This document shows, one piece after another, positions 1-64,000 of a stretch of 64,000 bases of DNA. Under the pieces are notes generated by a model that had not been told where the DNA came from, made no database searches, and saw only the letters and a program-made list of their open reading frames with translations. The stretch comes from Botryllus schlosseri (Eukaryota): assembly GCA_051294905.1 (NCBI GenBank), contig CM119371.1:14572001-14636000 (forward strand), in the 5' to 3' direction. How positions within the stretch are numbered: the stretch's first letter is position 1; each line of letters begins with the position of its first letter. A program made the translations under genes and the position numbers.

Positions 1-1210
1 GAGTAATAATGAATGGCTAATGTTGTGTGATGTTTGTACAATATGGCTGTTCTAAAATAACTTCTTTTTTATTTTACTGGGTGGTTACTTGATAAAATTG
101 TTATGTTGCAAGGAACACTAAATCTGGCTTAATTTGAAAAAAGTGGAATCAATGATGTGAGAGGAGAATATTTTGGATTTGAAAATAAATGGAGTATTTT
201 AGTGAGAAATTCTTTCATATAATATAGTTAGCCTACATAGTAGTAAGCCGACTATTTTTTCATATCCAAAACATTCTACTCTAATAACTTCACTTTTTCT
301 AGTTGGAATTGAGTCAAATTTCCTATGAATCATATTTTTACACAATGTAACAATATCATGAGATAGCCGGTAAAATTCGAAAATCTCTATTTGTAATTAG
401 TCTAAAATTTTCTTTCATAGCATTGCTTTCTACTGGTTGGAATTGAGCCAAATTTGATTTTTTAGGCAATCTAGCAATTTTAAGAAGTAGCCGGAAAATT
501 TGAAAAAATGTTTTTGAACAGCCCCATTGTACAATTATTTATCCAATGCTGTAACTGCGATGTAGTCTGTAATGCAATTGGGAAAACCTTTAGTATAATC
601 AAAAGGTATCTGTTCTGTTGTCACTGCACAATGCACATAGTTGTATGCACGCTTTTACAGCATGCTGGCCTGTTGTAAATACCTCTACATAAACATGCAT
701 CCATTGATTCTCTATCAACTAGTATCTTGAATTGAATTTGTTGGTTCTCTATCAGGTAGTATGTAGACGTGAATTCGTTGGTTATTCGTGAGCTATCGTC
801 GATGTGCTCATAATAAAATCTGAATGCTTGTATTGGTGATGCATCAGACTGACAAGAGAGATATTTGATTTTAAGTTCTAAGATTAGTAAAGTTATCTTT
901 AGCATCGGTAAATGAGGCCAGGGCCTGTGTGCCAAGACTCTGATAGGGACAAAATGAGCATGTTTCGCAAACAGGGAATTCGATATCACCCAAGCAGGAT
1001 TGAAAACATGAATTGAACATGACTTCAATACTGTGACTTGGACTCGACTCGAGTCATAACACCATGACTCGGACTTGACCCTTCAAACGGTGACTTGGAC
1101 TCGGACTCGAGTCTGTGATGAATTGAAAATGACTCGACTCGACTCGAGTCAAAACCACAAAAGTATGATTGACTCGTGACTCGGAACCATGTGACTTGGT
1201 TACAACCCTG
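1..1210 (+). repeat. Second copy of 31231-32470 (hAT 3' end + spacer + GACTC-rich MITE end)
   Basis: Near-identical by eye with small indels; both copies stop at TTACAACCCTG. Confidence 0.92.
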
Positions 1211-2676
1211 GCTGGATGATGAGATCCAGAGGGAGGCTAGCTATCTTTAAATGTCGTTATAAATACCCTAGGCGAGTGTTTACATGCGCTCCATACGTAC
1301 TCTGAACGTTGGAATGCAGCTCCTGCATCCAAAAAAGTTGGGAACCACTGGTATATACGCAGGTACCGTACTTTGCTGCTAGCTATATCTCTGGGTTACG
1401 GTGTAGGTTAGGTAATAATGTATAGGAGACGGCAATATTTAGTATTTGCAAGTGGATATTCGGGACAAATCAAATGTCCAGCTCTTGGTTTAGTGGAAAT
1501 CATTAATCCGAAAACCATTTCCTTCGTGAACAAAACCAAATCGACGTTATCACGCATACACACGTCGACATAGTTGAACTCCAACGACATTGCTGGCTCT
1601 TCGGATTTGATAGGGTAGCGTTATCTCCTAAAGTCGTGTTCAATATATATATTTAACGGTTACTATGGGGCTTATTTAGCCAAGCGGCTAATTTTTTAAA
1701 CGCTGGAATCGCTTTAAATAATATCCACAAATTCATCATAAATATTAACTGCTATCCACCTGAAATCGTCCACATATTTGCGAATTGGTAGACTTGGCGA
1801 TTGATTTGATATGGACGGGTACAGGTTGGAAAGCTCCGTTTTCAATTAAGCAATCTGCTTTGGTGTAGAAGTTACAATTCAAATTGAACATGAAATCGGT
1901 TGAGAATATGGAATGCCTCATCGTAATTGCATTTTATATGTCCACTGTCTATATGACTGACTCTTGTTAGTTTACGCTTCGCAAGCACGCTATACAACAT
2001 AAATTAGACATATATCCAAAAAGAGAGCACTTCAAATCATCATCCTCAGGAGGCAGTATTGCACATGGAGATGGTGCAAGAATGGTTGAAGTCCAACTTC
2101 GCCTATTGCGATTTTAAAAGTCTTTTCAGGTCAGGTCTTATTAACTAGTTTGATACAATACAACTATCGGATCAAACTCCTCGGGTATATAGACAGGGAA
2201 TTATATACTGGTATTTCTGTTAATAAATCGGAATGAAGCGCTGCCATGAAAGAAAATAGCAACAATTATCATAAACAGAAGAAATATTGTGTTATGGACT
2301 TTCGGATTTGTCAATCGAGCTTGATTAAGCAAAACATTGAAACCGATTATAGATGGATTAGATATGCTTGAGTTTCTATCCGCATTACAATTATTTCGAG
2401 TCTTGGCACCCCGAGCAGGCACAAAGATCTCAGCGCGTTGAAGAATAAGCTGTTTCCTCCGATATTGCTTCCAAATAACTTGCTAACATGCAACACGAAC
2501 TGGAAAAGTTTAGTTATACGGACAATATACATGATTCAATTATTTCGAACTAGCGTACTCTCTTTACTCCTACGCGGGTTCACTGGATTGCTACGATCAT
2601 TTCTAAACATGGCAAAAAATTACCACGAAATAAATAGTACATTTTCAACAGACTTGTTCAAAATAAAATCATAACG

Positions 2677-2749
2677 TGATCCCGAAGGGACTCGAACCCT
2701 CAATCTTCTGATTCGAAGTCAGACGCCTTATCCATTAGGCCACGAGACC
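2677..2749 (-). tRNA. tRNA-Arg, anticodon TCG
   Basis: Reverse complement GGTCTCGTGGCCTAATGGATAAGGCGTCTGACTTCGAATCAGAAGATTGAGGGTTCGAGTCCCTTCGGGATCA, 73 nt. All four stems pair, A and B boxes are intact, and TTTT runs lie just downstream. Confidence 0.95.
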
Positions 2750-3569
2750 CGCTTGCGATACCTGATCGATTCTAATAATTTTCTAAATTTCGACTCCAAC
2801 TGCTGCTCTTGTCTCCATGCAATTTTAATCGTAGGAGCAACACTGGTCATCCCTCAATCCTATCTCGATTTACCACATGGAAGCTGATTCACATCTTCTT
2901 CATTTTTATCCCATGCGAAACACTTTGAGCCCCGGCACGACTGCAGTCAGTTCCAATAGGCCTAGCATCGCTCATTCTAGCATCAATTTCGTACTCGACC
3001 ACAACTCTGAATTTGCGGTGTGCGACACTTGATTCCGGCCCCGGTATAAGTATATTAGGGCCTATGCGTAGCAGTGTTGGGATGAATCGAGTAATTACTT
3101 TACTCGAGTCAGACTCGAATGAACTTTTTCATATGGCTTGACTTGACACGGGTCACTTTGCAAAAAACACTTGACTTGAGTTGTGGATGTGGATTGGCAC
3201 GTGACCCGGAGAAAAATTTACGAGTCAATTTCAAGTCAATAAGTAGGCTAATGAGTGTGGAGAAAATCACTGTATATTGCAAATGTTGAGATTGTTTGCG
3301 ATACGCTGGTGTAGCCTGGTGGCAAGCGGACTCGGCCCATCGGCCGTATGTTTGAAACCCCTGGTATAGGAGGCTAATCACAATTATAACCCTAACTGAG
3401 TATATATGGCATACATGTGTAAAACGAGTGCAGTGCAGCAGCGCGCATGTAGTAGAGTACAACGTGTAGTTTATTAAACGACGGCAATAGGTTGTTGTTG
3501 TTGTTGTTTATTTAAAAAAAAGATTTGCTGCTTATCGCCTGACGTTCTTTTGCACCACGTTCAATAACA

Positions 3570-5260
3570 ACACTGGTCCACACGAGTTTTGCGCCAGGAC
3601 TTCTTTGGGTCAAAAATAACTAATTTTGGGGCGCTAAATACGAATCTGCCGCTATTTTTGCTCTATCAAATCACGTTTTTGAGATATTATATATGTTGAA
3701 TATGTTGAATATTTCTACTTTCTCGAGGTTCCCAAGTAGATTTTAGCTACTTGCAGTACTTACTGAGGTGTTAATGTTTTATGACTACTTCAACATATAC
3801 CTGAACAGTATTCTGTATAAACTAAATTGGTTTTTGTAAAGTAGAAAGTAGTTCGGGGATAATATTGCACCACTGACATGAGTTAAATTGTCATAAGTAA
3901 CGCGTGAAATAACTTCTGAATCACGGTAACTGAATACATTTTTTCGAAGATTCTACCCATGGGTGGTGTCATTAAAGTCATTTTGCGTTAGCTGCGACGA
4001 TACATCTTACGATTTCGTATGTAGCCAACTCCGACTAACTGTTAAAAGTATGCGACCACCCACCCCCGTCCAAATAATATACTTGAATATTTACTGACTT
4101 TTAGTAATTCTCAAACTTCTCATTTCGTCTTACACTTGAAATAGTTTTCACTTGTCCAACATGTACAACTTCTACTTGTAATTGAGTAGAAATAAAAGGC
4201 GTTACTTGTGTTACTTGAGTACCAACGCCGATCACTTCGACCAACTCTAGTTCATAGTATAATATTACGGCAAATCAGAAACCGCAAAAATGTAAAGCTT
4301 TTGGTATTTAGAACTGGCGTTTGATCATGCAAAACGCTAACAAAAAGTATCGAAACCATTTAAAAACATCACTATAAATTAACCAATGATCATCTTTGGC
4401 TCTGTTCCATCATGGAACTCATGGCATTTGGTGTAGGCCACAGAATGTCCTATGTCGAGACAGACGACTGTCCTAGAACCGATGCATATTTGTTTCTTTT
4501 GTGAAGTAACACTCACCTCAGGTTTCGTGTTGAGATGTCAGTAAGCAGTCTCCATTTATCGGGTTGTCTATAATAGCCAATGCAAAAGAAACTCATTATT
4601 ATCATGGCAATAAACCAAAAGAAAAACGGTTCAGAAACAGATTTCCTCGATTCCGATAAAATGTGACAGTATATATGGAAACAGGAGAAGAAGAAGAATG
4701 AGCATAATAAGTATACATGCGGAGATTAATAAGGATAAATTCTTTCAAGTTATCATGATAAGTGCTTTTTTTTCTTTGGAAAAGCAGACATCCTGTTTCT
4801 TTTGCTGCTTTAAAACAAGCTTAAAGAGCCCCATATTTGGGTCATATACCGGAGTGAAAAATTCTCTTCTACATAATATACCAACAATACAATGTTTATT
4901 GTTTGCAATGGATGCAATGGATTGGCCGATTAAGTCTGCAAGACTGTTGTATAAAAATAGATAACGTAGGGAACTAAATTAAGTACAGAGCTACTAATCA
5001 CAATCTTTAAACGAAGAGTGGTATATTATATATAATGATATTTGATCTGTTGCTGTTATACGCTCACCGTAATGTCACTAACGAAAGCCGAAATTCGATT
5101 AATTTATGAATATGAGTAAAATATAAACCGAATAAATCTGACGTGATAGATAAATTCTGAGCACAGAATCGGATTCAGCAACCTAATTTTAGCCTAAATC
5201 AATCAATAAAATTTTAGGAGCATTTTTTTAAAAAAATTTGTAGACCATGGTGCAGTGTAG
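3570..5260. mobile_element. Degenerate DNA transposon, superfamily uncertain
   Basis: ACACTGGTCCACA ... TGTAGACCA..GTGT ends with inverted subterminal gaatctg/cagaatcggattcagc blocks. Confidence 0.45.
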
Positions 5261-5439
5261 TTTTATGGGTTCGACACAGCTTCTGATTGAACGAAGATAG
5301 AGAATCACTGGATTCAAGTTCACCGAAAACTCACTCATTCTGTACTACAACAGCCCAGGTTTCATGATAGATGATTTTAAAAACAATATTTGATCTGCTG
5401 CTGTTGTATGCTGACAATCGTTGAGGTATATTTTCCATC

Positions 5440-5792
5440 TGAACAAGTCACACACAATGTACAATGCGATAAGACACAATGCGATGTAATGAACAGATAG
5501 GAGGATGTCGAACGACACGCAGTTGCGATCCTTATACTCTAACATCCACCTCGGCCTAGAGCGCCCGATGTCACAGTTCTTTTCGGTGTTGATCTTTTTG
5601 AAGCCGCGGCCCTTTCTACTACTTCTTTCCATTCCTTGTGAGTGCATTCTTTCGTCGGGTCTTTTTCTGTGCTTTTTTGTCGCCGTAAGAGCGACGGCGG
5701 TGGGAGAGGAGCCCAGATAAACCTTCGACGGGAATCGGACCGGGGCCGCCAGATTGTTATGCGCTTATCGTCACCACTACGCTAAGTCCCCC
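5440..5792 (-). mobile_element. tRNA-derived SINE family B; other copies about 42260-42500(+), 60720-60975(-)
   Basis: Head GGGGACTTAGCGTAGTGG...GGTCCGATTCCC; the copy at 42260 has a GGTTCGATTCC B box; shared body. Confidence 0.8.
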
Positions 5793-7920
5793 GTTGCAGT
5801 TACACGAAAACACAAATTCAAAAACATAAGAAGTTATTTGAGGATCATGGAGTAAATCGGCAATACCAAAATTCACTTTCAATTGAGCACGTTTATCTAT
5901 ACGAAATTTCCGATGACAGCATATTTTGGACAACATATAATAAAGTGGTCGACGGTTTCAGGGTGGATGCAGTAACTATAACAAGGAGATTATACTATTC
6001 CAATTTTAGACACATGGGCGTTTAATCGGCAATGTCCAGATTTCAGACGGAAAATGATGTCATCTATGAGCCGGCTTCCACGAGTACGGGGAGAATCACA
6101 AACCGAGGAGTTAAAGGTTCTATATTGAAGTCCTTTTTCGGATATACGGTATTCCTAATCCCACAACGTCATGCAGTGACGACGAGCTTCTTGTTCCGAG
6201 AGCATCAGTAAAACCCAATAATTCGGCGGGGTGTCAGAGACAGTTTTCGCGAATTTGTCCGCTTTTTCTTTGCCGGAAATGCCACGACAATAGGTGTTTG
6301 AGTCTGGGTTACTTGTTAACTACGCCCGGAGGCTGCTATGGCCACATCAAAGAGAGACTGAACCACGAACATTGAAAATGAATTGTCATGTCTGTTATAA
6401 GATTGAATTCATATTTCACTACAGCTACACGATTCATTTCAGCCAGAGTCAGCTTCTACTGTTAGTTTTCTTTATTCTTAATCAGCAATCATCCATATCC
6501 GTGTACATCGCTCTATATTTGTGTCGCGAATAAGATTTTTATATCAGCATGAGCAATTAAAGACATAAACTATGATAGTTCCAATTTGGCAAAACACTGA
6601 TTTAAGCACCAAACACTATTTTAGATTTTCAACAGGTGAACACGACCAATATGAATATGATTATGACGTTATATTCGCAATTCCAGAAGTGTATGAATAT
6701 TTGAATGCCACCACCCACCAATGAAATCATGCATAAACATTGCGTGACTAACTTTCTTGTACCAGTACACTTACGCCATGTTAAGAAAACATGTTGTATT
6801 TCAGAGGTATTACCGTTATGATGAAATGGAGTACACTGCTAACGTATATGCCTCATATAGATCAGTTTTCATTCTTTAAAACCAGTCAAAGCTCTTCCCA
6901 GTTTACTCCACAACTTACAATATGTCGACCATCGAAATGTTCGTCGTTCTCGAGTATTATTAGAATAGATATGCAAGTTGTGTTTCAGTAATAGTTTCAT
7001 CAACTGCTTGTTTCTGGGCCGGTCGCATAGGAATATATGAGCCAACTGAGGCGGTTTCAAGTTGCTTTTGAACGCAGCTAACCACTCTGAATATTGCTAA
7101 TGGAATGCGCGACTATGAAATTATGAATATTTCTCTGTGTCCAGTCCAGTTTATTTCGAGATATATGCAAGTCTTATAGACTGTTGATGAGCCAGCAATT
7201 TCAGATAGTCTGTAAAATGCCGTTTGTTTCATATGGATTCTAAATGCCGATATAATGTGTCTCCTGCCTTAGCCCCAGCATGATACGCATATATGACAGA
7301 CAGAAATGCAGCCACGATTCATTGGCGATTTACTTAAATAACACGCTATTGCCACTGTGCGTTTGTCGATGAGAATTATGATCTCGACACCATTTTACAC
7401 ATTGGAAGGCAGTAAACCTCGATTGGTCATGGCAATTTCGTAGCATATGAAACATGTTGTATGAAGCTAAGCATGTTGGTGGAAATGACATATCTGTGAA
7501 GTCGATCGACTCACAGCATTGTCACAAAGTGCAATGAAATAGGTCTGGTCAAAGAATGCTTAATGTGATGTAGAAGAGACACTACATTCTTTTGTAGTCG
7601 CATAAAGGGCACAATATAGGAACTTTCCACATATTATATACGGTTGTAACGTCATAATGAGTGATACTAGAATACTCGACTCGACGCCTAACTTCGCTCG
7701 ATTTTTTCTGGTTCGGGATATACGGTGAGATAGCATCACGGATCACGGACCTCACTTCTAATCCCCGTCCTATTTGTTATTCTGACTGCGCATATGACAA
7801 CAGCTTAATTTCCATGAGCACCCATGCACTGTAAGTCTAGCAAGCGAACGCATCATTTTCCGGTACATTAACTGAGGTAAATATGCACGTAAATTTTCAT
7901 ATTGATAAGTGTCATTTGTT

Positions 7921-8195
7921 TGCTTGTTTGTGGTATTGATGGCGTTTGTCGACTACAACGGTCATTCACACCAGGCCCATATTTCTTATATATGGATTCT
8001 GTAGCTTCCTACTTGTAGCACGGCCCACTTTCTAGGCTTTTGTAGGACACCGCTTACGTGGATGAGATGGCAAGGTGTAGTCTAGAGATTAACCTTCAAC
8101 ACTTAGGTTGCAACTCTGGAGTCGACCTCGGTCGGACCCCCACAACCCGTTTGTGATGTAGCTGTGGATTAATAAATCACTACGCTATCTCGTCA
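7921..8195 (-). mobile_element. SINE family A copy
   Basis: Reverse complement aligns with 21105-21405. Confidence 0.8.
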
Positions 8196-9732
8196 AGGCT
8201 AGTTCTAGTCTTCTTGTGGTCTTTCAATTTCTTATTCTGACTACACATATGACAACAGCTCCATTTCCGAGAGAACACATACTGTAAGTTTAGTAAGCGA
8301 ACGCATCATTTGCCGATAGATTTACTGACGTAAATTTGTCATAATGATGAGTGTCATTCTTAATCGATTACAATATGATTGGGTGTTACTTCATTCAGAA
8401 GTTGCATTGGTGTCGCAATCTTGCTTCACACCAAAATGTGACTAACTCTTTCGGTTTCAGACACGACATTAAGGGGGGTGATCGGAGACACATGAAATCA
8501 CCCACTCGGCTGTAAAAGTTATCAAACGGTTTCACGGAAGAAATAATCAGTACATCTGAACTGACCATCATTTGGTCGCAAAGTTTCAGGCATTACAGTT
8601 CGCGGATAAGCATTCGGATGAGACAGGATGACGAGAGAAGGTCAAAGTGTATGAGTTTGATGTTACTGATTTTCTAAACTTGATTTGATTTCGAATACGG
8701 AATTACTCGTGATATTGAGGTTCAAAGGAACTTTCGGATATATATTTACCTTCGTCGCTTACGGACTTGGATCTAGGAATGACGGGAATGTATTTTGAAA
8801 TATGAAACTGAATTATGGAACATGAACTTGATCAACGCATATATAATCCGATAAATTCTGGCACGAGAAGGGCGGTTTGTGTGCCCTGCTGATCGGGAAC
8901 ACGACATTGTGTTTGTTGGGACATGAGCTATTCGACATGACTATGTAGGGTTCACTTCGAACAGTTGTACGACTTGTACTAGGAGCCTCCTCGCCGTGGC
9001 ATCCGCGTGTAGGTGAACAGTGGCATCTCTGCTTTGAAGTATACGGACATACGGTACTATAATAGCAGCGCAATTTGTAAATAAACAGTTACACGCACGA
9101 CACAACACGCACTAATGAGAATTTTGTAGGTTATAGAGGAAATGTATTTGTCTGCATAAAATACGTTTGTTCAACTGAATAAGAGTAGACTCCAAAACTT
9201 TTAAATGAAACAAAGATCCGCCAAAACAAGTTCATATCAAAGCACTGTGAATTTCCATAATCATGAGAATGGTTAACGTCTGTATGCACCAAGCTTTAGT
9301 CGTCTTGTACTATACCACTGCCCATGCGATTAGCAAAACGATTTTCCTTTTTCCAGTAACTCAAAACATCACAGACCGTGCTCTCACGCTCTGCTGCGAA
9401 ATGTCCTTCCCATCCACTTTGTAATATATTATCTTTGGTTAGATCTGAAGCAACCAGTCTTTTGTCTTGATGTGGTTAAGAGCATGAAAGTGAACAAGCC
9501 TGTGCTAACTATATCTCTTTTCCTTCGCTGTTGTGATCGAAACCAGAATGCTGTTTGCAGACTACAAACTACTATGCCAGCATGGCTATTATTTGTCACA
9601 ATAATTACTATGACTGTTCCGTGTAAGTATTGCGACAGCGGCATTGGCACTGGATTTCCCCGCTCGAGAGATATATTCTTATTAACCCGCTGCAAAATGC
9701 GCAGATAGAGAGGCATTTTCAGAATAACAGTA

Positions 9733-9852
9733 AATTAGATTAGAAATAAAATTAGGGTATAAAACATTTAACAAGGAACATTTTACAAATTAGATTGAAT
9801 TAGAATTAAAGCATGAAAACAATTCGCAAATTAGATTAGAATTAGATTAGTG
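9733..9852. repeat. Degenerate (ATTAG)n low-complexity repeat
   Basis: Repeated attag/aattag units. Confidence 0.65.
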
Positions 9853-10118
9853 GCATTTCATAGTCCTAATTTAGTGAAAATATACTAATAAAATTATCTA
9901 GTTGTCCAAGTCTGCCTACGTGCATACTTTCGTACGTTCCTACTTGGATGCATAATGTGGATAAAAATGTTGTACTCGATTTACCCCGCGGTATAGTCTG
10001 AGGTAGGGGCTGGTTTCGTGTGCCGTGGGTGTATATACACACCCGTATATCAGGAGTGTTAAATGGGAGGAAATACACACTCCTTTCGCTAAGAGTACAG
10101 GTGGTGGACTATATACGA

Positions 10119-10750
10119 CAGTGGTTCTCAACCAGGGGTCCACGCAGCATTTTCAAGTGGTCCGCGAAACCTTTGAAGTTGTAAAGTGATTGAAAACCCA
10201 ATTTCCATTTTTTTTAATTAGGAAAAGCATTATTGCTGAAACTTTAGGACTCACATCATTAATGTGGTCGTCTGAGATGAAATATCCGACTGTGCAAACA
10301 CATTTTAATTGTTAAATTACAAATAGCCTGCCGATGCAAACATATTCCTGTTTAGATCTGTTTTGTTGGGGTTTGTGTTTTGTATTTGGAGTTGTCCGTT
10401 ACAGCAAATTAGTAAACAGTCGTTTGAAATAGGAATTCGTGAATAGTTTTCCTAATCTGACCCAATGAAAGAATAGAAATCTCGCCAAGAAATCCATTTT
10501 CTCCTATGATATAACCACTAAATATCTCCAAGATGAGATGCTGGATAGAAATAACTAGGCTGGACGTTATATGTTCATTAAAAACTCACACCAAAACCGT
10601 CGTCGGAAGCGTTACGCGTAAATATTACATTAGCCACCAATATATCTTTGTGGAAGTGGATTTCCGGCACTCGTTCATATCCAATCGAAGACGCGGATTT
10701 TCAAGACAATTAATACAGCTGCAAAATTCGTTTCGAAGTAATAAAAGTAT
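10119..10750 (+). mobile_element. CAGTGGTTCTC-family element left part; second copy about 42823-43320
   Basis: Shared left TIR and internal blocks (gatgaaatat..actgtgcaaac, aaatccattttctcct, actaggctggacgtt). Confidence 0.75.
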
Positions 10751-11161
10751 CCCCAATTTCTACATATACTGTGATTTTATTTTCAAAAAAAGTCATTTTG
10801 TGGCAGCTTGTCACTATAGCCTACAATCAATATTTGCACGAGACAGAGAACGGTTGCACGATGATTAACCCTTTCTAATCGGCCGGCCTACTGACCAAAA
10901 TTTTACTGCATCCACAAAAAAGACGATAAAATGTCATCCATATGGCTTAAATCGACGCCCGATATATTGCCGTAAACCTGAAGTAGCCGCCTAGCGGTCT
11001 GAGATACTCTTACGGCTCAGACGCCAGAGGGAATAGCGGTGTGCGAGGAAATGTTCTCGATTTCTTGAAAATAAAATACAATTTTGTTCTTCTATATCTC
11101 CTGACGTCACACTTAGGCCCTATCTTGGTATATGACCACCTGATTGCGTTTGAATCTCTAC

Positions 11162-12938
11162 TAGTGCGGGGCGGATCGACAAATTATTTGGTCCGACTCC
11201 GATCCTGTTCCACAATCCTCTGGTCCGACTCCACTCCGACTCCGAGGCCGGATAATTGAAATGAGCGATATTCGATCCAAAAAACTCCGATAATATTCAT
11301 GTACGACTAGCTATTTCCAGTTAACAACAAATGCAGTAGTAGGCAATGGGTTCAGGTTATATTGAAAAAAAAAAGAAACATGGCATTGAAACTCAGAGCT
11401 TTGTATGGAATATGAAAACTACACAAACACTACATAAACACTCTCAGGCTGGTATCGAATATAAAAAGACAAGGTAGGCTACATGGTAACAAAAACTCAC
11501 AGGTTTGTATGGGATATGAAAACTACACTCACAGGCTGGTATCGAATTAAAACTGACAAGGTAGACTATATGCGGTCAACGACTTGCAACGAGGTATTGT
11601 ATCAGAAACTTTTTCTATCATGTCAGTATCAGACAGAACTATAGGGCAGTGACTATGCACGGACATCGAGGGCTGTAACGTGTGCTGCAGGACAGTCGAC
11701 AACATGTGGCAGCACATGTCAGTCTCTGATGTGTTGTCAGTGCAGATCTTATATTGCTTGCGTCATCTGTTACAAAATAACAGAAGTCTAGCATAGAGCT
11801 AGATAGTCCAATCTCAGTGCAACATTCCTGGATTTTATTTACCAGATTTACACCTGATTTCTGCTCCTCAAACTTTGTTGCAGATATTGCTACAGAGTGC
11901 AGCTTTTCCTCGCGAATGTAATGGGCTGTCAGTGACATGTAATGTCTGCTTTCGACATCAGCCCACATATCCGTGGTGAGCTCAATCATCCCATATTCGC
12001 TAATAGTCGCTTTCACAATGATAGAAATTTTTTCCTTCTCCAGTGCAGCACGGCTTGGAACTTCCCTTTTAACGGTATGTCTGGATGGGATTATTTCTTC
12101 TGCATTCATTCGACCATACACCGACCCTATATCCATAAATGTTTGAGCAAGTTCGACAAAATCATCACCCTCTAAAGATCGGAATGGTCTCAAATCCTTT
12201 ACAATGAATGATGTGGCTGCTTTGAGCAATTGTACCTTGGCCTTAGTCGGAAGCGGAGCAGATTGTTTTTGTCAGAAAGGATGACATTGAACGTTGGCCC
12301 GCTAATGGTATGACTTTCGATACACTGCACCTGGTTTTGATATGAGTGGCTTAATGTGTTGTGCCACTGTTCTTTCTCTCATGCTTGAATGTCAAACCAC
12401 CATGCCGACAGAGAACAAATCCTGAGTAGTCACCGCCCTCCTCACTTCACTGGTGCCAGGGCCAGTTGGCAAGGCAAAACTCTTCCACACCTCACTTTTA
12501 TTTCCCTTCACATCAACCGCGTGTGGTTTCCCTTCTTCATACAAGGCTTTTGCTATTTTCGATGATCTTATAATACTAGGATTACCACTTACCAGCCATC
12601 TCACTGCACGCTAAGGAGACCGCATCGACGACATACAGTGGAAACAAGGATGTTGGAGGTAATAAATGCTTAGTCATATAATAAATGCTGCGATTGAATG
12701 AGTTAGCATAAATTTGGGTCATGGCTCAGTGATTTTACAGATATGGCTCGGTTATTTTCTCACTGTGGTCGGAAGTTACTATAGTCATGCTGTGGCCGGA
12801 TCAAAAATATACTGATCCGGCTCCGATCCGGCTCCGGCCGTAGCAGAAAAAATACTGATCCGGCTCCGATCCGGCCCGACCAAAATTGAAAAAATCCGGC
12901 CGGATATCCGATCCGGCTCCGGTCCATGCCCCGCACTA
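11162..12938 (-). mobile_element. Internally deleted hAT DNA transposon
   Basis: TIR TAGTGCGGGGC/GCCCCGCACTA, perfect TSD ATCTCTAC. Transposase remnants: BED-finger start KSEVWKSF, DLRPFRSLEG, LTTDMW, FVTDDASNI. Subterminal TCCG/CCGG repeats. The C-terminal half is missing. Confidence 0.92.
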
Positions 12939-14840
12939 ATCTCTACGTTCCAACGAGACATTACACGCTACTATAGCACTTCATAGCCCAGCGCTACGAT
13001 CTTGGAAAGGTAGACAACTGATACGACATGATAAGCCGAATCACGCGGCCGCCGCCGATGAGTAATCGATTACGTAATCGCGTAATCTCGCGGAAGGCAA
13101 TTACCTTCCAATTCTACATAACATAGTAACTATTTTATATATCTCCATGCTATTGAAGTGGTATCAACCCCAGTGGCTTGTTATATGTAACTTGCAACTG
13201 CATAACGGATTCGTAAGTATACACATATTGGCTTATTCGACACTGCCCAGTGCCCATATACGCTCGAGAAGTCATTTCATGTGATACATTATTGCTTTAT
13301 TTCACATCAATTTGAACTGTATTCTACACGGCTAATGTTCCATGTATGATCAACAGTAGTCATAGAAGCCAACAGTTATTTCGTGTGCCATCTAAACCGA
13401 TATATAACTGCCTCTATATGATGTTGTTATTACAGGATCTGGTACCAAAATAGCCTAACTCTCACGCTTATTTTTGTAGTGTTAGGGTTGGGTCGGCTTT
13501 CTTATACAATACTAAACCCCATGATAGGGATATTGATGAATATGCCAGGATAATGGCCAACCATATGTACAATTTGCAATTGCCTGAAGCAATTGTACAT
13601 CTGTTTGAAGCCGCAACGAATCGGATGAACTTACGCAGCCATGATTTTCACGTAACAAGCTATTGCTTTCTTTCACGTCGATTTGAAACATCTCTACGTG
13701 CTAATCTTCGATATAAGGACTTTCATAGAATAGTATGACACAAAACAAGTCATAGAAGATAACTGTAATTGGTAATATGACGTCTAGAACGAAAGATACA
13801 ATGGTTTATATTCCAGGCGTTCATTCACGCGAACATCATTACAAATTCACTTTTGCGGGAAACGTTTTTGCGTGTTCAATCTGCATTTCAAGCAGGATAT
13901 ACATTGATATAATAGGTTGTACATGGTCTTATGTATGCGTATTCATAATAACTATCCATATAGATCGATTGTTACAGTTTACGAAGTAATGCAGGTCGAG
14001 CTATCTTAGAATAAACAACGACTCCTCCGTGTTAAACGATCGAGGACCAGTATACTGGTCCGCCGGTCGCAAAGGGTTAAACAAATTTTGAACAAAAAAC
14101 TTGTGGGGGTCCGCGGGGCGGTCCAAAAGAGGTCCGCGAAGACAAAAAGTTTGAGAACCACTGCTTAACGATATATTGATTAATTCCTGCGCCATTTCCG
14201 GTGTGCATGAGCGAGCTAATTGGACCGGTATGACCTTCTCCATGGCGAACTAAGAAAGCAGCAACACGGAACCAGTATCCTCCACTAAAACTCCAGACGT
14301 TTTAGGAAAGGTAATGATGCTGTCGAACACGCGAACAAAAGTACTGCGCACGGAAATGTGTCAGTAACAGTATGTAATCTCTTTTTAGCTACTTCCCGAC
14401 ATAACGCTGACAACATAACTGCGTATCAAACGTGTCTTAGTTCGGAACTGAGACGGCGCTGTATATCCAAGAATTATCATTATTCCAACACGACCTAATT
14501 TACCATCGAACGCGTCCGCATTTCATAACAGTTAAAGTATTTAGCATTCGCGGTTAGTTAGCATCACGAACTACGTGATTTGATTTGTAGACACGGATTA
14601 ATCTGGAATTCCAGTCATTTGTTATAATTTATGTCACGTGTAGAATTAAAAACGACTTGCCGCTAACGTATATATCAACGTGCCGGTTAGAAAAAACATA
14701 GCAATTCTGATTTGTTAGTGGCGGAGTATCTTTTGGTACATCAGTTTGCGGAGTCTATAAATTCTATTGTAAGATAGAGCCCGAGAATACCAGAATTTTG
14801 GCAATTGCAATAATTATTTTGTCAGCAGGGAAGAAGACAT

Positions 14841-15200
14841 ACACGGAGATAAGCTTTTGATCCACTAACACAATAGTAGCAACTATTATTTTGTATTTGG
14901 CTCATACCAGGTACGCCTGCGAATTTAGTTGAACCTGATATATTCATTGGACGAGACCTATGTAACTGCAGGTACACAAAGAGACGAGAAGAGTCGTAAG
15001 ATTCTTTCTGTGTAAGGCATGTCACACGGAGATAAGTTTTCAATCCACAGACAGAATAGTAGCAACTGTTAATTTGTACTTGGCTCATAACAGGTAGCAT
15101 TGCGAATTTGGTAGAACCTGATATATTCATTGGGCGAGAGCTAATATGTAACTGTAGGAGTGTAGGCACACAAATCGACGGGAATAGTCGTAAGATTATA
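14841..15200 (+). repeat. Diverged tandem duplication, period about 182 bp
   Basis: acacggagataag...gaacctgatatattcattgg...gtcgtaagatt at about 14841 and 15023. Confidence 0.85.
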
Positions 15201-16179
15201 TATTCCCGTGTGAGCCTGTGAGACATTGGGCATAAGATTCAACTCTAAAAGTTTATTAGTGGTTACCAAAAACTAATGTTTATACTCCATATACCATGCA
15301 TGAGATATTCTACGGCTACAGATTATCGAACAAAGCTAATACCGCACACATTGGCAGCGCAATTTACAATATCATAATTTCTTTTATATAGTTACGCCTC
15401 TGGTTCTATCACAAAGATTTGTCGTCTGGATATTCGCATACATTGATCACCAGTTGGAATGATATCCGTTCGCGTTTACGGAGCATTGATATGCACACTC
15501 GGTACGTGGCATTCAATAGCAAAAGTCATCCATGAAACCAAAACAAAGACACTGAACTCCATCAAATTCACATTAGTGGCGCACAAGGCATGAACAGGGG
15601 ATAATTGTCACGGTCGTAACTGTACGATATTGATGGAAACATTGTATAAAGTATAAATATAGCAGAATTATGGAGTCCAGTTGCATTGCCCAAATAGTAT
15701 ACATTTACCAGTATGATCGATACACCGGTGGTGTGTCTTGTGATCAACAGCTGCAACAGCTGCAATATGTTGCGAGTTCGACTCCTGTTGGAGGTTGTTC
15801 TAGGCACCTCCTCGCCATCTCATTCCCGTAAACCGTGTCTTAAAAAAGCCCAGAAGTGAGCCGTGCTACAAGTCCGTAGCTATGGAATCAAAATAAAAGT
15901 ACATTGGCCTTGTGTAAATGACCATTACAGTCGAAAAACACAATGAATACCACAAAAAAACATCGATGCACCGTCATAGCTAGCGTAGTCCCTTCATCAT
16001 GAATTTTAGATTCAAATATCGTGGCGTGAACATCGTTGTGTACGTCATTATTTACCTGTGACGACATGCCATTAATAGATTTTACCTCCGTCAAATGTAT
16101 ATATTCTGACTTCCCCCTTGGTCTTCCCCCCTGGTTATCCACCGATCAAGTATAATCCGAGGATTATGATCGAAAAACT

Positions 16180-16445
16180 CACATAACTCCGCTTCTACTG
16201 GTCGGAATTGAGTCAAATTTCTTTTGCATCGTCTCTGAAGACAGCTTAACAATTTGATGGGGTTGGCTAAAAAATTGATTTTTTTAAAATCTTTCCTAAT
16301 AAATTAAAAATTTAAATTGGATCTACGGAGTCCTATACTTGTCAGAATTGAACCAAATTTGGTGTGCGGCGTTTTTTAGGGTAACCTGACAATTTAATCA
16401 GTGAATGGCTGGAATCCGGGAAAAAGATATTTTTGAACAGCCCTA
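16180..16445 (+). mobile_element. Diverged hAT-family end fragment related to 280-525
   Basis: Shares ggaattgagtcaaattt subterminal motifs and the TTTTTGAACAGCCCTA end. Confidence 0.7.
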
Positions 16446-16672
16446 GTGTCCATACGTTCTTCCAATCTAAATCTGACATATTGTGTTTCATACATAACGA
16501 GCAACATTCATCCAACATACCTAAAGTGTGAGAGCTTGGTAGGTCACCTCTCCATGCAGTGCCTTGTCAACAACGTGAACTGTAGTTCACGTTTTATTCA
16601 CGACGACTTATGACACCTACAAACTTTACATTTCGACTTGACGTATCATCGTAGTGTTTCTGTTAAAATTCA

Positions 16673-16699
16673 ATGTATTCATTATATCATCGCCTTGCG
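16673..16699 (+). CDS. GRM-like probable first coding exon (MYSLYHRLA)
   Basis: ATG at 16673, phase-0 donor GCG|gtattg. Joined to the next exon it gives signal-peptide-like MYSLYHRLAVLFVTGLLKLS. Confidence 0.5.
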
Positions 16700-19600
16700 G
16701 TATTGTATGCGCCCCTTCCCTGACTACAACCCCTTACACATAAACGAGGTGAATGCTTACGGAAAATGTTAAGCCGCTCTCCACTTGTATTTGTTTCAGG
16801 TTTTATTCGTGACGGGATTGCTCAAGCTGAGCAGGTTAGTACGTTTACCTCGACGCTGTCGTAGTATTGAATTATACCGGGATGTTATCAAATCTCACCC
16901 CTTATTCTCTCTAGTATCTTTTTATAGTTCTGAAATGCACCAGCATCTTCCCCGCGCGTATTATGTAACCTGAATTTCACATATCAAATTTCCTATGTAT
17001 AGTTTCGGCTATTATAGTATTTAATAAGCAAATCAAAATTTCTCGCGTTCCTGTGCCTTGAGTTGTAGGCCTACCAGCTATTTAGCTGCATCAAACAAAT
17101 TCACGTAGAAAGTTTTTGAATATCGACCATAGCAGTTTTGATGGAATGGGATTTGAGCTGGTCAGAGACTACTCATACAGTCGAATGTGTAGGTCTCTGG
17201 ATTGTATTTATTCAAATCTGCGGTCGCGTAATGTTGGGATCACTATGTGTTTATCCCTAAGTCCAGTAAAGGCTTGAACAAATGAACATGTCACCACTAC
17301 GACATAGGCTACAATCCCAGTTAGAGGGAATCATGGTCACGCTCTACCAACATGTAATCGATTAGGATTAACCTTCAACTATTTCAGATGCAATCGATCA
17401 CAACTACTGTAGAATCGATTAGATTCAATTACAGAATATAGACCTACATGAGTACCGAATGGAATGACCACAGCTAGTCACTCTATATCACTTAATGATG
17501 TGATACTCAAACATAGAAATAGTCGTGTTGTTTATATTGTCTTTAGTGATTGATACCATATTCATCAGGGGCAATTCTATTTGCACATACACATATTCAT
17601 AATATCTCGTTTAACGATAGGTCATATGTAATCGAGATTGCAAATTTGTACATGTATGTATGTTTGTATATAGAGCCCGGACGATCGAATTCAGTACAGA
17701 CCCGGTGATATTCTAATAGCTGGGATAATGCCGATACACAGCAGAGAAGACGAGGAATGTTCGACCATACACGAAATTGGAATCCAGGCTCTTGAGACTA
17801 TGAACATGATTATCGATCAGGTGAAGATGGTTAATATAACGTAGATTCCACCCAAACATACACTGGATTATAGCCCAAGTGCGGAGAAAATGCCTCTCCC
17901 CAACAAACTTTACTACTTGTTCATTGTCACGTCATGTATACCTATTACTTCAAAGTTAATCTGTCGCGCCACAATACTGGTAGGGAATTGTAAGTAATTC
18001 GTTCCTGATCCTATCATATGATTTAAAATATCGGTAGAACCAATGAATCGAACGTATTTCACTTCAGATTAATGCTGACCCGTCGATACTGCCTGGAATT
18101 AAAGTTGGAAGTATCATCATCGACACCTGTAACTCGGACACCCAAGCTGTCAAAAAGGTATGGAATAGCAGTCTACAATCTATGAGAAATGTTCCTCGTT
18201 AACAATTTGAGGACATCACATAGCTAGTAGCTATATATCTTTGTCGCGCTTAATCGCGTGACAGTTCGAGCGATACTGTGGCATATTACTATCGACATCC
18301 GAATATATTGAAGAAAAAGGTGTATCTGCTTTGTTTGTTCATAATCTGAGCATTATTTGCATTCTCGGAACTTAAATTGCAACAATTTATGCTCATTGCA
18401 CTAATATTCCAGTAATGCGTGGATGACAACGTGCCTAGAAGTCAAGTTGATCTATTCTATAGTATTTCATCACAAACTGGTCAATCCGTGACTCATTCAT
18501 CTATCGTCATGCCATTTAGTATGACTCGTATCGCTGCATGTAGCATTGTAGCATGTTGTTATAGATATTTCTTTATATCGTTTGCACCAGTGGTTCTCAA
18601 ACTTTTTTAGCTTGCGAATCGGTAAAAGTTCTAAATGAATTTTACGGACCGACGAACCTTCAAAAATCACAACTGACCCAAAATGTAATGACGAAAAATG
18701 CATGCAACTCACAAGCACGTATTGGGAACGTCGAATTAGTGAGGAATTTGTAGCTTCTTCGTTACATTCGTTAGTAATATGGTGAATCAAATTCGAAATG
18801 TATGAACTATTTTGTCCGTATGACGTAATAATGACAAAAACAAACAGACAGGTGAGATACGGTAGTAACGATACAAAACAGACGTTAACGAGTACATATT
18901 CGGTGATAAATAACCGAAGACAACAACACAAAACACTAATGAAATATTCCAAGAGTGTAGAGGCCCTCCTTCTGGTGACAGAGAATCGACTTTCGTAGCT
19001 TTATGATCGTAGATTCCAGGACCTTCAAATGAGAAAGAGAACGGCCACGAGCAACTATAGAAAATTGACTGTCATTGTAATGATTAGCACATTCTGGATG
19101 GGATAAAGATGCTGTGCAATAGCCGAATTACAAGCAGTAACTTGATCATAATTACGCAGTGTGTCAACAGACTGCGATGATGGAGGTTGAGAAACATTAG
19201 TTATCCTAATTTGCCGTGGGAAATGCTGGCGAATTCTTTGCTGCAAGCCCTGAGACGTGCGACCTACATACCGACTATCACATCGGCACGTGTATTCATA
19301 GAGTATGTTGCTTTCATTTGTCGCAGCTAGCACATCCTTTTGCGTTGCAGGCATCAGAGATTTCGTCATGAAGATTAACTGCGGCTCTACTTGTCAAAAA
19401 CAATGCCTCACTGACGATTTAATCTAGTTTTCAAACCTGTTGGATATTTTACCAATCCAAGGAAGATGCAAATAAACAGGACATTTTCTAGGTCCGAACG
19501 GTTTAGCTTTTTTGAAAAATCTCTGCCGCCTGAATACACGTGCCGATGTGATAGTCGGTGTCGCACGTCTCAGCGCTTGCAGCAAAGAATTCGCCAGCAT

Positions 19601-22600
19601 GTCCCACGGCAAATTAGAATAACTAATGTTTCTCCACCTCCATCCTCGCAGTCTGTTGACACACTGCGTGATTACGATCAAGTGACTGTTTATAATTCGG
19701 CTATTGGACAGCATCTCTCATCCCATCCAGAATGTGCTAATCATTACAATGACAGTCAATTTTCTATAGTTGCTCGTTGTCGTTCTCTTTTTCATTTGAA
19801 GGTCCTGGAGTCTACGATCATAAAGACGCGAAAACCTATTCTCTGTCGTCGCCAGAAGGAGCGTCTCTACACTCTTGGAATATTTCATTAATGTTTTGTG
19901 TTGTTGTCTCCGGTTATTTATAACCGAATATGTACTCGTTAACGTCTGTTTTGTATCGTTACTACCGTATCTTACCTGTCTACTAGTAGTTTGTTTTTCA
20001 TTATTACGTCATACGGAAAAAATAGTTCCTACATTTCGAATTTGATTCACCCTATTACTAAGGTTTGCTACTGATGAGAGTCAGTCGAAAAGCTTTTAGC
20101 GAATAAATTAAGAATATGAAGATATTGTTTCGCGTTATTCTGAAGCTGTGTACCCCAAATGGCTTACCTTGTATGAGTAAAGTATGGTCGATTTCGGCAA
20201 TCACACTCCACTCTATTTCAGGATAATACGGTATTCCTTACTTTTCCTTGCTTATACGTCAGTAAAAATGTATGCCAAATCGAAAGCTAAAGATAGACAG
20301 TGGATTTATCGTCATGTTCATTTCGCGCCGGCAACGTGATGGATATTCAACGATTTTCCATCACAATTATCCCTGACATTAAACGCGTGTTGTGAGTGAA
20401 TTCCCGGGGCATCATCGGAAATAGATAATCTACGCACGTACTCAAACCGAACAGATCTTTTGTCCACATTCAAAGTCACTATTTACAATAAAATCGTTTA
20501 CATTACTGGTAAAAGCGCTATTGGATACCCGCGAGTTCGGAAGTTCGCATTTCTTCCTGTCGATACCGGTATCTTTCTTACCTAATTTCGCGATATCAGA
20601 TTATATTCGGACACGAAACTAAAGTCAACACACATTAATTTTTCATACGTCATCAGTAGGGCGATTTTTTTTTGACCTAAAAAACGAAAGATTTTGACCT
20701 AAAAAATCTAAATTTTGACATTTTTTGACCTTAAAAAACTAAATTTTGACCAAATTTTGACCTAACGTATGCAAATTAGGTGTTTTCCCAAAAAATGTTA
20801 GAATTTTACTACTTATACTCATTTCTGGTTTGAATTGTTTGTCCTTACGAAGTAGTTTTCCCTGAAAAACTTGTTTGACTCAAAAACTGACAAATTTTTA
20901 CATGAAGAAATATTATTTTAACAAAATTTGGCCCTATCATGAATTCCAGTACATGATGTACTATGGTGAAAATAATTAACATTTGTTGTAGTACAACGAA
21001 AGATACTTTCCTGCATTCTCGGCAGGGATATCTAGTTCTAGATATCCCTGATTCTCGGGTGAAAAGTGTCTGTCTTTACTAACTAGCTTGCCAAGGATGA
21101 AGATGTGGCGAAGGCGAGATAGCGTAGTGGAATAATCCACAGCTACAACTCCAATGGGTTTTAGGTTATAGTCCGACCGAGGTCGACTCCAGTATTCCTA
21201 CCCAAGTGTTGAAGGTTTATCTAGGTTCCTCCTCACCATCTCATCCGCGTAAGCGGTGTCTTACAAAAAGCATAGAAGTGGGCCGTGCTACAAGTCGGCA
21301 AATACTCGGCGGATACGGAATCAAAAATAAGGAATATCGGCCTGGTGTAAATGACCATTGTAGTCGACAACACCATGAATATACAAACAGCAACAGCAAG
21401 AAGAATGGAGAAAGAACGTTGAACTGTAGCAGCTATTGGCTGGCACTGAAGTTGTGCGTGCGTACACTGCTGGTGACACACCGTGTTGCTTCATTCTGAC
21501 AATGATGTACATCTCAACTTTTGTAAGAACCATGCAATACCACGCAGTCTTGCTTCACTTAGATTATTGCGGTACGCTGACACCGTGTCAACCTATTTGT
21601 TTCATTTGACTGTTTATGATTCACAATGAGCAGACAATGCGCCGTCTTCCACGGTAGGCCTATAAAGTAGGCTACAAACTGTAAAATGTCAAGCGATAAG
21701 ATCACCGATTTCGCAAAATCTACGATACAAATAAAATGCAGGTTGCGAAAAATTTTGTCAATTTTGACATTTTTTGACCTAACGCTAAAATTTTGACCTT
21801 ATTTTGACTTTTTTTGACATGTCAAAAAAAAATCGCCCTAGTCATCAGTCTATAATTACGTATAACCAAACTGTCATTTCATGTTTACTTATAATGATTA
21901 ATACCGTTACGCAAAACGCATTGTAGTGAAGACTACAGCATATTGCTTGCGTTGAGTCTGATATACTTTCATCCATATCATATTATGATTAGACCCCGAA
22001 CGATATTGGTGAGCGAAATTTGAGCCGGTGCCGCTGTAACATATTTAGAGCGATAAACCGATATGTCCTGCCTATATTTAAATATGACGATTTCCTGATA
22101 GACTGGCGAATTAGTGGGAGTAATTTGAGTTGAAAAATATATGAATTTGATTTATTTTCCTATTTCAACTCAATAAAACACTGTTTCAATTTATTATGGT
22201 ATAGTTCAGGAACACGCAACCTTTCAGCATTTTCACCAAGTAGTGAACTCATACGATTCACATAAAGCAACTCTCTCACAGTAAGAGTGATGAGGTCACT
22301 AATGCGCAGGCTAACGGATATACCGGCTGGAGTTGACCGACATTGATATTTGTTTACTGGGACAAATATCGGTCTACTCACGATTCAGATCCCGCTGCCT
22401 GTACTTACGAAAACAAAACTGTATGATTTTGTGCTTGCTAGTTGGTGCTTGATATTCTACCACGGATGCTGAATGGTCGCCGCCCGATAAGACGCCAGCA
22501 CACGCCTTATATACCACCTTCTATAATCGCAGGTATTTGGGTTATTTTGAATGAATATATCCCATTTCGACAAATCTAGCGCCATGCACATTTAGTGTAC

Positions 22601-25600
22601 GACTGTACGTTTATATACGCATGTGGGATTATGGGTATGCACCGATAACAAAATAAGTTAACACTTTTTCAACTGGCAGATTTGCATCAGGTAGACTTTG
22701 CCAAACTATACGTGGCATTAATTGCAGTGCATCGGTTCATCGTCTTGAGTGGAAGTATAATAAAACGCCATTTCACTTCCAAACGCAAACTCCGAATTAA
22801 TTACTATCACTTTGTATCATAAATTTATATATGAGTTTATTCGATTTCTCTCTTTTGTATTCATTTGTTCTTGTGTGTTATTCTGATTTCAATTTCTCGT
22901 GAAACGTATGCGATGGTGCGGCACGCGACAGCGGCATATATTGGCATAATATGAAGTCGTGAGAGAATACGGCGATTTCCTGCCAGTCGCGACGCGAATC
23001 CAGTATGAATTCGGCTTAAACGTGGCATTTGCGGCTTCAAATTCAACTGCCATGCACGTTTGTAGCCCACGCATGTAGGAATAAAGGCATTGTCAAATGT
23101 GCAATTGTACGTGTAGTAATCTTGAACAATTATCGATGCGATCCGCATGTGCGCAGCAAACATAGTTAGAGAGAGAGCGATGCGATGCGATGCTCTGCTC
23201 ACCATTAAAGCTATATATAATTCTTCAAGTATGACCACGAGACCGCACGCTGAAACTAAGATCATACTTTTAGGGATCATTTCTATAGAGTGTATCTTGA
23301 TCGTGATTGTTTAAAATTGCGAATCCGAGCCCCGCGATGATGAGACGGAACTTCGCGGCCTGAGCATGAAACGAACTCGAAAATGGGCGTTGCCCAGATT
23401 CGTGATTGATGATTGCGCCTCTCCTTTGGTGAAGGCTGGCCGCGAGGTTGTCTGAGCGGCTTTCTTTCTCATTCATGTACTGGTTAATACGACAGCGTGT
23501 GAATCGCATGATAAATTATCACACCACACATAATATGTGGCATCTCACATGCGCCCTTTTCATTCGATTACCTGTTCCACTGCGCGATAATAGTTCTTAT
23601 TTTTATAGAATAATAACCACGCCCAGGTTCTGGACATGAACTGAATCTATACCTACACTTTATACGAAGGCTTGCCGCCTTAGTATAAGATACTTACAAA
23701 TGTGAAATGCTTCTCGCACGAATCGTCGAATTCACACCAATTCTTATTGGCAGAAATAAGTCACATACACTCCTAAACACGGTTATATATGCCAAGGGGA
23801 AAGTGTGTTGTTTATAGAAGTGGAAACTGTGCTTTAGGTCGGTTACATGCTGCTCAGTAGCGAATATATCTTCAATTGGACCTAGCTCCTTCTCGCCATC
23901 TGATCATGGTAAGCAGCCTCTTAAAAAGCCTAGAAATGGATCGTGCTACACGTCGTCAGATACGGAATCATAATGAAGAATATGGCACGTGCTGTAAAAT
24001 GACAATAGTAGTCGAAACACCATGAATACCACAATAAAATCAACAATATCAACAATAATAACAATACAATTTAATAGAATTGAGATGACTGCTCACGCTG
24101 CCCGAAAATGATATATCCCGGTTGGTTATATGCTCGATTGTTCACCAGGTAAGCGGGCTACGCGGTCCTAACTGCTCTTAACATATCGTTGCGCAGAATC
24201 TGTCTTTCAACGTGAGGGGAGCAGTTGGGGTTGTCTGGAAATTCATATATCGATTTCCGATTCAACTGCAGTATGCGTTGAAATCCAGCCCGAAGTAAAA
24301 TTGCGGCTTCCGAATAAATAACAGGGACTTTGCATTCCTACTTTGATTTCAAGTCCGAATCTAACAAGAAGTCTTTACTGTGTCTTGCCCTACCCTCGAA
24401 TCATTGTCTTCAGGTGTCGTAGGCGGATCGTCAAGCGCCGTGTCCATACAAGTGGCAAATATACTGCAAGGATTCAAAGTTCCTCAGGTGAATTATAGCC
24501 ATTGAACTAAGATGAATGACAGCTAAATACCCGATCTGTAATTTCGTGCTCTCACGCAAGGACCATAACTTGATTGAATGTATTTATCCTCCAACCAGTA
24601 TACATAGACCCTGCCACGTGTAGACTATATTTAAGGAATTTAATATCACGGCTCATCTCAGTTGATTATCGCCCTTTCCTTTTTCTTGAAGTCATACAAG
24701 TCTGAGGGTACCCCACATATCGACTGCACTTACGGGGCTTCGTTGTAGTCAATTTTGCTTGTCAGTTGTACAATGTACATACCGTAATTAAAACGATATA
24801 TAGGCATCTTTCGATCTGGTTTGAATGTTTACTGTCCAAATCTATTCTATAGTGTAGCCTTGAATCTAAATCCAGAGCTTGTGAATTTTCCAGTTACTGT
24901 CACGACTTTCATTAAATAACTCTCAAAGTCTGTCAATATCCCAGTTGCCAAACCGGATCCCTCTTTGCGAAGTCCGTGATTTAGAATTAGAGTTTTGACT
25001 TCGCCAAGTCCGAATACAGGTGGCTTATAACCACTCATATTTATGTAGATTATTTTGGGTGTAAATTATGCAAATCAGCTCCCGATGGCCACCAGACAAA
25101 TCTAAAAGGATTGAGCAAATGTATAGATGTTTTTATTCGTAACAATTAACCAGGATTTCGTAATATGTCACCGAATGCAAGGTATCTTTCATTGACGCCT
25201 AAATCAAGAGTGATAGTGTCATAATTTGGTCAGATTGTCGTTGTTGGATATTCCTGCGGTAGCATTTTGCACCAGAGCTGCCGTGATATATGCACGTCCC
25301 ATAGCCCATTCCCTTCTCAGTCTTTTTTATACTGAATATGAAAATGGAAAAGATGATGTAGCCAGTTCATACAATTCACGCGGCATGCAATACTCAATGG
25401 TTGCTCACTATACACTGAATCGAACTTTTATTATCTCGTTCGATACAAGTATCCCTCGTTGGATTCCAGGTCAGCTTCTGGTCGACAAGTCCGGACTTGA
25501 GCAACAAAAAACGCTACGAATATTTCTTTCGGGTAGTACCATCGGATATCAATCAGGTACCGCCTGCAGCGTCGCTTGAAACTGAGCCCCAGTACATCAG

Positions 25601-28600
25601 AAATTATCTTTCTCATTGTTCTGTTCATCCATTATAATAGGCGAAAGCGATGATAGCATTGGTGAAGCAGCGTGGATGGACTTACATTGCGATTGTTTAC
25701 GAAGATGACACTTACGGATTGCGCGGTTTTCAAGGTAGCAATATTCCAAATTATTGATTCCTTTCACCAGCTCGTCTCCATTACTGCAAATGAATACCGT
25801 GTGCTCCATCACGGGGTCCGGGGGAAATCAGGTCAACGGCATTTTCCGATGCGAAATGTTGCTTTCACGACCATTCCATTTAATGAAAATGGGGCAAATA
25901 CCATACACCAATCAATATCGATATATATCCCAGGAGTTGTACTTGCGTGTGCCAAGCTAAGAAAGAACAAGTTGGTATTTTGGGTATCCACGCTATTTCA
26001 GTTACATTGGTTATTTTACACCGCAAGCCGATATGCCTTCTTGCGGTGGTTTCCCGCCTTTTTTCCTTCATTCCCAACTTCTGATTCTTTTTGGGTCACC
26101 ATGAATATGTACCGATTTTTGTCTGAGATTAGCTTCTCTGGAAAGCTTTAACTTCCGCGTCTACTCGGTCAGGGTTTGTTTCTTTTATTCACACAATTGG
26201 CGCTTATCAACAGTTGGGTCATTTGCGCCCGTTCACAATTTCATAAGTTCGCATCTTTTGAGGTCTTTCCGCTTTCTTGCGTACTTTTTCTGGTCTCTGC
26301 TGTCAGCTTTCCTGAGTTCGACTCTCTCCTCGTCTGGGCTTTTGAAGACGGTGTATTTATGGCGGGATCGGCGATGAGGATCCGAGATAAACTTCCGTCA
26401 CATCCCTAGGTCAGGGTAAAACGAGGGGAGGAGCGAGACCCGTAAATGCCCATAAACATTCGATATTGATATGCCCGACCGTAGAATAAGTCAACAGCGC
26501 ATCGCCCCGTCCTTGTAATCTGAGCACCGCCGCAAAAATGCGGCCCACATAAAAATAATGTACGCTAATTTCAAATCGCGAGCGTCAAAACTGATTGTCA
26601 GCATTTTCTCTATTTGATTCATGCCCGTAAAACGCAGCATACTAACATTAAAAATACATTATTTTGAAGTGTGAGGATTGGGTCTCGAGATGCCAATAAA
26701 ATTGACATTTGGTTCGCGATCAAAAATTTAAGAAACTCTGCTGTATAACAAGGCCTATATTAATTTTGTAATTCACAGAACTAAGAGATCTGGGCGAAAA
26801 GGAAGGAGTATGCATCAGCGCGTTTCACCCGGTGCCACGCAGCCCGAAACAGCATCACTTCGAGGCTATAGTGACAGACATATTGGCTACTAAATCTAGA
26901 GGTATGGTATACGTCATCGGACCAAATGTGACGTTACTAATAGCGCTAACTATGAGCTAATCCATCCGTCGATTTATATTCGAGCGTCGTGCGAAAGTTT
27001 ACAACTGCATAAGTGTGCGCCGACAATTCACAGTATATTATAATACTATATAGAATTCTCTACGTATTACGTCTGTCACATTCCTTTTCCATGATCAGAC
27101 TTCGTACAAACGTGTTCCGATTGATTACAGTTTTGAGAAATTGCCACGTCCAGACACCTGGAAATTAGTAACTGGATAATTCCCGAGGTAGAACTATAAA
27201 TTGATGGCTGCGTAACTTGTATCGCTTTATATCAAACGGCATCTACATGCAGGTGGGATTTTGCGTGGACCACAGTGTAAAATGATATGAAATGATCGCA
27301 ATCCTCTTGACGACACTTAACATACTGAATTTTTGAATTTGTATTGGCCTTAGCTATTTTGCAGCACACTTGGTTGAGGTATAGTTCGCCTTACTAATCG
27401 ATCAGTAGAAGTAATACCGTACATTTCTACTCAATTACAATTCAGTCTTAGCGGGAAGGGTGTGGATTTCCACCCGTGTATGTGTACCTGATATACGGGT
27501 GTTCATATACACCCATGGAACAAGAAACCATAACCTACCTCAGATTTATACCGCGGTATTAATCAGGCAAAACATTTTAATCCAAAGTATGCTTGCACGT
27601 AGGAACGTAGGCACGCAGTGTAGGCATGTAGGTAGGGATGTGTACAAAACAAAAAACACTTTAAAATCAAAAACAGGGCCCTGTTTTAAAACATGTTTTT
27701 TCTTTTTTTCTATGTCATGACGTCATGTATATTCAAATGTGACGTCATAGTCTATTGGTATTCACAATTGAAAATATAGGGTAAATATAGCTCCCTAGAC
27801 GAAATAGACTTCCAACCCTTGTCATATGCCTACCAAAAATATCAGTAACCAGGACTACATCGTCTTGCAGCATTTTTACGGTCGGCGGTCATCATCATCA
27901 AAACATTCATTCCGTACCAAAGATCTATATCTATATCTATACGTACTATAACTGTTGAGCCGACTGTTTCGAGGGTTCCAACCATCCCGTATCGTATACG
28001 TCGGCATGATCGGGTGATAATCAACGTCCGTTGGCTCATACAACATGTTTTTTGAACGTTTTCACACAATTATGGCATAATTACACAAGTTGAATTTTTT
28101 TTAATATAAAGGCCATTGTTAAAATTACTTTGTTTTCAACAGTTTTAAACAACCATTTGTTGTAAATGCAACCCTACCGTGATGCATGGCCATTTCCTCC
28201 AGTAGATATAACAATATCACTTATCTAAATGATACAGACATCACAAAACTACTACTAATTTGCCAATCAACGCATCTATGTTCGCGGTGTTTATCATGTA
28301 CTCAAATTATAAATCGCGATTGCACCCTAGCGTCAAGCACCATCACGATCAACGGACACTAGCTGGTAAGAGGAAAGTGGGGGTGAATAATGTACCTAGC
28401 TAGGCGTAGTACTAGGGCTTGTCACAATGATTGTAGTATCAATTTTATTGAGTCGAGTTTTTCGATTAAAACGAGTGTACGCCTTCAAACTTACAGTAGT
28501 GTTTCATCAACGCAATTAGAGTTTGAATACGTTATCTTCACCGACAGAGTATCCATACCTGGGTAACGCCCGGATTGCGCCTATACCTGTCGTATTATTA

Positions 28601-31600
28601 CTCATTTTTCCTCACTCGCGAATATACACGCTGCAATTTAAAAGTAGCCACCTCCGGTTGACTGCTATGAGTAATTGAGTATGCGACCCCCGACCATAAA
28701 TATCTTTTGAAACTACTTATGTGATTTCATGTCTACATTTCCAAAGCTAGCTAAACTTTGACCACCTCCGTCGCTAACATATATTGCAGCCGTGATTGTC
28801 TTCACGAAGAGCAATGACGCGTCAAAACTCATGAAAGCCGCGCAGGAGGTTGGCGGTCAGGCGCGGGAACTTCTGTTGATAGGCTCAGACGGCTGGACGA
28901 ACGAGATTCCTAATCCCGCCGACGTATCCGACGACGAGATCTTGCACGGTAGTGATTTCTAATAGGTCTACCTAGGTATAGTCACCGGCAATCACATTAG
29001 GACAATCCTATATTGCTCACGTGTAACTGGATGATAATGATAATGATAGCCTGGCCCTCCTCGCCATCTGATCGGCTTAAGCGGCATGTTTCAGAAAGCC
29101 TATAAGTGCGTTGTGCTACAAGTCGGCAGATAAGGAATTCCAATCAAGAAAATCGGCTTAGTTTAAATTAGCATTGCAGTCGAAAGACACCATGCCCACT
29201 ACAAAACAACAACAATCTGGATGACAATAACTAGCGTATAAGTGTTACGTTGAACAACAGCATCGCTGATAGATTGTGGAATGTGGATCCCAATTCGATC
29301 TCAGTAAGCGGTGTGTTAAGACTAGCAGAGCCGTGCAGTTAGAGTCAGACTTCACTCATTTTAGTCCTGACGGAGTCGCAGTCACTGAGATTATTTAGCA
29401 CTCTTTGGAGTCGGAGTGGGAATTGGGAACACATGCTGTTTGGATTCGGAATTTCGTAAAACCTAGCTACTCCTACTTTAAAATCTAACTAAATGTTCTC
29501 GAAGGTTATTAGAAAGTGTCGTTAGATTCACAGACGTAATTAAGTTGGTCACTTAGACGCACTTTCACCAACTTAATTTCTTCCCCCGGACACATTTTCT
29601 AAAAATAGGCTGGGTAGGTTGATTCACGTCGCAATATCAAAAACCTAAACTCCATAAACATATATTTGGCTGAGTAGATTTAAAAAGATCTTGTTGTCAG
29701 AGGTGGAGTCTGAGTCGGTGTGTTTAATGTTTCCGGAGGTCCGGAGACAGAATCGGAGTAGGTGTAACAAAAATGTGCCTTGGACGAAAGAGTGCTGCGC
29801 GGGGCTATTGCAGCACCGAAGCACCACGCATATAGAAACAACAACACCGCTTACGTATTACAGGCGCTGTAGGATTCCACCCATCTGCCAGTTCGCTGCA
29901 AGACTTTGACGAGTACTTTTTGAATCTCACGCTCGCACAGAATCTGAACAACTCCCGCAACCCGTGGTTCGCCGAATACATCTCGAAGAGTAACTTATGC
30001 GACGTAGGAAATGGTGATTACGTTTAGATTTATCTCATTATACACAATGTCAATGCCTATACTTGAGAACGATCCGATATCTCGTAAAACTAGGATATTG
30101 ATCAGTGAGTGAATCGCCGGGGTTCAAAATTATAGTTACAGGTCGAATACCATTCGATCCAGTCCTGCAAAAGAGTCATTGCTCCTTAATTTATCATTGT
30201 TGAACTGAAAATACATCGTATTCGCTCTGTTATGTCCACAAATATACTGTGCGATCATCTTGTTTGAGAAATTAGTGACACGAAACTCCTGAAAAAAATT
30301 GAATTTTCATCAATCTTCTCGTAAATTTGAAACGGCGCAATATTCTCAAATATGCGATATAAAACGTTCAGATTGCAACCTCCATACATTTTCTACATAT
30401 ACGCATAAATTGCGTTGGTAGATGCATATCTGATGTCGTGATATGTCCATCTCCCTGACAGTAATCACCGGAAGATGTGTAATAAATAGTTTTGACTATA
30501 AAAGTCCACTGGAATTCCGATGTTGACCAGCCACGAATTAAACTCTGGCATCCGTTTAGGGCAGTTGTTCCCAACTTTTTCTTTTCATTCCCCACTTCAG
30601 ATTTATTCCGAGCCTTCATTCCCCACAACCCAAAACTCCTATATACCCCCTAAAAATGTCACTCCATAACATTTGGCCAGACGTTTGACAGGGACTTGCT
30701 ATTGGAAACCCGCACCAGTACGCAATACAATCGCCCATAACGGCAACATAAAACGTATTGTGAACCGATACCGGTAACCCTCGAAACATATAGCCAAAAC
30801 GTTATTTGACGTCATACTGGTCGTGCTGGATGCGTTTGTGACGTCATGATTGATTAACCATAGTTAAAAACTGAGTTTTTATGAACACGACGCAATATAC
30901 TTTTCGATAGGCCTACCTACAGCAGCACATGTGTGGATTTGAAGGCGATGATTCTTTGCATTTTTGGGCGACTAGAAAGAATGAGTATTCAATGCTCTTC
31001 AGTGTGGTTCAAAAATGCTTGTCAATTCCTGCATCTAGTGCACTTGTGGAACGTGTATTCAGTAGATGTATGGATTCATTCTACGGCCATGCCGCTTTAA
31101 CATATTTGAGGATCTCCTTTCCACATTAGTATTTTTGAGGTGTAACTCATTGATTTGATCTGCTTCCTGTGAAAACACACAATGCCCCTCGTCCATTTGA
31201 CGTTTTGTTAGGTATGTGCATTGTACACGTGAGTAATAATGAATGGCTAATGTTGTGTGATGTTTGTACAATATGGCTGTTCTAAAATACCTTTTTTATT
31301 TTACTGGGTGGTTACATGATAAAATTGTTATGTTGCATGAAAGGAACACTGAATCTGGCTTCATTTGGAAAAAGTGGAATCAATGATGTGAGAGGAGAAT
31401 ATTTGTGATTTGAAAATAAATGGAGTATTTTAGTGAGAAATTCTTTCATGTATTATAATTACATAGTAGTAAGCCGACTATTTTTTCATATCCAAAACAT
31501 TCTACTCTAATAACTTCACTTTTTCTAGTTGGAATTGAGTCAAATTTGCTATGAATCATATTTTTACACAATGTAACAATATCATGAGATAGCCGGTAAA

Positions 31601-34600
31601 ATTCGAAAATCTCTATTTGTAATTAGTCTAAAATTTTCTTTCATAGCTTTCTACTGGTTGGAATTGAGCCAAATTTGATTTTTTAGGCAATCTAGCAATT
31701 TTAAGAAGTAGCCGGAAAATTTGAAAAAATGTTTTTGAACAGCCCCATTGTACAATTATTTATCCAATGCTGTAACTGCGATGTAGTCTGTAATGCAATT
31801 GGGAAAACCTTTAGTATAATCAAAAGGTATCTGTTCTGTTGTCACTGCACAATGCGCATAGTTGCATGCACGCTTTTAGAGCATGCTGGCCTGTTGTAAA
31901 TACCTCTACATAAACATGCATCTATTGATTCTCTATCAACTAGTATCTTGACGTGAATTTGTTGGTTCTCTATCAGATAGTATGTAGACGTGAATTCGTT
32001 GGTTCTCTATCAGCTATTCGTGAGCTATCGTCGATGTGTTCATAATAAAAACTGAATGCTTGTATTGGTGATGTATCAGACTGACAAGAGAGATATTTGA
32101 TTTTAAGTTCTAAGATTAGTAAAGGTATCTTTAGCATCGGTAAATCAGGCCAGGACCTGTCCGTTATCTGCCTAAAAAAAATAAACACGTGCCAAGACTC
32201 TGATAGGGACAAAATGAGCATGTTTCGCAAACAGGGAATTCGATATCACCCAGGCAGGATTGAAAACATGAGTTGAACATGACTTCAATATTGTGACTTG
32301 GACTCGACTCGAGTCATAACACCATGACTCGGACTTGACCCTTTAAACGGTGACTTGGACTCGGACTCGAGTCTGTGATGAATTGAAAATGACTCGACTC
32401 GACTCGAGTCAAAACTACAAAAGTATGATTGACTCGTGACTCGGAACCATGTGACTTGTTTACAACCCTGCATTACAGATTCCAGAGCGTTAACTGGTTG
32501 CGGTACTCGCGCATGGGTTTCCGTAAATTTGTACACTATCCTGTATATATTGTTTAGGAAATGCGTCTGTTGCCCCCCAGTGGGGAATTCCCCATCGGTT
32601 GGGAGCCACTGGTACCCCCTCGTTTCGCGAGGCATAATGTTCAAGTTGAGCATGATGCTCAAGTTGGAAATTAGTAAGATAGGAGCATTATAGCCACATC
32701 AATCTTCAAAGGATGCATATATATTTCAACAGTGATGTCACGTATAAAGTGTTACGTAACTAGCCGCCTTTCGCTCCTTTTAGGACTCCCCGCCAACGCT
32801 GATGGCTACGTTATGTGCTGGTAGGGCTGTTTCAATTGCTATGTAATTACCAATACGCTGAATTTAGAGGAGTAGAATCGTACCACTGAATCGATATACG
32901 ATCATCGATACTACAATGTTGCTAACATACGTTTACCGGTTTAGGAAGTGCAGTACGCGGACGAGAATGCGACATCGATGAAAGAGTCAACCCAGACTCT
33001 TTCCACAGTATGGCGCTTATGCAGGTAAAGCTATTGCTGCCTGCGTGGGACATTCAATTAAAACAGATCGCATGGAGTGAATCATCGTACTATGTGCGAG
33101 CATCACGCGTTTCAGCAGCATGCGGCACCTATAGCCATGTATCATGTTGCTTTACACATATAAGCTATGCAGTGTTGATGAGCTGCATTCTGTAATCGAC
33201 AAGCCGTGTGCTATATCACGTGGCCATTGATAATTTATCTTTTTCTTACATACTGTATTCGCACAATCGGGCTAGTCTAGTACTTGGTTCAATCTATCTT
33301 AACGTTACGTGCAGTTCAGCAACCCTGCTACTTCAATGAGAAGCCCTTTATTCGTCGATAAAACAGTATCATCCTACTCTAGAGTAACCTATATCGGCAG
33401 ATGCGCATGCGCTACTCAATCGTCACACTTGAATACTCAGATAGTTCTAATGCCGAGTCGGCCAAAAGCAGCATAATTCGTAGACCTACAGCTGGTAACC
33501 CGAAAGCTCAAATCTGATAAAATGGATGTGGATATAGTGAATGACTGTGTATTGCTAACCTACGGATTTACGCAGCTCAAGTCGTCACACTTGAATACCC
33601 AAAGAGATATACTACTATGTCATCGCAAACCACTATAATAATAATTGGTAGACCTATAGCTGGCGACCTGAGCGCTCATATTTAACAACACTGATCGTTA
33701 TCAAAAGCTAGTGTCGCACTGATACCGGTAAAAACTAATTAAAATCTGGTGAGGACAATGGAACCACTCCGAAATAGGTGTTAAAGCCGATTGTTTCGAA
33801 CAATCTGAGTGGGGCAACACCATGAGCATAACAATGGCCAATTTCGTCGAGCGATTTTACAGAAAAATGCCGCTTTCCCACTTTGACGACTATTTCGGGG
33901 TGGTTCCATTGTCCCGACCAGATTTTAAGTTGTATTTTCGGAATCAGCGCGACATAGTAGCTTTTGATTGACACCAGTCCAACAAATTATGCCAAACAAC
34001 TGTCTATTTTACAATTCAGTTATTGGTGCAAATACTTCCGAATTCATCTCGTTTATTACGATATTCTTTCTTTACCGCAGCATGTGGGCGACGCTGTTTT
34101 GGCATTGATCCACGCGCTTGACGAACATCACAAAAAAGTATGTAAGGGCAAGCATGAAATGTGCTGGGCGATATCACGTGACGTCGGTACCACTCGCCTG
34201 GCTTCGAAATTGGTCCCGATTTTGAAGAGGATCAATTTCACCAGTAAGTGCTCGTTAACGTTTGCAACAACCGTTGGAAATTCATTGTAAATACGAGGGT
34301 CTTGATGAGGTGCTTTAACCAGATATCCATGCGCCGAGTGGAAATCAGGCCATCAGCACATTCTGCTGCCAAATTTAGCTTTTCAACCCATTACTATGTT
34401 GTGAAAACCAGTGAAATAGGCCAATCAATATGGAGCCCGGGGATTTAGTGGCCTCTGTGTACTTACTACCTCTAATAGCATTCCCAAAGTATTAACTTGT
34501 CTCGTGAAAGTGCGCCCTTACCTTATTAGAACTCAATGCTAGGGGAATTGGATGAGAATTGAATAAGGGTAAGTAAAAAATCAATTTTAAGCATTTGGGC

Positions 34601-37600
34601 TCGATTTTGATAAGGTAAGCTTCCTGAACTGTATTGAATTGTAGTCCCCCTTTATCATTGCTGAGCATTTTTTAATTAGCATATAGTTTTTGTAAGAACA
34701 CAGAAATCAACCTTTTATGGGAACCGACGGTATATAGGCAGGTTGTGAAAAGCAATAATACCCCATCCAAATTTCTAATCGGACATCTTCTCTCGTCTGC
34801 ACAATCGACTACACAAATTATTTCCAACGCCCGCATTTCAATTTTAATCCTGGTTGCGGTTCTATTTCTCGTTTTGTTTTTATTAAATTCAATAGACCTG
34901 AATAGTGATTGTATTCCTAAATTCTTTCGCTTTGATAGATTCCAACGGAAAGGCGGTATATTTCGATGCAACTCAGGACGGGCCAACGTCGTACGATATT
35001 CTCAACTACAGAATTGATCGCAATGTTACGCCGAAATCTCGTATAGAACGATGGGAAAAAGTGGGATTCTTCGTGAATGATGGTAAGACAAGAGCCACCG
35101 TGGTCCTAAATACCATTACAAAATAAATCGTTCACCTGATCGATTGTTTAATCATGAGTGCAATGATGTCGCAATGATTGAATCGGGCCCGTTGAAAGAA
35201 TATTTGCGCCTTTTCATCATAATTTGGTAAATGGGAAATCTCAGGTTTCACATGACCATCATCTTCACCTGTTAATAATAAACAGGCATTTTGCAAAAGC
35301 CTTGTCCGAGTATTATCCTTGTTGCGTAGTATCGCTGTAAGTTTTATATGTTGTGGCTGTAATCCAGATATACACTTGTTACTTTCTAGCTATCCACTGG
35401 AGTAAGAAATTAGTCGACAAGGTGTATTCCACAGAGTCGGTCTGCAGTAAGGCATGCGGCCCTGGGATGGCTACCATAATTGAAACAGAGGTATAGTAAT
35501 ATCCATCTATTTCCAACAGAGGTGGTCAGTGTGACGAAGTACTTGTACTTTTTGCTGGTACTCAAATAGCTTTTTCGTAGTTTTGCTGTACACGCCCAAA
35601 TGGTCTTGCTTTTATATACGATAGGCCTATACGTAACAGTTTTCGGGCAAATTGTTTGGAAACGCTTGGGAATTTGAAAAGTAGATAATAGGTTTTGGAT
35701 TTGCTTGCATCCTTTTCATATGAGAAAAGAGTGAAAACTGGACGAAAAAGCCAATGTATCAAGGTAATTGGATATCTTTTCAAAGATTAGTTTTACTGCC
35801 ATCGGTCGTTTTGCGTTAGTCGCGATGATGCACCCAGAAAACTGGCCCACTTCGGTTAACCGCTAAACGTATGCGATCCATCAACCACAATTACTTTAAT
35901 AGAAATTTACGGCGTTACTCCTTCTACTTTAGTAGCAATCCCGACTACCTTCACTACCTCTGTTTACCAGTTACATAAGGTGCTCCCATTTGCCGGATAG
36001 GTTATATGTTACTTGACATAGCAATTGCTATCATCTAGGCTACTTAAGATGAAGTTGCTATTAGGAGTGCCATATTTTTAAATTGACCCCGACATCTTGC
36101 AGAAATATGGAACTATTTGTCATCGTTGAATTGTTTCATTTTACTGTTTTGTTAACTCTCCTACCTTTAGATTTGCTGCTGGCATTGCGAGCAGTGCGCG
36201 GACTATGAGTATGTGTCCGATAACGGCACATCCTGCTCCAAATGCCCGCCAGGGCGCAAGCCGAACTTCTACCAAACGGGCTGTGAACTGCTTCCAGTTA
36301 GGTAAGTAAGAGTTGAAATCATTTTTGCAAATGGACACCTCTACAGTGAAGCAAGTTCTATTACTGGACAAAGCAACCGCAAAACATTCAGTTGAAAATT
36401 ATGATTTTTATTCCAAGAGAAATATCTTACCAAAGGGATTACGGAATCGCGTGCGTGTGCGTCAGTTGTGTGGGGCTACTTCTGACGCTGATTGTCACGG
36501 TGATCTATGTGATGCACAGGGACACACCTATTGTAAAAGCTTCCGGAAATGTAAGTACATAAGTAAAATTATATTGTAGTGCGAGTCGATCATGACTTGA
36601 CATTTATGTTGTACCATTCATATTCTTAGCCTTGTGCATAGTGTTTTCCAATGCTGAGTTACGTTGAACCGAGGCCCTAGATCTCGGTGTCACAACTTCA
36701 AGACTAAAGTATTTAAACTGTATATATGGGGGACGCTGGGCTCAGGGGAGAAGCGCTGAAAATATTGCGTCGCAGTAGAAGGTGCAGTAGGGACATTATA
36801 GAGTAGAAAGAATGTTCTATATATTCCTGAGTTCTCTTTGCAAATTACCATTCGATAAAATCTGTCAAATCTCGAAATATTTCGTCGCCCTGCGCGCGAA
36901 ATATGTGCTGTCAATGTTTGCAACATATTTTCATGTACGCAGTGGTGTATTATAATTCACGTAAAATGCATTGTACGTACTTTTAGACCGCCAAACCCCC
37001 GCGAAATTACTCCCATCACGCTAGCGTGGGTTATTTTCCACAAAATGTTTCAAATTAGGTATTTGATCCCGCAGCGAATATCGAGTCGAAATCGAAGAAG
37101 GAAGCATTGTACCACTTTTAATAGTGAGGGCCCTTAGTACAGTAAAGATGCTTTAAAGCTTTTTGGTCAGAATACATTTGCATTTGAGAGATGCAAAATT
37201 CAATCTTCAGAATATTTCTTCATCTTATCATTAAGGATGATGATGTTTAGTCTTATGACCCGCAACCTCACCTCACATGAACGTTCCGTTATAAAATATG
37301 GGTTGCTTTGTTTGGAATATATTCATGTTCAAGTGAAATACTGGATGCAGTACTAAATTCAATGTGAACAAAGATCTCAACCACTATCTCAGCTGATTTA
37401 CTAGTCATGGAAAGCAATAAAAGAAAATCCACGCAATGCAAGGTAAATTTTGGATGTCTACACCGGGCTACAACCAGATGGTATGAGCCCGTGCCCGATG
37501 GTTGTTATAACAACTTTAATTTGATCCCGAATATAGCACACACCATTGTCATAGCGTTAATTAGTCGAGTGGTTCTCGGGTGCAAATCAAGCTATTTCCA

Positions 37601-40600
37601 ATAGTAAAGTCCCAACCTGAAATGACCGACCGGCCTTCGAACTCTTACCCCTTGTTTCACTACCGTCCTTAAAATATGAGGGGGGGGCACAAGACCTAGG
37701 TTATTTTCGAAAAGGGGCGCTGCGGGAACAAAGGTTAAGAACCACTGATTTAAGAGTATCGAAATCAACAGAAAACACAACCCCACTTTCTTTCTATTTC
37801 AGGAACTCTGTTTCTTCATTTTGTTCGGAATTACGATCACTTTTCTCAACTTCTTCGCGATGGCGGCGCGACCCACTCTCACGTCATGCGCCATATCGAG
37901 AATAATACTGGGACTGGGGCCCACTATCATCTACGCCGGGCTGGTAACGAAGACGGTGCGGGTTGTGATCATCTTCCGCTCTAAGGGTACCTTGAAGTTG
38001 ATGGTAATTAACGAATTTGAATTTATAGTGAATTATGTTTATTTCGAACACCAACTCGTTTTTCATTCATTGGGCACTGACACAGTCACTAGCATTGGTG
38101 GAATCCACTCTACACGTTTAGAGCAACTTTTCACGAGAGTGATATTTTTGATTTGACCCTCGCACTAACTATATTAGGTCTTTGATATTGAAATTTTGCC
38201 ATATCAACAATATATGCTCGGGCCTAGGAAGTTCTTGAAGATGGAGCGTGGTATAGCAAGTGTAAAAGATGCGATCAACTGCATTTTGCAATTCAGAGAA
38301 TGTTGTACGGTATGAATTAGGATTTACGCGAACACGAATGTTACATACACATAAATCCATGCAATATCCCCATAATTTATGTTTGCTTGCAGTATTACAG
38401 TCATATTTTAAAACCGAAAGTACATTCGGTATTGTATGTATAAGAGTCACACTTATAGGTCGCGAGGTATTTCCAATCAACATTTTCGAGACCAAACCGC
38501 CGTATGGCAGCTGTCGCTGAAAAACAGATTTCTGGCAACTCATTTCTGTAGTATTCAGTATTCACCGCCACATAGCGCCATCTAGCGCGGTGATCGTCGG
38601 AAGTTCAAGAACTTTTCGAAACCAGTCGTGTTCTACACTACAAGTAAATCTCGACGGGCCATATCTACCGGTAATCAGATATTTGGTAATCTCTGAGTCT
38701 CGTAAATCTAATGAAACACACGAAACGGTGCGTTTAATGGGGGGTAACTGAGTTTTACGCATATTTTGTCAAGAACAAGATTATATCGATATGCAAACTG
38801 CAGAGTACGCCTACGTGCTTTGTAAGCTCAGCATTCAAGACTGAATGAAGCAATCCGATTGTCAAGTTGCTGTAATGTAACATAAAATAACCCAGGCAAT
38901 TTGTCTGCCAGCACATTAAAGACGCGAGATTACACCTTACTCATTGTCCATGTGCACTGTGCAGTATGTCACCTCGCCAACTCAACATAACACGTTCAAA
39001 TCTCTTACAGACGAGAAAATACCTGCAGCCGTGCTACCAACTCTTGACAGCGTCCGGATTGGTGCTGTTGCAAGTTCTTGTGGTATTGCTGTGGCTGATT
39101 TTGAGCCCGCCCGAAGTTTCCGAACACTATACGACGAGCGAAATCGTGTACCGCGCCTGCAGTCATTTGGTCGATCTGCTAATCTTCATTGCGCTTCTAT
39201 ATCCGTTTCTTTTAATCGTAATCTGTACAATAGTAGCCACTGCGAACAGGCACATCCCGACTGGATTCAATGAGACAAAATATATCGGTGAGTAGCCGAC
39301 TTCATTGGTTCCAGACATTCACCTTGTATAGCAGCTAGATATGAAGCAAAAACTAACCTGCTCGGTAAGAGCATGGACGATGTTTTATGACGTCAATGCG
39401 AAAGCACTTTCATGCGACTGAAGGCGAATCTGCTGTCCAATCAAATGTGTTCAAATTATCGCAGTATATGTGACATTTGCAGCGCTCGTGCCCCTTGAGA
39501 GCTTTCATTAATATTTCTCGCAACAACAACAATTGATGTTAACAATATTTAAACTAACCGGACGATTGACATGAAATCGAACGTTGCGCGGACACTTATT
39601 TGGAGTTGAATAAATCTGCCCATAGAAATTCCAATTTTTGTTGGTTTGCAAAATATTTTGGACGATAGTTAGCGTACCCTCTGATTTGGTGCTTCTTACT
39701 CCGTATTGGTCCTCAGGCTCCTAGTTAAGAGCCATTGCATAAATGGAATGGATATTTTACAACCTTGATTCCGTTGAAATTTTGTGTTTAAAACCAGAAA
39801 ATACCATTAATAAGGACCCTGTAAAGTCGACATATATGCTATATTGCAGTGGTCGGGAACCTTTTTCGTCTGAAGAGCCATGTTAGCCCTATATTTTCCA
39901 TTTTAACTCCAAGAGCCATGCATGTCCATCGATTGTTACGTCGCAATTGAAAATTCCTATTACAAATAATAACTCCCTAAATGGGATTAATCGTGGGTAC
40001 CAGATTTTCTCTGTAAAAATTGGTAGGCTACTAATAATCCTGTGGTAGCGCAAATCATCGTAAATATCTTAGAATTTATAATAATTGATATTAATCTAAT
40101 ATAACTGTAGCACTAATTCCAAAAATCTAAATATTGATCGACTTCTCAATTCGGCGGTACAATAAACGTTGCAATACACGCCTACATTTTAATGGCAGTA
40201 CTAGAAAGCTACTTATCAATGACGAACGCGGGTGGCAAAGCGTTATTTGTAATTTAGATTTGTAATTGGAATGTCACATCCAAGGCAGCTCATCTCTCGG
40301 CGTAGATCAGGAAGACAGCGTGCATTTGAAAACTAGATCGTCATATAGGCGTCCCCATGTCAGGCTATTCTCTTTGATCAACCAACGTGTGGTGTCATCC
40401 AAGATTACGCAGCGTGCGATGCCGGTACATCGAATTCGCGAGGGATATTAGTCGCTGGCGCTACAGGAACTTAAATTTGAGAATTTTGTGAAGGGGTCCA
40501 AGCCCTTAACCTGGGATACGCCACTGTTTTGACCTCTTAAATAGATGTTTATGGTGCCACGAGTGTAATTATTCTAGCCGTTAATAAAATTTACTAACAA

Positions 40601-41934
40601 GTTGCTGCATTATCGATAAAATTAAGTACAAAATTGAAAATATGTCACAGAGCCATATCTTATACCCAATAGAGCCATATATGGCTCGCAAGCCATAGGT
40701 TCCCGACCACTGCTATATTGACTCAACGTTGTTACAATGCGCAAGAAAGCGGAAATTTTCAACATTCGAAGTCGGAAACAAAGCTCGCGCTCATCTCTAT
40801 TGTCGGATTAATTTAACCTTATCAGATATAGCGATAAAATCCTGAAACCTTTGTCATTTTGCATGCAGGTTTTTCCATGTACACAACGTGCGTCATCTGG
40901 CTAGCATTTCTACCTATCTTCATAACAAACACCATGAATGTCGGCTTACGGGTAGGTTGTAGCGTAATGTGTGCTTTTATTATGGGCTTCAAACTACAGT
41001 GTTATGCAAATCCAGGTAATGACGACATCGATTTGTTTAAGCCTGAGCGCAACCACAGTGCTACTTTGTTTGTTTGGACCCAAGTGCTACAAGATTTTAT
41101 TCCAGCCGGGGCTCAACAACCGAACTTCCGTCATGTCGCCGAGGTGAGAAACTGAACGAGCATTACCGCTATGTTAGTATATTACCACGAAATCATCCCT
41201 ATGATAATGCGAATAAATGAACACAAGCTATTTATTTGAATATTATGAGGAACTTATCGTCCATAATGAAACTGGAACATTGTGTTGAATTGCGTTACCA
41301 TATCAGGTGATCAATACGCTAAATTGAAGTTCAAGTTCACTTCGGTTGGTATTTTTCTGAAAATCTCGCCACCATCTGAACCTCAACATAGATAAATGTA
41401 TGATAAAAGGTGAGGTCCGGTGCTCGTTTGCAATCGTACTCTTAAGCAAAGATGGCCCAACGGTCGCTGCCGTTCCTTCCAAATTACATGGGTTCATTTC
41501 GAGATCGTACATGTAATATTTACAAAATTTAGATTCATTTGTTCACATTTGCGGCATGTGTGAACTGTCCTTGCCAATCTGAAATTGTACTACGAATCTA
41601 TCATATGAGCAATGACCCTACAAGGCCTACAATCCTACGTCCATGAGAGACATTGCATAGTATTATGCAGGGATATCTAAAACTTCTAGAAATCCCAGTA
41701 TTTATGAAACAACTTCCTATACACAATACACAGATACGTATAACTGGTTTCCTGTGTTGATACAGCTCTCACAAGAGAAAGAATTATTCGGATAAAGAAT
41801 TGTACAAACTCGCAGTTAAATTACGTTGCAATAGTCATCAATTTAATATTCGCTACATTCACTCTCTCAGCGGTACCAAGAGCAATAAGATGAAGTCTTT
41901 CACTCCTTCAAGAGGCGCGACCATCACACCTTGA
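16673..41934 (+). CDS. GRM-like: Metabotropic glutamate receptor-like class C GPCR (Venus flytrap + 9-Cys CRD + 7TM), about 860 aa, at least 22 coding exons
   Basis: Join of 17674-17820, 18068-18157, 22442-22532, 24414-24487, 25470-25556, 25641-25734, 26779-26901, 28790-28948, 29864-30013, 32945-33024, 34081-34243, 34939-35082, 35390-35490, 36171-36301, 36418-36550, 37803-38003, 39011-39287, 40869-40951, 41016-41143, 41871-41934 = 2520 nt. All introns are GT-AG, phases match and there are no internal stops. Family motifs: [90 protein letters not shown]. The two 5' exons are less certain. Confidence 0.93.
16800..16834 (+). CDS. GRM-like probable signal-peptide exon (VLFVTGLLKLS)
   Basis: Acceptor ttgtttcag, donor CAG|gttagt. 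The phase join to the 17674 exon is unresolved (needs the acceptor ending at 17675 or a micro-exon). Confidence 0.55.
17674..17820 (+). CDS. GRM-like exon, start of VFT
   Basis: [49 protein letters not shown]; tag acceptor, gtgaag donor. Confidence 0.93.
18068..18157 (+). CDS. GRM-like exon, VFT
   Basis: INADPSILPGIKVGSIIIDTCNSDTQAVKK; ttcag / gtatgg. Confidence 0.95.
18771..20110. mobile_element. Penelope-like element fragments in inverted arrangement (minus about 18771-19528; plus about 19531-20110)
   Basis: GIY-YIG endonuclease ILYEYTCRCDSRYVGRTSQ...RIRQH...SAIGQHL...LKVLESTIIK...KPILC on both strands; upstream linker VYLHLPWIGKIS; disrupted. Confidence 0.9.
20064..20103 (+). ncRNA. Minimal type I hammerhead ribozyme at Penelope 3' end
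   Basis: Stem I TTTGCTA/TAGCGAA, core CTGATGA, stem II GA-gtcag-TC, GAAA, palindromic AAGCTT stem III. Confidence 0.8.
21023..21050. mobile_element. 28-bp palindromic micro-element with 8-bp TSD
   Basis: ATTCTCGG-CAGGGATATCTAG-TT-CTAGATATCCCTG-ATTCTCGG. Confidence 0.85.
21105..21405 (+). mobile_element. tRNA-derived SINE family A; other copies about 7921-8195(-), 15805-15960, 23880-24040, 29055-29215, 57810-58068
   Basis: A-box-like TAGCGTAGTGG, B-box-like segment, shared body (gccgtgctacaagtc, gcctggtgtaaatgaccatt..agtcga), (CAA)n-like tail. Confidence 0.8.
22442..22532 (+). CDS. GRM-like exon, VFT variable loop
   Basis: LVLDILPRMLNGRRPIRRQHTPYIPPSIIA(G); ttgctag / gtattt; supplies the required phase 0-to-1 bridge. 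Confidence 0.75.
24414..24487 (+). CDS. GRM-like exon, VFT ligand pocket
   Basis: (G)[24 protein letters not shown]; cttcag / gtgaat. Confidence 0.95.
25470..25556 (+). CDS. GRM-like exon, VFT ligand pocket
   Basis: VSFWSTSPDLSNKKRYEYFFRVVPSDINQ; ttccag / gtaccg. Confidence 0.95.
25641..25734 (+). CDS. GRM-like exon, VFT
   Basis: AKAMIALVKQRGWTYIAIVYEDDTYGLRGFQ(E); aatag / gtagca. Confidence 0.95.
26779..26901 (+). CDS. GRM-like exon, VFT
   Basis: (E)LRDLGEKEGVCISAFHPVPRSPKQHHFEAIVTDILATKSR; cacag / gtatgg. Confidence 0.93.
27446..27630 (+). repeat. Short interspersed repeat starting TCTTAGCG; copies about 9912-10094(-), 42108-42260(-), 46773-46928(+)
   Basis: Shared ctgatatacgggtgt..atatacaccc...gtaggaacgta...gtaggca; class not determined. 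Confidence 0.75.
27632..28176. mobile_element. MITE, TAGGGTTGCATT family; second copy starts at 47088
   Basis: Right end AAATGCAACCCTA; internal sequence shared with 47088-47440. Confidence 0.75.
28790..28948 (+). CDS. GRM-like exon, VFT
   Basis: (A)VIVFTKSNDASKLMKAAQEVGGQARELLLIGSDGWTNEIPNPADVSDDEILH; ttgcag / gtagtg. Confidence 0.94.
29864..30013 (+). CDS. GRM-like exon, VFT
   Basis: (G)AVGFHPSASSLQDFDEYFLNLTLAQNLNNSRNPWFAEYISKSNLCDVGN; ttacag / gtgatt. Confidence 0.93.
30920..31746 (+). mobile_element. hAT 3' remnant with hATC dimerisation domain
   Basis: LHFWATRKNEYSMLFSVVQKCLSIPASSALVERVFS; ends TTTTTGAACAGCCC, matching related ends at about 525 and 16445. Confidence 0.85.
31231..32470 (+). 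repeat. Intronic copy of 1-1210
   Basis: Collinear with 1-1210. Confidence 0.92.
32945..33024 (+). CDS. GRM-like exon, VFT
   Basis: (G)SAVRGRECDIDERVNPDSFHSMALMQ; tttag / gtaaag. Confidence 0.88.
34081..34243 (+). CDS. GRM-like exon, VFT
   Basis: HVGDAVLALIHALDEHHKKVCKGKHEMCWAISRDVGTTRLASKLVPILKRINFT; ccgcag / gtaagt. Confidence 0.94.
34939..35082 (+). CDS. GRM-like exon, end of VFT
   Basis: (N)SNGKAVYFDATQDGPTSYDILNYRIDRNVTPKSRIERWEKVGFFVND; gatag / gtaaga. Confidence 0.94.
35390..35490 (+). CDS. GRM-like exon, start of CRD
   Basis: (A)IHWSKKLVDKVYSTESVCSKACGPGMATIIETE; ttctag / gtatag. Confidence 0.93.
36171..36301 (+). CDS. GRM-like exon, cysteine-rich domain
   Basis: ICCWHCEQCADYEYVSDNGTSCSKCPPGRKPNFYQTGCELLPV; ctttag / gtaagt. 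Confidence 0.96.
36418..36550 (+). CDS. GRM-like exon, TM1-ICL1
   Basis: (R)[44 protein letters not shown]; ccaag / gtaagt. Confidence 0.94.
37803..38003 (+). CDS. GRM-like exon, TM2-TM3
   Basis: ELCFFILFGITITFLNFFAMAARPTLTSCAISRIILGLGPTIIYAGLVTKTVRVVIIFRSKGTLKLM; tttcag / gtaatt. Confidence 0.95.
39011..39287 (+). CDS. GRM-like exon, TM4-TM5-ICL3
   Basis: TRKYLQPCYQLLTASGLVLLQVLVVLLWLILSPP...[32 protein letters not shown]; ttacag / gtgagt. Confidence 0.96.
39847..40712. mobile_element. Non-autonomous hAT-type element
   Basis: TIR CAGTGGTCGGGAACCT, TSD CTATATTG. Confidence 0.92.
40869..40951 (+). CDS. GRM-like exon, TM6
   Basis: (G)[27 protein letters not shown]; atgcag / gtaggt. Confidence 0.96.
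41016..41143 (+). CDS. GRM-like exon, TM7
   Basis: VMTTSICLSLSATTVLLCLFGPKCYKILFQPGLNNRTSVMSP; follows a 64-nt intron; tccag / gtgaga. Confidence 0.95.
41871..41934 (+). CDS. GRM-like C-terminal exon, candidate A
   Basis: Acceptor ctctctcag, phase 2: (S)GTKSNKMKSFTPSRGATITP*; the other two frames close earlier. Confidence 0.7.
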
Positions 41935-43599
41935 CCAGGCAAGTATACCATTGAGACTCGTCTCCCGGTACGAGTTAATGTTCAGCGTATACGCTCTTAG
42001 CGAAACGATTGCGTGTTCACATCCAAAGGACTGAAAAGGGTGGTACACGAAAACGGAACCTTAACTCATAATGATATTGCAGTCATAAATCCTACGTGAA
42101 TGCCTGCTTGTGCTTACGTTCCTATTTGCATGCATATTTCGGATTAACATGTTGCACTCGAATTATACCGCAGTATAAGTCTAAGGCAGGTTTTGGTTTC
42201 GTATGTCTTTGGTTTATATTTACACCCGTATATTAGCGGTGGTACACGGGTGGAAATACATAGTGGTGAAGCGTGGTAGTGAGCGTCGGCGCCATCAAAG
42301 CAAGCGGCCTGGTTCGATTCCCACCTTCGAAGGTTATTCTGGGCTCCTCGGCCCCGTGTCACTGTTCTTGCGACGACAAAAAAACGCCCACGAAAAAGAC
42401 CCGATAAAGAAAGAAAAACAGCAGGAAATAGCTTCTAAAAAGGACCTACGAAAAATAATAACATCGAAAAAGACTGTGATATCGAGTTTGAGGCGGAAAC
42501 TGTGATATCGAGGTCGAGGTGGAAGCCAGTTCAAGAGACCCTAACTGGTTGGTTGGTCGTTCGGCATCGCGATTGAGCATTCATTCCAAACAATATTCAT
42601 CAAATGGCAGACATTTTTGTTGGTTTCAAAGTAGTTTTAGGCTCCAGACAGGGTATAGGCACAATGCATCTTGTACTCCCGGATGTGGTGTTTCACACAC
42701 CCAAGAAGTCCACGGACCCCTGAACCCCCGCCCTCTGCCTGGTTGCTGCAAAAAGAAGACATCTTTCTAGTGCAGGTGCCCGTTAACAAAAGCAGGCGGG
42801 CCGTGACGTTAAACCTCTATGTCAGTGGTTCTCGACAGGGAGTCCGCTGAACCTCCAAATTAGACAGTGGCTGATAACTTGGTTTGTATTTTTATTAGAA
42901 AAATTACGAGGCGGTTTCGCTTTGTAACTGCTACAACTCATGGACTCACATAAACAGAATGGCGGTCCGAGATGAAATATTCTACTGTGCAAACTCAGTT
43001 GAATTGCCAAATTGCTAATAGCTTACTGATACAAACGTGTTGCTGTTTAGAGAAGTTTCGTTGGTGTTTTGGAAAAAAATTGTTTGCAAAAATCCATTTT
43101 CTCCTGTGTTATACATAACCGCTATTCTAGAATAACGTCAGGATGAACTGCTAGATAAAAATGACTAGGCTGGACGTTTTACGTACATTTGAAATTTGCA
43201 TCTCAATTTGGGTTTTATATATGTTGCGATCATACCCAAAGATGTCGTCGGAAGCGTGATTTGAAATCGCCGAACTACCCCCGCAAAACTGATGAACTGG
43301 ACATTTCAAGATCCTGAAAGTAATCTTAGACTCCTAGTATCGTTATGGTTCTTAGTCTGCGGCTTTCTTAAGGTGCGTAGGCTTCATAATTCGCCGAAAT
43401 AATGAACCTATCGCGATGCCAGAAAGTTGTCGACTATAATGAGTATTAGATACAATAGGTTGGCAATTGATAATGACTGACAAATCGTGATGCTTGCTTT
43501 AGTCAACTCAGTAAATATTGCGCCTGGCTATGGTTACACTACTCTTGAGCATTGCTTTTGTCAATGTAAAGTAGTATGATATCATTTATTACATTGCAG

Positions 43600-43645
43600 A
43601 TATTCTTCGACTAAAAGCAAACAACGCACGGAGTTTGCACCTTGA
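43600..43645 (+). CDS. GRM-like C-terminal exon, candidate B
   Basis: Acceptor tttattacattgcag, phase 2: (R)YSSTKSKQRTEFAP followed by TGATGA. Confidence 0.5.
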
Positions 43646-44067
43646 TGAATCATACGATGAATTCCTTCCCAGCAAGGCGTATATCGACATATACCGTCAA
43701 TATCATGTTGTATTGTTAAAGGACTTATTGATAGGCGCGTTCGATACCGGAATGTTTCTAGTTGTTATCATTGAACAATCGCAGCGATGGACGAATGGCG
43801 CTATGGAATACGGTCAATGTGCTATTGAAACTCGCGACGGACTGACATACAACTTAATATTACGCACGTTCTATTGTTATTATACTATACTTTACTTTCA
43901 ATGCATCTCCAATCACTATGTGATTTATCGTATTTTTAATGGCTCGTCATGACATTTTTGCAAATAATCGCGAATAGTACCTTTTAGGAAATTGATTACC
44001 CTGTCATAGATAGCTGAAGCTTGGGTACAGGGCAGGGGGTAATGCTACCGCCAGAGTTTCCCTGCAT

Positions 44068-44464
44068 TAGGGTTACCATACGCCCGCCTTTGGGGGATCC
44101 ATCCCCTTTTTTAAAGACATCGAAACCGTCCTCCGATGACGCCCCAATGTCCTTGTTTTTGGCAATCCGTCCTCCTTTATAGCTTACACAGGCAGGTTAT
44201 TGTACAGGCAGAACAACTTAAAAACGCCATAAATGGCGCGAAAACCAGATTGCGATGAAAGGGAAAACAAAAAAACTGAAGTTAGAGCCGGTCTTACCGG
44301 GGGCCAATTGTGAAAAATGATCTTATTTTACTATTAGGCAACACAGCAGTATTGCCAATAAATATTTATTTCAAATTACCCGTTACCTCGTCCGATTAAT
44401 CATAGAAGTGTTGTGATTTGTAAGAAGTGTCCTCATTTCCGAATTCCAAAACATGGTAACCCTA
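44068..44464. mobile_element. MITE, TAGGGTTACCAT family
   Basis: TIR TAGGGTTACCAT/ATGGTAACCCTA; TSD degenerate; related copy starts at 61578. Confidence 0.8.
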
Positions 44465-44677
44465 CCCTACTGCTCTACATCGCCGTGGTGGGTGAGACAT
44501 TTGGTGGGAGGTGTTGACAAATGCAGTTGAGTGAATATTGTTAATAGTACTCCGTTCATTAATGGAATTGTTTACTTCTTCTGTAAGAGTAAATGATGTT
44601 TTATTATCTTTGTATCAATTTTGCTGCTATAGCAACAGCTGCATTGCATCAGACTAACCGCTCAGACGACCTCGCAG

Positions 44678-45624
44678 CAGTGTTGGGATCAAGTCACTAC
44701 CTTCGAGTCACGAGTCATTTCGAGTCATTGCACATTTTGACTCGAGTCAAGTCAAGTCAATCGATTTTAGAATATGACTCAAGTCAAGTCAAGTCACTCG
44801 ATTTTTGGAGGTGACTCGAGTCAAGTCGAGTCAAGTTAAGTCAAGTCAAGTCACGAGTCAAGTCACAATTCAAGTCAAGTTGCCTTTTCGAAGTATGAGG
44901 CATGATTAGGTCATTGCATTTTGCAAGCTGTCTAAAATACAGATTGAGGGGTCATTGATTCTGAACCAATGAACGAATATAGAGTAGAATGTGCACGCAA
45001 GAAGGCGCTGTATCGCTCACATTTACGTAGAACTGCTAAAGTACGTAAGTAATTGCATAGCATCAGTTTATAGTTACCAGCCAAAATAGAGACTAGAGAA
45101 ACGAATTGATAAGATGCAATACATTACCTCTTTACATATAGATATGATACATTTCGAGCCTGCGCCAATGGTTGATGACTATAAACTATATTCGAATTCA
45201 ATTTCAATAAAACAAGAGGTTTGGTGAAGGTAAGAACAGAAACAGAAATATACATTTAGCTATTAAATTACTTTACTGTACTAGTTACGACATTGTAAGC
45301 TATAAGCTTGATCACTTCGTTTGCGGTCAATTTATTTGTGAAAGAACAATGGAGGCATATTGAAACGCACGATCATTTAATGATTAGTCGCTCTCACGTG
45401 TTACACGAGCGTTTCGCGAGCAATCCGACCATATGCAAGATACAATGATTTTCATCGACACCGATTACTTGATGACTTGAAATTGACTCGTGAATTTTGC
45501 TACGAGTCACGAGTCAATCCATCTTTTTGATATTACGAGTCAAGTCAAGTCAAGTCATTTTAGCAAAGTGACTCGAGTCAAGTCAAGTCATACGTAAAAG
45601 GTGACTCGAGTCATCCCAACACTG
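44678..45624. mobile_element. Non-autonomous hAT-type element with (AGTCA)n subterminal repeats
   Basis: TIR CAGTGTTGGGAT, TSD CCTCGCAG; fragments of the family at about 3072-3250 and 48150-48371. Confidence 0.93.
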
Positions 45625-46279
45625 CCTCGCAGCCAACCCATTCCAGACGACAGGCGCAATCATCAGTCACGAAATACACAGACTACTTCGAGCTCGCTTA
45701 ACGTATGAGGTTTTAGTGCGCCCTTTAAGGGCTACGAGTCACCCTACCTGTGGGTGCGATGAGGTTATCAAAGGTTACGCATCTTGAATTTCTTCTTCCT
45801 TTCTTTCCTGTTTCCGTTTTCCTTCTTATCTTTCCTTTCCGTTGTTTAACCGTCATCTGTTTTTCATAGTTGCCCCGTCCTGTTATGTTCCTTTATCCAT
45901 CCTGGCCGGCGTGGTACTAGTTTCTTTGTCATGTATCTTTTGCTTTCCTTTTGCATTGCCATGTCACAGACCTCACAGTATGGGCAGTGGTCCAGCGCTT
46001 TTTTACTCTTTTTCTAGCACGCGGGTCTATTCGCGGCACATGAATATCTGTCCTACTTTCTGGCATATTGCGCATATCGTTTTGTCTCCCTTTTTCGGTT
46101 TCTGTCCATTGTAATCTATTACTTACTTTTCGTTGCAGCATGCCTTGTCACAGTTTGCATTTTATACACTGCCTCATAGTCCTGTCTTATCTAATTTGTA
46201 TTGTTCCTTCGCGCTGGAATCAGGGAAATCTCGGTGCCCGTTCTGGTTGCGTGTAGTGCGGTAATAATAAGTAATATAC

Positions 46280-46590
46280 GATTGACACGCTGTCGCAGTA
46301 ATCAGAAACATGAATGAGAATGAAAGCCGCTCAGACGACCTCGCAGCCAACCATCCCCAGAGGAAAGGCGCAATCATCAATCACGAATGCAGGCTACGCC
46401 CACGTTCGAGTTCGTTTCATGCTCAGGCCGCGATGTTCCGTCTCATCATCGCGGGGCTCGCAATTTAGAACAATCACGATCAAGATACACACTATAGAAA
46501 TGATCCCTAAAAGTATGATCTTAATTACTTGTATGCGGTCGCGCCATCATACTCGAAAATTATATATAGCATTGATGGTGAGCATGAGCA
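46280..46590 (+). repeat. Unclassified interspersed repeat; inverted copy about 23185-23500, fragment interrupted at 44677
   Basis: Collinear similarity (gccgctcagac.acctcgc, atgatccctaaaagtatgatctta). Confidence 0.8.
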
Positions 46591-46608
46591 CCATATATCT
46601 GCCATTTC

Positions 46609-46640
<32 letters not shown>

Positions 46641-48611
46641 CTTCTCTTTTCCCTCTTACTACGACGACACGGATCACTCATTTTTGCTGACGGCTCCACA
46701 ACAGATGACGGGGAGCCTGCATGCGGATGCGGCTATGAATTGTGGCCCCATGAGGTTTACAGATTAGCACATTCTTAGCGAAAAGAGTGTGTATTTCCAA
46801 CTCTGATATACGGGTGTGAATATACATCCAAGACACACGATTTTAGAAGCTAGCTCAGCGGTATGAATCGCGTAAAACCTTTTAATCCAAATTATGCATG
46901 TACGTAGAAAGGTATGCACGTAGGCATGAAGAATTTATGATCGTGATAAAATTCTGAGTTAGGTTCTGTTTTCGTGTACCACCCTTTTCTGACTTTTGGG
47001 TGTGAATATTCGCATGTCATCGAAAACGGTAATAGGTCCGAACTCTGATGTTCCTACATACCGACTTTGTATTTCGATATCTGTAAGTAGGGTTGCATTT
47101 AAAACAAAAATCAATTTGAAACAAACATATTTAAAACAAGGCCCTTGTTTAAAACATGTTTTTATTGTGTGTTTTTTTGTTTATTTGTTTTTAAGCCATG
47201 ACGTCACGAATTTACAATTGTGATGCCATAGTGGATTGACATTGACAATTGAAAATATAGGGTAAATATAGCTCCTTTGACGAAAGCTGTTGAACCGACT
47301 ATTTTCAGGGTTCCACCCATCCCATGTGGTATACGTCGGCTATATCGGGTGACAATCATCCGTAGGCTCATACAACATGCTTTTTCGAAAGTATCTATAC
47401 AATTATATATGGCATAATTATACAACTTAAAACAACGCAATTATTTACTGTAAAATGCCTTCTGCGGGCCCGTGAAGTATACATCGTTACGCCTCGCGTC
47501 CTTCGCAGCAATCTAGTATTACGCAACATTATATAATTGCTCAGGCTCACACATTAGCCGTTCATAGCTCCATGTTGCTCCCCACCACGTTTCCGACAGA
47601 GTTTTGCCGATGTCGCTTTTTCTGGGTAAATTCCAGGATGTTTAGGCTTAGTTTCTCCCTCGTTCAACGCATGCTACGGATGATTATTGGCTTTACCGAC
47701 TTGCTTCAGCTGATGTCATAAATTGCATAACGAGCTCACTTTGCCGCTTATTTTTATGGCATAACTGTGCAAAATGGGGCATACTGTTATAGTGGTACAG
47801 ATGGTATAAAGGTAATTCTCGATATAAAGGTAACTCTCCGGTGCAATTAAGATCCATGATTGCTGTGATACGTTATTGGGATATAACAACATCGGGACAA
47901 TACATTTATTCCTTATGGAATTTAGATTATTCACAAATGCGTGAAAAGAAGGGTAATTTGGATCGGGAACATATTGATTATTACTTCAACTCCAATTCGG
48001 TACCAAGATTCAGGATACCTACAGGTGACCGATTTCGCGAAATGTATTTTCTGATTGATTGCTGATATGCCATCCGTGCTGAAGACAATGTGGTGGCCAT
48101 CTGGCCTAGTTTGAGTCGTTGTTTGTGAATGATTGATTACTAGGGCAAGTATTCAACTCTTTATTCGACTCGATTCAGAATAAATGGGGTCTCTGTCCGT
48201 ATTCCAACCAGCTGGCAAAGGTATGCAATGAATATGAATTCTGCTGCGTAGACAGAAAATTCAATTTGACTTGACTAGCGATACCTACAAAATTCGAGTG
48301 ACTTGAGTTGAAATGTGAAATGACTCTGGATGACTTGCGACTCGTAAGTAGTGACTTGATCCTAACACTGCATGTAACCTTCGTAACATAATCACGGATC
48401 ATATATAGGCTCTTTCGAGGCAACATTACAGATATGCTCAAATTGTCCATGCTCAAATACGAGATTGAGCGATTGATTGATTGGTTCATGAAATTATATT
48501 GAGGAAAGTAAGGGAAAGGCCGTAGTTTATTTTTGTCCTTGATGTTTTTTGCGGCATATACACCGACTCGTGATATAAATATACACGATCTGTGCATATG
48601 CATACCATGAG

Positions 48612-51135
48612 CAGACATGGGGTAAAGGCGATTAGTAATCGTAATCGCAATCGACTACTTCACATATCTAATCGATTTCCCTGTGAAAGAACGATTACTT
48701 TTTATTTGTACAATGAATATGACATAACCGAACATTCGTGAACATTACAAGGAAGAGATATTATACCAGGTTATTGATAGCGCACGCGGTTGATTTCAAA
48801 CGCCCCTGCTCATTATTACGTCAGAAGTATTAGCTTTGCTCGTCCTTGTGTAAGTAGTATCCGCACATAGTAAATATATATTCGATGTACATTGTTGTCT
48901 GATTGTTAGAACAGTGTAAGACATGCTGTATATCAGGTTATTATTACACTCCAGACGCCAGTACCTCGAGCAAGATAATAATCACCACTCTGCCTAGTTT
49001 CAAATAGTAACTTATGTATTGATGTTTGGTTATGCTTATAGTTAAACGCAGTTTGACCGTTGCTGCTTGGCGAGCAGTAGGCCTGTCTATGTAGTATACG
49101 TATGTATTGTACGTGCGCCGGACAAAGATTTGAAGTTTTGTACTCGTCAAATAAAACATTACGATGGTTTAAATCAACAGCTGCGTTTATATATCATAAC
49201 CGAGCCGTTCTTTGCCGTTTCTCGTAACGGCATAACGGCAGCTTGCAGTATCTGTATTAAGTGGAATGTAGAATTTTAAGTTCACTTTATCTTATTCTCA
49301 TATGACTACTTGAAACGGGCGCCAATCGTTATTTCACAATTCTTCACTCGACATTTATACCTGTCGCCATAGCCATCCGCTTATACACCATGTTAGCGTG
49401 GGTTGTAGGTACAATCAGGACCAAAACAGCGATTCGTCCCCCACTCCAAACGTTGGTATTGGTAGGGTTGTAACCAAGTTACAATGTTCCGAGTCACAAG
49501 TCAATCTCACTTTTAGAGTTTTGACTCGAGTCAAGTCGATTCATTTTCAATTCACCCCCGAGTCAAGTCCGAGTCCAAGTCGGCTAGTATAGGGCCGAGT
49601 CCGAGTCATATTTTTTGACTCGAGTACGAGTCCATGTCGTTATGTTCACAGATCAGTTTTCTGATCATTCAGGTTCAACCCCTTTTTTCAACTCTGCTCG
49701 AGTGATATAGAATGGCTCGTATTCAGAATATAGTAATTTTCATCAGTTTTCACAGTTTATGGCCCCATTTCCAAGTATCAGGACTGATAGACGAAATACA
49801 AATAATGTGGTAACTTTACTATTCTTCGAAGTTACATGGAATGTCTGTCTCGGCCGTTCTAGTCTCGAGTCATATGACTTGGTTCGAGTCATGCAAAATG
49901 ACTCGAGTACAAGTCGGGTCAATAAAAAAAATGACTCGAGTCAAGTCTATTCACCAAAAAAATCGAGACTCGAGTCGAGTCATGACTCTAGTCATTACAA
50001 CCCTGGGTATTGGGGCCTCATAGGGTGGTCAGTTTTCAAGTTGATGACTGAATTTCGTCAATAATATTGGCAATTGCATTATCTTGCTATTCATTCAGAT
50101 TTACCGGTAGAGCTGGGGGCAAGTAATTCATAATTATAGCATCTGGTATGTTGTTATAATTTCATTATTGTATGTTGTTAATTCGTGACTTCTCGCCTTT
50201 TATATAATCGAAAGATACTGTAGTCGCCCAAACGTAGCGGACTAAAAGAAAAACTTTCGTGAGACGCACACACAAATTGCCATGTCTTCATTCCTCTGTG
50301 AGTGCCCCAAGTGGCATTTGCATTGTTGGGGCTCAGATTGGAAGGACCGGACTATTCGTCACGCCCACAGAGCGCGGCTATTGACAATGGACACACATAC
50401 CCAACGTTTTGACCAAGGTCATTCTTTGGTAGCACACTTTGTGGAGTTGCATGTTGGCCGAAATTGCATACGTTTTTTGATGTGCCGTGGCGGGGTAATG
50501 ACCGCCACCGAAATGCCCATTCCTATAAATTATGCATGCTTTTTGTCTTGAGGGGGAGAGGTATGCATTTCAAAATCAAGCTATTTAGAGACATTAAATC
50601 CCGAAGCTCGAAGAAAACTTTAAAATTAATTAACTCTCTAGAAAATACGTTGATTTACGAAATACTTTTGAGTCCCCTTAGAGCTCGCTCCCGGTCCTAT
50701 GGTTAGTTGGCAGATACGGACCTGGCAAGAATGCAAATCGTTGGGTGCTACGAATAGTCCTGCCTAGAGGTGGGCAATGGGTGCATTATGACGTAACAAG
50801 CAAATGACATATGATTTATAAAGAAAGTTCTTATCTCATTAGAGCTTTTCATCGCAAGCCCTATTTATATTGTCTTGCAATATCTCTTCTGAAATTAGTT
50901 ATAAGAAGCAAAACAAATGTAATGGTGAGTAATCGTGATTACTTTTGAAAAGTAATCGTAATCGTAATCGACTACTTCCTAATTTGGCTGTAATCGTAAT
51001 CGTAATCGTAATCGCGGGATTCACAAGTAATCGTAATCGCAATCGATTACATTCGTGAAGTAATCACCCCATGTCTGTTCACAAGTAATCGTAATCGCAA
51101 TCGATTACATTCGTGATCTAATCACCCCATGTCTG
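48612..51135. mobile_element. 2.5-kb non-autonomous hAT-type element with (AATCGT)n subterminal repeats
   Basis: TIR CAGACATGGGGT/ACCCCATGTCTG, TSD ACCATGAG. Confidence 0.9.
49463..50005. mobile_element. MITE nested in 48612-51135
   Basis: TIR (T/C)AGGGTTGTAA, TSD GGTATTGG, GACTCGAGTC repeats; related to the ends at 1210 and 32470. Confidence 0.9.
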
Positions 51136-51144
51136 ACCATGAGT

Positions 51145-51370
51145 GCATGATGTGCATTGTGCATATGCCGCTGGACAAGGAAGGTGCAGTATAGCCTTGT
51201 CCGGCTTTCTATGTCTCGTACCACCCCTCCATGCTATCCCTGTAATGCATGCGGGCAAGCGGAAAAGTCATGGACACCAATGTCACTAATCGGGTCTTTG
51301 GTCTGACCCGGCCGGGGATCGAACTCACGACCTACAGATCAAGAAGCATCACGCTTCATCATTACGCTGC
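51145..51370 (-). mobile_element. tRNA-derived SINE family C fragment
   Basis: Reverse complement contains GAGTTCGATCCCCGGCCGGGTCAGACCAAAGAC (B box plus post-tRNA block). Confidence 0.7.
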
Positions 51371-52659
51371 CTTGTTTACGCTATTTTGTCGAATGAGCGA
51401 AAATTTACTTTACATGATTAAAATCCCATCGATTTAACATTGATATTGTTTGTACGCTCAAAAATTGCTGAGCACAAGGAATGCATATACATGAGCATGG
51501 CTACGCTACGCGTTGTTACCTCTTTACCTGATATTTATCCTTTTCAATGTTGGGTACATGCATGACTGACAACTTTCTGTCAACTGTCACTGATTTGGCT
51601 GAACTGACACATAATTTCTGACGGTAAACTAGCTATGAACAAATCGGCATCAGTTATTTGGACTGGGCCAAATCGAGTACGTGATTGATTCGGAATCGAG
51701 TCGAGTATTTTAGTATCATTCATTTCAACGCCATAACAGCATGAATAACGTGACTCGTTAAATTATGCGCATTGTGCATTGTTTCCGACCACAAATAATA
51801 TAACCCCGGTTCTGCATCATATTAAAGGTCATTTGGTATTTTTAGAGCAGGGGTGGCCAACCCTTGTGATATTCACGGCCGCATTTCGATTTCTCGTGTA
51901 GCCTATACGGCCGCATTCCAGGGCATAGTCGTAATGAACTAACTGGGCGCCAAATGTAAATAGTTAATCTGTCCTCGTCCATTTCCAACACCGGACTAAT
52001 CTATTTATGCATGTTGGCTTACTTACTTTAAACAACGAAATCGTGAGTGGTAATGGTCATGTTATGAACAGTTACTGATGGGATTCGCCATGTTCGCGCG
52101 AAAAGCGAAAAATTTCTTATTCACTATTGAATTTCGTCATTAATATTATTAGTTTCACTTATTACCATCAAAAACTTATCCTTTCTCAGTCAATGTGAGC
52201 GGATTCACCAGTAGCCTAGAGTTGATAGAGGTGGTGTTTTCGATAATTTAGGGCAAGTTATAAATTATGATCCATCTTCGTGTGAACCAATTGTTCGTTA
52301 GTCACTTTGTTGCATGCTGTTATTTCTTGACCTCTCATCACGATTGACGGTATAGTGGACATATATCGTAATCGCCAAAACGTACCGGAAACAACCTTCC
52401 ATAGTGGTAAATAGCATTAAAACTATTATTATTGATAATATAAATCTTCGTGGCAAGGAGCGTAAAACTTCAGTACTCTCCAATCATTAGAATTCATACT
52501 CCATTCAGATTGGCGAATACTCGAATCTTTAAGCCCAGCACTGTTAGCTTGATTACATGGCTATGAGGGAGTATATTTATGTGGTCGAATTTCTTGATAC
52601 ACATCCCAACACCAACAAAAACGCAGGTGGGACTAACATTTATTTACATAGCCTACTCG

Positions 52660-53150
52660 GTAATGTATCTCGAATACTTCAATGACTTCTTTACCTCTGA
52701 ATCAAAAGCGCACAAGTACAACACACGCGCGTCCACGTCGTCCAAATATCATATGATCGACCGAAAAGATCATAGCTCTATCAAATATGCCGGACCTGAT
52801 GTGTGGAACAGTATCCCGCCGGCCATCCGGCAGTCGACGAGCATGTCCACATTCAAGTCGAAATACAAGCAATTACTACTAAATAGATACAGTCCATCCT
52901 CAAGATTACCGGACCACGACTGACCTATCGATCGCGCTTCCCATGACATGCCGCCCTATTTCTTGTCGCTTCCTTTTTCTATACTATCTTCTTTACTTTC
53001 ATTCAGTGTGCATGCCTCCTCTTTACATCACCTAGGCCAAGGTGGGTGTCCGATTGCATAGACAACTCCTAGTCGCTTCGACATCTTCCTTTCTTTTCAT
53101 TGTATCGCATTTTTTGTGGTGTATTGAACTGATAAAATTGCTAATAAACC
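52660..53150 (+). mobile_element. 5'-truncated LINE (CR1/L2 group) ORF2 C-terminus and 3' UTR
   Basis: HKYNTRAS...SIKYAGPDVWNSIPPAIRQSTSMSTFKSKYKQLL; pyrimidine-rich UTR, AATAAA at about 53143. Confidence 0.85.
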
Positions 53151-55693
53151 AATGCTGAGAGTATGTGACCGGTGGACCGTATGTCCGAGGCGCCTACAGG
53201 AAAGAGAGCTTCATAGTATAAAAAATGCTACCAATTTCCCACAATGGGGAATCTATTTTTGTAGTTTCTTGACGCAAATAGTGTAAGGTCAGTGTGAACT
53301 TAACGATCTTTATAAACGTAATTACCACCCGACCCGAATAGCATTTGCTTCTCAAGCCGCAAAACGACGCAACGCAACTAATTCCTGCGTTATATGAGTT
53401 CATTCACCCAGTGGTAAGGAAGCATTTAGTGACGCTCTATACTTCGCTGTTACTTACAATGGCGTATAGCATTGCATTGTGGAACAAAACATTCGTTAAT
53501 TGATATCCGGGAAGATGCTAGTCCGTAAATACGGTCTGTGAAGTGAACAGAGATAGGGAGAAAGTCAGAAAATATAGCAAAAACAGAGGTGATCAAATTA
53601 GTCATCGTTTGTACTCAAAAAGAAGCGGAAGCGGGAGTAATAATTACTAATAGAAGTAATGATTTCCAAGGCAAGTCAAAACTACTACAAGTGAAAGGGC
53701 TGCTGCAAATAACACAAGTAGGCAGTTTCAAAACGTCAATTTGGTCAAGTCATATATATAGCATTCGATGTAAGGCGATACGTTCGATATGACAAGGGTG
53801 TATCTTTGCGACTAACGAAAAATGATTAAAGGCACAACAAATTGGTGCAGTTTTCGCAATGATATTCAGTTATCGTCATACACGGGGTCCATTTCGCCCG
53901 GTAACTATGACAAGTTCGTTTATAGAGGTAACGGAATCATATCCCAGAACCACTGTATATGTTATAAAATCCAAAGTCCTAAAAAGGATTCGTTTTTCAA
54001 GCCTGCGAATCCTGCTTGAGTACTGAGAAAAAAGCAGAAGTGCTATGCTATACTCACCACCTCTGTTTTTGTAACGTATTGACGCGTAATGACGTCTCTA
54101 GTCTATTACAGTAGTAACAGAAAATACGACAGTGGTGCGTATACAACCAGGTTTGGGCCATCGAAGAGTTATTACATTTCATTCCTCTCATTCTGTAATA
54201 GGCGGTGCGGAAACGTGAAGGGTGGCAGCTCACGCGAATTGTAACACGAACCTCCAATCTCCCTGTCGTTGCTTTTAATTTTCTCGAACCTGTCAGGAGC
54301 CGGTATAAGAGACGCGTGTGTAGTGTACTGTATGATGTGTTGCGTATTTCCGCGATTCCCGTCATTATTAAGAGTCCCTGGTTGTTTGGTAGCGCGTATG
54401 GAAAGCAAGATAAGAAAGACGTTCGTAATACGTTAGTTAGCGGTATTTGTTGCGTGTGATATCGTGTGTCGCGTATTGTTGTAAGTTATTTAACTTCATA
54501 ACTTCAACATAAAGATATCTGGTTAAATTTGCATCGGCGTGCTCATGCCATCAGGTTTATAATGATTGGCCCCAGAATAAGTGCGCAGTTGTGACTGTCA
54601 CGTTAAGACATGGAAGACATAAGTAATTAAGTATACAAATTACAATGTCAGACTTGTACGGACGTACTTTCGCTTCTAACATAAGCGATTCTGTTTCCCC
54701 GCCGCTTCCACCACTGGCCTGTTCCAAGCGTTTGTGAAGCAATCATGATGATTTTAAACGTCTGGCTTGGTCAGAAAGAGTAGTGGAGATAGTTTTCTTC
54801 AATTTCAGCACTGAACCGTTTTTATGCATTTCTGTATATACGTAATTCCATGAGGCTCGACTATTTAGGTTTGGAACCCAGGCCTATGAGCGAGCTCCAT
54901 GGTATCGGTTATTGCACTCTTTACAAATTGGACGAGCGGAACAATCGTGTGCGGATCCGATAATAGGCATTCCACGAATGAAACGACTCTCTCACGTTCA
55001 GCTATGATGTAAAATAACTGCATCTGGTGATCTCATCGTGGACATGATAGTAAAATGTTCGGCAGTTCCTGGTACACTACACGTTTACCAAAAGCCATTA
55101 TCATGTTAACCAACGCGATTTGGTGTGAGTTGAATTATAAGTCAAATTGTGATATTAGCTTAACGGTTTACACCCTGTATAACGGTAAGATAATGTACTA
55201 TCTAATTTCGTTCTTATTTACGTCCCCATCAGTCCCTCTGCAACAGTCACGAAGACGTGGCTTGCGATTTTGAAGGTAATACCTTGCTACGACCTACGAA
55301 TACGTCTCAATGTACTTCCAAAACCTACTTCAATACTTCTCGTACCGATCGACTTTGTCTCCCACTTAAATTAGTTCTGACAGAAATTGATAATAGCTAT
55401 CTTTACTTGTATGTAATTAGAAATTTATGGCATTACCTGTGCTTGCACTTGAGATTCAACCATGACTACCTCTAGCAAGCATATCTCTACGTATACATAC
55501 TTATTAGAATGTGACTAGGAATAGGCTAAACGATTCGAGTCGAGTAATCAGAGTAGATATATTCGAGTAACCAAATGCTACGCCCTCCAGACTATGAGTT
55601 GTTTTTATCAGCGGAAACTATAGTTTATTTTTAATGCGTTGGCTTGATGACCTCTATTCGCCGCTGAACAAAACTGGGAGTAGTCATGTATAC

Positions 55694-56271
55694 CAGTGGT
55701 TCCCAATCTCTTTGAACTCGCGGACCGGTGAACCTTCCAAAATCTGAATTACCCCAAAATTTAATTACGACAGATGCATGCAATTCAAATGTAATATTAG
55801 AAACTTCTTAATGCTGCCTTTTTGCATGTTGACACGTGGTGCAATTGAATTTTCTGTCAAAAGTGCTTTTAGAAGACTTCTAACTGAAATTACTCGGTAT
55901 CGGCTGAGAGAAAGCAACTTTACTGTCTGTTATAGCCAAGTATCAATTAATTTCATCGTCAGAATTTAACGAAGTATATTTAAAAGCCTCCGTAGCTTTC
56001 ACATGTAACTTGTCCGGAACGAGTTGTAGGCGGTTTCCTAGTACACTTGGACCATTGAGACGTGCGCCCAAAGTAGAACTTGAACTTTATTGCCACGCCA
56101 CGCAGGAAAATGCGTTCGGAACTGCTAAATCAATTTCAGAATTGATGTTTTATTTCTATAATTATTGGGCAAAGGTCCAAATTCTTGCATTTTGGAATTA
56201 ATATTAATGATTCAAATATACTTGGCGGACCGACAGGAAACTTGCCACGGACCGGTGGTTGAGAACCACTG
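55694..56271 (+). mobile_element. CAGTGGTT-family hAT MITE upstream of the G-alpha ORF
   Basis: TIR CAGTGGTTC.CAA; near-TSD ATGTATAC/ATGTTAAC; related copy at about 58215-58820. Confidence 0.82.
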
Positions 56272-56651
56272 ATGTTAACGAAATCCCGGTGAAACAGTGA
56301 CCTGCCCGCAGCATATAGTAATTTTCGTATTAATGTCAAAATTAATTATGAGGACTGAAGACTTGCATTATTTTCTTTGTGGCCATCAATAGGTACGCGA
56401 AATTGCTAATCATTAATAATAACAATATTCCCGACTATTTAAGCCTAATACCCGACTTGGAATCGAATCATTCGGGTGTTGGTTTCGCCCAGCCCTTGTG
56501 TTTGCCGCAACCTAGCCGGTCATCTTTATGTGGCTATTCTTCCGCTCGGCGTACTTGCTAATTTTTAATCATATCCGATAACCTACAAATGATAATCCAA
56601 TTGCAGTACTCGCGTAGTTACTGTCTTTGTGCTATTGTAGCGTTGAAGGTA

Positions 56652-57716
56652 ATGGGATTATGTTGCCTGTCTGAAAAGCGAGATGATGATATCATAAACA
56701 CACGGATTAACAGCCAAATCAGAAGAAGCAGAAGGCGAGATAGGAGAGAAATGAAGCTTCTCTTACTGGGCGCGGGTGAAAGCGGCAAAAGCACGTTCCT
56801 CAAGCAGATGCGTATCATACACGGAAATGGATACAGCGATTCAGAAAAACGAAAATTCATCCATCTAATATACCGCAATATTCTCAATTCCATCCGCGAC
56901 CTGATAACAGCCATGTCTACTCTCCAAGTGCAGTATAGCAACTCTGACAATGTCGAGATAGCCGATACCATACTAGAGACCGGGACAAGTGAGGTGGACA
57001 CGCATGAACAGTTTCTATGCTATGTCGAACAGATTCAAGGTCTTTGGAGTGACGCAGGCATGCAGCGATGTTACAAACGACGACAGGAATATCAATTATC
57101 CGACTCGACTTCGTATTATCTCAACAGACTTGACGCCGTAAAGATGGCGAACTTTATTCCTACCGAGCAGGACATCCTCAGAGTCAGAGTGCCTACGACT
57201 GGTATCGTGGAATATAACTTCTCAGTAAAGTCGATACCTTTCAGGATGATAGACGTGGGAGGTCAGAGGTCGGAGAGGCGGAAATGGATTCATTGTTTCG
57301 AGGGCGTGGACTCGATGTTATTTTTAGTGGCGTTGAGCGGATACGACCAGACGCTAACGGAATCGAAGCAGTGCAATCGCCTGGAGGAGAGCATAGCTCT
57401 ATTCAAAACCATCGCGTACTACCCGCTTTTCCGGCACATGCCGTTTATACTTTTCTTCAACAAGAAGGACTTATTCGAGGACAAAATCATGGTGTCAAAC
57501 CTCGTTGACTACTTCCCCGATTACACAGGGCCGGAGAAAAACAAGTCGGCGGCGCGGCGTTTTATTAGGAAGAAATTCACGGATATCAATGAGGGCTCCG
57601 AACGAAATTTATACAGTCATTTCACGTGCGCGACGGACACTGAAAATATACGCGCGGTGTTCGAAGACGTGAAAGACAGCATCGTGCAATGTAACTTGGA
57701 GCAATGTCAAATTTGA
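56652..57716 (+). CDS. GNAQ-like: Heterotrimeric G-protein alpha subunit, Gq-derived, no coding introns, 354 aa
   Basis: Start MGLCCLSE (the track's ATG at 56589 adds non-homologous sequence). G1 GAGESGKST, G2 DILRVRVPTTGIVEY, G3 DVGGQRSERRKWIHCFE, G4 NKKD, G5 HFTCATDTENIR. RREYQLSDS-like and SNLVDYFP motifs are Gq-type. Confidence 0.95.
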   Translation: MGLCCLSEKRDDDIINTRINSQIRRSRRRDRREMKLLLLGAGESGKSTFLKQMRIIHGNGYSDSEKRKFIHLIYRNILNSIRDLITAMSTLQVQYSNSDNVEIADTILETGTSEVDTHEQFLCYVEQIQGLWSDAGMQRCYKRRQEYQLSDSTSYYLNRLDAVKMANFIPTEQDILRVRVPTTGIVEYNFSVKSIPFRMIDVGGQRSERRKWIHCFEGVDSMLFLVALSGYDQTLTESKQCNRLEESIALFKTIAYYPLFRHMPFILFFNKKDLFEDKIMVSNLVDYFPDYTGPEKNKSAARRFIRKKFTDINEGSERNLYSHFTCATDTENIRAVFEDVKDSIVQCNLEQCQI

Positions 57717-57809
57717 TAACTTTCTTGCGGTCGATTTAAACCCGTGGTCAAGCCATTCGTGCTGGGTTGTTGCCACTGTCAACTCATTACCAGCAGTGGC
57801 AGAGGTGAT

Positions 57810-58068
57810 GACAAGATAGCGTAGTTGTATAATCCACAGCTGCGACACCAGTGGGTTGCGGTTTTGGGTCCCACCGAGGTCGGATCCATAATTCCTACCT
57901 AAGTGTGGGGTGTTTATCTAGGCTCCTCCTAGTTATCTTCTCCGTGTAAGCGGCGTCTTATAAAGTCCTAGAATATGGCCGTGCTACGAAAAGAAATGAA
58001 GAAAATTGGTCTGGTGTAAATGCGAATAGTAGCTGAAAAACACCTTGAATACCACAAACAACAACCAG
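57810..58068 (+). mobile_element. SINE family A copy just 3' of the G-alpha stop
   Basis: Aligns with 21105-21405. Confidence 0.8.
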
Positions 58069-58214
58069 CAATGATTGACTCAGTACCGTAATTTGAGTAG
58101 TGCAATATCCAGTATCTGACTGATACTAATCGAGTTTCAAGCGTCGATTCGAGTCTAGTTTTCGAAGACCAATAGTTTAGAGACGCTATATATAGTAAAC
58201 GCCATTGCCCTACA

Positions 58215-58820
58215 TCAGTGGTTCTCAAGCTTTCTGACCTCGCGGACTGGAAAATCTTCAAAACAAATGATGTGGGCCAGGGAACCTTCAGAAATCAAAA
58301 TTAACCCTGAATATAATCACAACACGTGTATGCAATTAAAATGTACTATTGGAAACTTCATTTAATGCTGCATTTAAAACATTAGATATGTATGCGTGGC
58401 TCTATTGAAGCTTCTACAAGGCCAGGCTCGTGAAGTTCTGTTAAATACCACTGACTTGATTGTGACTGCTCGGTATCTTTTGAAAGAAATGCGACAACTG
58501 TTCGCTATATTAGCCTCTATTATACTGCCAAGTATCGCTTCATTATTTTGTCGATTTTAAAGAGATTTCTTTACATATAACTTCACACATAACTTGTCCG
58601 AAACCAGTCGTAGACCATGGACTATCTATTACGACATCGTGCACAAAAATACTTATAAACTTCTAAATCGATTTAAATTTTATGTTTTATTTCTGTAATT
58701 AATGGACAAGCATCCAACTTCTTGCATTTTGCAATTGAGACATAAAATTCTATTATGTTTGGGTGACCGGCAGGATATTTGACATGGACCGGCACAGGTC
58801 GGCTGTTGTGAACCATCTGC
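58215..58820 (+). mobile_element. CAGTGGTT-family hAT MITE downstream of the G-alpha ORF
   Basis: Collinear similarity to 55694-56271; right TIR degenerate. Confidence 0.75.
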
Positions 58821-58976
58821 GGACAGTATTTCGGTAGTACTATATTGTTCTCGATTGTCGCGTTAGCCAAGTCGAATACCATGTCACGTTTAGTATACGT
58901 AGCATATTTGTCTTTGTATATGAGTAAAAATAGGCAATGCGTTTGTTGATGAATCATTTCTTGACCACGTTGTGAC

Positions 58977-59992
58977 CAATGTTCCCTCTAAGCTGCGCAC
59001 GTGCGCAAATGCGCAGTGCTGAAACGGTCTCTGCGCACAGAAAATCTAGGCTACGCACAAAAAATCCGAAGTGATGACATTTTTTTTAATCGTTGCGCAC
59101 TCCAGTCCAGGACACCGCGCAGGCGCTCAGACTCGGGAAAAATGAGAGGGAACATTGCCAGGGGTAAATAGTGCTATCGCTGAAGTCTGAAACCGAGGTA
59201 GGCCTACAAGTGCGGCCCGAAAAGGCAAATATTGCGCTCCGCGAAGCAATGAGAATTTGCAATCGTGTGCGACTCACGAAAGAGATTTTTCTTTTACTAT
59301 ATGGTATCGTACGCGTGAGCGATACTGATATCATATCAAGCGCAATCCTTCGTGGGAATGGCGAAATAACATGGTTTAAAAAAGTTATAAATAACAATGG
59401 GCTAGCTCGAAATTAACTGCGAGAAACTAACGAATAGTCTTCTCCGCGTGGCATGAATATTGTGTAAGATTTACTGTACAATTACATGCCGCGAATTTTT
59501 GAAGTCATCACTTCCATCAGGCGAGTCTGATCACGTATGGTGATATAGGATAATATGCAGAATATGCAAGTACAGGCACCAATATTGTTGAAAAAAATCC
59601 ATCCCTTTGCAAACGTTGATCGGGAAATGCAGCAACTATATGCACTGTAGGGCGTTGCATTAGATCAGCTTCTCAATGATTACGTGAGCAGAGACAGGAT
59701 TAAAATTGATAGAAATATATGCAATTCCCGATGATATTGACCGATTTGATCATGAATTCTAGAAATTTTTCGCGCTCCGCGCGTTTAGCCGGAACGCCCA
59801 CTAAACGAAGACCAGACATAGATGATTAGCAGCGGTGAAAAGCATGTAGCCTGAGGGGGGTCTGGGGGGCTTAGCCCCCCAGAAGTTCGGTTTATCACCC
59901 TATGGGGGGCCTGGTTGCGCACTGTTGTCCAAGGGCCTGCGCAGTGAGTTGGCGTATTTGCGCAGACTCGAGAAAAATTAGAGGGAACATTG
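58977..59992. mobile_element. Non-autonomous hAT-type element with an internal extra right end
   Basis: TIR CAATGTTCCCTCTAA, TSD GTTGTGAC; a second GAGGGAACATTG ends at 59157. Confidence 0.92.
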
Positions 59993-61980
59993 GTTGTGAC
60001 ATCGTAGCAATGTTAAGTCAATGGTGATGCCTATTTTGCATTTGTCTACCTCAAAATATTCTATTGTTCATGTCCTTGATGCGTGATTGTTTTCCTGCAT
60101 CCTATCAGTATTCTGTATCCATGCAAGACCATGCAAGTCGATTGCACAGATACACATAATCCGTGTTCAGAGCATGGCTTCAGAAAAGCGTCCTCATGCA
60201 ATAATACTGGATCTTTCGGCTCCCCAGCCTATGTCACTGTCACACGTGTCACATAAAATATATTGACTAGCAGCAACATACTTTCCAACATTCTATCATA
60301 TTTTTCGATCCAAGTAGCAGAATGTTAAGTCGCTGAGTGTTAAATGTTCATTTTCAATACAGTCATGCTGTCATCCACGTAATCTGTGTGTTGCAAGTTG
60401 CTTGAGAGTAATCTACAAGAATTAGGGTTGTCCCGCTAAATACCAAGTCGCTGTGCTGCCTGGGGGCTTTGTGTCGCACAGCAACGTCAACTATGAGACG
60501 TTATATCAAGGTCTTCCGAATATCATTATAACGTAGGTTGAAAATGTTGAATGTTCTGGGGGATAGGACGATGCGATGCGGTGATTTGGGGGACAACCAT
60601 TTCGACCCCAGAACATACCAAGGCATATCTAGTTTCGGTAAACCGAGATCATTTATATATTTCAAGCGTAGATTGGTATTCAATATTCGTCAGATTATAT
60701 TTTCCTCTGCCCAAGACATACACACAATGTACAATGCGATATACAAGACACACGATGCGATGTAATGAGCAGCCAGGAGGTTGTCAAGCGAACATTTGCG
60801 GTCTCTTAGACTAGCATCCACCTCCGCCTACTGCCTTATGTTACAGTCTTCTTCGATGTTAATCTTTCTTCGTCGCTATTTCCTGCTCTTTATTTCTTCA
60901 TCGGATCATTTTACTGAGCTTTTTCGTCGCCGTAAGAACAGCGACACGGGGGACTAGGAGCACAGAATAACTTCCATATTTCGCGGTATCGCTTGTTGGC
61001 ATCAATTGAGAGGCTCACAACCTCACACTGTACAGAAACGAAGCACTTCTGCTTTTTCGAAATGCTCAAGTAGGTTTTTCTGATACTTGCTCTACTTACT
61101 CACGTGGTCATGGTTTTCGACTACTTTCACTTGAACAGTTTTCCGAAAAAATACCTTTTTCAAGAAGTAGAAGAGACAGAAGTAGACAGTGGTTTGCGGA
61201 AAATTTCGCGATAATTTCATGAGTGAAATTGTCGAAGAAATACACTGAAATAAATCTTGTATCGACGTGACTGGATATATTGTCGAAGATTCTCTAGCAG
61301 TGGTTCCGGACCTTTTTGGATATTGGAGCCGCATTTCAAACTTCAGAGCTCGCATGGAGCTGCATGAAAACACTCGAATAGGCTACTTATAACGAAGCCT
61401 ACTTCCTGATCTAACCATCCAGCTAATTCAAAAGCATGCACATGCACATAAACTTCCACAGATACTATATCGGTTATTTTAGCATTGATAGACACAGATT
61501 GGCGAGTGCTCTACAGTGAAATAAACACAAAAAGGTAAAATGCATATCATTACTACAGCATACTATATATATATGACTAGGGTTACCATATTTTGGAATC
61601 GGACAAGGAGGACACATTTTCAAAATTTTTCAGACTTACAATACTGGAGTAAAATCTGGAAAAATGATAAATTTACCACGAAATTTTGGTTGGTGAAATA
61701 AAAACAAAAGGTCAACTTTCCGGCCCAACTCCCGAAATACAGTTTTTCAATCACATTTTTCGTTGGATGGCTAAATAAAAAGGTCGTCGCTTCCGTTCGA
61801 ACCACGAATTTACTGTTTAGCGTCGTTTGCGCCCATTTTCACTCGAGTCTATCCACCATTTTAGCTCTAGAAGCTGTAAAGTAGAACGAATTGTCAAAAG
61901 GAGGACACACAAGCGTCCTCGGAGAACATTTTCTAAAACAAGAAAAAGGAGAACAAATGCTTCTTAAGGAGGACGTAGGG

Positions 61981-62895
61981 CAGGGGTTGCCAACTCAAAA
62001 CGGGTCGCGGGCCACTTTTCAAATTTCGTAGAGGCCGCGGGCCGCATGAATTCGATATCAATGTAAAATAGGAAACCACATTCTAAAACTACGTCAGTAC
62101 AACGGTGAGCTACCTAACATAGGCGATGGGCATATTTGACCACATAAGAAGGAATACAAATACAACAAAAAATCATTATCACCAATCATATTTTATTTTG
62201 AACTGTGAGCTGTGCACGTTACCTGGAAACGCTTTTCGGCGACTAAGGAATCTATATATTAGTTCTAGCGAGAAACGTTACTAGCTGAAAGAATATCGCC
62301 ACGTAAAGCTTGATCTGGTGGGGAAGCCCTAAGCCAGTGGTCCTCAAACTTTTTTAGTGAAAAATCGTCCTATCCCAAAATGCAACCAGAATGCTAGCTA
62401 TCCCAACGTTTGATGGCATGGAAGGTCATTCATGGATGTTGATAACATAATTCTATAAGATGATTTCCGGACCAAACACTAGCAATAACTATGAAATAGA
62501 TGCAAAAAAATTTTCAATTGAGCGCATCTCCGCCTCCCCTTCAGATGCTGTCGCGCCCCCCAGTTTGGGAACCACTGCCCTAAGCCGTTTTCTATGCGTC
62601 TCGGTCTTGGCAGACTTTAGGCCGTTGCAAATCAAGACAATATCGCCATTCACATCAGCTGATTCCCCCTCGATGGAATGCTGTTGACATCACCACAGCC
62701 GTTTTAGCTATAATGACAAATAGTGATGTTGGGCACAAGACAATAGCTTATTTTGAAATAACAACAACATGTTGAAACTGTATAGTTAATTTCACCATTT
62801 CAAATTGGTTTTCCTATCTCAAATCAGGTCGCGGGCCGCAGAATACGACTTGGCGGGCCGCATGCGGCCCGCGGGCCGCGTGTTGGTGACCCCTG
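61981..62895. mobile_element. hAT (Charlie-like) non-autonomous element
   Basis: TIR CAGGGGT..CCAAC, TSD ACGTAGGG, GCGGGCCGC subterminal motifs. Confidence 0.9.
62335..62577. mobile_element. CAGTGGT-family MITE nested in 61981-62895
   Basis: CAGTGGTCCTCAAACT...AGTTTGGGAACCACTG, TSD CCCTAAGC. Confidence 0.9.
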
Positions 62896-64000
62896 ACGTA
62901 GGGTAACATATGTGTACCGCCATGTGATAGCCCTTCATACAATCGATCAATTAATGCACAAGTTTTGAGGGGAATCATACGCTGACTAATATTGGTAATA
63001 TTTCAATTTATGCTATACTATGAGCCGTTACTTTGATGTCAGTAAAATTGTGTAGAAATTTATTCTTCACAGAGAAGACCTGTAAAGGTCTATGACCAGC
63101 AGAACTCGAGATATATCAATGTCTGACGGGTATTCATCCATGCGTTTCACGCTAGTCTACAAGAACTCTCTTTTCTCGATTTCAGAAGCGGCCTTGGGCG
63201 GCTTCAGACACAACTAATATCCCCTATTTTAGCAATGGTATACAGAAATCGAATATGACTATTCATAGAAACGAACAACGACCGTCTATTATACTTTGTG
63301 GCATATGCAGAGGTCAATCAGACCCGCGAGAAGGCTACCTTGGAGCCGCATGTCCCTCTTCAGAATGGATATTGAAGATGGAAGATCTAGTCGCAGGGCA
63401 ACCTTGGCCAAATTATAGCAGTGGTTCTTATTCTTTCTATGTCACACGCATGGTCTCTTCAGCTCGAATATGAACGGAAGTTAGATAACATGGAAACATG
63501 GAAGCGTAGAAATTTCGATGATACAATGACCCCTTTCGTAGCCCTGATTAAGCCAGTGGCCTCACTGCCCGCATTCTTATTAGCTGGGAATATATATTCA
63601 AATACCGCAGTGTTACTGGGTTAGAATGAAATCACAATATCCGGGAATTGGGTAAAGCGAGTAAGACGAGAAATCATCATTATCAGAAAAGTATCATGGT
63701 ATGCCTCATGATAAGGGTTGCGCCACTAAGCATTAGTGCTGCTGCTGATTGTGAATTTTAGCTTTTGTGGTGAATAGATTCTAGAAATATTGGTAATCCT
63801 ACTCAACCTCAAACATTTGGTCGTTCAACGTTAACCACCATAATCAATGTCGCGAGTAATTAACGTGGCACAATAAGATCGTTACAAAAGGGATAGAATG
63901 CAATCGAGCTATGTGAGCAGCTTGCCCTACAGGAAGCTGTAAAGCTATGCCACTTCATGCAATGCAGAGTTCCGTTTTAATGACGTAAGTGTGTACTCGC

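Follow-up and report, generated by a model that had tools for sequence, protein, structure and literature searches.

The window analysed here, 64,000 nucleotides of the Botryllus schlosseri genome (assembly GCA_051294905.1, contig CM119371.1, forward-strand positions 14,572,001 to 14,636,000), contains an intact gene for a class C G protein-coupled receptor of the mGluR subfamily (the focal gene) and the first member of a tandem array of intronless Gq-alpha-like genes (Table 1). The focal gene spans 15459-41143 on the plus strand as 21 GT-AG exons, whose joined sequence stays open for 844 codons without stop or frameshift. The encoded protein consists, in order, of a signal peptide, a Venus flytrap (VFT), a cysteine-rich domain, whose cysteines were identified, and seven helices. 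Single exons scored over the cut-off for PF01094 and PF00003 and under it for PF07562. The initial annotation had confined the gene to 17674..34243. Each of the 11 exons within those limits is bounded by GT-AG signals, their phases agree and they are stop-free when joined, but the gene starts further upstream, at about 15459, and continues downstream to 41143 or beyond. A hydrophobic open reading frame at 9574-9622 was rejected as the first exon because its phase did not fit and the paralogues indicate 15459. Paralogue comparison and an acceptor scan found no C-terminal tail exon after 41143.

RNA reads (4 of 24 runs; 6% and 13% of two raw runs), dominated by intronic repeats, neither confirm nor deny splicing of the focal gene: the listing of 15 out of 116 joints contained no GT-AG joint of the gene, and exon depth was almost nil. 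One RNA contig piece (record 9, depth 4.5) begins at 17672, and a depth of 0.23 in the first bin equals that expected of a 35-base piece at depth 4.5; this is compatible with the 35-nt micro-exon, although it is only a hint.

Table 1. Exons of the focal receptor gene and the neighbouring G-alpha gene (positions in the window; residues numbered as in mGlu1)
Feature	Position	Strand	Remarks
Probable first coding exon with ATG, hydrophobic core of the signal peptide and phase-1 donor	15459..15501	+	Inferred; homologous exon upstream of P3, P4, P5
35-nt micro-exon, end of signal peptide	16800..16834	+	Inferred; flanked by AG and GT, phase 1 to 0; P3, P4, P5 have comparable micro-exons
VFT exon; Y74 position = Ile (17776-78), R78 position = Ala (17788-90)	17674..17820	+	
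VFT exon; W110 position = Asn	18068..18157	+	
VFT loop exon, 91 nt, without the Cys of P1, P2, P4, P5 and mGlu3	22442..22532	+	Length and phase same in 4/4 paralogues
VFT exon; S165 = third Ser of GGSSS (24434-36)	24414..24487	+	
VFT exon; Trp at 186 (25479-81), T188 (25485-87), D208 (25545-47)	25470..25556	+	PF01094 over cut-off
VFT exon; Y236 (25713-15)	25641..25734	+	
VFT lobe-2 exon	26779..26901	+	
VFT exon; Lys at 292 (28807-09), D318 (28888-90), Glu at R323 position (28903-05)	28790..28948	+	
VFT exon, RNPWF motif	29864..30013	+	
VFT exon; K409 position = Leu (33016-18)	32945..33024	+	
VFT exon, helix from position 412 onward	34081..34243	+	
VFT C-terminal exon	34939..35082	+	
Linker and start of cysteine-rich domain	35390..35490	+	
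Cysteine-rich domain exon	36171..36301	+	PF07562 E=4.8e-7, under cut-off as single exon
TM1 exon	36418..36550	+	
TM2-TM3-ICL2 exon	37803..38003	+	PF00003 over cut-off
TM4-ECL2-TM5-ICL3 exon	39011..39287	+	PF00003 over cut-off
TM6 exon	40869..40951	+	
TM7 exon	41016..41143	+	Ends at GT donor common to paralogues; read-through reaches a stop one codon on
Intronless Gq-alpha-like gene, 354 aa, first of tandem array	56652..57716	+	

Pocket residues are numbered as in mGlu1 (1ewk). The motifs named in the initial annotation (GGSSS, WST, VPSD, TYG, SDGW, GIQALETM and LMQHVGDAV) all lie on the plus strand where it had placed them. Its alignment by eye of five backbone-binding residues to mGlu1 was borne out by the 1ewk register and by a full alignment, in which S165, T188, D208, Y236 and D318 are kept (5/5). 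Likewise, the residue at 78 is Ala, that at 409 is Leu, and a Trp occupies position 186, where mGluRs have Ser or Ala. Thus, the focal protein lacks the Arg78 and Lys409 of group I-III mGluRs. Further side-chain changes are Ile for Y74, Asn for W110 and Glu at 323; a Lys at position 292 of lobe 2, near the pocket, had not been mentioned.

These assignments come from several registers. In phmmer, exon 17674-17820 aligned with mGlu2 and mGlu3 free of gaps around GIQ, with its Ala on the Arg of GIQR, at weak single-exon E-values of 0.07-0.2. Its exon taken as 25467-25556 aligned to 1ewk_A chain positions 150-177, which are mGlu1 residues 182-209 given a chain start that we take to be residue 33; this offset puts the Thr on 188, the Trp on 186 and the Asp on 208. 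An exon profile (34081-34242) placed the Val of HVGD on 1ewk_A chain position 381, residue 413, so that the Leu is residue 409. Aligning the whole protein with mGlu3 and mGlu5 orthologues gave the same register. The initial annotation would have been undercut by another Arg or Lys at these sites; for about 10 residues around each there is neither, so shifting the register slightly would not bring one back. Leu at 409 is also found in Saccoglossus P0080, a group III-type protein that keeps R78, and is therefore not diagnostic alone. A bulky residue at 186 is shared with relatives: arthropod mXR has Phe, and Trp is present in all 9 of the 9 paralogues examined as well as in Styela, one Ciona protein and two echinoderm proteins. 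A fold model, made for Styela P0180 rather than the focal protein, matches mGlu structures with a TM-score of up to 0.80; in it the 409-equivalent falls just before the start of a helix, so side-chain placement there is uncertain.

The focal gene is one of at least 10 related loci, broken ones included, in two arrays of the genome. Four near-complete paralogues, one of them frameshifted, have the same exon phases. Comparison with P1, P2 and P4 gave pS of 0.62-0.85 and dN of 0.24-0.38, with synonymous sites at or near saturation; the focal gene is under purifying selection. Shared exon phases and a dN far below the saturated synonymous change indicate that it is no product of chance. The array does contain broken copies (a stop-carrying TM remnant, a fragment that goes no further than the T188 exon, and the frameshifted P5) and RNA support is slight, as would suit a dead or mis-assembled gene whose pocket changes are meaningless. 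However, the 844 uninterrupted codons, the low dN relative to dS and the recurrence of the same substitutions across paralogues and species make that explanation scarcely credible, and the focal gene is almost certainly functional.

Across the family, the two side-chain positions behave differently. R78 is missing in 8/8 paralogues with that exon in hand, and residue 409 varies among Leu, Thr, Arg, Lys and Ile. A basic residue occupies 409 in 3/7 members read there (Lys in C5-A, read across its splice junction; Arg in P4 and P5), and Ciona P0179 also keeps Lys; C5-C was left out of the counts at both positions. IQ-TREE recovered the C1 array as a separate expansion (100/100) with the focal gene as its earliest-branching member; a corrected tree gave no resolution of C5-A relative to this array. 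The early branching, the many co-located paralogues and the absence from the focal copy of a loop cysteine present in P1, P2, P4 and P5 would all suit a heterodimer partner of the paralogues, giving little signal alone, as T1R3 or GABA-B2 do. We consider this very improbable: the focal protein keeps all five backbone-binding residues, including Thr188, which is Ser in the other C1 paralogues, and the loop cysteine is also missing in Clavelina P0017.

To place the gene, we compared the focal protein with its relatives. Word-based protein searches with single exons returned nothing at E<=0.001; this reflects a limit of sensitivity, because a HMMER search found 641 relatives. The best full-length matches are ascidian (44.5, 43.0, 41.9 and 38.9% identity), followed by arthropod mXR-type proteins at 511-527 bits, compared with 442-457 for four named class I-III proteins. 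The initial annotation had proposed a tree. In IQ-TREE, the mGluRs, including the focal gene, split from a CaSR-like/T1R outgroup at 100/100, and the focal gene fell within an ascidian clade at 99/99 for 9 rows (inner 8 rows, 100/99). This clade joined mXR and echinoderm/brachiopod rows at 93/91, an unstarred node, with classes I-III apart at 92/86. Twelve of 55 rows had been dropped before the first tree and 12 more before IQ-TREE (near-duplicates, fragments and long branches), and the trees are without amphioxus, Drosophila class IV and the reference class IV set of the defining paper (PMC6307864). A VFT-only tree, from which nine pocket-area columns were removed (for S165, a neighbouring column was dropped), gave 0.93 and 0.99 for clades with 7/7 mXR-type rows and 0/9 class I-III rows.

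The initial annotation had allowed for an independent lineage. Since the ascidian clade groups with arthropod mXR, this is now the weaker reading, and we regard as unlikely an origin of the ascidian receptors from a group I-III mGluR, with R78 and K409 lost by convergence, long branches pulling them to mXR and the same mode of working. The ascidian branches are indeed long, the TM-only tree gave no resolution, and an AU test did not reject tunicates plus classes I-III (p=0.152). At 27 diagnostic columns, the focal gene has 11 class IV states and 6 class I-III states, and other tunicate rows are mixed (Styela P0180, 5 and 10, respectively). Lys409 in C5-A and Ciona P0179 and Arg409 in P4 and P5 also depart from the published class IV rule. 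In contrast, the free trees of whole proteins and of the VFT without pocket columns all place ascidians on the mXR side, BLAST scores are higher to mXR-type proteins, and the aromatic at 186 and Ala at 78 are held in common with mXR. Published work recognises class IV mGluRs by retention of the five backbone residues without R78/K409, and places them in every bilaterian phylum that it surveyed other than vertebrates; its mGluR table lacks tunicates (PMC6307864). These data suggest that the focal gene is quite probably class IV by descent, and it is likely that it represents the tunicate branch of glutamate-insensitive class IV, or mXR-type, mGluRs.

From its pocket residues and class IV pattern, the focal receptor is predicted to bind an alpha-amino acid other than glutamate, as the initial annotation had proposed, in an mXR-like manner. 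By analogy with mGlu, CaSR and mXR, it would act as a dimer: S165, T188, D208, Y236 and D318 would receive the amino and carboxyl groups of an L-alpha-amino acid, the flytrap would close, and the cysteine-rich domain would relay this movement to a G protein through the 7TM domain. At the side-chain site, the lobe-1 positive charges have been lost (Y74 to Ile, R78 to Ala, W110 to Asn, K409 to Leu), with Glu at 323 and a Trp wall at 186, so glutamate should be a poor agonist. In CaSR, loss of R78/K409 and Y74/W110/R323 moves preference away from Glu (PMC4928972). Judged by its sequence, the focal protein is very probably not a micromolar glutamate receptor. Our best guess for the ligand would be an amino acid, or a derivative of one, that is neutral (aliphatic or aromatic) or cationic and acts at high-micromolar to millimolar concentrations; a neutral side chain is suggested only tentatively. 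Taurine would be a poor fit because the alpha-carboxyl grip is kept.

It is improbable that the receptor is instead a low-affinity one for acidic ligands such as glutamate or aspartate, the lost charges being replaced by Lys292. This lysine is shared by C5-A, Clavelina P0017 and Ciona P0179 and is Arg in group II mGluRs, but group II receptors require R78 and K409 besides. Moreover, R78 is absent throughout the paralogues read, Glu323 adds a negative charge, and DmXR, with the same Ala at 78, is blind to glutamate. On the other side, searches of the Botryllus genome found no group I-III mGluR that could take over the glutamate role (a CaSR-like locus is present on C12), and low-affinity glutamate binding is left possible in the Styela report (PMC9138782).

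The main receptor array lies 15.5 kb from the array of intronless Gq-alpha genes, and an Atlas search with the neighbouring G-alpha confirmed its family. At the junction stand the focal receptor and the window's G-alpha, each of which has diverged further than any other member of its array. Such a pattern would be expected had the arrays been seeded by a receptor-G protein pair. Coupling of the focal receptor to the neighbouring Gq copies is improbable; DmXR is described as coupling to Go, not Gq (PMC3646046).

Peripheral chemical sensing, with differently tuned paralogues, would by analogy be the likeliest role, and we give a peripheral or chemosensory function an even chance. Reported sites of Styela GRM4/7a/7b expression are the anterior trunk of the larva and the endostyle, pharynx or siphons (PMC9138782), and ascidian larvae are drawn to amino acids and amines via an unidentified receptor sensitive to a PLC inhibitor (PMC12922724). 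The Botryllus genes are therefore candidate receptors for larval cues, with a bearing on biofouling. As a long shot, we speculate that ascidians lost all group I-III mGluRs and that class IV became an amino-acid taste family, in which paralogues with different side-chain pockets lie beside co-expanded intronless Gq-alpha genes serving as private transducers, so that the arrays would be the missing receptors for cues attracting settling larvae.

By itself, the focal gene adds one orphan to a type already described, as the R78/K409 loss pattern has been reported for class IV and for four tandem Styela clava receptors (PMC6307864, PMC9138782). What the analysis adds is the number of loci, the variable residue 409 among paralogues, the failure to find a group I-III mGluR and the nearby Gq-alpha array. 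Ascidian ‘GRM3/4/7’ are indicated to be class IV-type rather than orthologues of their vertebrate namesakes. If true, the sister group of vertebrates retained a class that has been lost in vertebrates, and may be without mGluRs that sense glutamate. The reported class IV ligands are canavanine and one unidentified endogenous ligand (PMC6307864, PMC2695807, PMC3646046), and the paralogues, which vary at 74, 110, 292, 323 and 409 while the backbone grip stays fixed, form a natural series suited to deorphanising the class.

The Styela clava receptors Sc-GRM3/4/7a/7b (RefSeq ‘mGluR7-like’ P0019, P0180), already compared with DmXR (PMC9138782), resemble the focal gene in ascidian clade, tandem arrangement, the five backbone residues, the lost gamma-carboxyl pair and Trp186. 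They are 39-43% identical to the focal protein and differ at 74, 292, 323 and 409; the Botryllus family is larger (at least 10 loci, including broken ones, versus 4), its C1 array expanded separately, and the available part of the Styela report makes no mention of an adjacent Gq array. Closest by BLAST are Clavelina lepadiformis ‘mGluR4-like’ P0017 (44.5%) and Ciona P0179 (41.9%), with Ala or Ser at 78; their names are automatic, and in trees they are not one-to-one orthologues of the focal gene. Class IV receptors (Drosophila DmXR/mangetout and arthropod orthologues; PMC6307864, PMC2695807, PMC3646046) share Ala78, a non-Lys 409, an aromatic 186, the backbone residues, the VFT-CRD-7TM order and the side of the tree, and the Drosophila GIQAL motif is identical. 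Some Botryllus paralogues differ in having Lys or Arg at 409. Identity of the focal protein to arthropod mXR is 35-37%, and because the two differ at 409 (Leu vs Gln), 323 (Glu vs Arg), 292 (Lys vs Ser) and 186 (Trp vs Phe), canavanine cannot be assumed to be the focal ligand.

Vertebrate mGlu1-8 share the fold (judged from the Styela P0180 model), the backbone-binding residues and the cysteines of the cysteine-rich domain. In contrast to the focal protein, they have R78 and K409, and the focal gene lies outside the group I-III clade in the free whole-protein and VFT trees. CaSR, GPRC6A, T1R and V2R work alike, gripping the alpha-amino-acid backbone with a changed side-chain site, but form a separate class C branch with 24-28% identity to the focal protein. 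Fish chemosensory class C arrays combine tandem expansion with pocket variation, as does the Botryllus family.

The receptor gene is real and intact. All of the motifs named in the initial annotation were found on the + strand by six-frame translation, and when exon boundaries were fixed by GT-AG and phase, 19 joined exons (17674–41143) yielded 818 codons without a stop. Two small 5′ exons (15459–15501 and 16800–16834), found via sequence common to the paralogues, bring the frame to 844 codons and are predicted to supply the signal peptide. A tail exon was sought beyond the last exon and none was found; that exon stops at a donor site common to the paralogues. The predicted splice pattern is based on sequence and paralogues rather than on RNA. 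Single exons matched PF01094, PF07562, and PF00003. The introns are rich in repeats, and the one preceding the loop exon holds a ∼500-base inverted duplication (about 18840–20050), to which RNA reads of other copies map, some with poly(A). An ORF within it (19415–19888), which we read as resembling a retroelement protein end, has no Pfam match.

The ligand pocket in the Venus flytrap (VFT) was numbered using mGlu1 (1ewk_A) as a ruler. The chain-to-residue offset, which we take to be 32, agrees with Thr at 188; on this ruler Trp is 186 and Asp is 208, and because the Val of HVGD is 413, the Leu is 409. In mGlu2 and mGlu3, the residue aligned with the Ala at 17788 is the GIQR Arg. At the classical side-chain-site positions the receptor has Ile (Y74), Ala (R78), Asn (W110), Glu (R323), and Leu (K409); Trp replaces S186 and Lys replaces E292, and Ser164, Ser165, Thr188, Asp208, Tyr236, and Asp318 are kept. 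The pocket described in the initial annotation (Ala for R78, Leu for K409, Trp for Ser/Ala, and a conserved backbone grip) is therefore present in the alignment table, and our search for another Arg or Lys near positions 78 or 409, which grip glutamate’s distal carboxylate, found none at either. Roles of the numbered positions follow the accessible portions of PMC6307864, PMC4928972, and PMC5372683. The loop exon (22442–22532) is without a Cys that four paralogues and mGlu3 carry; therefore the receptor may not form a covalent dimer.

Exon searches of the genome found seven receptor loci on the contig containing the window (C1, with the window at 14572001–14636000) and three on C5 (8.91–9.05 Mb); C1 14.24–14.43 Mb lay outside the stretches read. 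Decay within the C1 array comprises the P5 frameshift, the ending of P3 past the T188 exon, and stops in the 14.12 Mb copy.

Features in the window (plain coordinates) and elsewhere in the genome (contig prefix)
Feature	Location	Strand	Remarks
tRNA-Arg(TCG)	2676-2749	-	ARAGORN prediction
hAT transposase remnant	11642-12271	-	Hermes DNA-binding domain; upstream of receptor gene
hAT transposase remnant	30911-31126	+	hAT dimerisation domain; inside receptor gene
Intronless Gq-alpha-like gene	56652-57716	+	15.5 kb beyond last receptor exon
TM remnant	C1 14.12 Mb		Stops in TM exon; no VFT exon in 10 kb examined
P1	C1 14.17 Mb		Intact over 19 exons
P2	C1 14.22 Mb		Intact over 19 exons
P3	C1 14.44 Mb		Exons found no further than T188 exon
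P4	C1 14.48 Mb		Intact
P5	C1 14.52 Mb		Frameshift in twelfth VFT exon (C1 about 14540085), or assembly error
This receptor	C1, in window	+	Seventh C1 locus
C5-A	C5:8920300-8939700		Receptor paralogue
CaSR-like gene	C12:2204500-2221600	-	Apparently sole non-mGluR VFT-7TM locus matched by mGlu queries

R78 is absent from all eight copies whose exon was in hand (Ala in seven, Leu in one) and from all five named ascidian proteins covering the site, and Trp186 occurs in 9 of 9 copies. Position 409 is Leu in this receptor, Thr in P1 and P2, and Arg in P4 and P5; C5-A has Lys there, and C5-B has Ile. Position 188 is Ser in P1–P5. This receptor is the outlier of its array (57–60% identity), and in comparisons with P1, P2, and P4 its synonymous sites are saturated or nearly so, with dN of 0.24–0.38. 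The accessible part of PMC6307864 defines class IV, the glutamate-insensitive mGluRs, and reports both R78 and K409 as replaced in every member. C5-A combines Lys409 with Ala78, and Ciona P0179 combines it with Ser78, so by their residues both would be exceptions to this rule. C5-A offers a natural test of Lys409’s effect on its own.

A profile of the TM4–TM5 exon, built from five copies, matched 641 proteins at E≤0.001, 150 of them listed. Among the matches listed, the closest to the spliced protein were Clavelina P0017 (44.5%), Styela P0180 (43.0%), Ciona P0179 (41.9%), and Styela P0019 (38.9%), followed after the ascidians by arthropod proteins (35–37%, 511–527 bits) and then by named class I–III proteins (442–457 bits). 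Arthropod rows were called mXR-type from “mGluR B” names and because they match the class IV motif given for Drosophila in the accessible PMC6307864 supplement; unnamed tree rows were called class I–III by tree position and R78, a partly circular labelling. In whole-protein trees (FastTree, 43 rows; IQ-TREE LG+C20, 31 rows), the C1 array was recovered at 100/100 and the receptor fell in an ascidian clade (99/99), itself within a clade of ascidians, mXR, and echinoderm/brachiopod rows (93/91); classes I–III grouped at 92/86. A VFT-only tree minus nine pocket-area columns kept ascidians with mXR (0.93, 0.99), and a TM-only tree did not resolve their placement. Across 27 diagnostic columns, 11 class IV states were found versus 6 class I–III states. 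Forcing ascidians with classes I–III cost 7.2 log units and was not rejected (p-AU 0.152). Taking the free trees and diagnostic columns together with this forced tree, class IV descent is likely, short of proof.

When the genome was queried with mGlu3, mGlu5, and Ciona P0112, only the C1 and C5 arrays and the C12 CaSR-like locus were listed. The query works exon by exon and scores best candidates only, in an assembly that may be incomplete; any canonical mGluR should outscore these matches by far, and glutamate-type mGluRs are probably absent from this animal. C5:15724847-15725335 matches PF01094 and had no match with mGluR or CaSR queries; it probably encodes a receptor of some other kind, for example an iGluR or guanylyl cyclase.

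The Gq-like gene in the window directly adjoins the receptor array and opens an array of six, one broken: four intact copies and the broken one follow within 70 kb (C1:14657834-14699427). A further copy sits at C1 20.18 Mb, and C15 carries a Gq gene that has introns and the usual C-terminal ending. The window copy shares 56–59% identity with the others, versus 63–94% among themselves. Its protein begins Met-Gly with a Cys-Cys pair, and its last residues are unlike canonical Gq. By rough arithmetic, the adjacency has a chance of about 1 in 4000 for one named pair and is unremarkable once the numbers of GPCR genes (about 200) and of G-alpha loci (about 10) are taken into account. DmXR, the Drosophila class IV receptor, couples to Go (PMC3646046, in part). 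The receptor-Gq link is a candidate, a lead and not a result. Other intronless G-alpha-like ORFs comprise a Gi-like pair (C9:16135834-16152961), a very divergent one without the usual P-loop motif (C7:2022409-2023362), and two weak matches (C15:18966164-18970531).

In the accessible portions of published work, the PMC6307864 mGluR table is without a Ciona entry, and PMC9138782 describes four tandem Styela mGluR-like genes (GRMs) that keep 5/7 residues, sets them beside DmXR, and reports anterior-trunk and peripheral expression. Ciona has three mGluRs and no T1R (PMC2396169). Its larvae are attracted by amino acids and taurine through a receptor described as unknown; the attraction is blocked by a PLC inhibitor, which the authors link to GnRH signalling (PMC12922724). 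The portion of PMC12176390 consulted describes divergent Gi proteins in Ciona and does not mention tandem or intronless Gq. Among the open-access papers listed by literature searches there was none placing ascidian GRMs in class IV, describing this receptor array, or treating an ascidian intronless Gq array. This receptor belongs to a known receptor type, within a lineage-specific tandem expansion; the remaining interest lies in the probable lack of glutamate-type mGluRs, the way the pocket varies from paralogue to paralogue, and the adjoining Gq array.

The receptor retains its backbone grip, and its side-chain site is uncharged to acidic; Lys at 292 is the single feature that would leave room for an acidic ligand. 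According to the accessible portions of the sources, CaSR is likewise without the same side-chain-site residues, a loss that there favours aromatic amino acids (PMC4928972), and DmXR, which has a like side-chain site, ignores glutamate and responds to canavanine at 0.5 mM (PMC2695807).
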